A DNA stretch of 64,000 nt, from NCBI GenBank assembly GCA_944381375.1, contig CALWKX010000036.1, positions 448-64,447 on the forward strand. The letters run 5' to 3'. Positions 1-64,000 of this stretch are shown here, in pieces (positions within the stretch are counted from its first letter, which is position 1; every line of letters begins with the position of its first letter). Position numbers and translations under genes: made by a program. The DNA comes from an uncultured Lachnospiraceae bacterium (lineage in GTDB: Bacteria > Bacillota > Clostridia > Eubacteriales > Anaerofustaceae). A model generated the notes under the pieces. It was not told the DNA's origin, ran no database searches, and saw only the letters and a list, made by a program, of their open reading frames with translations.

Positions 1-109
1 TTCCTTCTTCAAGGCGTACCGTAATCTGCGGCAACTCCTGCCACATTGGAACAGGAGCATGGCAAGTGCCGTCTTGGTCGATGCGGATGTTGCGTTTCTT
101 TTCTTCCAT
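1..109 (-). CDS. hypothetical protein, N-terminal fragment (gene continues past the left window edge)
   Basis: Minus-strand ATG at 109-107 is preceded by a GGAAGGTGGA Shine-Dalgarno-like motif (111-120). The frame MEEKKRNIRIDQDGTCHAPVPMWQELPQ... stays open to the edge. It is too short to appear in the ORF track. Confidence 0.3.
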   Translation of the reverse strand, partial: MEEKKRNIRIDQDGTCHAPVPMWQELPQITVRLEEG

Positions 110-190
110 TTCCACCTTCCTTTTCGCTTGAAAGACTAAGGGTTTGGGATATCCCAATGATAAAAAATCTTCGAATGTGGCAACACCGGA

Positions 191-276
191 TGTGCTTGCT
201 ATTCTGCAAGCCATACGGAATGACATCACGCGGATTTTTGCAAGTGTACATACACTTGCTGTGCTTGCTATTCTGC
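191..276. repeat. two perfect copies of the 17-mer TGTGCTTGCTATTCTGC (191-207 and 260-276) in a divergent intergenic region
   Basis: Read directly from the sequence. Identical 17-mers start 69 bp apart, between the leftward partial gene and the XRE gene. Confidence 0.9.
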
Positions 277-293
277 TAATTTCCCCAAACCCA

Positions 294-322
294 TTGACAA
301 ATCGCTCGATTTTGCCCATAAT
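294..322 (+). promoter_or_regulatory. putative sigma-A type promoter of the XRE regulator gene
   Basis: TTGACA (294-299), a 17-nt spacer, then CATAAT (317-322), about 105 nt upstream of the ATG at 428. Confidence 0.35.
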
Positions 323-334
323 ATAGGTAAGATA

Positions 335-402
335 TTTGCCTAAGCATGTTATAAGCAAGTAAGGTTCCTCTGTCAATAGGTTTAGGCAAAATAATAGGCA
401 AA
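335..402 (+). promoter_or_regulatory. candidate operator: inverted repeat TTTGCCTAA / TTAGGCAAA plus a third TAGGCAAA half-site
   Basis: TTTGCCTAA at 335-343 is the exact reverse complement of TTAGGCAAA at 382-390. TAGGCAAA occurs again at 395-402. All three lie in the 5' leader of the XRE gene. Confidence 0.4.
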
Positions 403-427
403 TTGTTTTCCGGGTGAGGTTTTCGAT

Positions 428-853
428 ATGAAGTTTGGAGAAAAGGTAAGACTGCTGCGAAATGAAAAGAAGTTGTCCCAGACGGAACTGGGGGAAATGT
501 GTGGTCTGTCCCTGCGGACGATCCGCAATTATGAGGTGGGCGGACGCTATCCGAAGCAGCGCGAGGTTTACGCCAAACTTGCCGCCGCACTTGGATGCGA
601 GGTAAACTTCCTGCTCTCCGAAGATGAAGAATTTGTACTGCAAGCACAGCAGACCTATGGCTACAAAGGCGCGAGGGATGCAGAAGAATTAGTTGCCGGT
701 GTGTCTGCGCTCTTTGCTGGTGGTGAACTGTCCGAGAATGACAAGGATGCTGTGATGAGCGCCTTGCAGGATGCCTACTGGATGGCGAAAGAACGGAACA
801 AAGAAAAGTACACACCGAAGAAATATCGGAAACCAATAGAAGTTGAGGAATGA
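428..853 (+). CDS. XRE-family helix-turn-helix transcriptional regulator (141 aa)
   Basis: The N-terminus MKFGEKVRLLRNEKKLSQTELGEMCGLSLRTIRNYEVGGRYP is a textbook Cro/C1-type HTH. A GGTGAGG RBS sits before the ATG. Confidence 0.85.
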   Translation: MKFGEKVRLLRNEKKLSQTELGEMCGLSLRTIRNYEVGGRYPKQREVYAKLAAALGCEVNFLLSEDEEFVLQAQQTYGYKGARDAEELVAGVSALFAGGELSENDKDAVMSALQDAYWMAKERNKEKYTPKKYRKPIEVEE

Positions 854-917
854 TTTTTGTCAGGATAATTTCTGCATCAACTTTTATAGTAGTTTATGTA
901 GCAAGGAAGTGAAAGAC

Positions 918-3900
918 ATGATGTATACTCAGGATAAGCGACATGTTCCTGACCGGGTAGAATTAAAAGGACTCCTATCCGAGTTCCGAGATGCGCTTGA
1001 AGAAGAAATTGATAAGATCAAAAAAAGTGGTCAGTCTTCCACGCTACTCTTTGGTGGGCGCCAGATCGAAAGCCATGGTGCCGATCTCTGGTATCGATTT
1101 AATGTTGAATATGTTCCCTCCCTTCCCGCAGATACGCCCTGTAAGCTGGTGATCGGTAAGGATCAATTTGATGTTACCGTTATAAGCTTCGAAGAGAACT
1201 CTATTGTCGTCTCCACAAGAACGCCTCTGCCTGACACGATCGGCAAGGCCAGACTTGAAAATGGCGCTACAGTTCTGATGGAGCGGCTGATCAAGTGTAT
1301 CGAAGAGAATGCCGAAAAAGAAAATCCTGCAGGAAATCGTATGTTGTCTTCCGATGGCGGCGTTTACCCTGTAAAGAAAATCTTTGAGTATAGCGACTTG
1401 ACGCTGAATGCAGACAACACTCAAAGCCAAAACAATGCTATCGTATCTGCTCTTTCAAGCGACATCACCTACATATGGGGTCCGCCCGGCACGGGCAAGA
1501 CCACGGTCATTGGCCAAATTATCGACGAGCTATACAAGCACGATCGCGCTGTATTAGTTGTGTCTCATACCAACACGGCAGTTGACGGTGCCATCGAAAA
1601 AGCCGACAAAACATACTCCAAATCCAATCAGGATAATGACGCCAATTACCCGATTTTGAGAATTGGTACTCCTGCAAGGCCCTTGCCGGATCGGGTTTTG
1701 TTGGCACAGCATGTTGCCGCCTTAGGGAAAGAGCTTTACGAGCAAAAGGCGGCTCTTGAAAAACAGCAGGCTGAGTTACAACACCGCATCAACGAGATCC
1801 GTCCCTTGCTCGCCAAGGATGTTTGGTTGAAAGAAAGCAATCTGGATGTCATTCGGAAAGCACTTCAGAGTATTGCTGCACATGAGAAGGAAATCGCCGA
1901 GATTCAGCGCAGAATCGACGCCATCAATGTCTCCGTAGAGAGGGAAAAGGTGGCTCATCCTGAATACGCGAACTATCTGATCCTATCGAAAACGCTTAAA
2001 GCAAAAAAGAGCGATTACGATACCGTATGCGGTCAATTTTATAGAATTGAACAGGCTATTTCTGCGCTTCCGGATCAGATCCAAAGGGCGCAGGATGAGG
2101 TCAGAAAACACGCTCGATATACGGAGCTTCGCGCTCAAGAAGCAAAGTATATGTCCGTTTCCTTCCTTAGAGGTGAAATCAGCAAAGTTGATGCGCAGAT
2201 CAACCGCCTCCAAAGCTCAATCAGTGATTTGACTCGGCAGCAGACTGCGGCACAGCAAACAATCTCGGATTATGAGAAAAAGAGCTCTGTCGCAAAACTT
2301 TTTGCCGGCAAGAGTGCTGTTACTCAGGCACAGACTACTTTGGAGCGCGTCCGCCGAGAGATTCCAATCGCTAATGGCGACTTGCGCCGTCAACAAGACC
2401 TGAAACAAGAGTATTCTCAGCAACTGGAAAGCCTGTTGCTTTTGCAGGAGCAGATCCGTGCAGTCACTCCTTCGAAAACTCCGGAATACTGGAATGCTGA
2501 GGTAAATAAGCTGCAGGCCGAACTTTCTGCCGCACAAAAGGCTCTTCCGGAGCTGACCACCAGAAAAAACGCACTGCATGAAGAAGTTCGCGAACTGGAA
2601 CGACAACAGAGCCAGTCGAAGTCTTCGTTTGATGTTCTTAGCGAGTTGGGTAGAAAAGTCCGCCTGGAGCAGGACAAACTGGCTGAGGTTACGAAGCTGC
2701 GGGATAAGGAGAATAACGCTTGTTCTGAGCAACTTGAAAAAGAGCTCTCTTTTTGTATTACCTTCCTGTACAAGCCGACTTCTGAAGGAATCTCTCCCCT
2801 CTTTAATGAGCTTTCCAAGCTGTTTGCATCTGTAAAAGCTGAGATGGCTTCTGTTGATATGGATGCCATCATAAAAGAAAAAGAAGATGCGGATCAGCAG
2901 TTGGTCGAAATCTTCCGGCAGCTCAATGAGCTGAAAGAAAAAATGCAGGAGCTCGAAAAGCAGGCAATTATGAGCGCCAAGATTGTTGGTGCCACACTTG
3001 CGAAGTCTTATTTGAGCGAAACTCTGCGAGAGAGAAAGTTTGACACAGTAATCTTGGACGAGGCCTCCATGGCTTCTATTCCTGCACTTTGGTGTGCCAG
3101 CTACCTCGCTGAAAGCAGCATTGTAATTGTCGGTGACTTCCTGCAGTTACCGCCTATTGTTATGGCAGATACCCCTATGGCTCAAAAATGGTTGGGTAAG
3201 GATATCTTCTACCATAGCGGGATGCAGGAGCGGGCTCGGAACAAGGAAACCTGTCCTGAAAATTTCGTTATGCTCAATAATCAGTTCCGCATGGAGTCTG
3301 ATATTGCAGACATCGCAAACATGTATTACGGAGCATATGGTGGCCTTCTTTCGGATGATAACAACGATTTCAGAGTCAAGGATCGCGAGAAATTCTATAG
3401 TTGGTATTCTGGCAAAAGAACCAAGAGAAATGTTCACCTGATAGACACAGAGGGCCTCCATGCTTGGGTTACCGGTGTGCCTCAAGGAAAGAGCCATAGC
3501 CGGCTGAATTGTTTCTCAGCAGCCGTTTCTGTGGATCTTGCATTCAAGTTCTTGGAAAACAAACTCAAGGAACTCGATCCTGCTACTGCCGAACCGGAAA
3601 AAGAGGCTTCTGTGCTGATCGTCGCTCCGTATAAACCCCATGTCGCAAGGATCAATCAACTTGTAGAACTGGAGTATCACAATCGAGGTTTTAAAGAAAA
3701 CCTCAATTTCATTAGAGCCGGAACGATTCACAGTTTCCAAGGCAGCGAGGCCGATATCGTAATATTTGACCTAGTGATCGATGAACCGCATTGGAAGGCA
3801 AATCTGTTTATGACGGATAAGGAAGTCAATGAAGATCTGCGCAAGATGTTCAATGTGGCTGTCACGAGAGCTAAGTTCAAGCTGTATATCGTCGGCAATT

Positions 3901-4943
3901 TTGCATATTGCCAAAAACGAGCCAAGAATAACGCTCTGTCGGAGCTGCTGGACAAGCTCATCAAAAAGGATAGGCTTGTCAAAGTGGATGCCAAGACTTT
4001 GCTTCCTGAAATTGTGTTCGCACGGCAATCCGATTTTGCTTTTGATGGAAACCTTACAGGGAAACACATCGTTTGCCGAGAAGATGTCTTCAATGACTAC
4101 TTCATGGCTGATATCCATTCCTTCAAAAAGCGCCTGATTGTGTACTCAGCTTTTATGACGGAAGCACGCCTAAGCACACTTCTGCCGGCCTTCTCTGATG
4201 CCGTCCGCGCCGGAAAGCAGATCATTGTTGTTACAAAGGCTCTATCTGATCGTGGCAAATCCGAACTTGCGCAGTACCAAAAGTGTGAGAAAGAATTACG
4301 CGATATCGGCGTGAGTGTTCTTCACAAGAAGGGCATGCACGAAAAACTGATTTTTGTTGACAGCAATGCGGTTTGGATCGGCTCGTTGAATGCACTAAGT
4401 TTTACCGGTTTGACCGGCGAGGTTATGCAGCGGTATGCTGATCGTGAGCTGACTGCCGAATATGAAAAGCTTTTCGATATCGAGCACATCTGCAACGCAA
4501 TAGAAAACACATACGAACAGAAGTGCCCCATCTGCGGCGATGAAATGATCGTGAAAGAAAGCGATGAAGGCGGTATCTACTGGCAGTGCGTTGCCGGCGA
4601 TTATTCCAGAAATGTTGCTCAGCAATATCCGCTGGATGGCATTCTTCGTTGCAAGTGTGGAGCACCCTATGCGTTCGCAATGAAAAACGAGCCTCGTTGG
4701 GTGTGTTCCAAGGATTCACGGCATTATCAGAAGATGCGCGAGAGCGATCTTAGGCTGGAAAAGATGGCTGCTCTAATTCCTACAAAGGCCGCTCGTAGCC
4801 AAGTAAATAAGTATTTCTTTGCAAAAAAGAAAGAAATTGAGGCCAAAAAGAAAGCTACAGCACCTAAGAAGACATCCGCTACGAAGAAATCACTCAGTGC
4901 ATCTGAAGACGAGGACGATTCTAAGCAGATGAAAATGTTCTAA
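918..4943 (+). CDS. SF1 Upf1/Dna2-like helicase fused to a PLD-family (HKD) nuclease domain and C-terminal zinc ribbons; Mokosh type II (MkoC)-like
   Basis: Walker A GPPGTGKTT (nt 1479-1502). VILDEASM motif II (~3055-3066). FQGSEADIVIFDL and NVAVTRAK late helicase motifs. About 430 aa of Q/E/K/L-rich coiled coil lies between motifs I and II. HEKLIFVDSNAVWIGSLN fits HxK(x)4D(x)6GSxN (4338-4391). CPICG...WQC and CKCG...WVC cysteine pairs (4524-4725). Lys-rich tail. I prefer the ATG at 918 (AAGGAAG RBS 8 nt upstream) over the TTG at 843 in the ORF track. Confidence 0.8.
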   Translation: MMYTQDKRHVPDRVELKGLLSEFRDALEEEIDKIKKSGQSSTLLFGGRQIESHGADLWYRFNVEYVPSLPADTPCKLVIGKDQFDVTVISFEENSIVVSTRTPLPDTIGKARLENGATVLMERLIKCIEENAEKENPAGNRMLSSDGGVYPVKKIFEYSDLTLNADNTQSQNNAIVSALSSDITYIWGPPGTGKTTVIGQIIDELYKHDRAVLVVSHTNTAVDGAIEKADKTYSKSNQDNDANYPILRIGTPARPLPDRVLLAQHVAALGKELYEQKAALEKQQAELQHRINEIRPLLAKDVWLKESNLDVIRKALQSIAAHEKEIAEIQRRIDAINVSVEREKVAHPEYANYLILSKTLKAKKSDYDTVCGQFYRIEQAISALPDQIQRAQDEVRKHARYTELRAQEAKYMSVSFLRGEISKVDAQINRLQSSISDLTRQQTAAQQTISDYEKKSSVAKLFAGKSAVTQAQTTLERVRREIPIANGDLRRQQDLKQEYSQQLESLLLLQEQIRAVTPSKTPEYWNAEVNKLQAELSAAQKALPELTTRKNALHEEVRELERQQSQSKSSFDVLSELGRKVRLEQDKLAEVTKLRDKENNACSEQLEKELSFCITFLYKPTSEGISPLFNELSKLFASVKAEMASVDMDAIIKEKEDADQQLVEIFRQLNELKEKMQELEKQAIMSAKIVGATLAKSYLSETLRERKFDTVILDEASMASIPALWCASYLAESSIVIVGDFLQLPPIVMADTPMAQKWLGKDIFYHSGMQERARNKETCPENFVMLNNQFRMESDIADIANMYYGAYGGLLSDDNNDFRVKDREKFYSWYSGKRTKRNVHLIDTEGLHAWVTGVPQGKSHSRLNCFSAAVSVDLAFKFLENKLKELDPATAEPEKEASVLIVAPYKPHVARINQLVELEYHNRGFKENLNFIRAGTIHSFQGSEADIVIFDLVIDEPHWKANLFMTDKEVNEDLRKMFNVAVTRAKFKLYIVGNFAYCQKRAKNNALSELLDKLIKKDRLVKVDAKTLLPEIVFARQSDFAFDGNLTGKHIVCREDVFNDYFMADIHSFKKRLIVYSAFMTEARLSTLLPAFSDAVRAGKQIIVVTKALSDRGKSELAQYQKCEKELRDIGVSVLHKKGMHEKLIFVDSNAVWIGSLNALSFTGLTGEVMQRYADRELTAEYEKLFDIEHICNAIENTYEQKCPICGDEMIVKESDEGGIYWQCVAGDYSRNVAQQYPLDGILRCKCGAPYAFAMKNEPRWVCSKDSRHYQKMRESDLRLEKMAALIPTKAARSQVNKYFFAKKKEIEAKKKATAPKKTSATKKSLSASEDEDDSKQMKMF

Positions 4944-4947
4944 TGCA

Positions 4948-4983
4948 TTACCCCTCTGAAGGCGAATGTCCTCAGAGGGGTAA
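4948..4983 (+). terminator. stem-loop immediately after the helicase-PLD gene
   Basis: A 12-bp perfect stem: TTACCCCTCTGA (4948-4959) pairs with TCAGAGGGGTAA (4972-4983). The U-tract is weak (TATATAAT). Confidence 0.5.
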
Positions 4984-5051
4984 TATATAATCTGCAGTCC
5001 GTTTTATGGTACAATAACGGCGATATAATTCTATCATGAGGAGGTGCTCGT

Positions 5052-6242
5052 ATGATCTCAAACACAATTTACAGCAAAGGCAGGGACAACTTTAAGGGTT
5101 ACACCTTTTCTGCAAGAGAGTGGTCTGCTCCTACCATGGTGTCACCAAAAGAAATCCGTGAACGGATCGACAGCTTTGCTTTGTGCGGCCGTAAAATTAA
5201 GCGCATGCGTTTGATTGGCTTGAGCTATTTCCATACCCGTGACTGGGTTGAAGAAGCAGCTTATCGACAGGTCGAGCACCTGCCAGAAGAAGAGCGCCAG
5301 CGCAAATCCAATTATTCAACGATTGATCCCACCATGCAGTTTAGCCGATATGCTCAAATTGACGAACCTTTTCTGATTGAGTTCGATGATGGAGATATCT
5401 TTGAAGTCGATACTCCGCAGGATCCGGAATTCCGGATGAGCATGAACTGTATTCCTTGGTGGATCAAGGCCGGAACAAATCAACCTAATGTGGAAGCAGA
5501 TATTCTTTTCTCCCCTTGTGTCGGCCAGGAGATTGTTTCAGTCGAAGTCAACACACGGATAACAGACAAGGATCCGATGTTTTTCTGCGCTTTTAATGAG
5601 CCTCCTTATCAGAGCGAGCTTGTTTCAAATGTAACACTTCGTTTGAGAAATGGATTGGGTCTGCAGATCAGCCCGGACATTGATTACTGCGAGGTTGCGT
5701 GTGTTGATGTAAGCAACGAGTGGGTTAAAATCAGCTTTTCTGAACTAAAAGACGCTTTGTTCAACTGGGAGGACCTTCACGCTGATGAGGTTACCGGGTT
5801 TGAGGCGGAAAGTCCTATGTTGTTCTTCGGAAGAAAAGGAGCCGCATATACTGATACCCCATATATGACACTATCTTCAAGCGGCAAAGGCGATTCTTGC
5901 CTTCATGTCTATGTTGAAGATTTTCTTATACTTGATTGGAGCATTTCGCTTGCCATTGGGAGCTGGTTCGATGAGTACGGCGAGTATCATTTCAGCCATA
6001 AAGAGTGGAATGATCTCCTTGATGAGGCATGGCGAATCTTTGCTGCGGATAGTTTTGATGAATTGTTTGATGAGCTAATCGATCGGCAAGGAAAGGGCAA
6101 TTACATGATGTGGAAGCTCAATAGCCAAGGCGCATCTTTCTGGAAAGAGCGGGATAAATACAGAACACAGATCAAAGATATCCGAGAGTGGTCTGATTTG
6201 GTGCTTGGCCCCAACGACATGATGGATATCTACGGATTTTAG
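5052..6242 (+). CDS. hypothetical protein (396 aa), no recognisable domain
   Basis: Long ORF with a GAGGAGG RBS. The GC-rich codon usage matches its neighbours. There is no signal peptide, no TM segment and no motif I can name. Confidence 0.75.
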   Translation: MISNTIYSKGRDNFKGYTFSAREWSAPTMVSPKEIRERIDSFALCGRKIKRMRLIGLSYFHTRDWVEEAAYRQVEHLPEEERQRKSNYSTIDPTMQFSRYAQIDEPFLIEFDDGDIFEVDTPQDPEFRMSMNCIPWWIKAGTNQPNVEADILFSPCVGQEIVSVEVNTRITDKDPMFFCAFNEPPYQSELVSNVTLRLRNGLGLQISPDIDYCEVACVDVSNEWVKISFSELKDALFNWEDLHADEVTGFEAESPMLFFGRKGAAYTDTPYMTLSSSGKGDSCLHVYVEDFLILDWSISLAIGSWFDEYGEYHFSHKEWNDLLDEAWRIFAADSFDELFDELIDRQGKGNYMMWKLNSQGASFWKERDKYRTQIKDIREWSDLVLGPNDMMDIYGF

Positions 6243-6253
6243 GAGGTGTAAGT

Positions 6254-9200
6254 ATGGATCAGTTTACTATGATGGACATCCTGGGAAAAGCATTCGCTGA
6301 TGGCGAAATCGATGCACTGCGTCCTTTGATGGCAGCGGACTGTGACTATGCTTCCCAGTATGCAAACAAGTCCTTTTCGGGGGCATCTGAAATCCTGTCA
6401 AATATGGAGTCCGTCCATAAGAACATTGATGAAACCTGTGCTTATACTTACAAGGTCATAGAACTGGAATCTGTCCTGGCAAATGGCCTAACCCTTGCTG
6501 ATTTGGACAATCAAGCCGGAATGCATCCCTGCCGGTACGGCCTGCTCTTGTATCAGTATGGCTCTGATTATCCTGTTGCTGTTGTTGCCTGTATGATAGA
6601 CCTCTACGAGAAGTTCAGAAGCATATGGCTGTCTCGAGACACAAGCAAGTTCAATGAAACCTTTTATGGCGAAGAATTGGGACCCGATTCTCCCGATGAC
6701 CTTCCTTCTACAGTAGTGCCACTGACCACACATGATCGGCATGTCAACGAAATGAGAAGCTCATTTGCAGGTCAAAAGTGGGATAAGACTGTAGATACGG
6801 CTGATGGGATTTATATTTGGCGCAAAGCAGATGAATATGCCAAACAGTGGCTGCCCGAGCAGGGCTATAGCGTACTGGAGTCGCAGATCTTTGATGATTG
6901 CATCGGTTACCGGTGCAATAGAAAAGGCTATATTTACACGATTTTCATGTATGCCTACGGCCAAAAGAAAACTTCTCAGCTGGATGGTGATTTCTGCAGC
7001 AAGCTTGCCAAAGAACCCTTCGCCGAAAACAGCATCATCCTGATCCTCTACCTCAATGTCGATCGCTACATGGCCGGAACTGAGATCAAATATCGTGTAA
7101 GAAACTACTGCGGAAGTGATACTCACAGCCCGGAGTTTTGGCATCTTAAAGAAGTCAACAGCTCGTATCTGTTTGAATACTATCCTCGCAAAGAGATGAT
7201 TGATCAAACCTGGCAGTTCATGTACGCCTTCAACCGTGAAGATACGGACATCTATGACTGCATTATCACAGATGATAATCCATCCATTGAAGGAGATCCC
7301 AAATACTCCGGTGCATTTATGAACAGCGCCTTCTATGGGACGCTGCGGACGATGCATCGGGAATACGGTGATATGAAGTTGGGCTATGTCCGTTATAACG
7401 ATGTAGTTTACAGCTCTGTCCCCTACATTGAAGGTCTTGGCTTCTTCAGTTGGAGCTCCTTCCATGCCACCGACCGCATGCATAGCATGGTCCGTCACCC
7501 CTTTGACGGTGGTGATTGGAAAGTGGCAGAGTTTATTAAAACCGAGCAACGAGAACCAGATGATCTGTTCGCATATATTCCCAAACTCATAAACGCCGTC
7601 CCGCTTGCCCCCGTTCCCACAGAACGATTCGCCGTAAAGCTCTTTTTCGACAACGGCGAGTGCAAAAAGTATGTACTTCCTATTCCGACGGAGTCTGAGC
7701 ACGAGGAGGTTCTTTCCTATCGCGGTCATGTGTTTACCGATAACATCTGGGCATCCGTCTCTGTAATTCCTCGGCACGAAAGCAGATATAAAGGCTATCC
7801 CGAATGTGGCCCGGCAATTGTGTTCAAAAATGAGTTTCTAATCGCGGGAACTCGATGCTACATGGAGAGTGTGCCGTACTCTGAGCCGGAGTTGACAGAT
7901 GAGATCGTGTATGCCGATGAAAAGCACCAGATCCGGAAAATCTGGAAGTGGAATGTAAACTCTCTGTACGAAGACGGAGAAACCGGTCTATTGAAGGTCT
8001 TAATCAGCGGCCAGGCATTCAACTGGTACGGCAAGTCCGTGTTTGCTTCTATTGAGGGAAAACGACTGACCAGCCTGACCTTCGATATCATCGACAGTTT
8101 CCAAGAAGATATTGCTCGCGTTGCTATCAACGGCCATGGATATGGCTTCGTTGACAAGGACATGAAGTTTGTCATTCCTATGAAGTATGATCAAGCAGAT
8201 GATTTCAGAGAAGGCAAAGCAAAAGTACAGCTTGGAGATAAGTGGCTTTGTGTTGATCCAAATGGCTGTGAGCTTGAGATTGGTGGCAGAATTCGACAGG
8301 ATAATTATCAAGAAGTCGGCGATTATTCCGAAGGAATGTGCCGCGTATCTACGCTCAAGCTGCGCTTCATGGATTTGGCTTATCATTCGGATTATGATCA
8401 AATTGCGGGTACTTGGGGTTTTGTAAATGAATCTGGCGAGGAGGTTATTCCGCCCCAGTATATCTATGCTACTGACTTTGAAAATGGTATTGCTATCGTT
8501 GCAAAGGGCAAATGGACTATCGACCCTAAATGGGACAACAAGTATAATCAGGGCCGTTACTGGACGGAAGAGGAGCTCTGGGGTGCCATCGACAAGGACG
8601 GTAACGAGGTTATCCCCTTCATCTTTGATGAAATCAAGCACTTCTTCGATCGCTCCGATATGTTCATGGTCCATTATGGTGGCTGGAAAGACGGTCACTG
8701 GGGTGTCGTTGATTGCAAGGGTAACTGGCTCGCAGAACCAACCTTTGAAGGCTTCTCTTATGAAACCTGGAAGGACAGAATCCTGTTTTACGCTGAAGAT
8801 CCGGATGCAACGGGCGATGGTCTCCCCATGGGCATCTATGATCTGGCACAAAAGAAAGTCCTGTTTGAGCCCCAATTCCTTGATGTCACCTTCCGCGACA
8901 ACGGCGATATGGAAGTCGAGGTCTTCGATGAAGAACTCGGCCGGACGATTGAAAAGATCATTGACCCATCTGGCAAAGAGCGTTTCAAATCCATATATTC
9001 CTCGATCTATACCTGGCATGATCCATATGAGGTGGTTATCCGCGATAAGGACGGTACCAGACATGGTTTGATTGATAAGGAGGGCAACGAGATCCTCCCC
9101 TGCATCTATGATGTCCCTTGGAATGGCTTCTACCATGAACAGCAGAGAATTTGCTTCGTAGAAAACGGCAAACAAGGCATGAAAGACTACGATGGCAACA

Positions 9201-9433
9201 TCATCATTCCTGCTATCTACCATGAAATCCATGGGCGCAAGGATCCATATCTCACTGTCAGAGTTGGTGAAAAGGACAGCTACAAAGAAGGTCTTATCAC
9301 TTATGATGGTAAGACTGTTATCGAAGCAAATCACAGTCGCATCGGATGGTGCAGCGACCATAAGCATTTCTTCTGTTGTGCTGATGGACGCTGTGAGATG
9401 TATGTCGTAGAAGATTGCGCGGCTATGCCTTAA
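6254..9433 (+). CDS. WG-repeat (KWG-type) containing protein (1059 aa) with a ~600-aa N-terminal region of unknown function
   Basis: AGGAGG RBS, 11 nt after the upstream stop codon. The C-terminal ~440 aa (nt ~8110-9433) contains repeated units such as WGFVNESGEEVIPPQY, WGAIDKDGNEVIPFIFDEI, GLIDKEGNEILPCIYD and GMKDYDGNIIIPAIYHEI, which are typical of WG-containing repeats. Confidence 0.8.
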   Translation: MDQFTMMDILGKAFADGEIDALRPLMAADCDYASQYANKSFSGASEILSNMESVHKNIDETCAYTYKVIELESVLANGLTLADLDNQAGMHPCRYGLLLYQYGSDYPVAVVACMIDLYEKFRSIWLSRDTSKFNETFYGEELGPDSPDDLPSTVVPLTTHDRHVNEMRSSFAGQKWDKTVDTADGIYIWRKADEYAKQWLPEQGYSVLESQIFDDCIGYRCNRKGYIYTIFMYAYGQKKTSQLDGDFCSKLAKEPFAENSIILILYLNVDRYMAGTEIKYRVRNYCGSDTHSPEFWHLKEVNSSYLFEYYPRKEMIDQTWQFMYAFNREDTDIYDCIITDDNPSIEGDPKYSGAFMNSAFYGTLRTMHREYGDMKLGYVRYNDVVYSSVPYIEGLGFFSWSSFHATDRMHSMVRHPFDGGDWKVAEFIKTEQREPDDLFAYIPKLINAVPLAPVPTERFAVKLFFDNGECKKYVLPIPTESEHEEVLSYRGHVFTDNIWASVSVIPRHESRYKGYPECGPAIVFKNEFLIAGTRCYMESVPYSEPELTDEIVYADEKHQIRKIWKWNVNSLYEDGETGLLKVLISGQAFNWYGKSVFASIEGKRLTSLTFDIIDSFQEDIARVAINGHGYGFVDKDMKFVIPMKYDQADDFREGKAKVQLGDKWLCVDPNGCELEIGGRIRQDNYQEVGDYSEGMCRVSTLKLRFMDLAYHSDYDQIAGTWGFVNESGEEVIPPQYIYATDFENGIAIVAKGKWTIDPKWDNKYNQGRYWTEEELWGAIDKDGNEVIPFIFDEIKHFFDRSDMFMVHYGGWKDGHWGVVDCKGNWLAEPTFEGFSYETWKDRILFYAEDPDATGDGLPMGIYDLAQKKVLFEPQFLDVTFRDNGDMEVEVFDEELGRTIEKIIDPSGKERFKSIYSSIYTWHDPYEVVIRDKDGTRHGLIDKEGNEILPCIYDVPWNGFYHEQQRICFVENGKQGMKDYDGNIIIPAIYHEIHGRKDPYLTVRVGEKDSYKEGLITYDGKTVIEANHSRIGWCSDHKHFFCCADGRCEMYVVEDCAAMP

Positions 9434-9583
9434 GTTTATGTCGCGATAAAGGTCGAAAACGGCAGCTTTTCTGCGTTCTAAGCAAGAATCAGAGTATAGG
9501 TAATACGCAACCCCTATTTCTTTCGATTTTGCCCTTAATTAGTCTACACGCAAGAAGAAACCCGCAACTCTCCCATAAACGGC

Positions 9584-9617
9584 AAAAGGGTATGCTTTGA
9601 TGTGCATACCCTTTTTG
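9584..9617 (+). terminator. rho-independent terminator at the right edge of the GC-rich segment
   Basis: AAGGGTATGC (9586-9595), an 8-nt loop, GCATACCCTT (9604-9613), then a T-run. Confidence 0.7.
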
Positions 9618-9813
9618 TCAGCAACCCTTGCATGGCAACTGCCATAATTCTTATTTCGTAAAACCTGTTTTATGAACAGTTACCCGAAAGAAGTCTTTTT
9701 TTTAATACATATATAACTATGAACGTACTGATTTCAAATGAAATCTTATCTGAAAATACATGCGTTACTGAAAAAAATAATGTAATGATTTGAGTTGATC
9801 GCAGTGGTTATTA

Positions 9814-9841
9814 TTGACATATGTCATTAACTGCGTATAAT
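9814..9841 (+). promoter_or_regulatory. putative sigma-A promoter overlapping a 12-bp perfect palindrome
   Basis: TTGACA (9814-9819), a 16-nt spacer, then TATAAT (9836-9841). The palindrome TGACATATGTCA (9815-9826) overlaps the -35. A second TTGACATATG occurs at 9858-9867. Confidence 0.35.
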
Positions 9842-9895
9842 AATAACTGCATGGTATTTGACATATGCTATATATATTATTGCGGAGGTATTAAT

Positions 9896-10288
9896 ATGAA
9901 GGTAGCTGTAACATATGAAAATGGGAACGTATATCAGCATTTCGGACATACAGAGAATTTCAAATTTTATGAAATTGAAGAAGGTAAAGTACTATCATCT
10001 AATGTCGTAAATACTGCAGGTAGCGGCCACGGAGCGCTTGCAGGATTTTTGAAAGAAAATTCAGTAGATACTTTGATATGCGGCGGAATAGGCGCAGGCG
10101 CTCAGCAAGCATTAAGTCAGGCAGGTATAAAATATTATGCAGGTGTTCAAGGTAATGCAGATGAGGCGGTTTCAAATTTTTTGAATAACACACTTGAATA
10201 TGATCCTGACGCTGTCTGTTCACACCATGAACATCATCATGATGATTCCTGTCATTCAAATTGTCATAATGGCAAATGTTCTGAATAA
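9896..10288 (+). CDS. NifB/NifX-family (dinitrogenase Fe-Mo cofactor biosynthesis domain) protein with a His/Cys-rich tail
   Basis: MKVAVTYENGNVYQHFGHTENFKFYEI...LICGGIGAGAQ is the typical NifX/NifB-like small-protein pattern. GGAGG RBS at 9884-9888. The tail is CSHHEHHHDDSCHSNCHNGKCSE. I prefer the internal ATG at 9896 to the ORF-track start at 9821. Confidence 0.75.
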   Translation: MKVAVTYENGNVYQHFGHTENFKFYEIEEGKVLSSNVVNTAGSGHGALAGFLKENSVDTLICGGIGAGAQQALSQAGIKYYAGVQGNADEAVSNFLNNTLEYDPDAVCSHHEHHHDDSCHSNCHNGKCSE

Positions 10289-10313
10289 AAAAAGCGCTAT
10301 CGCGCTTTTTTTA
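10287..10313. terminator. bidirectional terminator between convergent genes
   Basis: AAAAAGCGC, loop TATC, GCGCTTTTT, flanked by A- and T-runs. Confidence 0.7.
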
Positions 10314-10328
10314 TATCTTGTTTTATAG

Positions 10329-11036
10329 TTAATTAATTTTAGATCTGTATTTTAAAACATATTGCTTATCGCTTTCAGAGATTCTGTACGATTCCCTGAT
10401 TTTTTGTACTGCTTTATTAAGGGTAAAGGCATCAAGGTTGTTATTATCCAAAAATTCTAATGTTTGGTTACGCTGTTTTGCAAGCGCCGTTGCAATTGCC
10501 CAAGCCTTTGCCATTTTTACATAATATCCTTCATGTTTTATATTGTTTATAATTTCGAAAGTTTTTTTTATGGAACTTTCATCTAAAAAATAGCACATCC
10601 TCATTATTATGATGAAACGAAGTATGAACTCATTTTCTGAATTCAAGTATTTATCCAAAAATGCATCAGTGATCTCTTTATTATTTCGTACATCCTTCAA
10701 TTCACATACGAATGTATCGCATAATGCCCATGTGCTTATTTTGTGTATGTGCTTTTCGGTATAACTGAGTTTTTCCTGCATGCTGCATTTTGATAAAGCT
10801 ATAACTAAGCCCTGAAGCATAATTTCTTCTGTTGAATTGTCCTTTGCTAAGTACAGAAATCCACGCCAGTCGCCTTTAATTATCTCTTTTGCTATCTTCC
10901 TCATCTCAGGTATGCGTATGCCGTATTTAGAAATGCTGCCAGGAGTAAGAGCGTCATTGAATCTTTTGTATTTTTTATCTGAAAGTTCGTTAAATTGATC
11001 CAGGACTTTTTCATAGTCCGTTTGAGTAAATACCAT
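10329..11036 (-). CDS. DNA alkylation repair protein (AlkD-like HEAT-repeat family)
   Basis: The sequence YKRFNDALTPGSISKYGIRIPEMRKIAKEI...WALCDTF...AKAWAIATALAK matches the pattern of the DNA alkylation repair enzyme family. The start is taken at MVFTQTDYEK, because the upstream extension is a low-complexity AT-rich read-through. Confidence 0.75.
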   Translation of the reverse strand: MVFTQTDYEKVLDQFNELSDKKYKRFNDALTPGSISKYGIRIPEMRKIAKEIIKGDWRGFLYLAKDNSTEEIMLQGLVIALSKCSMQEKLSYTEKHIHKISTWALCDTFVCELKDVRNNKEITDAFLDKYLNSENEFILRFIIIMRMCYFLDESSIKKTFEIINNIKHEGYYVKMAKAWAIATALAKQRNQTLEFLDNNNLDAFTLNKAVQKIRESYRISESDKQYVLKYRSKIN

Positions 11037-11252
11037 AAGCAATCCGTTTAATAAATTTATAATAATTATATAATATATTTTATTGTAACAAACAAAAAAA
11101 TAAAATTTTCGCAATTATTTTATCTGAAATGATTGATTTTACATAAGCCGTGGTTTCGGATTCGTAACGTTTGATTAATAAGTTTATTTAAATGGATATT
11201 AAGTATTGATATCAAATTTTATGGCAACAATAAAAAGAAAAAAGGAGTCTAT

Positions 11253-12509
11253 ATGAAATTTAATCCATTTAAAGAGAAGCCCGTTGATATAGAATCCACT
11301 ATTCAGGATTGGTCGAAGCTTTATGAAAAAGCATATGATAAAAATGAAGTGGATCCCTATACCAGAACACGCATAATTTTGATGAACGGCACGGAATTCG
11401 AATCCGTATGGTTTATGCATCAATTTTCGCGCAACTGCAACAATAATGATTTGCGACGGCAAATAGCTTTAGTAAGACGAATAGAACAGCAGCAACAGAA
11501 AAAAATAGGAAGCTTGAAACCTTTAGACGAATCGATATTGGAACAAACGATAGGATATGAACAGCTTGCCGTCGATTTAACAGCCGCCCTTGCTCAAATG
11601 ATGAAGGATGAATATTCAAGAAAGTCATTTGATTTTGCATTATTGGAAGATTTTGATCATTTATATCGTTATGCTGATTTGCTTGAAATGGAACATGGTA
11701 TAAAAGCGGAAAAACTTGTTGGGAAATATACCGAAATCATGCCGGCTCGTCCCACTATAGCTCACCATAGGCATCCGTTTGATTCTATAAAGCAACATAT
11801 ATGTGCTGAAAGCGCAGATCCAATGACAAAACTTGCTGTGAATATTATTACGGCTGCGGAACAGCAAACAATGAATTATTATATGAACATCGCCCCTTTT
11901 TATACTTCTGATATAGGTCGTAAGCTTTACAGCGAGATTGGTATGATCGAAGAACAGCACGTCACGCAGTACGGAAGCTTGAAAGATACGGAATGTTCGT
12001 GGCTGGAAAACCTTCTTATGCACGAGTATACAGAATGTTACCTGTATTATTCGTGTTATGAAAGTGAAACCGATGATAATGTGAGAAAAGTATGGGAATA
12101 TTCCTTAATGCAGGAAATTGCTCATTTGCATAAGGCTGCCGAACTTCTGAAAGAGTATGAAAAGAAAGAATGGCAGCTGGTGATTCCTCAAGGAGAATTT
12201 CCCAAGCCTTTGGTGCTTAAAGAAAATATTGACTACGTAAGAAATGTCATCGAAAATTCTATTACAATGACTGCTGACGGTGATGATTTTTCGGAATTAT
12301 GTGAACTGCCTGAAACAGCAAAATTTTATTCTTATCAGAATAAGGTAAACCCCAACGTTGATATAGTTGCAAGCCATCTTATTATTGATCAATATATAGA
12401 TCAAAATGGCAAGGATTACCGTTTTCAGGTCGCTGAGCATCCAATTGAGGCATTGCGAAACAGAAAATGCGATAATACTGCAATTGCAAGAGTAGTTGAT
12501 GAAAAGTAA
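11253..12509 (+). CDS. ferritin-like (di-iron carboxylate type) domain protein, 418 aa
   Basis: AAGGAG RBS. The E / ExxH / E / ExxH spacing (NGTEFES, LLEMEHG, AAEQQT, IEEQHV) suggests a four-helix-bundle di-iron site. Confidence 0.6.
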   Translation: MKFNPFKEKPVDIESTIQDWSKLYEKAYDKNEVDPYTRTRIILMNGTEFESVWFMHQFSRNCNNNDLRRQIALVRRIEQQQQKKIGSLKPLDESILEQTIGYEQLAVDLTAALAQMMKDEYSRKSFDFALLEDFDHLYRYADLLEMEHGIKAEKLVGKYTEIMPARPTIAHHRHPFDSIKQHICAESADPMTKLAVNIITAAEQQTMNYYMNIAPFYTSDIGRKLYSEIGMIEEQHVTQYGSLKDTECSWLENLLMHEYTECYLYYSCYESETDDNVRKVWEYSLMQEIAHLHKAAELLKEYEKKEWQLVIPQGEFPKPLVLKENIDYVRNVIENSITMTADGDDFSELCELPETAKFYSYQNKVNPNVDIVASHLIIDQYIDQNGKDYRFQVAEHPIEALRNRKCDNTAIARVVDEK

Positions 12510-12516
12510 TACTATA

Positions 12517-12551
12517 AAAAACAAAGCGAAAATCATTTTCGCTTTGTTTTT
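12517..12551. terminator. bidirectional terminator between convergent genes
   Basis: AAAACAAAGCGAAAA / TTTTCGCTTTGTTTT stem with flanking A- and T-runs. Confidence 0.75.
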
Positions 12552-12583
12552 ATAAGATATACGCAAGATTGTATAACAGACAG

Positions 12584-13276
12584 CTAATCTTGTTTTGAAA
12601 ATGCACTGTCGAAAAGATCAGGCCGGCGTTTTTTCGTCTCGGCAAGGCTTTGTTCATATTTATATTGCTGAATTTTAGCATGATTGCCGGAAAGAAGTAT
12701 ATCCGGCACCTTAAGGCCCATAAATTCGTATGGTCTGGTATATTGAGCATGCTCTAAAAGACCATTTTCGAATGATTCATCAGCATAGCTTTCTTCATTG
12801 CCAAGTACGCCGGGGATGTAACGGGATACTGCGTCTATAAAGCACATGGCCGCTAAATGTCCGCCCGTCAGAATATAATCTCCCATGGATAATTCATCTG
12901 TTACGCATAAATCCAATGCTCTTTGGTCTATACCTTCAAAATGCCCGCACAAAAGAATCGTTTCGCTGTATTTTATATATTCTTTTGCTATCGAAGTCGT
13001 GAAAGGCCGCCCTTTAGGTGAGAAAAATATCACAGGGATATCTTTGTTTTGCCTGACGGCGGTGATACAGTCGTAAACAGGTTGTGCCATCATTATCATA
13101 CCTGCTCCTCCTCCGTAGGGATAGTCGTCTACACAGCCGTGTTTATTCAAGGTATAATCTCTGATGTTGACACTGTTAATGCTGAGAATTCCGGATTTTA
13201 CTCCTCGCCCCACAACACCGGTTTTTGCATATTCATCTATAAGTTCTGGGTATAATGTCAAAACATTAAAAATCAT
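12584..13276 (-). CDS. trmD: tRNA (guanine37-N1)-methyltransferase
   Basis: MIFNVLTLYPELI..., YPYGGGAGMIM and ILTGGHLAA are characteristic TrmD motifs. There is a 4-nt overlap with rimM. Confidence 0.95.
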   Translation of the reverse strand: MIFNVLTLYPELIDEYAKTGVVGRGVKSGILSINSVNIRDYTLNKHGCVDDYPYGGGAGMIMMAQPVYDCITAVRQNKDIPVIFFSPKGRPFTTSIAKEYIKYSETILLCGHFEGIDQRALDLCVTDELSMGDYILTGGHLAAMCFIDAVSRYIPGVLGNEESYADESFENGLLEHAQYTRPYEFMGLKVPDILLSGNHAKIQQYKYEQSLAETKKRRPDLFDSAFSKQD

Positions 13277-13767
13277 GATTTCACGCCTTTCGACATATCC
13301 GCCTTGATATATCCCATCTCAATATTAATTTCCGATATGTTCTCATCAAGAAAAGCAAGCAGTATTGTTTCGCAGTCATTTTTGAACTCCAAAACGTCCG
13401 TATTAGCCGTGGAAAAAACATCGTTTAATTTATATATTTTTTCGGAGGAAGTATCGTATGCCTTTAATCCCTTTAGATCTTCAATAAAAAATTCATTTTC
13501 TTGAAGTTCAACGGCGTCTTCACGCCTTATTTCAATATATTTCCCTTTAAGTATTTCCGCTGCGTTTCTGTCATTTATTGTTTGAGCAGTAATCAGCACA
13601 GCATTCTTGTGTTTTCTTGCTCCGGTAATTTTGAATTCCGTTCCTTCGCATATGAAATAATTAATATCGTAAAATCTGTCAGGATCATCAGTTATCGGAA
13701 ATACTTTAATCTCTCCTTTAATGCCGTGCGCTCCTATAATTTTTCCTATGACTATATTAGGTTTCAT
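13273..13767 (-). CDS. rimM: 16S rRNA processing protein RimM
   Basis: The IVIGKIIGAHGIKGEIKVFPITDDPDRF N-terminal motif, plus its position directly upstream of trmD. Confidence 0.9.
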   Translation of the reverse strand: MKPNIVIGKIIGAHGIKGEIKVFPITDDPDRFYDINYFICEGTEFKITGARKHKNAVLITAQTINDRNAAEILKGKYIEIRREDAVELQENEFFIEDLKGLKAYDTSSEKIYKLNDVFSTANTDVLEFKNDCETILLAFLDENISEINIEMGYIKADMSKGVKS

Positions 13768-13771
13768 ATAA

Positions 13772-15103
13772 TTAATCCTTTAAAAATAATGTTCCAAGCG
13801 AGAAGCCGCCGTAATTTGACGATATTGTAGCTTTAGTGCTGGCTCTTGAATAAACTCCGGCAAATTTCCCGCGGTATACATAAAGCCCTGTCATGTTCAT
13901 ATAGCTGTCGCATATCAAATTACCGTCTTTGTCAAAACGGCAGTTTTCACTTTTGTAAGGTTCGCAAAAACTTTGCAATATATATCCGTTTTGTTTTCCG
14001 TTTTGAAGAGCTTTTTCCCATTCGCTTTGTTTAAGGTCTTTTCCGACACTTACATTTTGTGAGGCGTAAAAATCAGTGGGCTTGATTACCCATGCATTTT
14101 TATTTTGTATAATTTTCTCATCGTCAAAATCACAACTTGAAAGCCTCGTGGTATAAGGAAAATGCATTTTAATAAATTGCATTTCGTTAGAATTCATAAA
14201 AGAAAGAGTTTCATCCGTATTGATTATATTGAATAATATTTTGTTGTGCGCAATTTGTGTTCGCATGTGACCTATAATACATGTTTTGGAGTTGAGCGCT
14301 GACTGGATGAATCCTTTTGCGCTATCTGATTTTCTCATGATTTCGTCAGTTACGGCTCTTCGGTATACTGCATCTATTGCAGTATTTTTATAATAAAGCT
14401 TATCTTTTTCACAACGAAGATCTCGTATGTCCGCAATTATCGTATTGTATCCTTTTTCGATGAATTTCGATTTGAATACGTCGAATTCCTCACTGACTCC
14501 GCTTTCAAGAAAATCAACTATTGCTATAGTGGGATTATCTTCTTTATATTTATAAGTGTTATATATACTGCAGAAAGCGTCTACCCATTCATCGACCAGC
14601 GAAAAACGCAAAGCGCTTTTGTTTGCGGAAAATATTTTATATGCCGTCGAATCCATCAACCGCGAGCTTATCAGCATTTCTTCATGCATTCCGCTTGTGC
14701 CGTCAGTATTGAATTCGCAGAACTTGAATTCTCCGTTATCCTCGCTGAAAAACACATCCATGCGCATTAGCGGTATTTGACAATCATAATTTGACGGCGA
14801 TAAGATCATTTTTTCCAGATTTTCGCTGTAATCAAACAGTTTACGGTAGCTGTCGTCAATAAAATAACGTTCGATTATTTTAAGTAGTATCGAATAGCAA
14901 TTTTTAACCAGATTTTTGAATTCTTTTAAAATTTCCTGAGTATAAAATTTAGGTACAAATAGAAAGTCTGTAGCTATACGTTTGCCGTATTTTTGAGCCT
15001 CTAATTCGAAATATGCTTTTAATACATTTGATTCATGCAGAGATTTATTGTAGTTATTTTTTATTATTTGAATATATTCTTGATTTATTTCGCGCGTTTT
15101 CAT
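13772..15103 (-). CDS. glutathionylspermidine-synthase-like ATP-grasp ligase family protein (443 aa); possible second-step peptide/amide ligase
   Basis: The FCEFNTDGTSG motif resembles the EYNADTP motif of the GspS/YgiC ATP-grasp family. Its stop is 4 nt before rimM and its start is 6 nt after the upstream ligase gene. Confidence 0.5.
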   Translation of the reverse strand: MKTREINQEYIQIIKNNYNKSLHESNVLKAYFELEAQKYGKRIATDFLFVPKFYTQEILKEFKNLVKNCYSILLKIIERYFIDDSYRKLFDYSENLEKMILSPSNYDCQIPLMRMDVFFSEDNGEFKFCEFNTDGTSGMHEEMLISSRLMDSTAYKIFSANKSALRFSLVDEWVDAFCSIYNTYKYKEDNPTIAIVDFLESGVSEEFDVFKSKFIEKGYNTIIADIRDLRCEKDKLYYKNTAIDAVYRRAVTDEIMRKSDSAKGFIQSALNSKTCIIGHMRTQIAHNKILFNIINTDETLSFMNSNEMQFIKMHFPYTTRLSSCDFDDEKIIQNKNAWVIKPTDFYASQNVSVGKDLKQSEWEKALQNGKQNGYILQSFCEPYKSENCRFDKDGNLICDSYMNMTGLYVYRGKFAGVYSRASTKATISSNYGGFSLGTLFLKD

Positions 15104-15109
15104 ATCGTT

Positions 15110-16339
15110 TCACATTTCATAAATTTTTTTATGACATTTCATAGCTGATATAAATGGTTTAATATATTGAACTTCATTGCCCAACGCTGTATAAGCTCTT
15201 TGACATAGCTCGCTGCAAAATTCATATATGTTTTGTCCGAAAATAACTGCGTTTTTATCATTATTATATAATTCGTGTTTGTGTGATTTGATGTCCTTTG
15301 CAGTGCATTTTGCATACATGGTTAAATAGTGGCGTCTGTTTTCGTCGTTGTAAAATATGCCCTTAATCAAAGCCGCATATGAAAGCATATATTTTTCAGG
15401 CATAGCGTCAGCCATTCTTATTTCGATATATTTTTTTACTCTTACATCCGGGAAAAACATGCCCAATGCATATTCTATATCAGATTCTTCCATCAATGAG
15501 CTTTTAAAAATTTCACATAGTGGTATGTCGGCTGTATATTCAACTTTATTGTTCTTATGAGTCATTAAGGCAGGTTTTCTGTATAGAATCTTTGCGTAGT
15601 CTTCATATCCAAAAAACTTATTGTCCAAAGCTTCGTCAATAAGTCCGCTTCTGATTGGATCTACACTGTCCCATATTCGAGCCCTCATCATATTAAGAGG
15701 GGAAACAGAGCCTTCAAAATAAGGTGTGTTGTCACACATAAAAGCAATAACAGGAGAAAGACAGTTTGCAAGACGTATTTTCTCATAAAAATCTTTTTCA
15801 TCTGTATAATCTATCGATATTTGTGTGGAACAAGATCCTTTCATCATGTTCAAAGAAAAATTTCCTCTCTTTGACATATGTTCCGACATATATTTATATC
15901 TGAGTTTTGGTATAAGTTCAAGATCGTTTATTTTGCTTTTGGGGTGATATCCCATACTAACTATTTTCCGGCCTGCTTTTGATGCAGCTTTAATTGCGCA
16001 ATTCAAAAAATGTTCGTAATTTATTTGGATTTCTTTTAATAAAGCCGATGGAGGCAGACTTATTTCAAGCTGCGCGGCTGGTTCAAGCGATATATCTCCA
16101 TATTCTGATGATAATCCTAAAAAATTTCCGTCGATGAATATTTTTTTTGTATATTCCGATGATAACATTTCTAAAATATCGTATACGCCATTTTTTTCGC
16201 TGTAGTTAACGCTTTTGTCCGTAGCTTGATCTACAACAAAATGTTCTGCTTCGATGCCAAGTTTTAAACTACGATTTACAGCTTGACCGCTTTTTATATA
16301 TTTAGCTATATTTTTTATGTTTATTTCATTATATTCCAT
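15110..16339 (-). CDS. glutamate--cysteine ligase family protein (gamma-glutamyl ligase, 409 aa)
   Basis: LKLGIEAEHFVVD near the N-terminus and the overall length are typical of the bacterial/plant-type GCS family. Confidence 0.7.
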   Translation of the reverse strand: MEYNEINIKNIAKYIKSGQAVNRSLKLGIEAEHFVVDQATDKSVNYSEKNGVYDILEMLSSEYTKKIFIDGNFLGLSSEYGDISLEPAAQLEISLPPSALLKEIQINYEHFLNCAIKAASKAGRKIVSMGYHPKSKINDLELIPKLRYKYMSEHMSKRGNFSLNMMKGSCSTQISIDYTDEKDFYEKIRLANCLSPVIAFMCDNTPYFEGSVSPLNMMRARIWDSVDPIRSGLIDEALDNKFFGYEDYAKILYRKPALMTHKNNKVEYTADIPLCEIFKSSLMEESDIEYALGMFFPDVRVKKYIEIRMADAMPEKYMLSYAALIKGIFYNDENRRHYLTMYAKCTAKDIKSHKHELYNNDKNAVIFGQNIYEFCSELCQRAYTALGNEVQYIKPFISAMKCHKKIYEM

Positions 16340-16466
16340 GGCAGCCTCTTATTTGAAATATATGTAAATTATATCATTTCAAATCGTATTTCAAATGTTC
16401 TTAAAATTAATTTATGATTTATTGAAATCATGTTCAATAAAAAAGACGCCGGACCCGGCATCTTTT

Positions 16467-16934
16467 TTAAGTATTTTCTTGATTATCAAAGTCAAATTTT
16501 ACTCCGCGATGCTTTACTGCGTTTGAAAATACTATTTGTGTATAAGTTCTTCCGAATTTTTGCAAATCTCCTACAAAAGTATCAAGCTCCATTGTAGTTT
16601 TGAAAAGTGCTTTTATCAGCATTGAATAATTTCCCGTAACACAGTTACATTCAACAACGTTTGGTAGTTTTTCTATATAAGAATAAAATACTGATTTTTC
16701 CGCAGGCGCAACTTGGAGGGAAATAAAGCTTGTGATGTGGTAACCCATTAAATATTCATTTATTTCAGCATGATAGCCTTGTATTATATTCATTTTTTCA
16801 AGTCTGTCTATTCTTGAAGCTACAGCAGGGGGTGTTAAGTGTACTTGTTCTGCTAAATATTTAATAGAGCATCTGGCGTTCTTTTGTAAGATTTCGATTA
16901 GCTTATAATCTGTTGGTGTTAATTTGCTCATCAC
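16467..16934 (-). CDS. Lrp/AsnC family transcriptional regulator
   Basis: DYKLIEILQKNARCSIKYLAEQVHLTPPAVASRIDRLEKMNIIQGY is an AsnC-type HTH. It is followed by an RAM-like C-terminal domain. Confidence 0.9.
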   Translation of the reverse strand: MMSKLTPTDYKLIEILQKNARCSIKYLAEQVHLTPPAVASRIDRLEKMNIIQGYHAEINEYLMGYHITSFISLQVAPAEKSVFYSYIEKLPNVVECNCVTGNYSMLIKALFKTTMELDTFVGDLQKFGRTYTQIVFSNAVKHRGVKFDFDNQENT

Positions 16935-17292
16935 AATACCAGCTTTCTAAATTATTTCTTCAATTTAAGCTTTTCTTATTTTAGCAAAAAAAATGCCTAA
17001 ATCATAGAGGGAAAAATAAGTTTTAGCTTTTTTTTTAATTATAACGTATTACGGTTTATAAATTATATTTATAGTATTTTACTGATTATTATTTACAGGG
17101 ATAATACAATATTATATCATTGTCGTGACTTTAATGTATAAATGGAGCGCTGTATAAAATAAACATAAAAAAAGCTGTTTGAAATTTTCTGAAAAAATAA
17201 AATAAATTTATATTCGTTAAATACTTTTTTTTAATATTAAAATCACATTATGAGAAAAATGATTAATATAGCCAGTAAAAATAATTGTATGG

Positions 17293-17321
17293 TTGACAAA
17301 TCAAATTAATTACATTAAAAT
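17293..17321 (+). promoter_or_regulatory. putative promoter of the decarboxylase operon
   Basis: TTGACA, a 17-nt spacer, then TAAAAT, about 85 nt upstream of the first CoA-transferase ATG. Confidence 0.3.
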
Positions 17322-17404
17322 TATGTTAGATAAAAGTGACTAAGGTATGTGAAAGCATGCTGCGGGTTGCCGCTATAAAAAAATAAATATAAAAAAGGAG
17401 AAGA

Positions 17405-18610
17405 ATGATGGGCATTTTGACCGGAATGAGAGTGTTGGATTTCACACAGTTCTTGTCCGGACCTTCCTGCACTATGATGCTTGCTGACATGGGGGCAGAG
17501 GTAATCAAGATAGAAAGGCCGAACAAAGAGTTGGCCGCCGGACCTTATCTTGGCGGTGAAAGAACTTATGATCTCAGCATAATGAGAGGCAAAAAAAGTA
17601 TCACCTTAAATCTGAAAGACCCTGAACAAAGGGACATTCTTTTGGAATTGGCAAAGACTGCTGATATTATTGTCGAAAACTTTAAGCCAGGAACCATGCA
17701 AAAAATGGGTTTGGCATATGAGGACATCATTAAAGTCAATCCTCAAATAATCTATACTTCCATATCCGGTTACGGACAAACAGGGCCCAACAGCGCTAAA
17801 GGAGCATTGGATCTGGTAATACAGGCGGCCAGCGGTCTTATGAGTGTAACAGGAGAAGAAAACGGACCCCCTCTCAAAGCTGGCGTATCCGCCGCTGATT
17901 TGTTTACCGGTCTATATGCGGCAATAGGTACTATGGCAATGATACGCCACAGAGAAAAAACAGGCGAGGGTCAATATCTTGATATAGCTATGCTTGATTC
18001 TATGCTGTGCGTTTTGGAAAATGCTGTTACCAATTATTGCATATCAGGGAAAGTACCCGGAAGAATCGGAAACCGTCACAGGGTAAATGTGCCTTTTCAG
18101 GATTTTGAAACCAAAAACGGAGATATATTAATTGCCGTTAACCGCGACCATCAATGGGCGGCGTTGTGCAAAACGTTGGGATGCGAAGATATGATCGAGG
18201 ATCCGAAATTTGCCACAAGCGAAGCGCGCAGACAAAACAGGGAAGAATGTGTTGAAAGGGTTCAGAAAATACTTAAAACATGGGATACACATGAACTTGC
18301 TGAAGCTTTAGACAAAGCTAATATCGTAAACGGGAAGATAAATACAATTGAACAAGTTGTAAATGATCCGCAAATAGTTGCGCGCGATATGATAGTGGAA
18401 GTAGATCATCCCACGGCGGGCAAATATAAGATAGTAAACAGTCCCTTAAAATTCAGCAAAACGCCTACAGTTGTCGAGCACGGCGCTCCGATATTAGGTG
18501 CTGATAACAGACAAATATTAAAAGGTATAGGTCTTACGGACAGTGACGTTGACGAACTTATCGCATTGCAGGCTCCTATGAGAAAAATGTTCGTTGACTA
18601 TCCGATGTAA
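17405..18610 (+). CDS. family III (CaiB/BaiF) CoA-transferase, paralog 1
   Basis: GILTGMRVLDFTQFLSGPSCTMMLADMGAEVIKIERP is the signature N-terminus of class III CoA-transferases. AAGGAG RBS. Confidence 0.9.
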   Translation: MMGILTGMRVLDFTQFLSGPSCTMMLADMGAEVIKIERPNKELAAGPYLGGERTYDLSIMRGKKSITLNLKDPEQRDILLELAKTADIIVENFKPGTMQKMGLAYEDIIKVNPQIIYTSISGYGQTGPNSAKGALDLVIQAASGLMSVTGEENGPPLKAGVSAADLFTGLYAAIGTMAMIRHREKTGEGQYLDIAMLDSMLCVLENAVTNYCISGKVPGRIGNRHRVNVPFQDFETKNGDILIAVNRDHQWAALCKTLGCEDMIEDPKFATSEARRQNREECVERVQKILKTWDTHELAEALDKANIVNGKINTIEQVVNDPQIVARDMIVEVDHPTAGKYKIVNSPLKFSKTPTVVEHGAPILGADNRQILKGIGLTDSDVDELIALQAPMRKMFVDYPM

Positions 18611-18644
18611 GTGATATTAATAAAATAAAAAGAAAGGATTAATT

Positions 18645-20207
18645 ATGAACAATCAGGAAAAACTCCAAGAGCTGTTTGAGCTAAAAGAACATATCAAATT
18701 GGGCGGCGGAGAAAAAAAGATCGAAAAGCAGCATTCTTTGGGAAAATTAACAGCCAGGGAAAGATTGGATTATTTATTTGATGAAGGTACTTTTCAGGAA
18801 TACAATATGTTTTCAAAACATAGATGCACGTATTTCGGATTTGATAAAAAAGAAATACCGGCTGACGCTGTTGTAACAGGCTATGGTAAAATTAATGGAC
18901 GTAAAGCTTTTGCATATGCGCATGATTTTACGGTCATAGGCGGCGCTGCAGGTGAAGTGCAAAATACGAAAATACAACATGTGCTTACTCTTGCCCGTCA
19001 AGCTTTGGTTCCTTGTATAGGACTTTTTGATTCAGGCGGAGGAAGAATACAGGAAGGCGGAGATACTTGCGCCGGTTATGTTTTTCATGCTAATGTTATG
19101 AACTCAGGCGTAGTTCCTCAAATTAATGCTCTAATGGGTCCATGCGCGGGAGCGGCAGTTTATTCGCCCGCACTTACGGATTTTATTCTTGCTGTTGACA
19201 AAACTTGCCATGCGCATATTACAGGACCAAAAGCTATCGAAAGAGTTACTGGAGAAATAATAGACAGTGAAACGCTCGGCGGAGCTATGACTCATAGCAC
19301 CAAATCAGGAGTCGTTCATTTGTTTACGATAGACGATTATGACTGCATAGATAAAATCAAAAAGCTTTTATCGTATCTCCCGCAGAACTATAAAGAAAAA
19401 CCGGAAAGCATTGAATGTACGGATGATCCATACAGACGCTGTGAGGAGCTTAATGATATTATTCCTGAAGAGCCCAATAAGCCTTATGATATGAAGGAAG
19501 TAATAAAAGCCATTGCTGATAATCATGAATTCTTTGAAATACAGGAATATTATGCTACAAATATCATAGTAGGCTTTATAAGACTCAACGGTAAAAGCGT
19601 TGGTGTTGTAGCCAATCAGCCGAAAGTAATGGCGGGATGCCTTGATATAAACGCTTCAGACAAAGGGGCCAGATTTATACGTACATGCGATTGCTTCAAT
19701 ATCCCTTTGATTTCATTTGTAGACACTCCGGGATATCTTCCGGGCGTAACTCAGGAATATGGCGGAATTATACGTCACGGCGCAAAAATGCTTTATGCAT
19801 GGAGTGAAGCTACTGTTCCGATTCTTGTTTGCGCTACTCGTAAAGTGTATGGAGGAGCAAATGCCGGAATGATGTGCTCTGAAATGTATCCTGACTTTAT
19901 ATTTGCATGGGTAACTGCCGAAAGAGCCATAATGGGAGCTGACGGAGCTGTTAACGTAATTTATCGTAAAGAAATCAAAGCTAAGGAAGAAGCTGAAGGC
20001 AAGGAAGCTGCGGAAGCATTAAGAGCTCAGTATATAGAAGAATACAAAAAAGAGTTCATGAATCCTTACAGAGCGGCGGAAAGAATGAGATTCAATGATG
20101 TTGTTGAACCTGCTGAAACAAGACGTATTCTCGTGCAAGCTCTTGATATGTTCTGGGATAAGGATAAGTCTATTCCTGCCAGAAAGCACGGCAATATCCC
20201 TCTTTAA
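18645..20207 (+). CDS. acyl-CoA carboxyltransferase (decarboxylase alpha subunit, MmdA/PccB-like, 520 aa)
   Basis: The LGKLTARERLDYLFDEGTF N-terminus and duplicated crotonase-like carboxyltransferase halves. The length fits methylmalonyl-CoA-type rather than glutaconyl-CoA-type alpha subunits. Confidence 0.85.
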   Translation: MNNQEKLQELFELKEHIKLGGGEKKIEKQHSLGKLTARERLDYLFDEGTFQEYNMFSKHRCTYFGFDKKEIPADAVVTGYGKINGRKAFAYAHDFTVIGGAAGEVQNTKIQHVLTLARQALVPCIGLFDSGGGRIQEGGDTCAGYVFHANVMNSGVVPQINALMGPCAGAAVYSPALTDFILAVDKTCHAHITGPKAIERVTGEIIDSETLGGAMTHSTKSGVVHLFTIDDYDCIDKIKKLLSYLPQNYKEKPESIECTDDPYRRCEELNDIIPEEPNKPYDMKEVIKAIADNHEFFEIQEYYATNIIVGFIRLNGKSVGVVANQPKVMAGCLDINASDKGARFIRTCDCFNIPLISFVDTPGYLPGVTQEYGGIIRHGAKMLYAWSEATVPILVCATRKVYGGANAGMMCSEMYPDFIFAWVTAERAIMGADGAVNVIYRKEIKAKEEAEGKEAAEALRAQYIEEYKKEFMNPYRAAERMRFNDVVEPAETRRILVQALDMFWDKDKSIPARKHGNIPL

Positions 20208-20236
20208 GATAAAAAAGATTCGTAAAGGAGAAAAAC

Positions 20237-21442
20237 ATGGGTATTTTAACAGGAATAAGAGTGTTGGATTTCACACAGTTCCTTTCAGGACCGACCTGTA
20301 CCATGATTTTAGCTGACCTCGGCGCAGAGGTAATAAAGGTTGAAAGACCCGATAAATCCTTAGCTGCCGGTCCTTATCTGGGAGGAGAAAGAACTTATGA
20401 TTTAAGCGTAATGCGCGGGAAAAAAAGCATTACACTTAATCTGAAGGATGAAAAACAAAAAAATATCCTTCTTGATCTTGCAAAATCTGCAGATGTTATA
20501 GTTGAAAATTTCAAGCCTGGAACTATGGAAAGAATGGGCCTTGCTTACGAAGATATCATAAAGGTTAATCCTCAAATTTGCTATACTTCCATTTCAGGTT
20601 TCGGGCAATACGGTCCTAAAAGTGAAAAAGGCGGACTGGATTTAGTCATTCAGGCTGAAGGCGGTCTTATGAGTGTGACGGGCGAAGAAGGCGGCAGACC
20701 CATGAAAGTTGGCGTATCCGCCGCTGATCTGGCCACAGGATTATATGCTGCTCTTGGTACTATTGCCATGATAGTGCACCGCGATAAAACGGGCGAGGGA
20801 CAATATCTTGATGTAGCTATGCTTGACAGTGTGCTTACGCTTTTGGAAAATGCTGTAGTAAATTATTTTGCAAACGGGACAATTCCGGGGAGAATAGGCA
20901 ACCGTCACAGAGTTAATGTGCCTTTCCAGGAATTCAGTGCGGCTGATGGAGATATTTTGATTACAGTAAACAGAGATGCGGCATTTGCAAATCTGTGTAA
21001 AATTCTTGATTGTGAATTTATGGTGGATGATCCTAAGTTTGCTACAAGTGAAGCGCGTAGACAGAACAGGGAAGAATGTGTTCAAATTATTGCTGATAAA
21101 GTAAAACAGTGGAAAGTAGATGAACTTGATAAAACTCTAAATGACGCAGGTATTCCAAGCGCAACCATAAATACTATTGATAAAGTTGTCAATGATCCGC
21201 AGATTATTGCAAGAAATATGGTTGTTGAAGTAGATCATCCAACTGCAGGAAAATATAGATTGCCCAACAGCCCGTTTAAATTCAGCAAAACTCCCGCGGT
21301 AGTTGAGCATGGTTCTCCAATTCTTGGAGCTAATAACCGTGAGATCTTTGCCGGTATTGGCATGACGAATGAACAGATAGATGAACTTTTGCAGGAGCAG
21401 GCAAAAGTCAGAAAAATGTTCGTTGAATATGCTATGAAATAA
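20237..21442 (+). CDS. family III (CaiB/BaiF) CoA-transferase, paralog 2
   Basis: Co-linear with paralog 1 over the full 401 aa and roughly three-quarters identical by eye. The nucleotide run GAGTGTTGGATTTCACACAGTTC is shared near both starts. Confidence 0.9.
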   Translation: MGILTGIRVLDFTQFLSGPTCTMILADLGAEVIKVERPDKSLAAGPYLGGERTYDLSVMRGKKSITLNLKDEKQKNILLDLAKSADVIVENFKPGTMERMGLAYEDIIKVNPQICYTSISGFGQYGPKSEKGGLDLVIQAEGGLMSVTGEEGGRPMKVGVSAADLATGLYAALGTIAMIVHRDKTGEGQYLDVAMLDSVLTLLENAVVNYFANGTIPGRIGNRHRVNVPFQEFSAADGDILITVNRDAAFANLCKILDCEFMVDDPKFATSEARRQNREECVQIIADKVKQWKVDELDKTLNDAGIPSATINTIDKVVNDPQIIARNMVVEVDHPTAGKYRLPNSPFKFSKTPAVVEHGSPILGANNREIFAGIGMTNEQIDELLQEQAKVRKMFVEYAMK

Positions 21443-21460
21443 TATTATTAGGAGAAAATT

Positions 21461-21697
21461 ATGTACGGTGATACAATAAGCATCGGAGACGCCGCTACGA
21501 TATTCTTTATTGCTATTTTAATAGTTTTTTTAGCGCTGGCTCTGCTGTTCGCTGTGTTAATGCTTTTTAAACTAATAGGAAAGAAACAAGTCTCAGAACA
21601 AAAACCAACATCAATATTATCATCAAATCAAAATAGCTTTGATGATGAATCAGAATTGCTGGTAGTTTTTGCATCAGCAATTAAAGCCTATGAATAA
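21461..21697 (+). CDS. OadG-like small membrane subunit (gamma/delta) of the Na+-translocating decarboxylase
   Basis: 78 aa with a single N-terminal TM helix (IFFIAILIVFLALALLFAVLMLF). It lies between the carboxyltransferase and biotin carrier genes. Confidence 0.65.
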   Translation: MYGDTISIGDAATIFFIAILIVFLALALLFAVLMLFKLIGKKQVSEQKPTSILSSNQNSFDDESELLVVFASAIKAYE

Positions 21698-21717
21698 TTA
21701 AAAGGAGAGATTTATTA

Positions 21718-22134
21718 ATGAAAAATTACAAAATAACTGTTAACGGTAAAACATACGAGGTTACGGTTGAAGATGCAGGAGCTTCATCTATTCAATATAA
21801 AGCTGCGCCTTCAGTAGGCGAAGCTTCCAAACCTGCTCCCAAAGTAGCTCCGGCTCCTGCTCAGGCAGCTCCTGCTCCTGCTGCTCCGAATCCCGCTCCA
21901 AAGGCTGCGCCGGCAGGAGGAGATGGCAGCGTGGTTGCACCGCTTCCCGGCACTGTTCTTTCAATAGAAGTAAAGGAAGGCGATGAAGTTAAAGTGGGTC
22001 AAGTTGTATTGATCCTTGAAGCAATGAAAATGGAAAATGAGATTGTGGCTACAAAATCCGGTACAGTTACAAAAATTGCAGTAAACAGTGGCGTAGCAGT
22101 AAATACAGGGGATTTATTAGTCGAGATATCTTAG
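21718..22134 (+). CDS. biotin carboxyl carrier protein subunit
   Basis: Ala/Pro-rich linker followed by the biotinyl-lysine motif LEAMKMENEI. Confidence 0.9.
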   Translation: MKNYKITVNGKTYEVTVEDAGASSIQYKAAPSVGEASKPAPKVAPAPAQAAPAPAAPNPAPKAAPAGGDGSVVAPLPGTVLSIEVKEGDEVKVGQVVLILEAMKMENEIVATKSGTVTKIAVNSGVAVNTGDLLVEIS

Positions 22135-22153
22135 TTGGGGAGAATTAAGATAG

Positions 22154-23317
22154 ATGTTAGAAATTTTAAAACAATTTTTACTTGAAACTGGTTTTGTCGC
22201 CTTATTTGATCCCTCAAGATGGATGAGGTTTGAAATCGGAGGCGCGTCTATTCCGATTCCGGGCGAACTGATAATGATAATTATATCATGTGTATTCCTT
22301 TATCTGGCTATAGCAAAGGGATACGAGCCGTATTTGTTAATACCGATCGCTTTTGGTATGCTGCTTGTGAATATGCCGCTTGCTGGTCTTATGGACGAGG
22401 GAGGCTTGATCAGCGTAATTTATGTAGGCGTTGATAAAGGGCTTTATCCTCCGCTTATCTTCTTGTGTATAGGCGCTTCTACCGATTTTGGCCCGCTTAT
22501 CGCTAATCCGAAAAGCATACTTCTTGGAGCGGCTGCTCAGCTTGGTATATTTGTAGCTTTCTTCCTTGCTATTCTTTTGGGCTTTACAGGTCCGGAAGCA
22601 GCTTCAATAGGAATAATCGGCGGAGCCGACGGGCCGACTGCACTTCTTGTTACTTCAATGTTGGCCAACCATTTGCTTGGACCGATAGCAATAGCTGCTT
22701 ATTCATATATGGCTTTAGTTCCGGTAATCCAGCCGCCTATAATGAAGCTTATGACTACTAAGCAGGAGCGTTCAATTGTTATGAAACAGCTCAGACCGGT
22801 AAGCCAGAAGGAAAAGATAATTTTCCCAATAGCTGTTACTATAGTGACAATACTGCTTGTACCTTCAGCCGCTTCACTTATAGGAATGCTTATGCTTGGG
22901 AATCTCTGCCGTGAATCTAAGGTCGTTCCAAACCTTACGAATACATTTGCCAATACGCTTATGTATATTATCACAATTCTTTTAGGTGTATCTGTAGGAG
23001 CTAAAGCTCAGGCTATATATTTCCTTACGCCAAAAACATTGGGAATATTGTTGCTCGGACTAATCGCTTTTGCATTCGGTACTTTTGGAGGAGTGCTTCT
23101 TGGCAAAATTATGTGCAAGCTTACAAAAGGCGAAGTCAATCCTCTTATCGGTGCAGCAGGCGTATCAGCAGTTCCTATGGCTGCGCGCGTAGCTCATAAG
23201 GTTGGGCAGGCTGACAATCCTACAAACTTCTTGCTTATGCACGCAATGGGGCCTAACGTCGCAGGCGTTATAGGTTCTGCTGTTGCCGCAGGTGTGTTGA
23301 TTGTATTATTCAGATAA
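22154..23317 (+). CDS. Na+-translocating decarboxylase beta subunit (OadB/MmdB/GcdB family)
   Basis: Polytopic membrane protein of 387 aa, with the typical start MLEILKQFLLETG and a conserved GAADGPT-like segment (IIGGADGPTALL). Confidence 0.9.
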   Translation: MLEILKQFLLETGFVALFDPSRWMRFEIGGASIPIPGELIMIIISCVFLYLAIAKGYEPYLLIPIAFGMLLVNMPLAGLMDEGGLISVIYVGVDKGLYPPLIFLCIGASTDFGPLIANPKSILLGAAAQLGIFVAFFLAILLGFTGPEAASIGIIGGADGPTALLVTSMLANHLLGPIAIAAYSYMALVPVIQPPIMKLMTTKQERSIVMKQLRPVSQKEKIIFPIAVTIVTILLVPSAASLIGMLMLGNLCRESKVVPNLTNTFANTLMYIITILLGVSVGAKAQAIYFLTPKTLGILLLGLIAFAFGTFGGVLLGKIMCKLTKGEVNPLIGAAGVSAVPMAARVAHKVGQADNPTNFLLMHAMGPNVAGVIGSAVAAGVLIVLFR

Positions 23318-23332
23318 TTAAAATATGTTCAT

Positions 23333-23385
23333 AAAAACGAAGCAATTTTCTCGGTATGTCCGATTGACTATTGCTTCGTTTTTTG
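23333..23385 (+). terminator. terminator of the decarboxylase operon
   Basis: AAAAACGAAGCAAT ... ATTGCTTCGTTTTTT. The stem is long, the loop is about 23 nt, and a T-run follows. Confidence 0.65.
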
Positions 23386-23426
23386 TATAATTGAGATGAC
23401 TTATAAATTTATGAAGGAGGCTGAGT

Positions 23427-24143
23427 ATGCAGTTTATCGTATTAGGAAAATATGGCCCGTATCCTGCTAAAGACGGCGATGTTACTGGATTTCTTCTTAC
23501 AAGTGACGAGGCTGTAATATTGCTCGATTTGGGTAATGGAAGTCTAAAAAATTATTTTAAGCATAAAAATATAAATGATCTTGATGCTGTGATTCTGTCG
23601 CATCTTCATGATGATCACACAGGCGATATTCCTTCATTGAAATATGCGCTTTTATACAACGGAATAAAAACAGATATGTATGCCCCTGATGAGCCGCGTG
23701 AAGAATTCAGCCGAATCGCTGCTATCAATACGTTTAATCTTAAAACCATTACTCAAGATTCAGTAATAATGATAAAAGATATGCGAATAAGTTTTTGTGA
23801 AGTTGCTCATCCTGTAAAAACTTTCGCAGTCAAAGTCGAAGCTGGCGGCAAAACGTTTGTGTACAGCGGTGACACATATTATGTAAAACAGCTTGAAGAT
23901 TTTTGCAAAAATGCAGATTTTGTTTTGTGTGAGGCTGGTATCTTGGATTATGAAACGGATAAAAAAGATAAGCATATGTCTATCAAGGAAGGCTGTGAGA
24001 TGGCTAAACGCGCCAATGTGAAAAAAATAGTTTTTGCGCATTTATTTGCAAAGCATTCGCTTGATAAATATCAAAAAGAGCGCGAAATTTATCCTGAAGT
24101 CAATTCAGAGATTGCCGTAGAAAATAAAATATATATAATTTAG
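23427..24143 (+). CDS. MBL-fold metallo-hydrolase
   Basis: HLHDDHTGD (HxHxDH) metallo-beta-lactamase motif. GGAGG RBS. Confidence 0.85.
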   Translation: MQFIVLGKYGPYPAKDGDVTGFLLTSDEAVILLDLGNGSLKNYFKHKNINDLDAVILSHLHDDHTGDIPSLKYALLYNGIKTDMYAPDEPREEFSRIAAINTFNLKTITQDSVIMIKDMRISFCEVAHPVKTFAVKVEAGGKTFVYSGDTYYVKQLEDFCKNADFVLCEAGILDYETDKKDKHMSIKEGCEMAKRANVKKIVFAHLFAKHSLDKYQKEREIYPEVNSEIAVENKIYII

Positions 24144-24155
24144 AGGAGTAAAGTT

Positions 24156-24800
24156 ATGGACGAATATCTGGGCTTTGTGTATGAAAAACGTATTGAGCGT
24201 GCGATAAAAAGCCTTAAGGCCAATAGAATGGACGCACGGTATTTTGAAAGCAAAGAAGCTCTTTTGGATGAATTAAAAATCATGGTGCCAAAAGGATCTG
24301 TCATAGGCTGCGGAGGCTCAGTTACATTAGTGGAAACTGGCCTGATGAAATTTATCAAATCAGGTGAATTCCACTATATCGAAAGAGAAGGCAAGGACCT
24401 GAGTACGGAAGAAGAAAAATTTGCAAGAATGCGCGAAATGTATTTTGCGGATTACTACTTTATGAGCTCAAATGCCATAACTGAAGACGGATATTTGTAT
24501 AATGTTGATGGCAGAGGAAACAGAGTCAGTCCTATGATTTTCGGACCGAAAAATGTTATTATTATAGCTGGCAGCAACAAGATAGTAAAAAATCTTGAAG
24601 AAGCGAAGGAAAGAGTGAAAGCATTGGCGGCTCCAGCGAATGCGAAAAGATTGAAAAAAGATACAGGATGTATTAAAACAGGTGTCTGTTGCGACTGTAA
24701 ATCTCCTGACAGAATTTGTTGCGTTGAGGTTATAACGGGCTATCAAAGATTTCCTGACAGAATAAAAGTATTCTTCTTGAAAGATTCTGTCGGATATTAA
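24156..24800 (+). CDS. LUD-domain (lactate utilisation YkgG/LutC-like) protein
   Basis: The size and the pattern VIGCGGSVTL...GNRVSPMIFGP..., with a C-terminal Cys cluster, are typical of the clostridial LUD/DUF162 family. Confidence 0.7.
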   Translation: MDEYLGFVYEKRIERAIKSLKANRMDARYFESKEALLDELKIMVPKGSVIGCGGSVTLVETGLMKFIKSGEFHYIEREGKDLSTEEEKFARMREMYFADYYFMSSNAITEDGYLYNVDGRGNRVSPMIFGPKNVIIIAGSNKIVKNLEEAKERVKALAAPANAKRLKKDTGCIKTGVCCDCKSPDRICCVEVITGYQRFPDRIKVFFLKDSVGY

Positions 24801-24828
24801 AAAGCGGAGTAAAACTCCGCTTTTTTTA
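24799..24828. terminator. bidirectional terminator
   Basis: AAAAGCGGAGT, loop AAA, ACTCCGCTTTTTTT, between convergent genes. Confidence 0.8.
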
Positions 24829-25743
24829 TTGCAAAAATCCTTTTACTATCACATTTTCGGCTTCTTCTTCTTCAAGACCGAATGTTTGCAGCTTTATAAG
24901 CTGATCATTATTAATTCGTCCAATAGCCGCTTCGTGAATTATTTGAGCATCAGCATCGTTTGCTGCTATTTCAGGTATTGAAGAAACTTTAGCTTTGTCC
25001 ATAATGATTGCATCGCACTGTATATGAGCTTTGCAATTAGTGTTTCCAACCGCTATAGGATGAAATACCTGTACGGAAGCATCTTTTGCAACAGATCTCG
25101 AAATTATTTGGGCTGAAGAGCCTTCTCCATCCAAATTAATAATTATGTCAGAATGTGCTATTTGCTTTCCATGGGTCATAAGTTTTTCATTGACTACAAG
25201 TTTGGCTCCTGATTTCAGTGATGCTGTAGTTTTTCTTATTGTTGAATCAACGCCTTTGATTTGCGTTAGCTCCATCTCGCAATAAGAACCTTCTTCCATT
25301 TCTACTTCAGTAGTTGGATTTAGTACTTTCTCACCGCTTCCGTCGCCTTCACCGTAGTGTTTTTCTATATATCTGACTTTGGAATTTTTGCCTATATGGA
25401 ACGTGTGGATGCCGTCATGTTCACTTTTTGAGCTGCCGGGATTATGTATCCCGCACCCTGCAACTATCAATACGTCTGAATTGTCTCCGACTTCGAAATG
25501 ATTATATACTACTTCGTCAAGACCCGTCTCAGTCAAAACAACCGGTATGTGAACGCTTTCGTTTTTTGTATTCGGTTTTATTATTATGTCAATGCCCGGC
25601 TTGTCCTTTTTAGTAAGTATAGTAATATTTTCGGTAGAATTTCTTTGTTCGCTCTTTCCGTTAAGTCTGATATTGTATGCACCCGTAGGTATCGAATGTA
25701 AGTCAGCAACTTCATTTAGCATATGAGTGGTTATTTTATCCAT
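24826..25743 (-). CDS. SufB/SufD-family Fe-S assembly scaffold protein (short, 305 aa)
   Basis: Beta-helix SufBD-type repeats (HSDIIINLDGEGSSAQIISRSVAKDAS..., EAAIGRINNDQLIKLQTFGLEEEEA). It overlaps the upstream SufC-like gene by 13 nt. Confidence 0.8.
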   Translation of the reverse strand: MDKITTHMLNEVADLHSIPTGAYNIRLNGKSEQRNSTENITILTKKDKPGIDIIIKPNTKNESVHIPVVLTETGLDEVVYNHFEVGDNSDVLIVAGCGIHNPGSSKSEHDGIHTFHIGKNSKVRYIEKHYGEGDGSGEKVLNPTTEVEMEEGSYCEMELTQIKGVDSTIRKTTASLKSGAKLVVNEKLMTHGKQIAHSDIIINLDGEGSSAQIISRSVAKDASVQVFHPIAVGNTNCKAHIQCDAIIMDKAKVSSIPEIAANDADAQIIHEAAIGRINNDQLIKLQTFGLEEEEAENVIVKGFLQ

Positions 25744-26459
25744 GAAAGTTCACTCCCTTCTGGTTTAAGATCACATCCGCTCAAATCGCCGGTTAGTTTG
25801 GGAAAGATTTCATCTTTGGATCCCTGCATTGTAATTTCTCCATCAGCTATAACGACTATTTCATCAGCAAGTTGAATAATACGTTCCTGATGCGAAATGA
25901 GTATTACACTTTTATGTTGATTTGAAATAGATTTGAAACTGTTAACGAGCATAGAAAAACTCCAAAGATCTATCCCTGCTTCAGGCTCGTCATAAATTGC
26001 AAGATTCAAATTTCGCGACATAAGCATGGCTATTTCAATGCGCTTAATTTCACCGCCGGATAATGAAGCATCGGCTTGCCTGTTTAAATAATCTTTTGAG
26101 CATAAACCGACTTTTGTCAGATAATCACAGCATTTGTTGTCAGGCAGTTTTGATCCGTGGGCAAGGCTCAATAAATCTTTAACTGTCAAACCTTTAAATC
26201 TTGGAGGTTGTTGGAATGCATATCCTATGCCTTTATTGGCTCTTTGTGTTATTGATAAATCAGTGATGTCTTCTCCGTTAAGAATTATCTGCCCTGAATC
26301 AGGTTTTTCTATCCCCATTATCAAACGTGCAAGCGTTGATTTGCCTCCTCCGTTGGGGCCTGTTATTATTAGAAATTTGCCATCGTCCAGCGTAAAGCTG
26401 ATGTTGCGAATAATTTGTTTTCCGTCCGCGGCGAATGATACGTTTTTTACTTGTAACAT
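25731..26459 (-). CDS. sufC: SufC-like Fe-S assembly ABC ATPase
   Basis: Walker A GPNGGGKST, ABC signature LSGGEIKR, Walker B AIYDEPEAGID. Confidence 0.85.
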   Translation of the reverse strand: MLQVKNVSFAADGKQIIRNISFTLDDGKFLIITGPNGGGKSTLARLIMGIEKPDSGQIILNGEDITDLSITQRANKGIGYAFQQPPRFKGLTVKDLLSLAHGSKLPDNKCCDYLTKVGLCSKDYLNRQADASLSGGEIKRIEIAMLMSRNLNLAIYDEPEAGIDLWSFSMLVNSFKSISNQHKSVILISHQERIIQLADEIVVIADGEITMQGSKDEIFPKLTGDLSGCDLKPEGSELSWIK

Positions 26460-26516
26460 ATGTCCTCCTGAATTCTTTCACGCTTGATTATACATTATAC
26501 TGATATTATCTTAAAG

Positions 26517-29123
26517 TTATTTTTTTATTTGTATAAATAGAGTTTCAGAATCGCTGTCAATTAACAGCGTATCATCCGGTTCAATATCTCCGGCTATTAT
26601 CGTTTTTGCGACCATCGTTTCAACATTATGCTGTACATATCGTTTTAATGGCCTTGCTCCATAAACAGGATCATAACCGTTTTCAATGATGAAAGATTTT
26701 GCTCTGTCAGTCAATTCGAGCTTAAGCTCCTTTTCTTTCAAACGCTCAGCTAATTTATCTATTATCAGATCAAGTATTTTTGTTATCTCGTCTTTCATGA
26801 GAGGCTTATAAAACACTATTTCATCCAATCTGTTCAAAAACTCAGGTCTGAATGATTGTTTTAAAAGTTCGTTTACCTGTTCTTTTGCATTTTGCGTAAT
26901 AATGCCGTTTGAGTCGATTCCTTCAAGCAGATAATGCGAACCTAAATTTGAAGTCATTATAATTATCGTATTTTTAAAAGATACTGTTCTGCCTTGAGAA
27001 TCTGTGATTCTTCCGTCATCAAGCACTTGCAGCAAAACGTTAAATACATCCGGATGAGCTTTTTCAATTTCATCAAACAGCACAACACTGTACGGTTTTC
27101 TTCTTACAGCTTCCGTAAGCTGGCCGCCTTCATCATAGCCTACATACCCCGGAGGCGCTCCTATCAGTCTTGATACAGAAAATTTCTCCATATATTCGCT
27201 CATATCGATGCGTACAAGATTGTTTTCATCATCAAACAACGTGGCTGCAAGTGTTTTTGCAAGCTCGGTTTTTCCTACTCCTGTCGGTCCTAAAAACATA
27301 AATGAACCTATAGGTCTGTTTGGATCGTTTATGCCTGCTTTTGAACGTATAATAGCTTCTGCAACGCTTTTGACAGCCTCATCTTGGCCGATTACTCTTT
27401 TATGCAAAGTATTTTCAAGATTCATGAGTTTGTGTTTTTCGCCTTCAAGCAGCTTATTTACAGGTATGCCGGTCCATCTCGTAACAATACGCGCTATTTC
27501 ATCGTCAGTTACGGTATCTCTTAACAAAGATTGCCCGCTTTTAACGCTGTCGGCGATTGCTTCCTCTTCTTCAAGCTGTTTTTTTAATTCCGGCAGCTTG
27601 CCATATTTAAGCTCGGCAGCTTTGTTTAAGTTGTAAGTTCTCTGAGCAGTGTCTATTTCATTGTTTGTTTTTTCTATTTCTTCTTTGAGCTTTCTGACTT
27701 TGGTGATAGCATTCTTTTCATTTTCCCATTTTGCATGCATAGCCTTAAATTGCTCTTTCAGCTCAGCCGATTCTTTACGGATCTCTTCCAAATGTTCTTT
27801 TGAGAATTTATCAGTTTCTTTTTTAAGCGCAGCTTCTTCAATTTCGAGCTGCATTATTTTACGGGAGATTTCATCGAGTTCAACCGGCATGGAATCTATT
27901 TCTGTTCTTATCATTGCGCAGGCTTCATCGATTAAGTCGATAGCTTTATCCGGCAGAAATCTGTCAGTTATATACCTGTGGGAAAGTGTTGCTGCTGCAA
28001 TTAATGCTTGGTCTTGTATTTTTACTCCATGAAAGACTTCATAACGTTCTTTTAGACCTCTCAAAATTGATATAGTGTCTTCTACCGTCGGTTCATCTAC
28101 CATTACAGGCTGAAAACGTCTTTCTAAAGCAGCGTCCTTTTCGATGTATTGTCTGTATTCTTCAAGAGTCGTCGCGCCAATGCAATGCAGTTCTCCTCTT
28201 GCAAGCATAGGTTTGAGCAAGTTGCCTGCGTCCATAGCTCCGTCAGTTTTGCCTGCTCCGACTATAGTGTGAAGCTCATCAATAAAAAGAAGAATTTTCC
28301 CTTCGCTTTTTTTGATTTCATTAAGAACTGCTTTCAGCCTTTCTTCAAATTCTCCTCTGAATTTTGCGCCTGCTATCAAAGATCCCATGTCCAGAGAAAA
28401 AACTTGCCTGTCTTTTAAGCTGTTTGGCACATCGCCTCGCACTATCCTCAAAGCAAGACCTTCTACTATTGCTGTTTTACCAACGCCGGGTTCTCCTATT
28501 AACACAGGGTTGTTTTTGGTTTTTCTGGATAAAATACGGATCAGATTTCTTATTTCACTGTCTCTGCCTATTACCGGATCAAGTTTGTTTTCTCTTGCAA
28601 GCGCCACAAGATCCTGCCCGTATTTTTCCAAAGCGCCGTATGTGTCCTCCGGATTGTCGGTTGTCACTCTCGTATTGCCTCTGAGGGAAACAAGGGCTTT
28701 TAAAAACTTGCTTTCAGTAATGTCATATGAATTGAATAAGTTTTTGATGGCCGAATTTGCTTTGTTTATCAATCCTATCATCAAATGTTCAACGGAAATA
28801 TATTCGTCTTTCATTTGAGAGGCTTTTTGTTCTGCATAATTCAATGCTTCGTCGACGTCTGATGAGATATAGATTCTGTTTGCTTCTCGAGCGGACGAAG
28901 TGGCTCGTGGAAGCTTTTCCACTTCTTCGTTTGCCGATGCTCTTACTTTTTGCACATCTATCGACATTTTTGTCAGTAGCTGAGGTATGAGGCCGTTTTG
29001 CTGATTCATCAAAGCCGCAAGCAAATGCTGCTGTTCCATTTGCGGATTACTGTTTTCTAATGATAATTTTTGTGCATTTTGTATTACTTCTATAGATTTC
29101 TGTGTTAATTTTTGCATGTTCAT
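26517..29123 (-). CDS. clpB: ATP-dependent chaperone ClpB
   Basis: 868 aa. Two AAA+ modules (GEPGVGKTA and GPTGVGKTE) are separated by the long coiled-coil M-domain. A Clp_N repeat is at the N-terminus. Confidence 0.95.
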
Positions 29124-29794
29124 ATATTTTTATCCTCCTGGAGTTGATCACTTTCAATTTCATATATATATTTTTTATATATAGTCGCTATTAATTCGTA
29201 AATATCTTTTTTTTCTTTGTTGTTGAAATATAATTTCAGCGCTTTGTCAGTTGTGCGTATATATAAAGCTATAGCTTCAGCCAAGCTCTCATCAGAATAA
29301 TCATTTTCACCCTGCGATAAATATCGTATATATGACGACTGCTTCATTTCTGCTAATAAAACGCCGTTGTTAAAAGCTGAAAAATTATTTTCAATTGATT
29401 GCCATATCTCATAAAAAGCATTTAAATCATCTATAAGGTTTTTACTTTTGGTTCTGGCGCATATTTTAATTTGACCTACAGCTTCACCGTATACTTTATG
29501 CAATACGATTTTATATCGTATGGTAGGATTATATTTATATTCAAGTGCGCTGTTGATTGTCAGCATACTGTCAGAAGATGAAAAAGCTTTCTGAAATGAG
29601 GAATATCCTTCAAAGTGTTTTTCGATATATCCATATATATTTTTAAGCTTTTGCTCAGGCGTCTCCAAAGACAAAAATTCTGCAAGTATATTGTTAATCA
29701 TCGCAGAACGGCTCATAGAATTAGCATAAGCAAGTCTGTCTATTTGTTTTATAATTTCATCAGATAACAATATACTGTAAACGCTTTTCTTCAT
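29120..29794 (-). CDS. ribbon-helix-helix (CopG-like) domain protein, 224 aa
   Basis: The N-terminus KSVYSILLSDEIIKQIDRLAYANSMSRSAMINNILAEFL fits the RHH beta-alpha-alpha pattern. Its stop overlaps the clpB start (ATGA). Confidence 0.65.
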   Translation of the reverse strand: MKKSVYSILLSDEIIKQIDRLAYANSMSRSAMINNILAEFLSLETPEQKLKNIYGYIEKHFEGYSSFQKAFSSSDSMLTINSALEYKYNPTIRYKIVLHKVYGEAVGQIKICARTKSKNLIDDLNAFYEIWQSIENNFSAFNNGVLLAEMKQSSYIRYLSQGENDYSDESLAEAIALYIRTTDKALKLYFNNKEKKDIYELIATIYKKYIYEIESDQLQEDKNI

Positions 29795-29811
29795 AGTTGC
29801 CTCCGAGAATT

Positions 29812-29840
29812 ATTGTATATCATATGTAATAATTTGTCAA
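29812..29840 (-). promoter_or_regulatory. putative sigma-A promoter of the RHH-clpB operon
   Basis: The minus strand reads TTGACA (29840-29835), a 17-nt spacer, then TACAAT (29817-29812). Confidence 0.4.
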
Positions 29841-30209
29841 TAATATTATATAATTTTATTTGCAAATTATTTATATTGCGCAGTTAAATAATGTTGCTTT
29901 GTTAGATAAGCGTTAACTGAATAATAGTATTATTTTGAAAGTATAATTAAAACTATGTATTTATATAATGCTCAATCGAAATGCATATCTTTTGCAATAT
30001 CTGCTATTTCTTATTATTCAATTTAAAAGCGCTCATTAAAATAAATAAAAAATGAATTCATTAAAAAATAGTTAAAAACTTATTATTCACTTTAAAAATA
30101 AGAAATGTAACTCGAATCGCATCTTTTTGCAAAAAAAGATAATTTAATTTGAAAATAATTAACAACTGTGATATAATTTCAATTCGTAAATATAATGGAG
30201 GTTAAGATA

Positions 30210-30455
30210 ATGCAGACTGTTTTGTCCATTATCGTGTTTGCTGCAAGCCTGGTGTTAATAATATCGGTTCTTTTACAGGAAGGAAAAGATGCCGGCATGG
30301 GCAGTACAGTAGGAGGAAATACTGATGTGCTTTTTGGTAAAAATAAAGCGCGCGGAATGCAGCCTATGCTTCAGCGAATTACGATAATCGCTAGCATTAT
30401 TTTTATGCTGTCAGTTCTCGTGATGGATATATTGCTTAGAATTGCAGCTAAATGA
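30210..30455 (+). CDS. secG: preprotein translocase subunit SecG
   Basis: Two-TM small protein with the motif LLQEGKDAGMGSTVGG. GGAGG RBS 7 nt upstream of the ATG at 30210. Confidence 0.85.
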   Translation: MQTVLSIIVFAASLVLIISVLLQEGKDAGMGSTVGGNTDVLFGKNKARGMQPMLQRITIIASIIFMLSVLVMDILLRIAAK

Positions 30456-30477
30456 TGAATAAAAGGGGAAAAATGAA

Positions 30478-32496
30478 ATGGACTTATTACTTTATCTTGT
30501 ACCGGTTGTAGGTGTGCTGGCCTTATGTGTTGCGGCTTTATACGCTGCAGGCATAGGGAAAAAAGACGCCGGAACAGATCGAATGAAAGAAATAGCGTCT
30601 TATATCCATGAAGGAGCTATGGCTTTTCTAATGAGTGAATATAAATGGATCGCGATATTTGTTATTGTGCTGTTTATTATATTAGCTATTGCGTTAAGCC
30701 TTGCAACTGCTCTTTGCTTTTTGTTTGGCGCTTTGCTTTCAATATTGGCAGGATTTTTCGGAATGCAGGTTGCTACAAAGGCAAACGTCAGAACTGCTGC
30801 CGCCGCTCGTACAAGCGGTCTTACCGGAGCTTTGAAAATAGCCTTCAACGGCGGAGCCGTTATGGGTTTATGCGTAGTCGGACTTGGTGTTTTCGGTGTT
30901 TGCATTTCTTATTTGTTCTTGAGAAATACTGACGCAACAGTCATGAGCACGCTCAGCGGTTTTAGTTTTGGAGCTTCTTCTATAGCGCTTTTTGCTCGTG
31001 TTGGAGGCGGTATATATACAAAGGCTGCTGACGTTGGCGCTGACCTCGTAGGAAAGGTTGAGGCGGGTATACCTGAGGACGATCCTCGCAATCCTGCGGT
31101 TATAGCGGATAATGTAGGGGATAACGTAGGTGATGTAGCCGGAATGGGCGCTGATTTATATGAGTCGTATGTAGGCTCGATTATTTCGGCTATGACTTTG
31201 GGAGCAGTCCTTGTCAGTACTGGATTAAGCGGAGCTATTATATTGCCGCTTGCTTTATCTGCAGCGGGTATTATCGCATCAATTATTGGTACGCTGTTCG
31301 TAAGGGGCAAGGAAGGATCCGATCCGCATAAGGCTCTAAACATGGGTACTTATGTATCTGGAATAATTGTAATCATAGCTTCATTTTTCCTTACGAAATT
31401 TCTCCTTAAGGAAATGACGTATTTCATACCCATTATTGCCGGATTGGCTGTTGGTATTTTGATAGGAAAAATAACTGAGGTTTATACTTCAGATAAGTAT
31501 CGTCATGTTAAGAAAATAGCTGATCAAAGCGAAACCGGCCCTGCTACAACAATTATTTCAGGTTTGGCTGTTGGAATGGAGTCTACTTTGTTCCCTGTTT
31601 TGTGCATATGTGTAGCGATATTTATTTCTTACTATTTTGGAGGACTTTACGGTATCGCCCTTTCCGCAGTAGGAATGCTTTCTACATCAGGCATGACTAT
31701 AGCCGTTGACGCATATGGACCTATAGCCGACAATGCGGGTGGTATATCAGAAATGTCCGAACTTGAGCCTCAGGTAAGAGAAATTACCGACAAACTTGAT
31801 TCCGTTGGTAACACGACTGCTGCAATAGGTAAAGGTTTTGCAATAGGCTCTGCTGCGCTTACTGCATTAGCATTGTTTGCTTCTTTCGCAGAGTCCGTAG
31901 GTTTGCTTCCTGCTGATATGTCGATTATGCAGCCAACTGTACTTATAGGTATGCTGATAGGCGGCATGCTGCCTTATCTTTTCAGCGCTCTTACAATGAG
32001 TGCGGTAGGTAAAGCTGCCAATCAAATGATTGATGAAGTTCGTCGTCAATTCAGAGAAAAGCCTGGTATTATGGAAGGAAAGGATAAGCCTGATTATTCT
32101 AAGTGTGTTGCGATTTCAACCAAGGCTGCAATCAAAGAAATGATTGTCCCGGGTCTTATCGCGATTATCGCACCTCTTGCTGTAGGATTTATTCTCGGCA
32201 AAGCTGCTCTTGCGGGGCTTCTTGCCGGAAGCGTTGTAACCGGAGTTTTGGTTGCAATTCAAATGTCAAACTCTGGAGGCGCATGGGATAATGCCAAAAA
32301 GTATATAGAAGGCGGAGCTCATGGCGGCAAAGGCAGTCCTGCGCATATGGCAGCGGTAGTCGGAGATACTGTCGGCGATCCGTTTAAAGATACATCAGGT
32401 CCTTCGCTTAATATACTTATTAAGTTGATGACAATAGTATCGCTCGTATTCGCTCCATTGTTTACATCATCGTTAATTGATTTATTAATAAAATAA
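30478..32496 (+). CDS. hppA: membrane-integral ion-translocating pyrophosphatase
   Basis: 672 aa and highly hydrophobic. Contains the signature [36 protein letters not shown] and [11 protein letters not shown] motifs. Confidence 0.95.
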
Positions 32497-32500
32497 AAAT

Positions 32501-32530
32501 AAAAAGGCAGGTAGTTATACCTGCCTTTTT
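32501..32530 (+). terminator. rho-independent terminator after hppA
   Basis: AAAAAGGCAGGTA / TACCTGCCTTTTT perfect stem with a T-run. Confidence 0.85.
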
Positions 32531-32646
32531 AGATTGACGCCGTTATGGTAGTTATGAATGATAAAGCTTGAACAAACAGCAAAATATTATTTAGAATTAT
32601 ATTATTGACTATCAATGATAATTTTGCTAAACTATTAAAGCTGTGT

Positions 32647-32731
32647 GCGGATATGGCGGAATTGGCAGACGCGCCAGATTTAGGATCTGGTACTGTAAAG
32701 TGTGTAGGTTCAAATCCTATTATCCGCACCA
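32647..32731 (+). tRNA. tRNA-Leu (anticodon TAG), encoded CCA
   Basis: Acceptor stem GCGGATA/TATCCGC. Anticodon stem CCAGA/TCTGG with loop TTTAGGA. Long variable arm. GGTTCAAATCC T-loop. Confidence 0.9.
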
Positions 32732-32905
32732 TGATGAATTGTTTCGTATGCTGTATTGAATTAGTTTCATTTATTATTGCAACATTAATGAGATTCAATA
32801 ATATAAAAGCCTGTAAGTATTAAAACCTTCAGGCTTTAATTATTGACATAATAGTAACAAGTTACTATTATTAATATTATAAATATTTGTTATCTGGAGC
32901 GGCTT

Positions 32906-33385
32906 ATGATTTCCAAACTGCTTGAGAAATACGATTGTGATACCGAACATCGCATACAGGCTATTTTTAGCAGTATTTTTATTCAGAAAAATCGTTTGCA
33001 AACAGCTTGTGAGAAGATTCAGGGAGAAATATCCATGAAGCAATGGCTGCTTCTGGCTATGCTTGAATGTTGTCCTAAACCTAAAACTCTTACAAATGTT
33101 GGCCGATTAATGGGTTGTTCTCGTCAAAATGTCAAAAAGTTAGCGAATATCCTTGAAAAAAAAAGATATTTGACTATGACAAGCGGGAGCAATAATTCCA
33201 TTTGTTTAGACAAAACTAATAAAGTCGAAGCTTACTCAAAAGAAATAAGTAATCGCCGGCAGGATACTCTGGATTTACTGTTTTTGGATTTTACGGAAGA
33301 AGAGATCCGTGAATTATTTAAATATATTAAAAAGCTATATGCCGGTATAGAGCGCGTGGAAGATTATTCTGATACTTTTGTTTAA
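32906..33385 (+). CDS. MarR-family transcriptional regulator
   Basis: Winged-helix segment ISMKQWLLLAMLECCPKPKTLTNVGRLMGCSRQNVKKLANILEKKRYL. Confidence 0.8.
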   Translation: MISKLLEKYDCDTEHRIQAIFSSIFIQKNRLQTACEKIQGEISMKQWLLLAMLECCPKPKTLTNVGRLMGCSRQNVKKLANILEKKRYLTMTSGSNNSICLDKTNKVEAYSKEISNRRQDTLDLLFLDFTEEEIRELFKYIKKLYAGIERVEDYSDTFV

Positions 33386-33395
33386 GGAGGAAAAT

Positions 33396-33947
33396 ATGAA
33401 AATAATTGTTACATATTCTTCAAAATATGGCATGACCGAAAAATATGCGAAGTGGATTTCGCATGATCTGTCTTGTGTGATGAAGGATATCAAAACTGTT
33501 AACGCAAATATAATTGGCAACTACGATGTTATAATACACGGCGGAGGTCTTTATGCCGGAGGTTTAAGCGGGCTGAATAGACTTAAGCAATGGTTTCCCA
33601 TCATTGAAGGTAAGCATATTATTTTATTTTCATGCGGTCTCGCAGATCCTGATGACGCGGAAAATGTTATTCATATTGAAAATAGTTTGAAAAAAGTTCT
33701 TTATCCGGAAATGAAAAATGTTATCAAACAATATCATTTTAGGGGAGGTATCGATTATAGCCGCCTCAATTTCGTTCATAGATCCATGATGTCAATGCTG
33801 TGTCATACTATGAAAAAGAAAGGTTATGAAAACCTCCGCGACGAGGATAAATTGATGATAGATACTTATGGGAAAGCGGTTGATTTTTCAGATCGGACAA
33901 CTATTGCTCCATTGATAGAATATGTAAATTCGCTTTCTGATATGTAA
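33396..33947 (+). CDS. flavodoxin-domain protein (HemG-like flavodoxin family)
   Basis: MKIIVTYSSKYGMTEKYAKWI is a flavodoxin-like phosphate-binding N-terminus. AAGGAGG RBS. I prefer the internal ATG at 33396. Confidence 0.75.
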   Translation: MKIIVTYSSKYGMTEKYAKWISHDLSCVMKDIKTVNANIIGNYDVIIHGGGLYAGGLSGLNRLKQWFPIIEGKHIILFSCGLADPDDAENVIHIENSLKKVLYPEMKNVIKQYHFRGGIDYSRLNFVHRSMMSMLCHTMKKKGYENLRDEDKLMIDTYGKAVDFSDRTTIAPLIEYVNSLSDM

Positions 33948-34383
33948 TATTATTTGTAAATTCATTCAGCATGGTGAATAAACCGTATAGATGCGATGAA
34001 AATTTGTTGCGATTGACATATCAATTTGAAAATGAGAATTACTTTTGCCCTCTCTTTTAAAATTGATTCATAGCTTACTGCTCAGATGAACATTATACTG
34101 AATTGTTTATCTTTTTTTCTGATATTTTGTGGAGCTAATACTTATTAGCATTATCGTGTTTTATTGTGTTTCTATTTTTACAGTAAAGATTTTTTTGTCT
34201 GTGTTTTTTTAATGGAATTAAAAAACAGCGTATAGTAATGTTTAAAAGATTAGCTTAAAGTGTGAATATTTCAGATTACTGCGTTTGACTTGCGATTATA
34301 TTTATTTGTTTTATTGCTGAGATTAGCTTGATATTGTATAATCAATAAAATAATAATTATATTTGTACATTTATATGAGAAAG

Positions 34384-34482
34384 AAAAAAAGCTTGCAATG
34401 CAAGCTTTGGTTCACCACTGTGAAACCGGATATACCGGTAAATACGGCGTAGCCTTATTTGAACTTTGTGTGTTAATCTATT
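34384..34482 (-). ncRNA. tracrRNA-like small RNA (type II CRISPR-Cas), apparently intact
   Basis: The minus strand reads ...CACAAAGTTCAAATAAGGCTACGCCGTATTTACCGGTATATCCGGTTTCACAGTGGTGAACCAAAGCTTGCATTGCAAGCTTTTTTT. The GTT(C/A)AAATAAGGCTA-N-CCGT core mirrors the S. pyogenes tracrRNA nexus (GTTAAAATAAGGCTAGTCCGT). Three perfect hairpins and a T7 terminator follow. A TTGACA-17-TAGAAT promoter lies at 34517-34489. It is divergent from the adjacent cas9 remnant. The ends are approximate. Confidence 0.55.
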
Positions 34483-34545
34483 TATATAATTCTATATTAC
34501 ATATATTTAAATGTCAATAGCAATATAAAAATGTGAGAAAAGCAA

Positions 34546-36107
34546 ATGAAAGTTAAAGAGTATTTTTTAGGTCTTGATATTGGAACAACTTCAGTAGGTT
34601 ATGCTGTGACCGATACGGATTATAATCTTGTAAAATTTAAAGGTGATGATTTATGGGGTATTCGTCTATTTGAACAAGCGCAAACGGCTCAGAATAGACG
34701 AGTCTTGCGCAATGCCCGCCGCAGAAGGGAAAGACAAAAGCAGAGAATAGCTTGGTTGCAGGAGGTTTTTGACGCGGAAATCTCTAAAACAGATCCCGGA
34801 TTTTTTCAAAGGCTTAAGGAAAGTAAATTCAGACCTGAAGATAAAGAAAATAGTGAAATGATAGGTAGATATACCTTGTTCAACGATGCGGATTATACCG
34901 ACAGTAATTTTCACGAAGAATATAAAACCATATATCATTTGCGTAAAGCGCTTATAGATGATACGTGCGCTGCGGACGCAAGGCTTGTATACTTAGCGAT
35001 ACATCACATAATGAAAAAACGCGGACATTTTATTTTTTCGAAATTTGATACGGAAGAAATTTCTTTAGATGGTGCTATTGATGAGTTAAACACTGCATTA
35101 GAAAATGAATATCCTGAAGAAGGATATGTCTTGTTCATAGAGAATAGTGAAGATTTAAATAAAATTTTATTTGACAGCGCCTCAAGTATTACAGAAAGAA
35201 AAAGAGCTTTAAAGGAATTATTTCAAAGGTTCATCTCCTTTAAGTGTTATTGTTGATTTGATTGCAGGCAGGCAAAGGTCAGGCTTTGGTCAAATCATCC
35301 GATAAGCGAATGAATATCAAGTATTACGGCGGATACAACAAATGTAAAAGCGCTTATTTCATATATGTTGAATATACTCAAAAAAATAAGCGTCAACGAT
35401 CTGTCGAAACAATTCTGCTTATAGATAAAGAAAGGTATGAAAATAATCCTGAAGAATTTTGCCGGAACGTTCTGAAGTTAGATGACGCAAAAATTCTGAT
35501 ATCTAAAATAAAAATCAACGCATTGTTATCAATCAATGGGTTCAGAGCTCATATAACTGGCAGATCAAACAACAGTTTGCTTTTGGCAAATGCGAACCAA
35601 TTTATGATATCACCTGAGGATTATGATTATCTAACATCAGTTGCAATTTTTAACACTTATTACTGTGGATATAAAGATCAAAATAAGAATGATACGGCAG
35701 ATAGTAATGAAAATGCTTTAGCATTAAAAGAAAATAATATTGCAGATATAACTGGAGTAAGCAAAGAAGGCAATGCGAAATTATACCAAATGTTTTTGCG
35801 TAAAATGAGCAGTAAACCATACATTATAAAGCGCGAAAAATTATTCCACGATCTTGCAGGCGCGGAAAGTAAATTTAATAAATGCAGTATCGCGGAGCAA
35901 TGCGTTATTTTGTCGGAAATTTTAAAATTATTTGTATGCAAAACATATTCAGCTGATTTGACCAAATTGGATCTTGCTCCCAATAGCGGGAAACTTGCAA
36001 TAGCAAAAAATATTAATACGCAAACTGAAATCAAATTGATCAACCAGTCCATAACGGGTGCGTTTGAGAATGAAATTGATCTTAATAAAGTCGGGCTTAT
36101 TAAATGA
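34546..36107 (+). pseudogene. cas9: cas9 remnant with an internal deletion of roughly 860 codons plus a frameshift
   Basis: The ORF at 34546-35256 starts MKVKEYFLGLDIGTTSVGYAV (RuvC-I catalytic Asp motif). The Arg-rich bridge helix (RRVLRNARRRRERQKQRI) and the start of the REC lobe follow. The ORF at 35262-36107, in a different frame, matches the Cas9 C-terminal PAM-interacting domain (YYGGYNK..., LINQSITGAFENEIDLNKV versus SpCas9 LIHQSITGLYETRIDLSQL). HNH, RuvC-II/III and most of REC are absent. Confidence 0.8.
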
Positions 36108-36157
36108 TATGATTAGCTGTAAAATATTAATCAGCAAAACTCTTAGAAATTTTTCAT

Positions 36158-36179
36158 AAAAAAACACCCTTTATGGGTG
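36158..36179 (-). terminator. terminator downstream of tRNA-Gln
   Basis: The minus strand reads CACCC-ATAAA-GGGTG followed by TTTTTTT. Confidence 0.65.
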
Positions 36180-36188
36180 AAGCCTGCA

Positions 36189-36264
36189 TGGCAGGGGCAG
36201 CAGGACTCGAACCTACGCATGACGGAATCAAAATCCGTTGCCTTACCGACTTGGCTATGCCCCT
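36189..36264 (-). tRNA. tRNA-Gln (anticodon TTG), encoded CCA
   Basis: The reverse complement gives AGGGGCATAGCCAAGTCGGTAAGGCAACGGATTTTGATTCCGTCATGCGTAGGTTCGAGTCCTGCTGCCCCTGCCA. The anticodon loop is TTTTGAT. Confidence 0.9.
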
Positions 36265-36402
36265 TCGTCTGATTTTTATAATTGTAAAAAAATAAAGCTT
36301 GATCACAAATTCGAGAATGATTTTATCATATCATTTTTTTAATGTCAATCAGTTTTAATAAATATAAACGCCCCGTTTATACCGGGGCGTTTATATTCGG
36401 CT

Positions 36403-36555
36403 TTATTTGCCTGTTTTTGATTTGGCATCGCTTTTTCTGTTAGTTGTTTTGCTTTCGCTTTTATCGTAAGCGCTGCTTGTTTTTGACATTTTATCCTGTC
36501 CGCTTTTTGAGGACTGTGATTTGTTGGATGCCTTTCTTTCATTTGTTTTTGCCAT
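36403..36555 (-). CDS. small (50 aa) Lys/Ser-rich hydrophilic protein, possibly a minor spore-protein-like peptide
   Basis: The ATG at 36555 is preceded by a GAGGTGAA RBS. It encodes MAKTNERKASNKSQSSKSGQDKMSKTSSAYDKSESKTTNRKSDAKSKTGK. A hairpin terminator (36364-36392) begins about 10 nt after the stop. It is below the 60-aa cut-off of the ORF track. Confidence 0.45.
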   Translation of the reverse strand: MAKTNERKASNKSQSSKSGQDKMSKTSSAYDKSESKTTNRKSDAKSKTGK

Positions 36556-36703
36556 TATATTCACCTCACGTTTGTATTATCACCATTTACGTAAAAAATA
36601 TTTATGATATATGCTGATAATTTTATCCATTTATTGTCCTGTTAAAATTGAAGTTGTAACAATTGTGTGATATTATGGAGAAAAACTGTCATCGAGGTGC
36701 TTT

Positions 36704-37951
36704 ATGAATAAAGAATTTCATATAAATAAACGTTCAGAGCTTATAAGCAAGCTTCCTGATAAATCATTTGCTATTATTAACAGCGGCGTTATTTTAAATA
36801 TGACACTTGACAATGAATACCCTTTTGAAGTCGACCGTAATTTTTATTATTTTACAGGTATTGCTTTTCATGATATGTCTCTCGTGATTATAAAGAATGG
36901 GGACGCGCAGAAGAGTGTTTTATCAATCCCTCGCATTGATCCGAACAAAGAAAAATGGGTAGGTAAATTTTATACTCCTGAAGAATGTATGGCCATCAGC
37001 GGAGTTGAAAGCGTGATATTCAACGATGAGTTAGATGCTTTTATATACAGCCTTGTCAATTCACATAATTTCAGCGTTGCTTACATGTATATGGACGCTG
37101 TTGAAGGAGCAAAGCCACAAAATAAGAATAATTTGGAGTACAGCCGGTTCAAAACAAAATATCCGAGTATTAAGACCGAGGATTTGTATATGTTGACTTA
37201 TCCCATGAGATCTGTGAAAACCCCGGAAGAAATAGACGCCATAAGGGAATCTGCTGAAATTACAAAACTTGCTTTGCATGAAATGATGAAAAACGTCAAA
37301 CCGTCGCTGAAAGAGTATGAAGCCCAAGCGTGTTTTGAGTATGTTGTAAAACGCAAAGGTGCAAAAATCGCTTTTAATACTATCGCTGCATCAGGCGCAA
37401 ATGCCACAGTTCTTCATTACATATCCAATAACGATACATTGAAAGATGGGGATTTATTGCTTGTAGACTGCGGTGCTAGTTTGAATTGGTATAATGCGGA
37501 TGTTACAAGAACAATTCCTGTAAACGGAATTTTTTCTGAAAGACAGCTTGAGCTTTATAAAATAGTTTTGGGCGCGAATAAACATATTATAAGCTGCATT
37601 AAGCCCGGAGTGAGCTGTGCGCAGCTTAATGAGTGGACAAAAGAATACTATTATCGCGCATTGAAGTCTATAGGTCTGATATCTTCGGAAGATGAAGTAG
37701 AAAAATATTATTATCATGGCGTATCGCATCATTTGGGACTCGATGTGCATGATGTTGGTTTGAAAAACGAGCCTCTTGCGCCCGGAATGGTTATTACTGT
37801 TGAGCCAGGGCTTTATATTGAAGAGTATGGAATAGGTATACGAATAGAAGACGATGTTTTAGTTACTGCTAAGGGTTGTGAGGTTCTTACGGATGTATTG
37901 AAGGAGCCTGAAGAAATTGAAGAGTTTATGGATATTTGGGAGGTGAAATGA
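36704..37951 (+). CDS. pepP: Xaa-Pro aminopeptidase (M24B family)
   Basis: Creatinase-like N-domain plus a pita-bread fold with the metal ligands DCGA..., HGVSHHLGLDVHD and IRIEDD. Confidence 0.9.
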   Translation: MNKEFHINKRSELISKLPDKSFAIINSGVILNMTLDNEYPFEVDRNFYYFTGIAFHDMSLVIIKNGDAQKSVLSIPRIDPNKEKWVGKFYTPEECMAISGVESVIFNDELDAFIYSLVNSHNFSVAYMYMDAVEGAKPQNKNNLEYSRFKTKYPSIKTEDLYMLTYPMRSVKTPEEIDAIRESAEITKLALHEMMKNVKPSLKEYEAQACFEYVVKRKGAKIAFNTIAASGANATVLHYISNNDTLKDGDLLLVDCGASLNWYNADVTRTIPVNGIFSERQLELYKIVLGANKHIISCIKPGVSCAQLNEWTKEYYYRALKSIGLISSEDEVEKYYYHGVSHHLGLDVHDVGLKNEPLAPGMVITVEPGLYIEEYGIGIRIEDDVLVTAKGCEVLTDVLKEPEEIEEFMDIWEVK

Positions 37952-39363
37952 TTTTGGATAACAAACAGCTTGAAAAGTTTATTACATACGAGCGCAAATC
38001 CGCTTGGGGAAATAATATCGACGCTTCTATGGAGTATGCCGAGGGGTATAAAAGATTTATCGCTAAAGCCAAAACGGAAAGAGAATGTGTGAGAGAGGCG
38101 CTTTCATATGCGAAAGAAAAAGGCTTTGTTGATCTCAATGATAAAATAGCCTCAGGTGAAAAAATCAATCCTGGAGATAAACTCTATTATGTACATCAGC
38201 ATAAATGCATAGTTATGTTCATCATGGGAACAAACCATCTTACTCAAGGTATGAACATAACGGCAGCTCATATAGATGCACCGCGTCTTGATTTAAAAGC
38301 TGTGCCGTTTTATGAAGAAGCCGGCTTGTCTTTGCTCAAAACTCATTATTACGGAGGAATAAAAAAATATCAGTGGACAGCTATGCCTCTTGCTATGCAT
38401 GGAGTTATTTTCACAAAGGATGGGAAACGTCTTGATATTGCAATTGGCGAAAACGATGATGATCCTTGCTTTTTTATATCGGAGTTGCTTATCCATTTAT
38501 CCTCCGAACAACTGTCAAAAAAAGCTTCGGTTGCGGTTACAGGAGAACAGCTTAACGTTATCGTAGGAAATATTCCCATTGACGATGAAGAAATAAAACA
38601 AAAGGTGAAATTCAGCACATTAAAGCTTTTGTATGAAAAATACGGCATTACAGAGAAAGATTTTTTAAGCGCCGAAATAGAAATAGTCCCTGCGATAAAA
38701 CCACGAGACATCGGATTCGACCGTTCGATGATTGTAGCTTACGGACATGACGACAGAGTATGCTCTTATGCTGCATTTTCGGCATTGTGTGATATTGATC
38801 ATCCGGAAAGAACCTGCGCATGCATTCTTTGCGATAAGGAAGAAATAGGAAGTGTTGGATCAACGGGATTAAACGGATTGTTTTTTGAAAATATAGTCTC
38901 AGAGCTTATTAATCTTACTTCAGATGAATATTCTGAGCTTGCCTTGAAAAGAACACTTGCTAATTCGTACGTTTTGTCCATGGATGTCGGCTGCGTTCTG
39001 GATCCTTCGTATTCTGATGTGTTTGAAAAACTGAATACGGCAATCGCAGGTGATGGCGTTATATTGGAAAAATACTGCGGTTCGCGTGGAAAGTATGATA
39101 GCAATGATGCTAATAGCGAGTATCTGTATAAGCTTTGCAAATTATTTAATGATAATAACGTAATTTTTCAAACAGGAGAGCTCGGCAAAATTGATGCAGG
39201 TGGAGGAGGTACTGTAGCGTATATGCTGGCAAAATACGGAGCGCTGACTGTCGATTTGGGTGTAGGTGTTTTGTCTATGCATGCTCCTTGTGAGTTGATA
39301 AGCAAGGCCGATCTTTACAGCGCGTATAATGCGTCCAAAGTATTTTATAATATTGAAAAGTAA
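37948..39363 (+). CDS. M18-family aminopeptidase
   Basis: NITAAHIDAPRLDLK, HYYGGIKKYQW, YGHDDRVCSY and DKEEIGS are motifs of the aspartyl/M18 aminopeptidase family. GGGAGGTGA RBS. ATGA overlap with pepP. Confidence 0.85.
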   Translation: MILDNKQLEKFITYERKSAWGNNIDASMEYAEGYKRFIAKAKTERECVREALSYAKEKGFVDLNDKIASGEKINPGDKLYYVHQHKCIVMFIMGTNHLTQGMNITAAHIDAPRLDLKAVPFYEEAGLSLLKTHYYGGIKKYQWTAMPLAMHGVIFTKDGKRLDIAIGENDDDPCFFISELLIHLSSEQLSKKASVAVTGEQLNVIVGNIPIDDEEIKQKVKFSTLKLLYEKYGITEKDFLSAEIEIVPAIKPRDIGFDRSMIVAYGHDDRVCSYAAFSALCDIDHPERTCACILCDKEEIGSVGSTGLNGLFFENIVSELINLTSDEYSELALKRTLANSYVLSMDVGCVLDPSYSDVFEKLNTAIAGDGVILEKYCGSRGKYDSNDANSEYLYKLCKLFNDNNVIFQTGELGKIDAGGGGTVAYMLAKYGALTVDLGVGVLSMHAPCELISKADLYSAYNASKVFYNIEK

Positions 39364-39400
39364 AAAGAAGCTTAGCTTAAAAAAGCTAAGCTTCTTAAAA
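39364..39400 (+). terminator. stem-loop after the aminopeptidase operon
   Basis: AGAAGCTTAGCTT-AAAAA-AAGCTAAGCTTCT long perfect stem. The U-tract is weak. Confidence 0.6.
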
Positions 39401-39624
39401 TATGTCTGTTATGAGGCTTCAACGAACTGGCATATAGTTTATTGAACTTGTTTCTTTGGTCGCTTCTAATTTGAAAATTACGGGCCGTATACTATCGTTG
39501 CAGCTTACAATTGCAACGATAGTGATTCTGATCCAATCTCCGTAATAAAATAGTCCTTTGTCAGAACCATGAGAAAGAGATAGGTATCCTTAATTCTGGC
39601 ATTTTATTACAAAGTCAAGCTTTT

Positions 39625-40131
39625 TTATTCTGTCTCTACAGGGTTTATTTCAGCAAGTGAGATGACGAGTTTTCCGTTTTGCGAATATTCGTCTACTCTT
39701 ACTTTATTATTTTCCTGCTTTAATACTAATATAAATACAATATCGTCTCCTTGCTGAGATATTGAGAAGTTGTCAATCAATTTGCTTTTGCTTATGTCTA
39801 AATTTTGTTTTGATTGTAATATACAACTGTATATTGTCCCTTCTATTTTATTTGTATCATTATCTATTTTTATATTGTAATAAGGAAGCTGAGAATTGCT
39901 CTGCTCATCATTTTGTATGTCAAATATCAGTTTTTCAGGGCCAAGAAGCCATGATAAGTCAATATTACGTAAATAAGAATTTTTTATTTGTTTGTCGCCG
40001 CCTTCAAAATTATCATCATTGATATAGTTATCATTTTCGTTGTTTTTGTATTTTGCGATATTTTCGCTGCAGCCTGTGAAAGCTGCGCAGCATATTAATA
40101 AGCACAATATATATGCAAATGCTTTTTTCAT
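39625..40131 (-). CDS. putative lipoprotein (168 aa)
   Basis: Signal peptide MKKAFAYILCLLICCAAFTGC with an FTGC lipobox. No other recognisable domain. Confidence 0.7.
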   Translation of the reverse strand: MKKAFAYILCLLICCAAFTGCSENIAKYKNNENDNYINDDNFEGGDKQIKNSYLRNIDLSWLLGPEKLIFDIQNDEQSNSQLPYYNIKIDNDTNKIEGTIYSCILQSKQNLDISKSKLIDNFSISQQGDDIVFILVLKQENNKVRVDEYSQNGKLVISLAEINPVETE

Positions 40132-40274
40132 GTAATTACTCCTTGTAAAAGTATCAGATTCACAATATTATTATTAACTCAAATGTTAAAATTGAATCAC
40201 TTAATAAAACTTTTATTAAAAGAACGAATGTGCTATAATTCATTTGTAAGTATTTACTAGAAAGTTAACAAAAT

Positions 40275-42515
40275 ATGGAAACAATTAGCGGCAGAATAAA
40301 AAATATCATTTATAATAACCCAAACAACGGTTATACGGTCGCGCAAATTGAGACGGATGCGGGCGTAATTTCTATGACGGGTACTTTGGTTTCTGCTGCT
40401 ATAGGAGAAAAAATAATAGCAAGCGGAGAATGGTACATTCACCCTAAATACGGTCAACAATTTCGTATTGTTAAAGTTGATATAGACAGGCCTGATAGTA
40501 TAGATGAGATAAAAGCGTTTCTGTCCAGCGGAATAATAAAAGGCCTTGGTGAGAAAAAAGCGGCTTTACTTATTGAAAAATTCGGAGAATCAACGCTTGA
40601 CATAATTGAAAATCATCATAATTTACTTACTTCAATAAGCGGTATCGGAAGTATGACGGCGGAAAAAATACATTCTTCTTATTGCGAGCTTTCCGGTGAA
40701 AGAAACACTGTTATTGCTCTTTCCAAATATGATATAACTCCCAACGCTGCAATTAAACTGTATGATGAATATGGCGCAAACGCAGTCAAAATAGTAGAAA
40801 ATAACCCTTACCGGCTCATCGAGGATGTGTACGGCTTCGGATTTGCCAGAGCTGACGCAATAGCCATGAAAGTCGGTATTGCGAATGATTCTCCTGAGCG
40901 AATTAAAGCGGGGATATTATTTTTTTTAAACAATATCACTTCTTCCGGACATACGTTTATGTTTGAAAATGTTCTCATAAACAGCGTCTCACATAATTTG
41001 GGAGTGAGCGAAAATGATGTCGAATACGCTCTTAATAAACTTATAATCAGCGGCAAGCTTATAGTCGATGAAAATTATTCACAACGTAGAGTGTATTCAT
41101 CCTATATGTATGAACGCGAAAGTATATGCGTCGATAAGTTGAGCGAGCTTTTAAGCTCTTGCGTTAAGGTGCGCCAAAATGATATAGAAAAACTTATCTT
41201 CAACTTTGAAAAAGATAACGGTATCCAACTTGATTCAGAGCAAAAAAAAGCAATAAACATGGCGGTCAGCAGCAAAGTATCAATCATCACCGGCGGTCCG
41301 GGTACAGGTAAAACAACTATTATTAAAGCCATTATTTATATTTTTTCATTAATGAGAAAAAGTTTTTCTTTGTGCGCTCCGACAGGTCGCGCTTCAAAGC
41401 GAATGAGTGAGGCATGTTGTTATGAAGCGAGTACTATCCATCGGCTTCTTGAGTTCGGATATAATCCCTCCTTTGAAAATTCTTCATTGGCAGATGATTC
41501 CTATATGTATTTTCAAAGAAATTCAGAAAATCCGCTGGAATGCGATGTTGTTATCGTGGATGAAATGAGTATGACGGATATTCTCTTGTTTTCCCATCTG
41601 TTAGAGGCTTTTGCAGATAAAACACGCCTTATTATGGTAGGAGACGGTAATCAGCTTCCGCCTGTAGGGCCGGGCAACGTGCTTAACGATCTTTTGAAGG
41701 TGAAGCAAATACCCAGCGTTTCTCTTAATAAAATATTCAGACAGTCAGACGAAAGTTCAATTATAGTCAATGCCCACAGAATTAAAGACGGGAAATATCC
41801 GCTGTTTGATAAATCCAAACAAGACTTTATTCTGTATGAAGAGAAAAATCAGTCCAATATTGCACGCCGTATAATTAGATTGATAAGCAATGAACATGCT
41901 GGTATAATGGAACGGTTCAAAAATGATGAAGTGCAAATACTTACCCCGTTTAAAAAAGGGGAGGCCGGCACGCATGAACTTAATAAATTATTGCAGGAAT
42001 ATATCAATCCCTTAAGAGTTGGCGAAAACGAAGTAAAGACTGCTGATTATGTACTAAAAGAGGGCGATAAAGTAATGCAGACGAAAAATGATTATCAGGC
42101 TAAATGGCAAAATATAAATACGCATGAAAAAGGACAAGGCGTGTTTAATGGCGAAATAGGCGTAATAAAGTATATCAATCCGTCTCAAGAAACGCTGAGC
42201 GTGTTGTTCGATGCGGAAAAGTTTGTAAACTATAGTTATAAAGATGCGGACAATTTAACGTTGGCCTATGCTGTGACTATACATAAGAGTCAGGGCTGCG
42301 AATTTGATACGGTAATTATTCCTGTTTTCTGCAAAAATCCTCAGTTTTTAACCCGTAATCTTATATATACTGCAATTACCAGGGCAAAAAGAAAAGTTGT
42401 TTTGGTGGGAGAGTTATCGGTTATAGGAATGATGGTTCGTAACAATCAGTCCCCTCAAAGAATGTCGGCGCTTGCGGAAAGGCTTAATGATGCTATTATT
42501 AAATGCTGCGGTTAG
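40275..42515 (+). CDS. recD2: ATP-dependent RecD-like DNA helicase (RecD2/SF1B)
   Basis: N-terminal OB/HhH module. Walker A GGPGTGKTT, DEMSM, the GDGNQLPPVGPG motif, and the C-terminal SH3-like VTIHKSQGCEF. Confidence 0.9.
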   Translation: METISGRIKNIIYNNPNNGYTVAQIETDAGVISMTGTLVSAAIGEKIIASGEWYIHPKYGQQFRIVKVDIDRPDSIDEIKAFLSSGIIKGLGEKKAALLIEKFGESTLDIIENHHNLLTSISGIGSMTAEKIHSSYCELSGERNTVIALSKYDITPNAAIKLYDEYGANAVKIVENNPYRLIEDVYGFGFARADAIAMKVGIANDSPERIKAGILFFLNNITSSGHTFMFENVLINSVSHNLGVSENDVEYALNKLIISGKLIVDENYSQRRVYSSYMYERESICVDKLSELLSSCVKVRQNDIEKLIFNFEKDNGIQLDSEQKKAINMAVSSKVSIITGGPGTGKTTIIKAIIYIFSLMRKSFSLCAPTGRASKRMSEACCYEASTIHRLLEFGYNPSFENSSLADDSYMYFQRNSENPLECDVVIVDEMSMTDILLFSHLLEAFADKTRLIMVGDGNQLPPVGPGNVLNDLLKVKQIPSVSLNKIFRQSDESSIIVNAHRIKDGKYPLFDKSKQDFILYEEKNQSNIARRIIRLISNEHAGIMERFKNDEVQILTPFKKGEAGTHELNKLLQEYINPLRVGENEVKTADYVLKEGDKVMQTKNDYQAKWQNINTHEKGQGVFNGEIGVIKYINPSQETLSVLFDAEKFVNYSYKDADNLTLAYAVTIHKSQGCEFDTVIIPVFCKNPQFLTRNLIYTAITRAKRKVVLVGELSVIGMMVRNNQSPQRMSALAERLNDAIIKCCG

Positions 42516-43239
42516 TACTTTTATTAACAGTATTAAAGAATTAGGCAGTGATATGTTGTTTGTCAATAATCCTGTCTGCCCTGTATGCAAAAGGGTCATG
42601 TTTTTCGATGAAAATATTTTGTGCAAATCGTGTGTAGATAAACTGAATTATATTAATGATAACGAATGTCATGTTTGCGGAAGTAAAATAAATTCAGAAA
42701 ACATTTTATGTGATCATTGCATGAGCATATATTCAATGGACGCAGGAAAATCTGTTTTTACATACGATAATATTTCATCCTGCGTAATACACGATTTTAA
42801 ATATAACAGAAACAGATATGCGGCAAAAGAATGTGGAAAACGTCTGGCTGAAAGGCTGGCGGATGTATCTTGGATAAAGGATATTGATATTATTACGTGT
42901 GTGCCGTGTACAGCCGAAAAACTTAATCAGCGAGGCTACAATCAGGCGGCTTTAATTGCCTTAGCATTATCAGATGCGTTAAATATAGAAGTGAATAATG
43001 AAATACTTTTAAAATGTCGTGAAACAAAAGATCAAATAGGCTTAAGCTATGAACAAAGATTCGAAAATGTCAAAAACGCATTCGAGGTGATAAACTATAA
43101 AATCATTGAAAATAAAACAGTTTTAATAGCTGATGATGTGTTTACATCTGGAGCAACTATTAATGAATGTACAAATATGCTGAAAAAATCAGGCGCGCGT
43201 ACAGTATATTTTGCTACAGTTGCGTTGGCGCGCGAGTAA
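42472..43239 (+). CDS. comFC: ComF family protein (ComFC-like phosphoribosyltransferase with an N-terminal zinc finger)
   Basis: CPVC...CKSC and CHVCG...CDHC cysteine pairs, followed by the PRTase motif VLIADDVFTSGATI. The start is uncertain (42472, 42487 or later). As drawn, it overlaps the recD2 end. Confidence 0.75.
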   Translation: MRKGLMMLLLNAAVSTFINSIKELGSDMLFVNNPVCPVCKRVMFFDENILCKSCVDKLNYINDNECHVCGSKINSENILCDHCMSIYSMDAGKSVFTYDNISSCVIHDFKYNRNRYAAKECGKRLAERLADVSWIKDIDIITCVPCTAEKLNQRGYNQAALIALALSDALNIEVNNEILLKCRETKDQIGLSYEQRFENVKNAFEVINYKIIENKTVLIADDVFTSGATINECTNMLKKSGARTVYFATVALARE

Positions 43240-43261
43240 TTTTGAAAGGGAGGAAATATCT

Positions 43262-43783
43262 ATGAAGCTCAACATCAATTCTAAAAATTACGGTTTGAAA
43301 GGCTACGTAAAGGAGGAAATAGAAAAGCGTTTTGATAAACTCAGTAAATATTTTACTGACAATACGGTATGCACAGTAATGGTTTCCGGAGAAGGAAGCA
43401 GCACAAAAAAAGTTGAAATTACAATGAATGTAAAAAACAATGTTTTGAGAAGTGAAGTTAAAGACAATGATTTGCACGTAGCTATAGACAAAGCAGTCGA
43501 TAAGCTTGAAAAGCAGCTTGTTAAACATAAAGAAAAGCTTAGAAAACGCAACAATGATACTATACGCTATGACAATATAGAGGATGTGAAGTCTCAGGTT
43601 GTATTTAATATAGTAAAGAACAAGACATTCAAATTAATACCAATGACGGCTGATGAAGCATGCTTTCAATTGGAGCTTCTCGAGCATAATTTTTACGTAT
43701 TCATAAACAGTGATAACAATAAAGTAGCCATAGTATACAAACGCAGTGATGACGATTATGGTCTTATTGAGGTTGAAAAGTAA
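43262..43783 (+). CDS. hpf: ribosome hibernation promoting factor (long form)
   Basis: MKLNINSKNYGLKGYVKEEIEKRFDKLSKYF... is an S30AE-type N-domain. The C-terminal dimerisation domain follows (KPMTADEACFQLELLEHNFYVFIN). GGGAGG RBS. Confidence 0.9.
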   Translation: MKLNINSKNYGLKGYVKEEIEKRFDKLSKYFTDNTVCTVMVSGEGSSTKKVEITMNVKNNVLRSEVKDNDLHVAIDKAVDKLEKQLVKHKEKLRKRNNDTIRYDNIEDVKSQVVFNIVKNKTFKLIPMTADEACFQLELLEHNFYVFINSDNNKVAIVYKRSDDDYGLIEVEK

Positions 43784-43875
43784 AAAAAACATAAAAATAG
43801 TAATTAATTCGTAACAATATGTGATAGAATACTATAATAGAGTTCAGCAAAACAATCGTCTTTGGAGAGGTTAAA

Positions 43876-45570
43876 ATGATTCTTGTAATAGTGGCGATAT
43901 TGTCAATAATTGTAGCGTTTATAAGAAAGGGAAGTTTTTCTAATATCAAGGAAAGCGGATTGAAAGCATGGATATTGCTGCTGCTTTCGGTTTTGGTATT
44001 TGCGGCAGTTTATATTGGAGATTATATGGCGATATCCTTTATTCAGAATTTCGCGTTTATCTTTCTTATTATAGCATACGCGCTTTTGATTATAGGTTTG
44101 TTATTAAATCTGAATGTCGTTACTTTTATAATGCTCTTAGGTACTCTGTTGAATTTTGTGGTTGTGTTTATTAACGGCGGGAAAATGCCATTATCAGAAA
44201 ACATGATAAATATAGCAGGATTGAGTATTGACACGATAAATGCTTCCGCTGTTTTTACTGTAGCATCTCAGAGTACGCATTTGCCTGTTCTAGGAGGAAT
44301 AGTGCCTATACCTCTTCCAGGTATATTAGCTCAGATAATTTCTCCAGGAACTATTATTTTAGCCATAGGTCTGTTTTTCGAGATTCAAAATCTTATGCTT
44401 GGCGTTGTGTATGAGTATGATGACAATGAAGATGAAGAAGATGATGATAATGAAGAAACTTCTGATAAAACTTCAAACAATAAAGGTTCTCGCAAACAGG
44501 TTCAGGAAGAACCAGAGGATGAAGATGATTTTGACCTCGGTAAAGATTATACGGTTGGAGACATAGATATCCATGAAACCGACAGACTTCCGAATTTACC
44601 TTTGGAAGAAGATGATGCTGAGAAGGCAGCAGATGTTTCTACTCAGCAGGAATCAGAAGATGAAACGATTGGTGACGAAGACATAATTGATGAGGATCTT
44701 ATCGAAGAATCTGATGAAGATGATTTTCAGAATACTGCGGCGTTTTTCGATACGATTAATATAAAAGATGAAGAAAATAATCAGTTTGAGTCTGACGAAG
44801 ATGATAACGCTTTTGCGGCTTTCGATGAATTAACAGGCTCGGAAGAAGATTCTGATTTAACAGACGCTGTGGAAGATTCAGAGGAAGAAGAATTAAATAA
44901 AGTCGATCCTTTTGATTCCGTTTCGTATCAATCAGATCAGGATGATTCAGTATTTGAGGGTTCCGATGAACTTTCATTCAGTGAAGTGAATGAAGATGTT
45001 TCTCAAGTCAGAGATAATGTGTACACAGAAGAAATATACTCTGAACCTTACGAAAGCCCGTCTCACGTACAGGATGACCCCTATAAAGATTATACGGCGG
45101 AAGATCTGACTCTGAAAAAAGACGCGCTTATACAGGCAAAGGAAGTAATTGAAAATGATTTATCTAGAGTAAATAAAGAACCTGTTAATGATGAACCTGC
45201 AATACGCGAAAAACAGTCGCCTGTCGAAGTTGATACTGATAGCCCGTTCATAATAGTCAACGGTAGGATTGTAGAAAATCCGTATTATAAGTTCAGAAGA
45301 GGCGTTAAAGTAGATTCATCTTCTCCGGCTGAACAAATCGGAAGCGGCGTATACGTTATGAAGAGCCGTAATCCGTCAATTGCCGGCCGCCCGAGTTTTG
45401 CGCCCGCTTCTAAAATGACGGAACAGAATAAACCAAAATCTCAGCCTTCTGTAAAAATATCAAAAATAACAGAGGATGAAGATTCCGATGACGATAAAAA
45501 ATATGAAAAAGTAGAAATGCAAATAGGTGATGTCCAGATAAAATTCTGGAAAAAAGACAATGATAACTAA
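43876..45570 (+). CDS. membrane protein (DUF5317-like N-terminal TM domain) with a long Asp/Glu-rich disordered region
   Basis: Residues 1 to about 175 form several TM helices. An extremely acidic low-complexity sequence follows (YDDNEDEEDDDNEE..., nt ~44411-45090). The C-terminal segment is Lys-rich. Confidence 0.7.
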   Translation: MILVIVAILSIIVAFIRKGSFSNIKESGLKAWILLLLSVLVFAAVYIGDYMAISFIQNFAFIFLIIAYALLIIGLLLNLNVVTFIMLLGTLLNFVVVFINGGKMPLSENMINIAGLSIDTINASAVFTVASQSTHLPVLGGIVPIPLPGILAQIISPGTIILAIGLFFEIQNLMLGVVYEYDDNEDEEDDDNEETSDKTSNNKGSRKQVQEEPEDEDDFDLGKDYTVGDIDIHETDRLPNLPLEEDDAEKAADVSTQQESEDETIGDEDIIDEDLIEESDEDDFQNTAAFFDTINIKDEENNQFESDEDDNAFAAFDELTGSEEDSDLTDAVEDSEEEELNKVDPFDSVSYQSDQDDSVFEGSDELSFSEVNEDVSQVRDNVYTEEIYSEPYESPSHVQDDPYKDYTAEDLTLKKDALIQAKEVIENDLSRVNKEPVNDEPAIREKQSPVEVDTDSPFIIVNGRIVENPYYKFRRGVKVDSSSPAEQIGSGVYVMKSRNPSIAGRPSFAPASKMTEQNKPKSQPSVKISKITEDEDSDDDKKYEKVEMQIGDVQIKFWKKDNDN

Positions 45571-45654
45571 AATGCTTAAATTGTCTAATAAAATTTTTTA
45601 TGTATTAAAAAAAGAGGCGAAGAGTTACTTTGCCTCTTTAATAATTTTATGCTT

Positions 45655-46602
45655 TTATTGTGTAATTAATTCGCCTAATACACGGCCAAGATAGACTGCT
45701 GTGCGTTTGGCTTCTTCCAATGTTGAAAGATTACTGCCAAGCTCAAACAATATTGTTGTAGGCGCTACATATTGATTGTATTTATAAGGTCGTTCGAGTA
45801 TTTTTCTGAACATATCCGGATACATTTCATTCATTTTATTTTGAATTTGAGTTGCAAAGTCTATATTGTTTTGATATGTCTCGGTTGTAGTACCGATTAC
45901 CAGCATGACTCTGGCTGCGCTTTCTCCGTTTACTTCGGTTTGGTAAACGGAAAAATTATCTTCTGTATTTGCAAGCCCGTCACGATGAATATCAAATGCG
46001 TATTGTATGGATGGATATTCTTCCAAAGCTTTTTCAACTGCTATAAGCGATTTATCATAAGCGCTGTCGTAAGGCTGATCGTATACTTCTGTCAAATGCA
46101 ACACTTGTATACCGTATTCCTGATAAAGAGTCTGCGCAACTATATGACCAATACTTATGAGATTTTTAGTTGGGTCTGTTGAACGGTATGTTGTAGGATT
46201 ATTTTCATCATAAAATGACTCTGTAGTATGTGTATGATATATTACAACAAGCGGCTGTCCGTTGTGATATTGTGTATTCAGTAATTCCTGTGCGTCCGTT
46301 TGCTGCTGCGATATTTCAGCATTGTCGGAAGATACGCCCTCAACTACCGGAAATGACTGCATAAAAACATATCTTGCAATATTTGTAATTGTATTTTGAA
46401 TATTTATTTTGTCTTGATCTATTTCTTTCGTAAAATATGAATTAAGTCCCAAGCTCAGCACGCTTTCATATAGATTAATATTATCAACGCCTTGCTTGAT
46501 TGTTGAGTAGAATGACATGGGTATATTTATAAGAATCAGCGCTACGAAAAATAATGCTATTTTGAATTTATCTTTATTGATGATACTTTTTTTTCTTTTC
46601 AC
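45655..46602 (-). CDS. spoIIP: stage II sporulation protein P
   Basis: N-terminal TM anchor. VVIYHTHTTESF and FDIHRDG motifs of SpoIIP amidase/peptidase. Conserved position next to gpr. Confidence 0.85.
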   Translation of the reverse strand: MKRKKSIINKDKFKIALFFVALILINIPMSFYSTIKQGVDNINLYESVLSLGLNSYFTKEIDQDKINIQNTITNIARYVFMQSFPVVEGVSSDNAEISQQQTDAQELLNTQYHNGQPLVVIYHTHTTESFYDENNPTTYRSTDPTKNLISIGHIVAQTLYQEYGIQVLHLTEVYDQPYDSAYDKSLIAVEKALEEYPSIQYAFDIHRDGLANTEDNFSVYQTEVNGESAARVMLVIGTTTETYQNNIDFATQIQNKMNEMYPDMFRKILERPYKYNQYVAPTTILFELGSNLSTLEEAKRTAVYLGRVLGELITQ

Positions 46603-46630
46603 ATTTTATTATATTGCCTTAATGCTTTTA

Positions 46631-47386
46631 TTATGACTGATATGATACAAGCTCATTTATTGCTTTCGCAACTGCTGCAGATATTGTCTCTATTGCGGCA
46701 TCGACATTTGCTGGAGCAAAAATTACTTCGGGATTGACATGTTCAGAGATCATTTTCCCTCTTATAGTTGTCGGAAAACCTATCGAAATTATAGATTTAT
46801 AAGCGGACATTGTTTTTAAGATATTTCTTTTGGGGTTATTATTAATGCCAAAATCAAATGCAGTGTCTGAAATTTGTATAAGATTCATAAGGTGATTCGT
46901 ATTTTTCGTCATAAGTGAATCTGCGACAATTATCAGGTCAGGTTTAATTGTATTACAGAACATTTTTACTATCAGATCGCTGTCTAATCCCGTCAACCCT
47001 TTGACGGAAGGGGAAATGGAATATATTTTTCTATTGCATTTTTCAGGTATATTTACTTCGATTTTTTTGCTGACTAAGACTCCAAAACTGTCGGCAGTGA
47101 TATTTTCATTACCTAACCCCAAAATAAGAAGTTTTTTGGGGACGGCTTTTTCCATGTATTTGGCAAGTTTTAATTTTATTATTAGCTTTAAGCTGTTTAA
47201 ATCTATTTCCGGATTTTTAAAGCTGATGGTTGTATATGAACCCTGCGATATTTTTTCGCGCTGAGAGGCGCTTTGTGTAAATCGTATCTCGCTTATAATA
47301 AAGTCTTTTGTCTGTTGTTTATTCATTCTGAACTGCGGGGTATCGAATTCTTTTTCAAAATCAAATAACGTATCAGTATCGAACAT
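46631..47386 (-). CDS. gpr: GPR endopeptidase (spore germination protease), compact 251-aa form
   Basis: LLILGLGNENITADSFG and DLIIVADSLM match the two catalytic-Asp regions of A25 peptidases. The rpsT-gpr-spoIIP synteny is as in Bacillus. It is shorter than typical GPR (about 330-370 aa). Confidence 0.7.
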   Translation of the reverse strand: MFDTDTLFDFEKEFDTPQFRMNKQQTKDFIISEIRFTQSASQREKISQGSYTTISFKNPEIDLNSLKLIIKLKLAKYMEKAVPKKLLILGLGNENITADSFGVLVSKKIEVNIPEKCNRKIYSISPSVKGLTGLDSDLIVKMFCNTIKPDLIIVADSLMTKNTNHLMNLIQISDTAFDFGINNNPKRNILKTMSAYKSIISIGFPTTIRGKMISEHVNPEVIFAPANVDAAIETISAAVAKAINELVSYQS

Positions 47387-47495
47387 TTTTTAATTGCCTT
47401 TTATAACGAATTTTTATTTTATTTTTTACTTGCATTAGTAAAAATATAATGGTAGAATATAGAAGCTTAATTCTCCTAAGGAGGTGAGATATAAC

Positions 47496-47762
47496 TTGGC
47501 TAATATAAAATCGGCTAAAAAAAGAGCTATAACGAATGAAAAAAGCAGAATTCGCAATAAATCTGTGAAGACAAATCTCAAAACAGTTGAGAAGAATTTT
47601 CTCAGTGCTGTAGAGCAAAATGACGCCGAAAAAGCTAAGGAAGCATACAAAATAGCTTCAGCTAAATTTGATATCGCAGCTTCCAAGGGCGTTATTCACA
47701 AAAAAGTTGCTGACAGAAAAAAGAGCAGATTAGCTAAAAAAGCCGCTGCTTTATCAGAATAA
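47496..47762 (+). CDS. rpsT: 30S ribosomal protein S20
   Basis: (M)ANIKSAKKRAITNEKSRIRNKS... A TTG start at 47496 lies 8 nt after the AGGAGGTGA RBS. The ORF-track GTG start at 47484 sits inside the RBS. Confidence 0.9.
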   Translation: MANIKSAKKRAITNEKSRIRNKSVKTNLKTVEKNFLSAVEQNDAEKAKEAYKIASAKFDIAASKGVIHKKVADRKKSRLAKKAAALSE

Positions 47763-47786
47763 ACAAATATATATCATTTAAAAACA

Positions 47787-47818
47787 CGGAAAGGATATTC
47801 CTTTCTTGTTTTTTTTTG
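47787..47818 (+). terminator. rho-independent terminator after rpsT
   Basis: GAAAGGA-TAT-TCCTTTC followed by TTGTTTTTTTTT. Confidence 0.75.
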
Positions 47819-48107
47819 CTTTTTGGATAATAACCAAAATAATGCATTAAGAGCAAACATCATATTAGGTGAATTTATGCCAAAAACATATGAGTTCTTC
47901 CAATATATACGGGATGGAATTTTAACAGTGTAATCGTATAGAAGCATATAGTATGATATTCATAGTAATAGATACCTATTATTAAAGCAGGCATGGAATT
48001 TTTTTTACATAAACTTTTGAGAATGAATAAACTCTACGCTTCGTGGGTGTTCTTTGCAATATATCTGATTATAATACTAATAAAAATGATGAATCGAGGG
48101 TAAGTCA

Positions 48108-48713
48108 ATGGATCAGATTAAAATCGGTAAATTCATAGCAAATATGAGAAAAGATCAAAACATTACACAAAAACAGTTGGCTGATTCATTATCCATCAGT
48201 GATAAGACAGTATCAAAATGGGAATGTGGAAAAGGTTTGCCAGAAGTATCACTGATGCTGCCGTTGTGTGATATATTGCAGATCTCTATTAATGAACTGC
48301 TTTCAGGTGAAAGAGTAGGCGAATGTGATTATAAAAGCAAAGCGGAGGAGAACATGGTGAAGCTGATAAAAGAAAATGAACAAAATAAAAAGAATATGAT
48401 TCTATCGATTATATGCGGCATTATAACTATAATTGCCGTTTGCGCCCTTGTAATTATAGCTTCTTATGTTGAATTGCCTGTATATGCACGAATTATTTTT
48501 ATTGGATTGGCAATTGTGACAGCAATAGTTGGAATTGGCGCGGCAGCTATGCTCGAAATAGATGCAGGCTATTATGAATGTCCTTATTGTAAAGCGCTTT
48601 TTATTCCGACTGTAAAAGAATATATCAAAGGATATCATACTTTTACTAAAAGAAGACTGACGTGCCATGAATGCGGTAAAACGGGAATGTGCAAACACCG
48701 CATCATCCGATAA
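48108..48713 (+). CDS. membrane-anchored XRE-family HTH protein with a C-terminal zinc-ribbon-like module
   Basis: N-terminal HTH (IGKFIANMRKDQNITQKQLADSLSISDKTVSKWECGKGLP). Two TM helices (residues ~95-150). Then CPYC...CHEC cysteine pairs. Confidence 0.8.
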   Translation: MDQIKIGKFIANMRKDQNITQKQLADSLSISDKTVSKWECGKGLPEVSLMLPLCDILQISINELLSGERVGECDYKSKAEENMVKLIKENEQNKKNMILSIICGIITIIAVCALVIIASYVELPVYARIIFIGLAIVTAIVGIGAAAMLEIDAGYYECPYCKALFIPTVKEYIKGYHTFTKRRLTCHECGKTGMCKHRIIR

Positions 48714-48807
48714 TTGCAAAACAATTATATAAAATACTCATATTTGCGCATATGCTGAATATGACAGTTAAGTATTAAATATTATAAAGCTGCATCGCAA
48801 AAATTAA

Positions 48808-48836
48808 GCATATCCTAAAAAGGATATGCCTTTTTC
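48808..48836. terminator. bidirectional terminator
   Basis: GCATATCC-TAAAAA-GGATATGC, with T-runs on both strands, between convergent genes. Confidence 0.6.
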
Positions 48837-48865
48837 TTTGCACAGGAATCTATGCAATGTAAGAT

Positions 48866-49213
48866 CTATTCATTTCTTTTTTTCAGGAATTCACCATCTG
48901 CCCAAAGCGTTTCAAGACTATATCGTGAACGTTCTTTTTCTAAGAATAGATGCAAAACTGTATCGCCAAAATCTATAAGGATCCATTTGCCTTCTTCTTT
49001 TCCTTCACGATTTAGTATTTTATAATTAAATTGCTTGGATTTTTCCTCAATGAATTCAGCAGCAGTACGACATAGCTTTTCATTGTTTGCTGTGCCTATC
49101 ATAAAATAATCTACCATAGGAGTAAGTTTTGAGACGTCAATTATTTCGATGTCGGTTATCCCTTTCTCTTCCATCCATGAAAAAAGGTTTTTAATTTTTT
49201 CATTATCGACCAT
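48866..49213 (-). CDS. rsfS: ribosome silencing factor RsfS
   Basis: DYFMIGTANNEKLCRTAAEFI...WILIDFGDTVLHLFLEKERSRYSLETLW is the Iojap/RsfS family pattern. Confidence 0.9.
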   Translation of the reverse strand: MVDNEKIKNLFSWMEEKGITDIEIIDVSKLTPMVDYFMIGTANNEKLCRTAAEFIEEKSKQFNYKILNREGKEEGKWILIDFGDTVLHLFLEKERSRYSLETLWADGEFLKKRNE

Positions 49214-49381
49214 ATTAATCTCCTAGATTTTATATTTTAATTATACCATGGCTGTATTGTTTTGTATATTAAAAAAACATATATAATCTATGTTGTTATT
49301 TACTGATTAAATTTTCATATTAGGTAAAAATTTTCATATTTAATGGTATAATTAATTAAATACGATTTTGGGAGGAATACA

Positions 49382-50770
49382 GTGAAGCTCTCAGTAAAAC
49401 AAATATACGATACATGGACTTGTCTTAATGGTTCCACTATTAGATGTGATGGCTGGATTAAAACCATCAGAGCGTCATCCAGTATCGGTTTTATTGAATT
49501 AAACGACGGTACATCATTTAAAAATATTCAAATCGTTGTCGATAAAAACAAAGTAAACAATTACAACGAAATTGCCAAGCTGAATATTTACAGTGCAATC
49601 CAAATCGAAGGAGTTTTAAAACTCACTCCGCAGATGCCGCAGCCGTTTGAAATTCATGCAAACAGCATTGAATTGTTAGCTTCCAGTGATCCTGATTATC
49701 CGTTGCAGAAAAAGCGACATACATTCGAATATTTAAGAGAGATACCTCATCTGCGCGCAAGAGGTAATTCTTTCATGGCGGTATTCCGTGTGCGTTCATT
49801 GCTGGCATATGCGATACATGAATTTTTTCAAAATAAAAATTTCGTATATGTAAATACTCCTCTTATTGCAGTGTCAGATTGTGAAGGCGCAGGAGAAATG
49901 TTTCGCGTTACCGCAATGGATTTGAACAACATTCCTTTAAAAGACGGTAAAGTAGATTACAAGGAAGATTTTTTCGGAAAGGAAGCTTATCTAACTGTCA
50001 GCGGTCAGCTTCAAGGAGAAGCGTTTGCCCTCGCTTTTAAAAATATTTACACTTTCGGGCCGACTTTCAGAGCCGAAAATTCGAACACAGCGCGTCACGC
50101 AGCGGAGTTTTGGATGATAGAGCCCGAAATTGCTTTTGGCGATTTAAATGACGATATGAACTTAGCTGAAGAAATGCTTAAATATGTTATTAATTACATT
50201 CTTGAAAAAGCGCCTTTCGAAATGGAGTTTTTCAATAAGTTCATAGATAAGGATTTGATAAAAAGACTTGAAGGAGTTATGAATTCTGTTTTTGAACGCA
50301 TAACATATACTCAGGCTATAAAAATATTGCAAGCTTCTTCAAATAAATTCGAATATGACATAAAATGGGGGAATGATTTGCAAACCGAGCATGAAAGATA
50401 TCTTGCGGAAGAATATTTCAAACGCCCCGTATTTGTAACAGATTATCCTAAAGAGATCAAAGCTTTTTATATGCGACTCAATGATGATGAAAAAACTGTT
50501 GCGGCAGTGGATTGTTTGGTACCCGGGGTAGGAGAGATTATAGGCGGCAGTCAGAGGGAAGAACGTATTGATGTTCTTCAGCGAAGAATGGATGAGCTTG
50601 GAATGAAACAGGAGCCTCTTGAATGGTATTTGCAGCTAAGAAAGTATGGCGGCGTTAAACATGCAGGTTTTGGACTGGGTTTTGAACGTGCTTTAATGTA
50701 TATGACGGGTATGAAAAATATAAGAGACGTGATACCATTCCCAAGAACGGCCAAAAACGCAAAAATTTAG
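49382..50770 (+). CDS. asnS: asparagine--tRNA ligase
   Basis: 462 aa class IIb synthetase. N-terminal OB domain. [21 protein letters not shown] (motif 2) and [15 protein letters not shown] (motif 3). GTG start with a GGAGG RBS. Confidence 0.95.
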
Positions 50771-50786
50771 TTTCGGAGGGATACAA

Positions 50787-52343
50787 TTGAAAAAATATAC
50801 AGCTATATTGATGATTATATTGATGGTTTTTTCCGCCGGCGCAGCTGTGTATGCAGATGAAGCGGATCAGCAGATAGTGACGGTTAATCCTTTTGAAATT
50901 CTTACTGATCCAACTTTTGATCTTAACACTGTCGACCCCGCGCAGTTGGAAGTTTTTTATGCTACGGAAGTAAATATTCCTGACGCTTATCTTAAGACTG
51001 CCCTGCAGAATTTATTGAATCTCAGCTCAGACAGTGCTATTACAGTAGAAAATATGTTTTCTCTTACAGGATCCCTGAATTTAGCCGGCATGAGTATATC
51101 TAATTTAACAGGTTTGGAATACGCTATCAATGTAACAAGCATATCGCTTGGAAATAACTCAGTGACCTCGCTAGAACCTTTAAAAAATTTATATAAACTT
51201 AAGAATCTCGATTATTCGAACAATAATGTCAAGGCAGTTCCGAGCTGGATTTTTGATATGCAAAGTCTGGAATCTGTTAATGGAAGTGCGAACGGTTCTA
51301 CAGTATTTTCTTCAGGGCCAAGTGCGGAAAATACTGTATTGAAATCAATGTACTTTGAAAATAATAAATTTACGTCTGTGCCTGATTTGTCATTGTGTAC
51401 TTCACTTGAAATATTATCGCTTTCAAATAATGAATTCACTCAATTTCCATCGAATTTATTATCGCTGACGAAACTGCAGATGCTGAATCTTGCGAATAAC
51501 GAGATATCGACTGTGCCGGATCTTTCTGCTTTGACTTCGCTCAATACTATTAACTTTGATGGGAATAACCTTACTGAATTTCCGTCAGGGCTTGAAAAAC
51601 TCTCTTCGTTACAACAAATATCAGTAAGCGGCAATCAAATCACACAGATACCGGATAGTATAAGCAGTAATTCGTCTTTGCAAATTTTGCTTATAAGCAT
51701 GAATAATATTGAAACTTTGCCTGAATCGCTTTCGAACAGCTCTTCACTTAAAGTGCTTGATATATCGCTTAATAATATAGATTTTAATGAAAATGCGAAT
51801 GTTATAAATGCTTTATCTAGAAAATTAAGTACGTTTTATTACAAACTGCAAAAACCGAGTTTTACTCTCGAAATATATCAGGATAAAGAGGCTCCTTTAG
51901 GTAAACTGGTTTGGAGCGGTATTGAAAACATTACCGACAAAACAGAAGGTACTCTTACGATTACAGGATTTACAATTGAGAGAATCGAAAATGCAGTAAC
52001 GCAAGAATCTGATAATCAGGAAGATAATACTCCTGTTGTTCCAAGCGTATATGTACCGATAGCGGAGGTTGGCCCTGATGTCAGAGAGTACATTGATGAG
52101 ACGGCAGATCCAGATAAAAGCTATACATATAGAGTTACTGCAAATGTGACAGGGCTTTACCTTAATGAAACGGAATATACTGCTTCCGGAAGCGAAACTG
52201 TTTCTACTGATGATATCATTAAAGGTGAGCCGAATTGGCTCAGAAGCTGGTGGTTTTACACAATAATAGGAGTGGTGGTAGCAGCTATAGTAGCTTTTGC
52301 GATTATTCTCCTCTTAAAAAAACAACGTAAAAATATTAAGTAA
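50787..52343 (+). CDS. leucine-rich-repeat surface protein with signal peptide and C-terminal TM anchor
   Basis: Signal peptide MKKYTAILMIILMVFSAGAAVYA. About 12 LRR units of 22-23 aa (LxxLxLxxNxIxxIP type, nt ~51050-51800). An Ig/Fn3-like segment. A C-terminal TM helix followed by KKQRKNIK. Confidence 0.8.
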   Translation: MKKYTAILMIILMVFSAGAAVYADEADQQIVTVNPFEILTDPTFDLNTVDPAQLEVFYATEVNIPDAYLKTALQNLLNLSSDSAITVENMFSLTGSLNLAGMSISNLTGLEYAINVTSISLGNNSVTSLEPLKNLYKLKNLDYSNNNVKAVPSWIFDMQSLESVNGSANGSTVFSSGPSAENTVLKSMYFENNKFTSVPDLSLCTSLEILSLSNNEFTQFPSNLLSLTKLQMLNLANNEISTVPDLSALTSLNTINFDGNNLTEFPSGLEKLSSLQQISVSGNQITQIPDSISSNSSLQILLISMNNIETLPESLSNSSSLKVLDISLNNIDFNENANVINALSRKLSTFYYKLQKPSFTLEIYQDKEAPLGKLVWSGIENITDKTEGTLTITGFTIERIENAVTQESDNQEDNTPVVPSVYVPIAEVGPDVREYIDETADPDKSYTYRVTANVTGLYLNETEYTASGSETVSTDDIIKGEPNWLRSWWFYTIIGVVVAAIVAFAIILLLKKQRKNIK

Positions 52344-52345
52344 AT

Positions 52346-52981
52346 ATGTATAAATATATTATTTTTGATTTTGACGGGACATTGGCTGATACGAAAGAAG
52401 GGATAATCAACGCTGCATCATATGCGTTGAGCAAATATGGGTTGCAGCCTGAATATGATGAACTGAAACGATTTATAGGTCCAAGCCTTTGGTATTCTTT
52501 TGATAAGTTTTACGGCTTTGATAAAGACAAACAAACGGAAGCCGTCACTTACTACAGGCAATATTACAATGCCAAAGGAATGTATGAAGCTTGTCTTTAC
52601 GATGGAGTTAAATACGTTTTGGAAAAAATAAAAGAAAGCGGAAGATTTGTAGCAATAGCAAGTTCCAAAGTTGAAAATAGCGTGATTAACGCTCTTAAAT
52701 ATTTTGATATATTTGATTACTTTGATATTGTAAAAGGCAGCGCGCCTGACGGGTCGCGTTCTGATAAAACACTGCTGATATCTGATGTGATAAAACAAAC
52801 CAATATATGCAGTATGAGTGATGCAGTATATATCGGAGATAGTATAACTGATTATTACGGCGCTGAGGCGTTAGGCATTGATTTTATTGCGGCGTTGTAT
52901 GATCGCGATGTGTCAGAATTCAAAGGTGTTAATTTAACAAAAAAAGCGGACAGTATACAGGACATACTTAATTTTCTTTAA
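52346..52981 (+). CDS. HAD-family hydrolase (phosphoglycolate-phosphatase-like)
   Basis: YIIFDFDGTLADT (DxDGT motif I), ASSK (motif II), and GDSITD (motif IV). Confidence 0.85.
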   Translation: MYKYIIFDFDGTLADTKEGIINAASYALSKYGLQPEYDELKRFIGPSLWYSFDKFYGFDKDKQTEAVTYYRQYYNAKGMYEACLYDGVKYVLEKIKESGRFVAIASSKVENSVINALKYFDIFDYFDIVKGSAPDGSRSDKTLLISDVIKQTNICSMSDAVYIGDSITDYYGAEALGIDFIAALYDRDVSEFKGVNLTKKADSIQDILNFL

Positions 52982-52996
52982 ATCATTGGTGTAAAT

Positions 52997-54250
52997 ATGT
53001 TTGATATAACTAAAGAATACGCGCTCGTTCTTAGCGGCGGCGGAAGTCGCGGAGCTTATGAGATTGGTGTATGGGAGGCTCTTAGAGAACTCGGTGTGAA
53101 AATCAGTGCTGTTTCCGGTACATCAATCGGAGCCGTCAATGGAGCGTTTATAGTACAAGATGATTTTTACAATGCATATAATGTTTGGAAAACACTAAGC
53201 CCTGATATATTATTCGACAGTGCAAAAGGTTCTTTGCTTAAATATCGTGACACGGATAAAATGGCCAAGCTTTTAAATGCTTATATTGATGAACAAAAAA
53301 TTCGTGCCAGCGATATAGATTTCGCTTTGGTAACTTTGAATGTGTCTGATTTTACGAGCCTTGTTTTATTCAAAGAAGATATACCATCCGGTCAGCTTCC
53401 TTTGTTTGTGCTTGCCAGCGCTAATCATCCTGCATTTAAAAGACTCAGCATTGAAGGGGATAAATATATGGACGGAGGCTTGTATAATAACATGCCTATA
53501 CAGCCTCTTATAGATAAAGGATATAAAAACATAATTGTCGTAGATATCAGGGATATATACGGAATTACTGATAATAAATACAATGCTGAGGATTGTGAGA
53601 TTATATATGTGAAATCAAGGCATAAGTTTAAAAATGTTCTTGATTTTTCTAATGATGAAATTAACCGTAATATTAAAAAAGGCTATTATGATATATATAT
53701 GCTTTACGGAAAATATATAAGTTCTTATTACTATATATTAAAATCGGACTCATATGAAAGATATTATCTGAATGATGAGGATTTTAATTGTATAAAAAAT
53801 GATCCGGTTTGTCTTTCTCTTTCAAATGATGATAATGCTAACAAATATGTACTCGAATATTTATGTTCTTTCAGAAAAAAATCCGAACCGATGTCCATAA
53901 GAAGCAAAGAATTTTTTATCACAGCTTTGGAAATCTGTGCAAATGTTTTAGGTGTAGAAGACGTTCGAGAATATACTTTGAAAGAATTCTGCGATATTGT
54001 AATAAAAGATGCCGTAGATATTTTATATAAAGGTAAATATCTTGATGAGATAATTAAAAATAGAGTATATGATAAATTTAAATCCATGAACTTTAAAATA
54101 GAGCAGGAAGATAAGCGTGTAGTTCTTGCTGCTCTGCTTAGATCCGCCGGTAAATTCAGTTATTTCAGCGATTTGTATGTAGTTTTATCTCCCAAAATAA
54201 TAATTTCATATTTTGTAATAAAAATTTTGATCAATAAATTCAAAGTATAA
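52997..54250 (+). CDS. patatin-like phospholipase family protein with a ~200-aa C-terminal extension
   Basis: Oxyanion motif SGGGSRGAYEIG, nucleophile elbow GTSIGA, and catalytic DGG (YMDGGLYNN). Confidence 0.85.
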   Translation: MFDITKEYALVLSGGGSRGAYEIGVWEALRELGVKISAVSGTSIGAVNGAFIVQDDFYNAYNVWKTLSPDILFDSAKGSLLKYRDTDKMAKLLNAYIDEQKIRASDIDFALVTLNVSDFTSLVLFKEDIPSGQLPLFVLASANHPAFKRLSIEGDKYMDGGLYNNMPIQPLIDKGYKNIIVVDIRDIYGITDNKYNAEDCEIIYVKSRHKFKNVLDFSNDEINRNIKKGYYDIYMLYGKYISSYYYILKSDSYERYYLNDEDFNCIKNDPVCLSLSNDDNANKYVLEYLCSFRKKSEPMSIRSKEFFITALEICANVLGVEDVREYTLKEFCDIVIKDAVDILYKGKYLDEIIKNRVYDKFKSMNFKIEQEDKRVVLAALLRSAGKFSYFSDLYVVLSPKIIISYFVIKILINKFKV

Positions 54251-54552
54251 ATATAATGCAAAATAACTCACATATATTATGATTAATATAATGTAATATG
54301 TTGGTTATGAGCAGGGAGAATTGCTTGTTTCGTTATTGTCGCTATATTTACTTAAAGTTTAATATTATTATTAAACAACTCAAAAAAATTCGCCAGATTA
54401 ACGGAAGATATGAACGAAGCATTCGATAATATAATTGTCACTTGGACATATCATCCGGATCGTGTCTTAAAAGTTATATATAAGATAAAATAATCGAATT
54501 AGGATGCGCTGTGTCAAAGGCGCGCATAAGACATAACGTTTTTTAGTCGATA

Positions 54553-54582
54553 TAAAAAACCACCCGAAAACGGGTGGTTTAT
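54553..54582 (-). terminator. rho-independent terminator after ileS
   Basis: The minus strand reads AAACCACCCG-TTTT-CGGGTGGTTTTTTAT. Confidence 0.85.
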
Positions 54583-54588
54583 CTTATA

Positions 54589-57500
54589 TTAATCTGCTTT
54601 CTTAATTTTTATGACAGCTTTATGTTCATTAAGTGTCACACTTTCGCCGTCATTGTGTTCAAGAGTTAGCTTGGTAGCTAACGTTTCAGATTTGATGACA
54701 GCTTCAAAAGCTTTGATGGCTTTTTGTATATTTTCATCAGCTTCTACTGTCAGTGATATTCTGTCGGAAACATTAAGGCCGCTGTTTTTACGTATTTGCT
54801 GTACTTTTGAAATAAGTTCTCTTGCATATCCCTCATTTATGAGGTCATCGGTAAGTTCTGTTTTAAGTATTACAAACAAATTATTATCTGTCTGTACGTT
54901 GAAGCCTTCTTTTGCATTTATGCGCACATCAAGCATTTCATCTGTCAGAACTAATTTTTCACCGCATAACGATATAGTAACTTCTTTTTCCGTGTTTAGC
55001 TGGTTTATAATTGCCGCGGCGTCACATTCTGCAAGATATTTGCTCAGATCTTTTACTTTTGCGCCTAAAAGCTTGCCGCAAACTTTGTAATCAGGTTTTA
55101 TTGAAAAATCAATAAACTCACTTAAATTCTTTTCGAAGATGATATCTTTTACATTTAGTTCTTCTTTAATCAGTTCGGTAATATCTTGAATCTCACTTTC
55201 CAAAGCTGCATCTATGAGTATTGCGCTGAGCGGCTGACGGACTTTTATCTGAGCATCTTCTCTTGCGCTTCTGCCAAGGCTGACAAGATTTCTTACAAGC
55301 TGCATTTTATGTTCAAGTTCATCGTCAATTAATTCTTCATTTACTGTAGGGTATTCAGCCAAATGCACAGATTTTTCGTCTGTGAGATTTCTGTATATTT
55401 CTTCTGTGATATATGGAGCATAAGGTGCCGCAATTTTGACTGCTCCTATAAGTATCTCGTATGTTGTATTCAGAACGGCTTTTTTATCTTCCGTAAGATT
55501 GCTGCCCCAGAATCTTCTCCTGTTGCGGCGGATATACCAATTCGAAAAGTCTTCATTGACAAAGTCTTGAATTAGTCTAACGGCTTTTGTCATATCATAC
55601 GCTTCATTTGCGTTAATTACCTGTTTTAACATGATATTGAAACGCGATAATATCCATCTATCCGTTTCATCGCGCTTTTCAGGTTCTATATAAAAATCTC
55701 TCGGATCAACATTATCGGCATTAGCGTACAATGCAAAGAAAGTATAAATGTTGCGCAAAGTATTAAAGAACTTGCTTATAATTTCCTTTAATCCGTTTTC
55801 GTCGAATTTAGTCGGAGTCCAGGCAGGGGATACGTATAGTAAATACCACCTTAATGCATCAGCCCCGTATTTGTCGAACATATCAAACGGGTTTACGGTA
55901 TTACCGCGTGACTTTGACATTTTTTGACCGTCAGCGTCAAGTATAAGGTCGTTAACAAGTACGTTTTTGTATGGTGCGCAGCCTTTTATATATGTGCTTA
56001 TTGCAAGCAAAGAATAAAACCACCCGCGTGTTTGGTCTATGCCTTCACAGATGAAATCTGCAGGAAACTGTTGACTGAAAAGCTCGTTATTTTCAAATGG
56101 ATAGTGGTACTGGGCAAAAGGCATTGAACCGCTATCAAACCAGCAGTCTATTACATCTTTTACTCTTGACATAGGTTTTCCGCAATGCGAACATTCAATA
56201 TGAATTTCATCAACATAAGGTCTGTGAAGTTCTATATTATCGTCTATATCTTCAATTGCACGCTGCTTAAGCTCTTGAATTGAGCCTATACATTCTGTAT
56301 GCGAACATTCGCAGCGCCATATGTTCAGAGGTGTTCCCCAGTATCTGTTTCTTGATATTGCCCAATCCTTTAAATTTTCAAGCCAATTTCCGAACCTTTT
56401 TTCGCCTACAAAATCCGGATACCAATTTACTTTTTTATTTGCTTGTATGAGCTTGTCTTTATATTCGGTTACTTTAATATACCAACTCGGTTTTGCATAA
56501 TACAAAAGCGGTGTTTTGCATCTCCAACAGTGAGGATAATTGTGTTCCATACGCTGTTTTTTAAACAGCTTTGAATTTTCTTTAAGCCATATAATTATTT
56601 CTTTGTCAGCATCTATTACAAATTTGCCTTTCCAGGGCGTTTGGGTATAATGACCGCTTTCATCTACGGGATTTGGTACGGCGAGTGAATAACTTCTCCC
56701 TACATTATAGTCATCTTCTCCGAATGCCGGCGCTATATGAACTATACCGGTTCCGTCCTCCATAGTTACATACTCAGCGCATACGACAAAAAATGCTTTG
56801 CCGCCTTCAATATCTACAAATGGCATAATGCGTTCATATTCTGTAAATTCGAGATCTTTTCCCTTCATAGTCTCGATTTCTTCATAACCGTCGCCAAGCA
56901 CTTTGTCTATAAGCGCTTTTGCAAGTATATACGTTTTGTTATTATAACGCACTTTAGAATATATTTCGTCAGGATGTACGGCTAAAGCCACGTTGGAGGC
57001 AAGCGTCCACGGGGTAGTTGTCCATACTAAAAAGTATTCATCCGCATCCTTTCTTTTAACTTCAACTATTACAGTATCCGTCTTTATATTTTGATAGCCC
57101 TGAGCCACTTCATGCGAAGCAAGTCCTGTGCCGCAGCGAGGGCAATAAGGAAGTATTTTGTGGCCTTCGTAAATTAGACCTTGTTTATAAAACTGACTGA
57201 GTATCCACCAGACTGATTCTATATATTTGTTGTCTAAAGTAATATACGGGTCATCAAGATTAATAAAGTAACCCATCCTTTCGGTCATTTCACGCCATAA
57301 AGCTTCATATTTGAATACCGATTCTCTGCATTTTTTATTAAAAGAGGTAATGCCGTATTTTTCTATGTCCTGTTTGCCGTTCATGCCGAGTGTTTTTTCT
57401 ACCTCAATTTCAACAGGCAAACCGTGCGTATCCCAACCGGCTTTCCTGACAACCCGGTATCCGCGCATTGTTTTATATTTATTTACACTGTCTTTTAAAG

Positions 57501-57684
57501 TTCTTGCAATAACGTGATGTATTCCGGGCGCTCCGTTTGCCGTTGGCGGTCCTTCATAAAAAACAAAGTTCGGCGCATCTTTTCTTTTATCTAAAGTTGC
57601 GTTTAGTATATCAATGTCCTTCCAGTATTTTGCTATGATTTTTTCGTTTTCGGCTGCTTGAGTTTTGCCAAGTTCTCTAAACAA
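54589..57684 (-). CDS. ileS: isoleucine--tRNA ligase, type 2 (long, eukaryote-like form)
   Basis: 1031 aa. N-terminus [26 protein letters not shown] (HIGH region). [8 protein letters not shown]. CP1 editing domain. TTG start with a GGAGG RBS. Confidence 0.95.
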   Translation of the reverse strand: [1031 protein letters not shown]

Positions 57685-57699
57685 GATTTATACCTCCGA

Positions 57700-57925
57700 A
57701 TAAAATAAAAAATCCTGTATAACAGGACGAAATAATTTCCGCGGTACCACCCGATTTGGATAAATCCCACTTTTTCCGGTTAACGCCCGATAACGTGTAT
57801 GCTTACTGTTGTTTCAGCATCAGGCTCCGAAGTGATTTTCAGATATATATTATGTTCCTTTCGCACCAAACAAGGACTCTCTTTTCAATAATATACAGCT
57901 TACTCTCTTCATCATTGCTTTTCTT
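57700..57925 (-). promoter_or_regulatory. T-box riboswitch leader of ileS
   Basis: The minus strand contains the conserved T-box sequence AATCGGGTGGTACCGCGG (57757-57739). It also has an AGAGAG...GGTGCGAAAGG stem I element, a candidate ATC (Ile) specifier, and the terminator GTCCTGT-TAT-ACAGGATTTTTT just before the RBS. A TTGACA-17-TAGAAT promoter lies at 57958-57930. Confidence 0.8.
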
Positions 57926-58026
57926 TGCTATTCTAACCCAACGATAAAGGATTGTCAATAAAGTAAAAAAGAATTATTAATTATTGACAAAACTCATTTG
58001 GTATTATATACTGTTAATCGCTGATT

Positions 58027-58100
58027 GCGGGTGTAGCTCAGTGGTAGAGCCCCAGCCTTCCAAGCTGGTCGCGAGGGTCCGATTCCCTTCACCCGCTCCA
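58027..58100 (+). tRNA. tRNA-Gly (anticodon TCC), encoded CCA
   Basis: GCGGGTGTAGCTCAGTGGTAGAGCCCCAGCCTTCCAAGCTGGTCGCGAGGGTCCGATTCCCTTCACCCGCTCCA. The anticodon loop is CTTCCAA. Confidence 0.9.
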
Positions 58101-58374
58101 TTGATAGAAAACTCACACTATTGTGTGGGTTTTATTTTTTTAATAGATATATGCCGCTTGCTGATATATGGCTTTATAATATTTCGTAATAGTGAATTGC
58201 GCTGAAAAATTCTATTTCAATTGTATTTATTTACAACTAAATTTTTTACATTTTCTGCACAGATGCAAAAATAAATTTTAAATATCTGCAACTATATAAT
58301 TTTCGCTGTATGGATATTGTATCTACTTTTTTAATATTGTATAATTTATTTAAATTTGAGAAATGGAGGAGATT

Positions 58375-59274
58375 ATGAATCATCAACAAGCACAAAGTAA
58401 GATGACAGACGTAATGGAGAAATTCCTTAACTTATCATCAAAAAAATTGCCTGATGATGTATATGATAAGCTTAAGGAATGTAGAGATGCAGAGACGTCG
58501 GAAATGCAAAAAGTTATTTACGATACTTATTTTGATAATCTCAACAAGGCTTTGGAGTTGGACCGTCCCTGCTGTCAGGATACGGGTCTTTTGCATTTTT
58601 ACATGAAGTGCGGATCTGAATTTCCCTATATGGCTGTTGTAGAACAAGCTCTGCACGATGCAACGGCAAAATCTACATACAGCGCACCTCTGAGACAGAA
58701 TACTGTAAATTATTTCGAAGAACGAAATACGGGAGATAATACAGGAGAACGTATGCCATGGCTGCACTGGGATATTGTTCCGGGCAGCAGCGATTTGGAA
58801 ATTTGCGCTTATTTTGCAGGCGGAGGATGCTGCCTTCCCGGTTGCGCAAGAGTGTTTACTCCTTCTGACGGTTATGCCGCAATTATTAAGTATGTCTTTG
58901 ATGCAGTGGCTGGCCTGGGAATTAATGCATGCCCTCCTCTTATAGTCGGAGTAGGGCTGGGACACAATATGGAAAATGCGGCGGTATTGTCCAAAATGGC
59001 GTATTTGCGTCCTTTGGGTACGCATCATCCCCACCCGAAAGGCAAAAAACTGGAGCAGGATCTACTTGCCGGGCTGAACAAGCTTGGAATAGGCGCGCAG
59101 GGAATACCGGGCAATCGTGTGGCTATGGCTGTCCACGTTGAATCGTCTGCACGCCATACTGCTACGATTGCTGTCGGCGTGAATGTTGCGTGTTATGCTC
59201 ATCGACGCGGCTTTATAACTTTCCATAATGATTTAAGCTATGATATTAAATCTTTCAAGGGGGTAACGCTGTGA
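58375..59274 (+). CDS. Fe-S-dependent class I fumarate/L-tartrate hydro-lyase, alpha (N-terminal domain) subunit
   Basis: Contains the CCQDTGL cluster-ligand motif and GGGC. The two-subunit layout is typical of anaerobe FumA/TtdA. GGAGG RBS before the ATG at 58375. Confidence 0.85.
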
Positions 59275-59885
59275 AAAAGATATTAACAACTCCTATTAAG
59301 GCTCAAGACTTAGAGGATATTCATATTGGCGATATCGTTTATTTAACGGGGCATTTGGTTACTGGGCGTGATGATGTGCATCGCAGAGTAGTGCATGAAG
59401 GAATGATAAGCCCATATGATTTTAATGGAGGAGCCGTATTTCATGCAGGCCCGATTGTGAAAGAAAGTCCTGAGGAAAATGTGCTTATTTCTGTAGGTCC
59501 GACTTCATCGATTCGTATGGAGGCTGACGAAAGCGAATTTATACGCATGACGGGCGTAAAGATGCTTGTCGGCAAAGGAGGTATGGGAGAAAAAACTACC
59601 GAGGCATGTCAGAAATATAAAGCTATTCACTGCGTTTTCATAGGCGGTTGCGCGGTTTCTGCTGCCAGTCATGTAGAGAAAATCGAGGATTGTTTCTGGC
59701 GCGAATTGGGTATGCCGGAATGCGAATGGGTAATGAAAGTAAAAGAGTTTGGGCCTCTGATCGTTTCAATCGATACACATGGCCGAAATTTGTTTGTTGA
59801 GAATAAGGCGAAATATGCTCAGCGCAAGGAAGAATGCGAAGCTCCGATTATAGAGAGCGTCAAAGATTACTTGGTCATAGATTAG
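59271..59885 (+). CDS. Fe-S-dependent class I fumarate/L-tartrate hydro-lyase, beta (C-terminal domain) subunit
   Basis: [20 protein letters not shown]...GPTSSIRME...GKGGMG pattern of FumA_C/TtdB. GTG start overlapping the alpha-subunit stop. Confidence 0.85.
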
Positions 59886-59925
59886 TATTGTCATTGCTCT
59901 GAATCAGTTTATAAAATTAATAAAG

Positions 59926-59953
59926 AAGCTGCGTATAATATTATACGCAGCTT
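59926..59953. terminator. bidirectional terminator between the hydro-lyase operon and rpmE
   Basis: AAGCTGCGTATAATATTATACGCAGCTT perfect palindrome. Confidence 0.7.
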
Positions 59954-59963
59954 GCTCATTTTA

Positions 59964-60164
59964 TTACTTGTTTTCGTATCTTCTTTTAAACCTGCCGACT
60001 CTTCCGCCTGTATCTACGAGCTTTTGCTTGCCCGTGAAGAACGGATGGCATGCTGAACATATTTCAACGCGGATCTCTTCTTTAGTAGAGCCTGTCTCAA
60101 ATGTATTGCCGCAAGCGCAGGTTACTTTGCATTTATGATATGCGGGATGGATACCTTCCTTCAC
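59964..60164 (-). CDS. rpmE: 50S ribosomal protein L31 (Zn-binding type A)
   Basis: [27 protein letters not shown]...[13 protein letters not shown]. Confidence 0.95.
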
Positions 60165-60298
60165 TTCTTTTCACCTCTTTCATCTATCTAAATCTCATTT
60201 TTACTAATTCAACTGTTATATTATAGCAGGACGTTAAGCGATAATCAAATGTTTTTTTTAATATTCGTTTTATTATGTTGATTATCATTAGGATACCG

Positions 60299-61879
60299 CT
60301 ATTGTTTATCGCCGTAATTTTTTAAAACAGTCTTTACAAAGTCATTGTTTGATTTAGTACGCGACATGAGCTGTATAACTGATTCTGCGATAACGGAAAT
60401 CGACGAGCCCGAAAAAGTTTTTCTGACTGCAAAAGAAGCGGCCAGTTCGTTTTGGGAAAGAAGCAAATCTTCTCGCCGAGTACCCGAGCGTGATATATTA
60501 ATGGCAGGAAATATTCTGTTTTCGGATAATTCTCTTTCCAAGTGTACTTCCATATTGCCCGTGCCTTTGAATTCTTCATATATCATGTCATCCATTCGGC
60601 TGCCTGTATCTATCAGCGCCGTTGCTAATATGGTAAGCGAGCCGCCCGCTTCTATATTGCGTGCCGCTCCAAAAAATCTTTTTGGGAAATAAAGGCTTTC
60701 CGGATCCAACCCTCCTGATAAGGTTTTGCCCGAAGGAGGTACAATGAGGTTGCTTGCTCTGGCAAATCTGGTTATGCTGTCAACTAATATTACAACATCT
60801 CCTCCCAATTCTACAAGACGCTTTGATCTTTCCAGGACCATCTCGGCAGCTTTTATATGATTAGATGGTTTTTGGTCAAAGGTAGAAAAAACAACATCTG
60901 CATTTATGCTTCTCTGTATGTCGGTAACTTCTTCAGGACGTTCGTCCAAAAGCAGAATAATAAGTTTTGTTTCAGGATTGTTTTTAGTTATGGCGTTGGC
61001 TATTTGTTTTAATAGAATAGTTTTTCCTGCTTTAGGAGGAGAAACGATAAGACCGCGCTGGCCTTTGCCTATAGGAGCAAATAAATCGAGAATTCTTGTT
61101 GCATATTCATTTGTCGTTGTTTCCAGCACCAGTTTTTCTTTTGGGAATATGGGAGTAAGCTTATCAAATTCAGGTCTGTTTATAATTGTTTGAGGAGCCA
61201 TATTATTGACTCTTTCAACGTACAGAAGTGCATCAAAGCGATCGTTTTCACCGGAAAGGCGTATTTTCCCTTCCACATAATCTCCGGCTCTCAGCCTGTA
61301 TTTTCTTATTTGAGAAGGAGAGACATATATGTCGTCTTCTCCATACATGTAGTTATTTCGTCTGAGAAATCCATAACCTTCATGGTTCAGTTCCAATATT
61401 CCGCCGTGTGTTTTTTCATAAACGGAAATATCTTTTTCTGAGACTTGAGACATTATTTGTTTTTCTTCTTCCAATATGTCTTCACTTAACCGCCCGTTTA
61501 CTTCTTCAATAAAAAGCATAGCATAGTATTTTTCGCCGTCTTTAGGCGGCCTTACTTTGCCGCGTATCTCATCACCGCTTATGAGTTTGAATTTCTGCAC
61601 CTGAGAAGCTGAAACATAAATATATTCATCAGGATTGTTCATTTCATCATTGCGTAAAAATGCAAAGCCTTCAGGCAAAACCTGCACCCGCCCTGATAAA
61701 TCAAAGCTGTCAGCAACAGAATCTTTTAGACGCGAGTACTTTTTATCGCTTAAAGATTTTTTTTCTTTTACAGCTTCAATAAGTTCCGCTTTTGAAAATT
61801 TGCTGAATTTTGTAAGACCGATTGATTTTGCTAAAGCGCGCAGTTCAACGACAGACATTTTGTCAAATGTTTTTTCCAA
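60299..61879 (-). CDS. rho: transcription termination factor Rho with a duplicated N-terminal RNA-binding (CSD-like) domain
   Basis: Rho_N helix bundle ([15 protein letters not shown]). Two consecutive copies of the GFxFLR...IYVSxSQ...GD...GK.R motif block. Then the RecA-like core ([16 protein letters not shown]). Confidence 0.95.
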
Positions 61880-62045
61880 GAAAAGACGTCCTCCAAAAAA
61901 AGATAAGGGGAAAAGTTTTTATAAAATGAGTATTAAATTAAAAGTATCATAACAAAAGATTATTTTTTTGTAAATATATTTTTGATGATTTATAAAAGCT
62001 TAACGCTTTAATGCTATAATATTACTTAAAGAGAGATATTATTCC

Positions 62046-63086
62046 ATGAAGACAAAAATTTATGACCTTACTGATAAGAGTATTTATGATGAAGCGATTA
62101 AACAAGCAGCGCTTGCCGTGAAAAAAGGAGGAGTTGTGGTTTTCCCTACAGAAACAGTATATGGCATAGGCGCTGACGCTTTTAATGTTGAAGCAATACA
62201 TAAAATATTTCAAGCAAAAAACAGACCGTTGGACAATCCTTTGATAGTTCATTTTGCGGATAAAAAAGATATCAATTTAGCGGCCAGCAATATCAGCGAT
62301 AATGCTTTGAAGGTTTCTGAAAAATTTATGCCTGGGCCTATAACTATAGTTTGCCATAAACAGAAAAATATACCGTCCTGCGTTACGGCTTGTTTGGATA
62401 CTGTAGCTGTAAGAGTCCCAATGAGAGAAAGCGCAAGAGATTTAATTCGTGCTTGCCAAACTCCTTTGGTAGCGCCAAGCGCGAATATCTCGGGAAAACC
62501 CTCTCCAACAGCTCCAGAACATGTAATAGAAGATATGAATGGTAAAGTTGATGTTATATTGATTGAAGGCAGGTGCGATGTCGGATTAGAGTCGACAGTT
62601 GTTGATTTTACATCAGGTGAGAAAGCCAGAATATTGCGCCCTGGCGGCGTTACTCCTGAACAGCTAAAACAGATAATTTTGCTTGAAGATTCTTACAAAC
62701 CGGTTAAGCAACTCAGCGTCAATGAAACGCCGAAAGCTCCGGGTATGAAGTATAAGCATTATAAACCGAATGCAAAAGTTGTCTGTCTTATGGGAGATGA
62801 AAAAAAAATAGTCGATTATATAAATAATCGTACAGCGTTAGAAAATAACCTGACGGCAGCGGCTGTTTTCGAACATCTCAAAGAAAAAATCAGTTGTGAT
62901 TATGTTTTTTCATTAGGTAATAAAGATATACCTCAAGAAGCCGGAAATCTTCTTTTTTATAATTTAAGAAAAGCAGACGAAGTACATGCAGGGATTATTT
63001 TCGTTATGTGTACTGATTACAAAGGTATAGGTTTGGCATATCATAACAGGCTTGAAAAAGCGAGCGATGAAATTATAACTTTTTAA
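62046..63086 (+). CDS. tsaC: L-threonylcarbamoyladenylate synthase (Sua5/YwlC type, with a C-terminal Sua5 domain)
   Basis: VVVFPTETVYGIGADAFN, KNRPLDNPLIVH and SANISGKPSP motifs. 346 aa. Confidence 0.9.
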   Translation: MKTKIYDLTDKSIYDEAIKQAALAVKKGGVVVFPTETVYGIGADAFNVEAIHKIFQAKNRPLDNPLIVHFADKKDINLAASNISDNALKVSEKFMPGPITIVCHKQKNIPSCVTACLDTVAVRVPMRESARDLIRACQTPLVAPSANISGKPSPTAPEHVIEDMNGKVDVILIEGRCDVGLESTVVDFTSGEKARILRPGGVTPEQLKQIILLEDSYKPVKQLSVNETPKAPGMKYKHYKPNAKVVCLMGDEKKIVDYINNRTALENNLTAAAVFEHLKEKISCDYVFSLGNKDIPQEAGNLLFYNLRKADEVHAGIIFVMCTDYKGIGLAYHNRLEKASDEIITF

Positions 63087-63098
63087 AAAGGTAGTAAT

Positions 63099-63584
63099 AT
63101 GAAAAAAAATAAAATTCTTTTCATTTGCACAGGCAATACATGTCGCAGCCCTATGGCGGAGGCTATAGCTAATGCAAAGTTTTGTGAAGCTGGGATGAGC
63201 GATGAGTATCAAGCAGTTTCAGCAGGATTGTTTGTCCCATTTAATGAACGCGCGTCAGAATATGCCGTCGAGGTATGTTTGTCTCATGGGCTTGATTTAA
63301 CAAGGCATTTTTCAAAGCAATTAACGGATGCGGAATTTGATAATGCATACATGGTTCTTGCAATGACAAATGCACATAAAACCGAATTATTAAAGAAATA
63401 TGGTGATTTCAGACAAAAAGTTTTCACTATTTATGAAATAGTTGCTATAATTGATAAGGTTCATAATATGGCGAATTATGATGTGACAGATCCTTATGGT
63501 TGCGAAATAGAAGCGTACGAAATGACATATGCATTGCTTGATAACCTTATCGAGAAAATTGTTATTCATTTGAAAGGCGGTTGA
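63099..63584 (+). CDS. ywlE: low-molecular-weight protein phosphatase (YwlE-like arginine/tyrosine phosphatase)
   Basis: ILFICTGNTCRSPMAEA (CX5R P-loop) and the DPYG motif. Conserved position between tsaC and rpiB. Confidence 0.85.
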   Translation: MKKNKILFICTGNTCRSPMAEAIANAKFCEAGMSDEYQAVSAGLFVPFNERASEYAVEVCLSHGLDLTRHFSKQLTDAEFDNAYMVLAMTNAHKTELLKKYGDFRQKVFTIYEIVAIIDKVHNMANYDVTDPYGCEIEAYEMTYALLDNLIEKIVIHLKGG

Positions 63585-63591
63585 TGGCTTT

Positions 63592-64000
63592 ATGAAGATT
63601 GCGATAAGCTCGGATCACAGGGGATATACACTTAAAAAATATATAATCGAAGTTTTTGCGAGTGAAAAATTTGAATTCTTAGATTTAGGAACTCACGGTA
63701 AGGAAAGCGTTGATTATCCTGATTACGGTATTGCTGCTGCTGAAGCTGTCAGTACTGGAGAATGTAGTATGGGCATTGTAATTTGCTCGACGGGAATAGG
63801 TATTAGTATCGCTGCAAATAAAGTAAAAGGCATAAGAGCCGCTCATTGTACAGATCCTTTCAGCGCAAGAATGGCCAGAAGGCATAATAATGCCAATATT
63901 CTCGCTTTAGGCGCTGATATTACAGGGACGGCCATAGCTGAAGAAACAGTGTTGAATTTTCTTACAGGCGAGTTTGAAGGAGGCAGACATCAAAGAAGAA
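63592..64000 (+). CDS. rpiB: ribose-5-phosphate isomerase B (partial, runs off the right edge)
   Basis: MKIAISSDHRGYTLKKYI...GIVICSTGIGISIAANKVKGIRAA...ARRHNNANILALG is the RpiB/LacAB family pattern. There is no stop before the window end. Confidence 0.85.
   Translation, partial: MKIAISSDHRGYTLKKYIIEVFASEKFEFLDLGTHGKESVDYPDYGIAAAEAVSTGECSMGIVICSTGIGISIAANKVKGIRAAHCTDPFSARMARRHNNANILALGADITGTAIAEETVLNFLTGEFEGGRHQRR

What the first reader, a model, noticed from the sequence alone, without database searches (positions are those of the whole stretch)
918..4943. Mokosh type II-like single-polypeptide helicase-PLD nuclease with an unusually long coiled-coil insert and zinc-ribbon tail
One ~1341-aa protein combines six parts. 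(a) An N-terminal beta-rich domain. (b) A Upf1/Dna2-type SF1 helicase core (GPPGTGKTT at nt 1479-1502, DEAS at ~3055, FQGSEADIVIFDL, NVAVTRAK). (c) About 430 residues of heptad-like Q/E/K/L/A-rich sequence between motifs I and II (nt ~1700-3000). (d) A complete HxK(x)4D(x)6GSxN phospholipase-D/Nuc-type nuclease motif (HEKLIFVDSNAVWIGSLN, nt 4338-4391). (e) Two CxxC...C pairs resembling topoisomerase-type zinc ribbons (4524-4725). (f) A Lys-rich tail. A COG1112-type helicase plus a PLD nuclease is the defining content of the Mokosh anti-phage system, whose type II form is a single gene. The huge coiled-coil insertion, the zinc ribbons and the upstream XRE regulator are not part of the description I know. 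This may therefore be a divergent or new subtype. It sits in a foreign-composition island, which fits a defence role.
Basis: partly seen in the sequence, partly recalled or inferred. Interest (0 to 1): 0.72.

Follow-up and report, generated by a model that had tools for sequence, protein, structure and literature searches.

The report
Mokosh-like helicase-nuclease with coiled-coil arm
This gene encodes a large single protein that joins an RNA/DNA-unwinding motor, a long rod-like arm, a DNA/RNA-cutting domain and two zinc fingers; it is most likely an untested relative of the bacterial anti-virus system Mokosh, and it rides on a small mobile element that spreads among human-gut bacteria.

Summary
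ORF 918-4943 (+) encodes an intact 1341-aa protein, and every motif cited is at or within a few bases of the stated coordinates. It has six parts:
- a Upf1-type stalk and 1B barrel;
- an SF1B helicase core;
- an all-helical heptad insert (aa 262-686), probably a hairpin arm;
- a single-HKD Nuc/Zucchini-type PLD nuclease;
- two zinc ribbons;
- a disordered Lys-rich tail.

Catalytic and metal-binding residues are invariant in 37 sequences down to 49% identity.

The domain content matches type II Mokosh, but the protein is not a YjhR-type MkoC. It scores 141 bits over about a quarter of that profile, against about 1400 bits end to end for true MkoC, and its helicase core is nearer MkoA.

The long insert is not unique, because true MkoC also has about 400 aa at that site. 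It is longer here (526 aa), strongly heptad and fixed in length. The zinc ribbons are absent from the two true MkoC examined.

The XRE gene is conserved only in close relatives. The two downstream genes are a separable module. The cassette is cargo of an element of about 11.6 kb with a serine recombinase, seen in at least 13 flanking contexts.

Verdict: a new variant of a known kind. A defence role is inferred, not shown.

The parts
277..393 (+). Promoter-like site (TTGACA-17-CATAAT, 294-322) bracketed by inverted repeats 277-299/371-393 and 335-350/375-390. These are candidate operators for the XRE protein.
   Evidence: Consensus matches only; function is inferred.
428..853 (+). XRE/HTH_3 regulator, 141 aa. 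Its best PADLOC hit is CapH.
   Evidence: Pfam HTH_3 E 1.1e-10. PADLOC capH E 1.6e-10. Conserved at 92-94% in gut contigs and at 68% upstream of P0018. Only the C-terminal 45 aa are conserved upstream of P0042, and it is absent upstream of P0010, P0040, P0095, P0097 and P0111.
918..4943 (+). Helicase-PLD-zinc-ribbon gene, 1341 aa, intact.
972..1310 (+). Upf1-family stalk helix (aa 19-37), six-strand 1B beta-barrel (aa 41-114) and second stalk helix (aa 116-131).
   Evidence: AF2 secondary structure with pLDDT 73-94. Foldseek TM 0.66-0.72, normalised to target, against whole IGHMBP2 and UPF1 helicase cores that include 1B. Many invariant residues. No Pfam or PADLOC model matches.
1422..1700 (+). 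RecA1 N-terminal part, with Walker A GPPGTGKT at nt 1479-1502.
   Evidence: G188 to K194 invariant.
1701..2975 (+). All-helical heptad insert, aa 262-686, at the position of Upf1 domain 1C. The lineage-specific part is about aa 290-655. A conserved break (Y452, K455, F462; aa 454-465, nt about 2277-2312) is the presumed hairpin apex.
   Evidence: AF2 helices of up to 93 residues with pLDDT 77-89. Heptad z = 9.6. Both ends are retained in helicase-only relatives. Length is fixed: 63 of 117 homologues have a spacing of exactly 526. The antiparallel geometry is inferred.
2976..3197 (+). RecA1 C-terminal part, with motif II DEAS at nt 3057-3068.
   Evidence: D714, E715, A716, S717 invariant.
3228..3968 (+). 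RecA2 (AAA_12), with FQGSEADIV and motif VI VAVTRAK.
   Evidence: Q941, G942, R984 invariant.
4062..4478 (+). Single-HKD PLD nuclease domain of Nuc/NucT/Zucchini type. The HKD motif is at nt 4338-4391.
   Evidence: PLDc_2 at 32-36 bits. AF2 pLDDT above 90. Foldseek gives NucT 6ehi E 2.8e-7, Zucchini 4ggk and Nuc 1byr, with TMt 0.57-0.64. H1141, K1143, D1148, G1155, S1156 and N1158 are invariant.
4524..4724 (+). Two zinc-ribbon modules: C1203, C1206 and C1224 (fourth ligand unclear), and C1245, C1247, C1263 and H1269.
   Evidence: All six Cys are invariant and H1269 is at least 90% conserved. AF2 shows beta-hairpins with pLDDT 86-95. Zn_ribbon_recom scores 32 bits, above cut-off. Zn_ribbon_Top1 scores 18 bits, below cut-off.
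4785..4940 (+). C-terminal helix (aa 1290-1314) and disordered Lys-rich tail (aa about 1315-1341).
   Evidence: pLDDT 34-41 for the tail. The sequence is variable among homologues.
5052..6242 (+). Gene 2, 396 aa, no recognisable family. It is linked to the helicase gene only in the sub-clade of at least 69% identity.
   Evidence: no hits. (linkage). (L107 has it without the helicase).
6254..9433 (+). Gene 3, 1059 aa. The C-terminal half carries WG_beta_rep repeats. It starts 11 bp after gene 2.
   Evidence: Pfam WG_beta_rep E 1.6e-44. The 11-bp spacing is conserved in L071, L073 and L077.
9434..9706 (.). Right end of the mobile element. Similarity to about 25 gut-metagenome copies stops at about window 9690-9706.
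   Evidence: Housekeeping genes (trmD, rimM and others) follow at about 35% GC.

Best explanation
The gene encodes a stand-alone nucleic-acid-targeting immunity protein. It works like Mokosh but belongs to a separate, unnamed family.

Proposed mechanism:
1. The Upf1-like SF1B motor, with its 1B barrel and stalk clamping the strand, loads on single-stranded nucleic acid of an invading phage or plasmid and translocates 5' to 3'. The substrate could be ssDNA replication intermediates or RNA.
2. The two C-terminal zinc ribbons and the basic tail add single-strand binding.
3. The Nuc/Zucchini-type PLD domain cuts the strand. Each polypeptide carries only one HKD motif, and solved Nuc-type enzymes build their active site from two HKD motifs across a dimer. 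Cleavage should therefore need two PLD domains to meet.
4. The insert is proposed to be an antiparallel coiled-coil arm about 25 nm long that either holds or brings two protomers together, or acts as a sensing and docking surface. This would gate the nuclease.
5. The XRE protein probably represses the operon from the promoter at 294-322.

Shown here: domain identities, conservation of catalytic residues, the helical heptad nature and fixed length of the insert, mobility, and patchy distribution.

Inferred: the defence role, the substrate, the polarity, the need for dimerisation, the hairpin geometry and the function of the arm.
For: Domains:
- Pfam AAA_11, AAA_12 and PLDc_2.
- Foldseek places the whole protein with senataxin, IGHMBP2, UPF1, Dna2, Aquarius, ZNFX1 and Sen1 at probability 1.00.
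- Foldseek places the PLD domain with NucT, Zucchini and Nuc.
- Walker A, DEAS, the motif VI Arg, H-K-D-GSxN and the zinc ligands are invariant in 37 sequences down to 49% identity.

Kinship with Mokosh:
- PADLOC MkoA 204 bits and MkoC 141 bits.
- hhalign against true MkoC gives probability 97.6% from motif II to the end of the PLD.

Experimental anchor:
- E. coli Mokosh II cleaves only ssDNA in vitro and protects only against an ssDNA phage. Nuclease active-site mutations abolish activity in these systems (10.1101/2025.07.10.664194).

Context typical of defence genes:
- The gene is cargo of a serine-recombinase element found in at least 13 flanking contexts.
- Homologues lie next to type I R-M plus GmrSD (P0095), directly after a complete type I R-M system (L037), and inside an integrase element (P0097).
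- Other homologues sit as single genes dropped between unrelated housekeeping genes (P0040 and P0111).
- Some copies carry internal deletions.

The arm:
- Heptad z = 9.6.
- All-helical with helices up to 93 residues and pLDDT 77-89.
- A single conserved break lies near the midpoint.
- Helix breaks pair at similar distances from that break: 409-413 with 516-521, and 307-308 with 615-624.
- Length falls into tight classes despite poor sequence conservation.

Published precedent: CoCoNuT CnuH helicases have an OB/stalk module and a large helical insertion after Walker A (PMC11090510).
Against: - There is no experimental phenotype for any member of this family.
- Only 2 of about 12 examined neighbourhoods hold recognised defence genes, so guilt by association is modest.
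- The protein fails full-length membership of MkoC.
- E. coli Mokosh II is monomeric in solution, so obligate dimerisation is not established even for the nearest characterised relative.
pTM is only 0.57.
- The fourth ligand of the first zinc ribbon is not obvious.
- The substrate is unresolved. Upf1, IGHMBP2 and Zucchini act on RNA, whereas EcMokosh II and NucT act on ssDNA.
Confidence: 0.6

Rival explanations
1. The working unit is a three- or four-gene system: the XRE regulator, the helicase-PLD protein, the 396-aa protein and the roughly 1000-aa WG-repeat protein. The two downstream proteins would sense infection or dock on the coiled-coil arm and license the nuclease.
For: - The same gene order occurs in the window, L003, L071-L074, L077-L078 and about 30 gut contigs.
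- Identities of the three proteins fall together: 70/57/65%, 81/77/75% and 83/85/86%.
- No convincing terminator was found between the helicase gene and gene 2.
Against: - Homologues at 71%, 57%, 56% and 53% identity lack both downstream genes, as do all relatives at 23-36% identity.
- L107 carries genes 2 and 3 behind a sigma-factor gene with no helicase.
- The gap between the helicase gene and gene 2 varies from 70 to 416 bp, while the gap between genes 2 and 3 is fixed at 11 bp.
- Co-divergence is also expected from shared carriage on one element.
Confidence: 0.15
2. The protein serves the mobile element rather than the host. It could process the excised element's DNA, help its replication or transfer, or attack competing elements or the host's own nucleic acids.
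For: - A large serine recombinase lies divergently next to the gene in three separate lineages: L093 and the window clade, P0010, and P0095.
- In L077 the neighbours are ParB, a DNA methylase and ArdA, which are typical of conjugative elements.
Against: - Full-length, catalytically intact homologues sit alone between housekeeping genes with no mobility genes within 8 kb (P0040 on 24 contigs, and P0111).
- Serine-recombinase elements need no helicase-nuclease to move (established knowledge of large serine recombinases).
- Inter-element competition is itself a form of defence.
Confidence: 0.12
3. It is a housekeeping DNA-repair or RNA-surveillance enzyme, a bacterial analogue of Dna2 or Upf1-SMG6, that merely happens to lie in an island.
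For: The best structural matches are eukaryotic housekeeping helicases, including Dna2, which also combines a nuclease with an SF1B helicase.
Against: - The neighbourhood is not conserved: there are at least 13 flanking contexts for near-identical copies.
- The GC content is foreign.
- Copies carrying deletions are common.
- The best library hits are defence models.
- It scores far below the cut-offs of every NCBIfam equivalog, for example IGHMBP2 at 129 against 349 bits and RecD2 at 49 against 500 bits.
Confidence: 0.06

Closest known systems
Mokosh type II (MkoC; E. coli YjhR family; PADLOC PDLC03924)
   Same: - It is a single polypeptide with an SF1 helicase followed by a C-terminal single-HKD PLD domain, in the same order.
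- The region from motif II to the end of the PLD is alignable (hhalign probability 97.6%, E 3.6e-12; blastp 22% identity, E 1e-11).
- True MkoC also has about 400 residues between Walker A and motif II.
   Different: - It scores 141 bits over about a quarter of the profile, against 1387-1414 bits end to end for true MkoC.
- The N-terminal region is unrelated (165 aa of stalk and 1B here, about 270 aa in MkoC) and does not align.
- The insert is 526 aa rather than 402-406, is not alignable, and has much stronger heptad periodicity (z 9.6 against 2.5).
- The two true MkoC proteins examined end right after the PLD, with no zinc ribbons and no basic tail.
Mokosh type I helicase MkoA (PADLOC PDLC03920/03921)
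   Same: This is the best-scoring defence model for the helicase core (204 bits, E 1e-60). The Walker A and motif II pieces map to adjacent profile positions 618-736 and 773-1097.
   Different: - MkoA has about 600 further N-terminal residues that are not matched.
- It has no long insert: the spacing is about 120 aa in MkoA-like loci.
- It has no fused PLD and works with a separate MkoB, which is absent from the window cassette. No other cassette protein gave a PLD hit in Pfam or PADLOC.
CoCoNuT CnuH helicases (PMC11090510)
   Same: They are UPF1-like SF1 helicases in predicted defence systems. They have an OB/stalk module and a large, partly coiled-coil helical insertion after Walker A. Some are fused or linked to Vsr or PLD nucleases.
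   Different: - CoCoNuTs are defined by McrB/McrC-type CnuB and CnuC partners. Neither neighbouring gene in the cassette has any such domain.
- Direct sequence comparison with CnuH was not made.
Nuc / NucT / Zucchini (PLD6) single-HKD nucleases
   Same: These are the best structural matches of the PLD domain (E 2.8e-7 to 1.2e-6, TMt 0.57-0.64). The domain has one HKD motif.
   Different: They are small stand-alone proteins of 150-200 aa that form dimers. Here the domain is tethered to a helicase, an arm and zinc ribbons.
SMC / Rad50-type coiled-coil arms
   Same: They have long heptad helices that must fold back on themselves, length conserved more than sequence, and a conserved motif at the presumed tip. 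The PDB hits are weak and driven by composition.
   Different: The arm is inserted into a RecA-type SF1 helicase domain, not an ABC ATPase head. There is no zinc hook or hinge domain. This is analogy only.

Membership tests
Mokosh (system definition: COG1112/Upf1-like helicase plus PLD nuclease) | SF1 Upf1-like (COG1112-type) helicase with intact ATPase motifs | tested here: met
   AAA_11 and AAA_12. Foldseek matches to UPF1, IGHMBP2 and SETX. Walker A, DEAS and motif VI are invariant.
Mokosh (system definition: COG1112/Upf1-like helicase plus PLD nuclease) | PLD-family nuclease with an intact HxK(x)4D...GSxN motif | tested here: met
   PLDc_2 above cut-off. Foldseek matches to NucT, Zucchini and Nuc. 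The motif is invariant.
Mokosh (system definition: COG1112/Upf1-like helicase plus PLD nuclease) | Protects cells against phage | not testable with these tools
   No experiment was possible, and no member of this family was found in the literature searched.
Mokosh type II, MkoC/YjhR family | Both activities in one gene, with the helicase N-terminal to the PLD | tested here: met
Mokosh type II, MkoC/YjhR family | Full-length match to the MkoC profile (PADLOC PDLC03924) | tested here: not met
   141 bits, covering profile positions about 252-330 and 823-1125 of 1136. Positive controls L005 and L006 give 1387 and 1414 bits over 1-1135. The N-domain, insert and tail have no match.
Mokosh type II, MkoC/YjhR family | Would be called mokosh_II by PADLOC or DefenseFinder under their own coverage rules | not testable with these tools
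   Neither pipeline's system rules, nor the DefenseFinder models, are available here.
Mokosh type I (MkoA plus MkoB) | Separate MkoB PLD gene next to the helicase gene | tested here: not met
   Neighbouring genes have no PLD or MkoB hit.
CoCoNuT (type II/III) | McrB-like GTPase (CnuB) and McrC-like (CnuC) genes in the operon | tested here: not met
   Genes 2 and 3 have no AAA_5/McrB or DUF2357 hits. Gene 2 has no hit at all, and gene 3 hits only WG_beta_rep.
Upf1-like SF1B helicases (structural clade) | Stalk helices and 1B beta-barrel N-terminal to RecA1, plus a 1C insertion within RecA1 | tested here: met
   AF2 gives helix 19-37, six strands at 41-114 and helix 116-131, with the insert between motifs I and II. 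TMt is 0.66-0.72 against IGHMBP2 and UPF1 cores.
Nuc-type single-HKD PLD nucleases | Active site formed by two HKD motifs across a homodimer | not testable with these tools
   Only one HKD motif occurs per chain. No multimer prediction or coordinates were available.
Topoisomerase I-type C4 zinc ribbon (PF01396) | Match above Pfam's gathering score | tested here: not met
   18.4 bits against a cut-off of 32. The second ribbon passes Zn_ribbon_recom instead, at 32.4 against 25.3 bits.

The most novel reading that the evidence does not exclude
This would be a previously unrecognised class of immune helicase-nuclease in which an SMC/Rad50-like antiparallel coiled-coil arm has been grafted onto a Upf1-type motor. 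The arm would act as a mechanical gate. Through its conserved tip (Y452, K455, F462) or by zipping along its length, it would bring two single-HKD PLD domains together only when two motors meet on foreign single-stranded nucleic acid, so that the nuclease is assembled on the target. Arm length would be tuned in discrete classes (spacings of about 300, 416, 430 and 526-538 residues). The linked 396-aa and WG-repeat proteins could be arm-binding sensors in one sub-clade.
Probability: 0.2. Interest if true: 0.78.

Novelty: new variant of a known kind. Interest (0 to 1): 0.55.

Why it matters
- **Mokosh mechanism.** Mokosh is among the commoner recently described defence systems, and no paper on its structure or mechanism turned up in the library searched. 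Its parts resemble the animal piRNA proteins MOV10L1 and Zucchini. This family shows that the helicase-plus-PLD combination exists in at least one further, large lineage (958 representative clusters for the PLD plus zinc-ribbon module). That lineage is built on an MkoA-like core and has its own accessories.
- **Annotation gap.** Current profiles cover only about a quarter of such proteins, so they may be unlabelled or mislabelled in gut Bacillota genomes.
- **A handle on nuclease control.** The long arm of conserved length, combined with a nuclease domain that should need pairing, gives a concrete and testable idea for how such single-protein systems keep their nuclease off until needed.
- **Spread in the gut.** Carriage on a compact serine-recombinase element found at 97-99% identity in many human-gut contexts is relevant to phage-bacteria dynamics in the microbiome.

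Tried and rejected
1. **Exact look-up.** The window protein has no exact entry in the contig index, so close homologues were used instead.
2. **Full-length YjhR from E. coli chromosomes.** K-12 and the other strains examined hold only pseudogene remnants. Intact MkoC was found on Arsenophonus and Vibrio plasmids instead.
3. **Genome-contig scan.** That still proved useful for comparing architectures.
4. **Phage carriage.** There were no viral-contig hits and one weak phage-record hit, so this is not a phage gene.
5. **PLuB system.** The NCBIfam hit of 100 bits is far below the 999-bit cut-off, and the library holds no literature on it. Rejected.
6. **Other defence families.** Upx, Nhi, Hna and Hachiman use PD-(D/E)xK nucleases or SF2 helicases, so they were rejected as relatives. 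DrmC and MkoB hit the PLD only weakly (26-30 bits). The LmuB, SMC, JetC and EmrA hits come from coiled-coil composition.
7. **3-D coordinates.** Not exposed to scripts, so arm geometry could not be measured. A script that assumed one file per locus failed.
8. **Genes 2 and 3.** No hits in Pfam (apart from the WG repeats), PADLOC, NCBIfam, PHROGs or PDB sequences.
9. **A dedicated Mokosh structure or mechanism paper.** None was found in the library.

Full report
**1. The observation**

The + strand carries an uninterrupted ORF from 843 to 4943. The ATG at 918 lies 8 nt after AGGAAG. It gives 1341 aa, the same length as the 98%-identical database protein P0001.

- GPPGTGKT at nt 1479.
- DEAS at nt 3057.
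- HEKLIFVDSNAVWIGSLN at nt 4338-4391.
- CPIC at nt 4524.

Pfam finds AAA_11 split across residues 169-749, AAA_12 at 771-994 and PLDc_2 at 1066-1187. When the tail is scanned alone, it also finds Zn_ribbon_recom above threshold and Zn_ribbon_Top1 below threshold. The second Cys cluster is CxC...C...H rather than CxxC...C. GC is 0.45-0.48 over the first 9 kb and about 0.29-0.44 in the rest of the window.

**2. Anatomy**

An AlphaFold2 model of residues 1-1200, built on 37 homologues, has mean pLDDT 83.5. A model of residues 1020-1341 has mean pLDDT 84.9 and pTM 0.76.

*N-terminal domain.* It is a helix (19-37), a six-strand barrel (41-114) and a second helix (116-131). This is the stalk plus 1B arrangement of Upf1-like SF1B helicases. 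Foldseek matches the whole model to senataxin, IGHMBP2, UPF1, Dna2, Aquarius, ZNFX1 and Sen1 at probability 1.00. TM-scores of 0.66-0.72, normalised to the complete IGHMBP2 and UPF1 cores, mean the barrel superposes too. Sequence searches against PDB agree.

*Insert.* Residues 262-686 are modelled as helix only, in segments of up to 93 residues, at pLDDT 77-89. Hydrophobic 3.5-residue periodicity is 9.6 standard deviations above shuffles, and absent from the other domains. The insert sits where Upf1 has its small 1C domain.

*PLD domain.* Its best structural matches are the single-HKD nucleases NucT, Zucchini/PLD6 and Nuc.

*Tail.* After the PLD come two confident small beta-ribbon modules, a 25-residue helix and a disordered Lys-rich end.

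*Conservation.* In 37 sequences down to 49% identity, these are invariant: Walker A, DEAS, the motif VI arginine, H1141, K1143, D1148, G1155, S1156, N1158 and six cysteines. H1269 is at least 90% conserved. The N-domain is also well conserved. The insert is poorly conserved except at a few positions.

**3. Is the insert an arm?**

- An insertion in a globular domain must leave and return at nearby points. A chain of long helices must therefore fold back on itself.
- The only low-confidence break, at residues 454-465, lies near the midpoint and coincides with the best-conserved motif in the insert (Y452, K455, F462).
- Helix breaks occur at similar distances on either side of that point: 409-413 with 516-521, and 307-308 with 615-624.
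- Helicase-only relatives keep both ends (about 261-290 and 655-700) and lack the middle.
- Length is conserved much better than sequence. Among 117 homologues of at least 51% identity, the Walker A to motif II spacing is 514-532 in all but one, and exactly 526 in 63. More distant family members cluster at 428-435 and 521-549. Still more distant helicase-PLD-CxxC proteins have spacings of about 300 or 416.

This behaviour fits a two-stranded antiparallel arm of roughly 180-200 residues per strand, or about 25 nm.

**4. Relation to Mokosh**

PADLOC's best hits are MkoA (204 bits, helicase core only) and MkoC (141 bits). To calibrate these, I retrieved intact YjhR-type MkoC proteins from Arsenophonus and Vibrio plasmids, because E. 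coli chromosomes hold only remnants.

- The two true MkoC proteins score 1387 and 1414 bits end to end on the MkoC profile.
- The window protein covers only the Walker A patch and the RecA2-PLD region of that profile.
- Profile-profile alignment of the family against true MkoC spans only motif II to the end of the PLD (probability 97.6%).
- Pairwise identity is 22%.

The protein therefore shares Mokosh's defining domain content and type II's single-gene layout. It is not a member of the MkoC family, and its helicase core is nearer MkoA.

True MkoC also has 402-406 residues between Walker A and DEAG. A long insertion at this site is therefore not new to Mokosh II. Here it is longer and unalignable, and its heptad signal is far stronger (z 9.6 against 2.5). 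On the MkoA profile the two flanks of the insert map almost next to each other, and MkoA-like loci have a spacing of about 120 aa. The two true MkoC proteins end immediately after the PLD, so the zinc ribbons and tail appear specific to this lineage.

A published precedent for a UPF1-like defence helicase with an OB/stalk module and a large helical insertion after Walker A is CnuH of the CoCoNuT systems (PMC11090510). The McrBC-type partners that define CoCoNuTs are absent here.

**5. How widespread is it?**

- At least 566 proteins match at E ≤ 1e-5. The best 120 are mostly full-length (1300-1410 aa) and unnamed, apart from generic labels.
- The PLD plus zinc-ribbon module alone finds 958 representative clusters at E ≤ 0.001 and 138 at E ≤ 1e-30. 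In essentially all full-length hits it sits at the C-terminus of proteins of about 1165-1540 aa.
- Shorter relatives with the same HEK...D...W.GSLN signature and a CxxC after the PLD occur in Planctomycetota, Bacillota, Hydrogenedentota and Actinomycetota. Helicase-only versions of about 600-770 aa occur in Bacillus and others.
- It is not a phage gene.

**6. Context**

*Downstream genes.* In the window and in homologues of at least 69% identity, the gene is followed by a 396-aa protein with no recognisable family. A WG-repeat protein of about 950-1060 aa starts 11 bp after it. Both are absent next to homologues at 71, 57, 56 and 53% identity and next to all distant relatives. One gut contig carries the pair behind a sigma-factor gene with no helicase. 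I therefore treat them as a separable module.

*XRE gene.* It is conserved only in the nearest relatives.

*Mobile element.* Thirty-four human-gut metagenome contigs carry the cassette or parts of it at 92-99% identity.
- Similarity to the window ends about 255-273 nt after gene 3, at window 9690-9706.
- On the left, similarity among six loci ends just beyond a divergent 577-aa large serine recombinase with Resolvase, Recombinase, Zn_ribbon_recom and DUF4368 domains.
- The element is about 11.6 kb. The window begins about 75 bp short of the recombinase gene.
- Among 23 contigs with informative right flanks there are at least 13 different contexts, and none matches the window's housekeeping flank of trmD, rimM and others.
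- Some copies carry internal deletions of the helicase gene.

*Other neighbourhoods.* Homologues lie next to a serine recombinase with type I R-M and GmrSD (P0095), inside a tyrosine-integrase element (P0097), directly after a complete type I R-M system (L037), or alone between housekeeping genes (P0040 and P0111).

**7. Mechanism**

The best-supported reading is a stand-alone helicase-driven nuclease directed against invading single-stranded nucleic acid.

The nearest characterised system is E. coli Mokosh II. It is a monomer that cleaves only ssDNA in vitro and protects only against an ssDNA phage (10.1101/2025.07.10.664194). The zinc ribbons and basic tail would add strand binding.

Nuc-type PLD enzymes complete their active site across a dimer (established knowledge of Nuc and Zucchini). 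This protein has one HKD motif. I therefore infer that nuclease activity needs two protomers, and that the arm controls that pairing or serves as a sensing surface. These steps are inference. RNA remains a possible substrate, given the Upf1, IGHMBP2 and Zucchini affinities.

The rivals are a multi-gene system, an element-selfish function and a housekeeping enzyme. They are weighed in their own section of this report.

**8. Verdict**

- The thing is a new variant of a known kind: a large, unnamed, Mokosh-like helicase-PLD family with a long coiled-coil arm and zinc-ribbon tail, here carried by a small serine-recombinase element that circulates in human-gut bacteria.
- Its defence role is plausible (about 0.6) but untested.

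Noticed in passing
window 5052-6242 and 6254-9433: This is a two-gene module: a 396-aa protein with no detectable family, and a 1059-aa protein whose C-terminal half carries WG_beta_rep repeats. The genes are always 11 bp apart. The pair travels with the helicase gene in one sub-clade, but in L107 it sits behind an ECF-type sigma-factor gene without the helicase. Function is unknown.
   Followed up: partly
L093:3070-14655 (window equivalent: left of position 1 to about 9706): A compact mobile element of about 11.6 kb carries one DUF4368-type large serine recombinase and four cargo genes. It is present at 97-99% identity in many human-gut metagenome contigs, with at least 13 different right-hand flanks. 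The window starts about 75 bp from the recombinase gene start.
   Followed up: partly
L089, L091, L102-L105 (gut metagenome loci): Otherwise near-identical copies of the cassette carry large internal deletions of the helicase-PLD gene. Residues about 1-850 or 1-590 are missing, or only 1-648 are kept. This suggests recurrent inactivation.
   Followed up: no
window 277-393 and 428-853: Inverted repeats (277-299/371-393 and 335-350/375-390, sharing TTTGCCTAA/TTAGGCAAA) bracket the near-consensus promoter at 294-322, upstream of the XRE gene. The XRE protein's best PADLOC hit is CapH. Only its C-terminal 45 residues or so are conserved upstream of the 70%-identity homologue P0042.
   Followed up: partly
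P0095 residues 1316-1391 (L075:8001-12233): A 57%-identity homologue of 1410 aa has an extra C-terminal stretch that matches PADLOC's homing-endonuclease (HEase) model at 30 bits. The tail is therefore a site of domain accretion.
   Followed up: no
L008:1630-7724 and 12260-14248: The Bacillota relative of about 1036 aa is flanked by three large ORFs (1332, 653 and 663 aa) with no Pfam family at all. This could be an uncharacterised defence-island neighbourhood.
   Followed up: no
L001:10016-11032 (E. coli K-12 yjhR) and L002, L004: In the four E. coli K-12-type loci inspected, the Mokosh II gene yjhR is only a C-terminal remnant (helicase C-terminal part and PLD), often next to IS elements. 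DNA similar to the fragment occurs in 1730 of 5426 complete E. coli genomes.
   Followed up: partly
window 9814-9841 and 10285-10314: A perfect sigma-70 consensus promoter (TTGACA-16-TATAAT) and a strong 13-bp-stem terminator frame the small Nitro_FeMo-Co-domain gene at 9821-10288, immediately right of the element.
   Followed up: no

Follow-up and report, generated by a model that had tools for sequence, protein, structure and literature searches.

Why should a tracrRNA gene with its promoter, fold and terminator intact lie beside a cas9 gene that has been destroyed? The question is raised by a locus in the window, the 64,000-nucleotide stretch of DNA from an uncultured Lachnospiraceae bacterium that was analysed here. 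A sequence-only reading of this DNA had picked out such a gene on the minus strand, and had suggested either very recent loss of the CRISPR system or co-option of the RNA as a regulator. The evidence assembled below makes it likely that the gene is a young, probably functionless relic of a recently deleted type II-A locus.

The tracrRNA gene and its predicted structure

Re-reading the minus strand from 34517 to 34384 reproduced the originally quoted sequence exactly. The predicted sigma-70-type promoter (34489..34517, minus strand) comprises a -35 box TTGACA at 34517-34512, a 17-nt spacer and a -10 box TAGAAT at 34494-34489; a consensus scan agreed with this earlier assignment, at 11 of 12 positions. 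The unit that would be transcribed from it is ~99 nt long (34482-34384, minus strand), its 5' end being predicted from the -10 box, and is composed of an anti-repeat, the GUUCAAAUAAGG nexus, two hairpins and a terminator. The gene is divergent from cas9 and directly upstream of it, beside the type II cas operon as is expected of a type II-A tracrRNA gene, with 29 nt between its -35 box and the cas9 start codon.

The anti-repeat (34457..34482, minus strand) consists of AAUAGAUUAACACAC as the upper stem, an AAA bulge and GUUCAAAU as the lower stem, and aligns with the anti-repeats of live relatives. An AA junction then precedes the nexus hairpin GGCUACGCC (34446..34454, minus strand), which forms helix 1 of both covariance models described below, is aligned by the Rfam model RF02348, and has two pairs that both covary between GC and AU forms in a set of 21 sequences. 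Hairpin 1, ACCGG-UAUAU-CCGGU (34425..34439, minus strand), exhibits compensatory changes at five of five pairs across the family, while hairpin 2, UUCAC-AGUG-GUGAA (34411..34424, minus strand), is paired in 97% of the cells of the family alignment. The Rho-independent terminator (34384..34408, minus strand) has a 9-bp stem in which 9 of 9 pairs covary, a 3-nt loop and a U7 tract; its stem-loop occupies 34408-34388 and is followed by T7 to 34384, shuffled versions of the region containing an average of 0.1 terminators.

The nexus, three perfect hairpins and U7 tract that had been read from the letters are also those into which the 99-nt RNA folds, at -25.8 kcal/mol (z = -3.26 relative to dinucleotide shuffles). 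The structural hallmarks of a tracrRNA, namely a nexus after the lower stem, 3' hairpins and an intrinsic terminator, are present, and the four helices form with covariation across the family. Beyond the terminator, a 436-nt AT-rich stretch (33948-34383) extends to a flavodoxin-like gene; it contains no ORF, repeat or RNA-family match, and may once have formed the edge or the leader of the locus now lost.

Remains of cas9 and intact loci in relatives

The cas9 gene has been reduced to its two ends. The N-terminal remnant (34546..35256, plus strand) is open over 236 codons and encodes RuvC-I, the bridge helix and the start of REC (TIGR01865 positions 1-174, E = 6e-55; bridge helix PF16593). Its closest relative is the Cas9 of G254, an uncultured Butyricicoccus MAG (contig CALWBL010000009), to residues 1-218 of which it is 50% identical. 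The C-terminal remnant, corresponding to the PAM-interacting (PI) domain (35262..36107, plus strand; PF16595, E = 5e-61), is open over 281 codons and is 38% identical to residues 1076-1335 of the same protein, in a frame different from that of the N-terminal piece. Using tblastn with the G254 Cas9, the deletion junction was located to 35224..35270 (plus strand), residues 1-218 stopping at 35223 and residues 1076-1335 beginning at 35271. The earlier description of cas9 as broken is therefore accurate: ~857 codons, encoding the REC lobe, RuvC-II, HNH and RuvC-III, are gone from between the two pieces, with a change of frame.

The damage extends beyond cas9. At the right edge of the former locus (36108..36264), a tRNA-Gln gene (36189-36264, minus strand) and its terminator directly follow the cas9 stop; the tRNA gene begins 82 nt past this stop, where live relatives have cas1-cas2-csn2 and the array, and no trace of Cas1, Cas2 or Csn2 was detected by tblastn after the cas9 remnants. 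Exact-product look-ups of the flavodoxin gene and of the ATG-started PI ORF returned nothing on record.

Searching 399 scored genomes sampled from the same class with the N-terminal remnant identified intact Cas9 proteins that measure ~1,310-1,400 aa and are up to 51-53% identical to it; a search for related loci in a collection of genome contigs, again with this remnant, gave no relative. The locus of G254 is a complete type II-A system, comprising cas9, cas1, cas2, csn2 and seven 36-nt repeats, GTTTGAGAGTCGTGTTATTTTAGATGGTAGTCAAAC, which pair with its own anti-repeat. Its tracrRNA unit is divergent from cas9 and upstream of it, with the same core and order of hairpins as in the window, and this divergent arrangement is found in the live relatives G254, G008, L039 and L042. 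The promoters of live relatives match the consensus at 9-12 of 12 positions and lie 15-44 nt before the lower stem, compared with 11 of 12 positions at 24 nt in the window. As these are comparable promoters at a comparable place, the near-consensus promoter of the window can be regarded as simply inherited.

The live-locus group also includes a contig with an unusual array placement for a type II-A system: L043 (OLRJ01000548.1) has four degenerate 36-nt repeats at 152-385, just past the tracrRNA gene on the side away from cas9, and oriented opposite to it. L046, a contig related to L043, was without an array over the 3.3 kb that follow csn2.

A tracrRNA family in the Clostridia

As judged from sequence and modelled structure, the minus-strand unit is a genuine type II-A tracrRNA gene, from a Clostridia sequence family that lies outside the reach of the Rfam model. 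RF02348, which is presumably a streptococcal model given its S. pyogenes-type consensus, was the top match on the unit and was spanned in full (E = 0.098). The proposed likeness to the S. pyogenes nexus is evident in this match, which aligns AAGUUCAAAUAAGGCU to the consensus, although the total of 25.5 bits is below the threshold of 70.

Further units were gathered using the pattern ACAC-N5-GTTCAAATAAGGCT-N3-CCG, which is common to the window and G254 units. It retrieved three genome contigs and nine metagenome contigs and, on all those long enough to judge, the unit adjoins an intact cas9. A first covariance model, R1, was trained on seven tracrRNAs beside intact cas9 genes, with the window left out. 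As RNAalifold predicted a spurious long-range pairing between nexus and terminator from the initial MAFFT alignment, the structure (nexus, hairpin 1, hairpin 2 and terminator) was set by hand. This model matches the window unit over its full length (34479-34386, minus strand) with 61.8 bits and E = 5e-11, a score that should be read in the light of the training set having been gathered by a pattern partly taken from the window. R1 also finds the unit at 19 of 20 cas9 loci of live relatives that were chosen by protein homology alone. A second model, R2, was built from 16 tracrRNAs adjoining cas9 genes picked by protein homology, the members being located with R1; it gave the window unit 59.2 bits (E = 1e-5 genome-wide), and this was the sole match in the 1.54-Mb genome. 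The covariance-model scan that had been suggested as a check hence came out positive with two models, both built without the window.

In a model-guided alignment of 21 sequences, 94% of cells contain standard pairs and, at 20 of the 22 pairs, both partners have changed. The alignment gives a covariation score of 0.704, whereas the maximum on sliding the partners by one to three columns is 0.167; being fitted to the model, the alignment is biased in its favour, yet the difference is large. The resulting tracrRNA family, supported by covariation, could be of use in annotating the guide RNAs of these Clostridia Cas9 orthologues.

Two other results of these searches were set aside. A second R1 match in the genome (C22:12544-12655, plus strand, corresponding to L054 1501-1612; 27.9 bits) was rejected as a false positive: the sequence carries a pair of terminator hairpins in tandem downstream of an ABC-2 transporter gene, has no core motif and goes undetected by R2. 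A search of the bacterial family with the whole unit as DNA matched only the AT-rich promoter part, and was uninformative.

Search for partners in the genome

The genome assembly comprises 1.54 Mb in 38 contigs and is 92.65% complete. No second cas9, cas1, CRISPR array or second tracrRNA was found in it; the earlier observation that no crRNA array exists thus extends to the assembled genome, with the proviso that arrays often fail to assemble. The repeat cognate to the anti-repeat is likewise absent from this genome. Apart from the gene itself, no complement to the first 23 nt of the RNA with up to five mismatches occurs genome-wide, shuffled queries averaging 2.65 hits, nor does any complement to the 16-nt upper stem with up to two mismatches, for which shuffled queries average 4.0. 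The orphan status of the gene is hence supported by the kind of search originally recommended, nothing in the 93%-complete assembly pairing with the anti-repeat.

Decayed repeats were also sought in the 436-nt spacer and after cas9. The only candidate, a T-rich sequence at 34196-34223 (plus strand), GTCTGTGTTTTTTTAATGGAATTAAAA, is marginally like a G254-type repeat, with a score of 26 relative to a null distribution with a 95th percentile of 24 and a maximum of 29. It may be what is left of a repeat, or may have arisen by chance; it was not accepted, because the score is marginal and the sequence would not pair with the window's own anti-repeat. A search of the scar regions for a self-matching, spacer-like piece returned only short AT-rich chance matches.

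These searches bear on the suggestion that the tracrRNA still works with an intact Cas9 and array elsewhere, whether on a plasmid or prophage or in the ~7% of the genome missing from the assembly. This seems very unlikely. Although the 38 contigs are only 92.65% complete and CRISPR arrays are often unassembled, the whole-genome searches revealed no other cas9, cas1, array or second tracrRNA, every live locus examined has its own adjacent tracrRNA, and the neighbouring cas9 with which this RNA co-evolved is dead in all five of the five assemblies described below.

Strain distribution and age of the loss

Exact-product look-ups traced the 236-aa fragment to three further samples; for the aminopeptidase encoded next to it, they added another three contigs. 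The deletion junction is common to five assemblies (that of the window, L050, L051, L052 and L055) at 99.5-100% identity. The sequences of L050 (corresponding to window 34225-35890) and L052 (34459-35495) are 100% identical to the window, junction included, while L055 (GCA_947853405.1; window 35154-45952) is 99.9% identical over 10.8 kb that again include the junction. L051 (window 34125-35766) also contains the junction and is 99.5% identical, with eight differences, none of them in the RNA or cas9. Because the junction recurs in four further assemblies, produced independently from different samples and with different assemblers, a MAG misassembly of a locus that is really intact, which the fragmented state of the genome assembly might otherwise suggest, is effectively refuted as the source of the cas9 deletion.

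All eight of the differences in L051 fall within 34135-34211, a 77-nt part of the AT-rich spacer near the end of a contig with a coverage of 3.2; this cluster could reflect a recombination boundary or low-coverage errors. In L055, the PI remnant differs from that of the window by a G>A substitution (35430) and by a 1-nt deletion that shortens an A-run (35731), leaving ORFs of 146 aa and 105 aa. The deletion may represent either ongoing decay or a homopolymer assembly error.

The bridge helix/RuvC-I and the PAM-interacting domain both contact the guide RNA in solved Cas9 structures. Both of the surviving pieces are open in the window, and the second begins 5 nt past the stop of the first, such that translational coupling is conceivable. 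That the two pieces still bind the tracrRNA as a miniature ribonucleoprotein with some new activity is nonetheless extremely improbable. On direct reading, the PI frame is without a recognisable ribosome-binding site, and no comparable split is seen among homologues, the short matches looking like contig fragments; furthermore, the PI piece is frameshifted in L055, another strain of the species, which implies that this remnant is dispensable.

The remnants also provide an estimate of the age of the loss. They contain no stops in 517 codons and, with stop-creating changes making up ~4.6% of single substitutions, this absence limits neutral divergence since inactivation to at most ~4.2% (95% upper bound), and probably far less. 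On TIGR01865, the N-terminal remnant reaches 187 bits, and the corresponding segment of four live relatives 185-202 bits. As the remnant codons are without stops and score like live genes, the loss is young, at no more than ~4% neutral divergence, and from so young a loss a perfect 99-nt gene is to be expected: the probability of the 44 paired nucleotides of the RNA remaining unchanged is 0.64 at 1% divergence, and still 0.17 at the ~4% bound. The assertion that the intactness of the RNA is unexpected under neutral decay does not stand, since the cas9 remnants are equally intact; selection on the RNA need not be invoked where it is no better preserved than the pieces beside it. By contrast, the option of very recent loss fits all the data, including the 99.5-100% identity of the locus in the four other assemblies. 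The general caution is that an intact RNA beside a dead gene does not amount to selection where the remnants of that gene are equally undecayed. With strain diversity of ~0.1%, the identical copies of the tracrRNA are uninformative for or against constraint.

Full-length Cas9 proteins found among 1.84 billion representatives reach at most 41-42% identity to the PI remnant. At this level of identity, the intact ancestor of the window's Cas9 lineage would appear to be unsampled.

On the most likely reading, a type II-A locus with its own tracrRNA gene, complete with promoter, anti-repeat, nexus, two hairpins and terminator, has recently been destroyed. A single deletion took ~857 codons out of the middle of cas9, shifting the frame, and cas1, cas2, csn2 and the CRISPR array have been lost too. 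The tracrRNA would have survived owing to its small size, its position at the outer edge of the locus and the limited time for point mutations to accumulate in 99 nt. In the assembly it has neither a crRNA partner nor a Cas9 into which to load, which would make it a relic awaiting decay. Its membership of the family, its structure, the deletion, the lack of partners in the assembly and the recent origin and spread of the dead allele are all results of the analysis, whereas transcription and lack of function are inferred. The near-consensus predicted promoter suggests that it is probably still transcribed, while its most likely state is one without function. The locus offers a clean, well-documented snapshot of the death of a type II CRISPR-Cas system, in which the interior and the adaptation module have been deleted and the outermost small RNA gene left untouched.

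Assessment of co-option

Co-option as a regulatory RNA, the second of the two original suggestions, was not upheld: there is no complementary target, the copy is not conserved in related genera and a functional Cas9 is absent. The known cases of regulation by tracrRNA or scaRNA need, to our knowledge, a functional Cas9, and the precedent is therefore inapplicable to a genome in which cas9 is frameshifted and lacks ~857 central codons and no second cas9 was found. Nor does the RNA possess a guide segment. The promoter abuts the anti-repeat, with no 5' extension, and no complement with up to five mismatches is present in the genome.

A Cas9-independent role has to be considered separately. The RNA might be kept by selection as a small RNA whose free anti-repeat or nexus pairs with host transcripts; the promoter, fold and terminator are all intact, and S. 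pyogenes tracr-S has been found to bind host RNAs and affect fitness without Cas9 in L. paracasei (PMC12302355). The published effect is, however, toxicity in a foreign host, with no documented regulatory role (PMC12302355), and the age of the loss fully explains the intactness of the gene. Furthermore, an extended complementary site occurs nowhere in the genome, and searches of the bacterial family's 24 other genomes, at the DNA level and with the model, revealed only the live locus of G008 and an unrelated orphan at a different site in G019, rather than the distribution of a conserved trans-acting small RNA. Co-option of this sort is accordingly judged improbable.

Distinctly unlikely, too, is an expressed orphan tracrRNA that has acquired a Cas9-independent role through pairing of its anti-repeat or nexus with host or phage RNAs. 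Were it true, the gene would be a natural counterpart of the Cas9-independent effects of tracr-S in L. paracasei, and the repeated survival of solo tracrRNAs, in the window and in G019, would reflect selection and not chance. The locus would have a bearing on the independent lives of orphan tracrRNAs only if the RNA were both expressed and functional without Cas9.

Other orphan tracrRNAs and degraded loci

The interpretation of the gene as a young relic can be set beside other cases. The orphan in G019, a member of a different genus within this bacterial family, lies at C3:20639-20726 (plus strand; L065 9940-10027), between maf-radC-gtrA and a gene for a 1,494-aa surface protein, and scores 41.4 bits on R1 and 63.7 bits on R2. 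No cas9 homology was detected in the 14.7 kb available around it, and no cas9 in the 75%-complete assembly; similarly, neither a repeat matching its anti-repeat nor an upstream promoter was detectable. A cas1 of this genome was considered as a means of rescuing the orphan and discounted, as the only cas1 adjoins a non-type-II array with the repeat ATAAGAACTCATAATTCCCCAGATGGGGACGGAAAC. The lack of a detectable promoter in G019 contrasts with the window, where 11 of 12 positions match; the near-perfect promoter of the latter may point to expression having been maintained, or just to a younger orphan.

A sample of 150 genomes from the class contained tracrRNA matches in seven other genomes. Four of these are beside an intact cas9, two are split or cut by contig ends with parts of cas9 present, and the last is in G078. 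G112, initially a candidate for a further orphan, proved to contain a live locus that is interrupted by a gap in the assembly. In G078, the contig starts inside the tracrRNA (G078:C18:1-80; 54 bits) and no cas9 was found in the 98%-complete assembly, which would make it a further orphan unless the assembly simply broke at the anti-repeat.

In the Mollicutes, type II systems are degraded in 8 of 21 cases, including a locus without cas genes that retains a predicted tracrRNA (Ipoutcha et al. 2019, PMC6882279). The survival of a tracrRNA after the loss of a type II system is a recurrent, ordinary event.

Comparison with known systems

Several RNAs derived from tracrRNAs are used outside immunity. 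The scaRNA of F. novicida and the natural sgRNA tracr-L of S. pyogenes act through a DNA-binding Cas9. Phage vsgRNAs also act through Cas9, according to a preprint whose acknowledgements mention 'orphan tracrRNA elements' (bioRxiv 10.64898/2026.06.01.729453). The window differs from all three in being without the REC lobe, HNH and most of RuvC, and its RNA has no long 5' extension or guide segment.

A close structural parallel is the S. pyogenes type of II-A tracrRNA, which likewise lies directly upstream of cas9 and runs divergently from it. The parts come in the same order (RF02348; modules as defined by Faure et al. 2019, PMC6546382), with a bulged anti-repeat, AA junction, nexus, 3' hairpins and terminator, and the GG..CC nexus reads AAGUUCAAAUAAGGCU in the window against AAGUuAaaaUAAGGCc in the Rfam consensus. 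The window nevertheless represents a separate family from uncultured Clostridia, in which two hairpins lie between nexus and terminator, and its Cas9 and crRNA are gone.

The live loci of Clostridia MAGs (G254, OZ007036 and CALCQJ010000015; L038-L047) share with the window the core ACAC-N5-GUUCAAAUAAGGCU-N3-CCG, the four helices, a strong promoter and the position adjacent to cas9. They differ in having an intact Cas9 of 1,335-1,400 aa, cas1-cas2-csn2 and 36-nt repeats with which the anti-repeat pairs; their Cas9 proteins are ~50% (N-terminus) and 38% (PI domain) identical to the remnants in the window. The linker after the nexus is also distinctive, reading GUAUUU in the window in contrast to GAAAUC or CAACCC in most relatives.

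The degraded loci of the Mollicutes (PMC6882279) and the orphan of G019 resemble the window in their fate, cas genes having been lost by deletion while small RNA parts persist. Compared with these, among which G019 has neither a cas9 stub nor a detectable promoter, the window retains both ends of cas9 in an undecayed state, together with a tracrRNA promoter that is close to the consensus.
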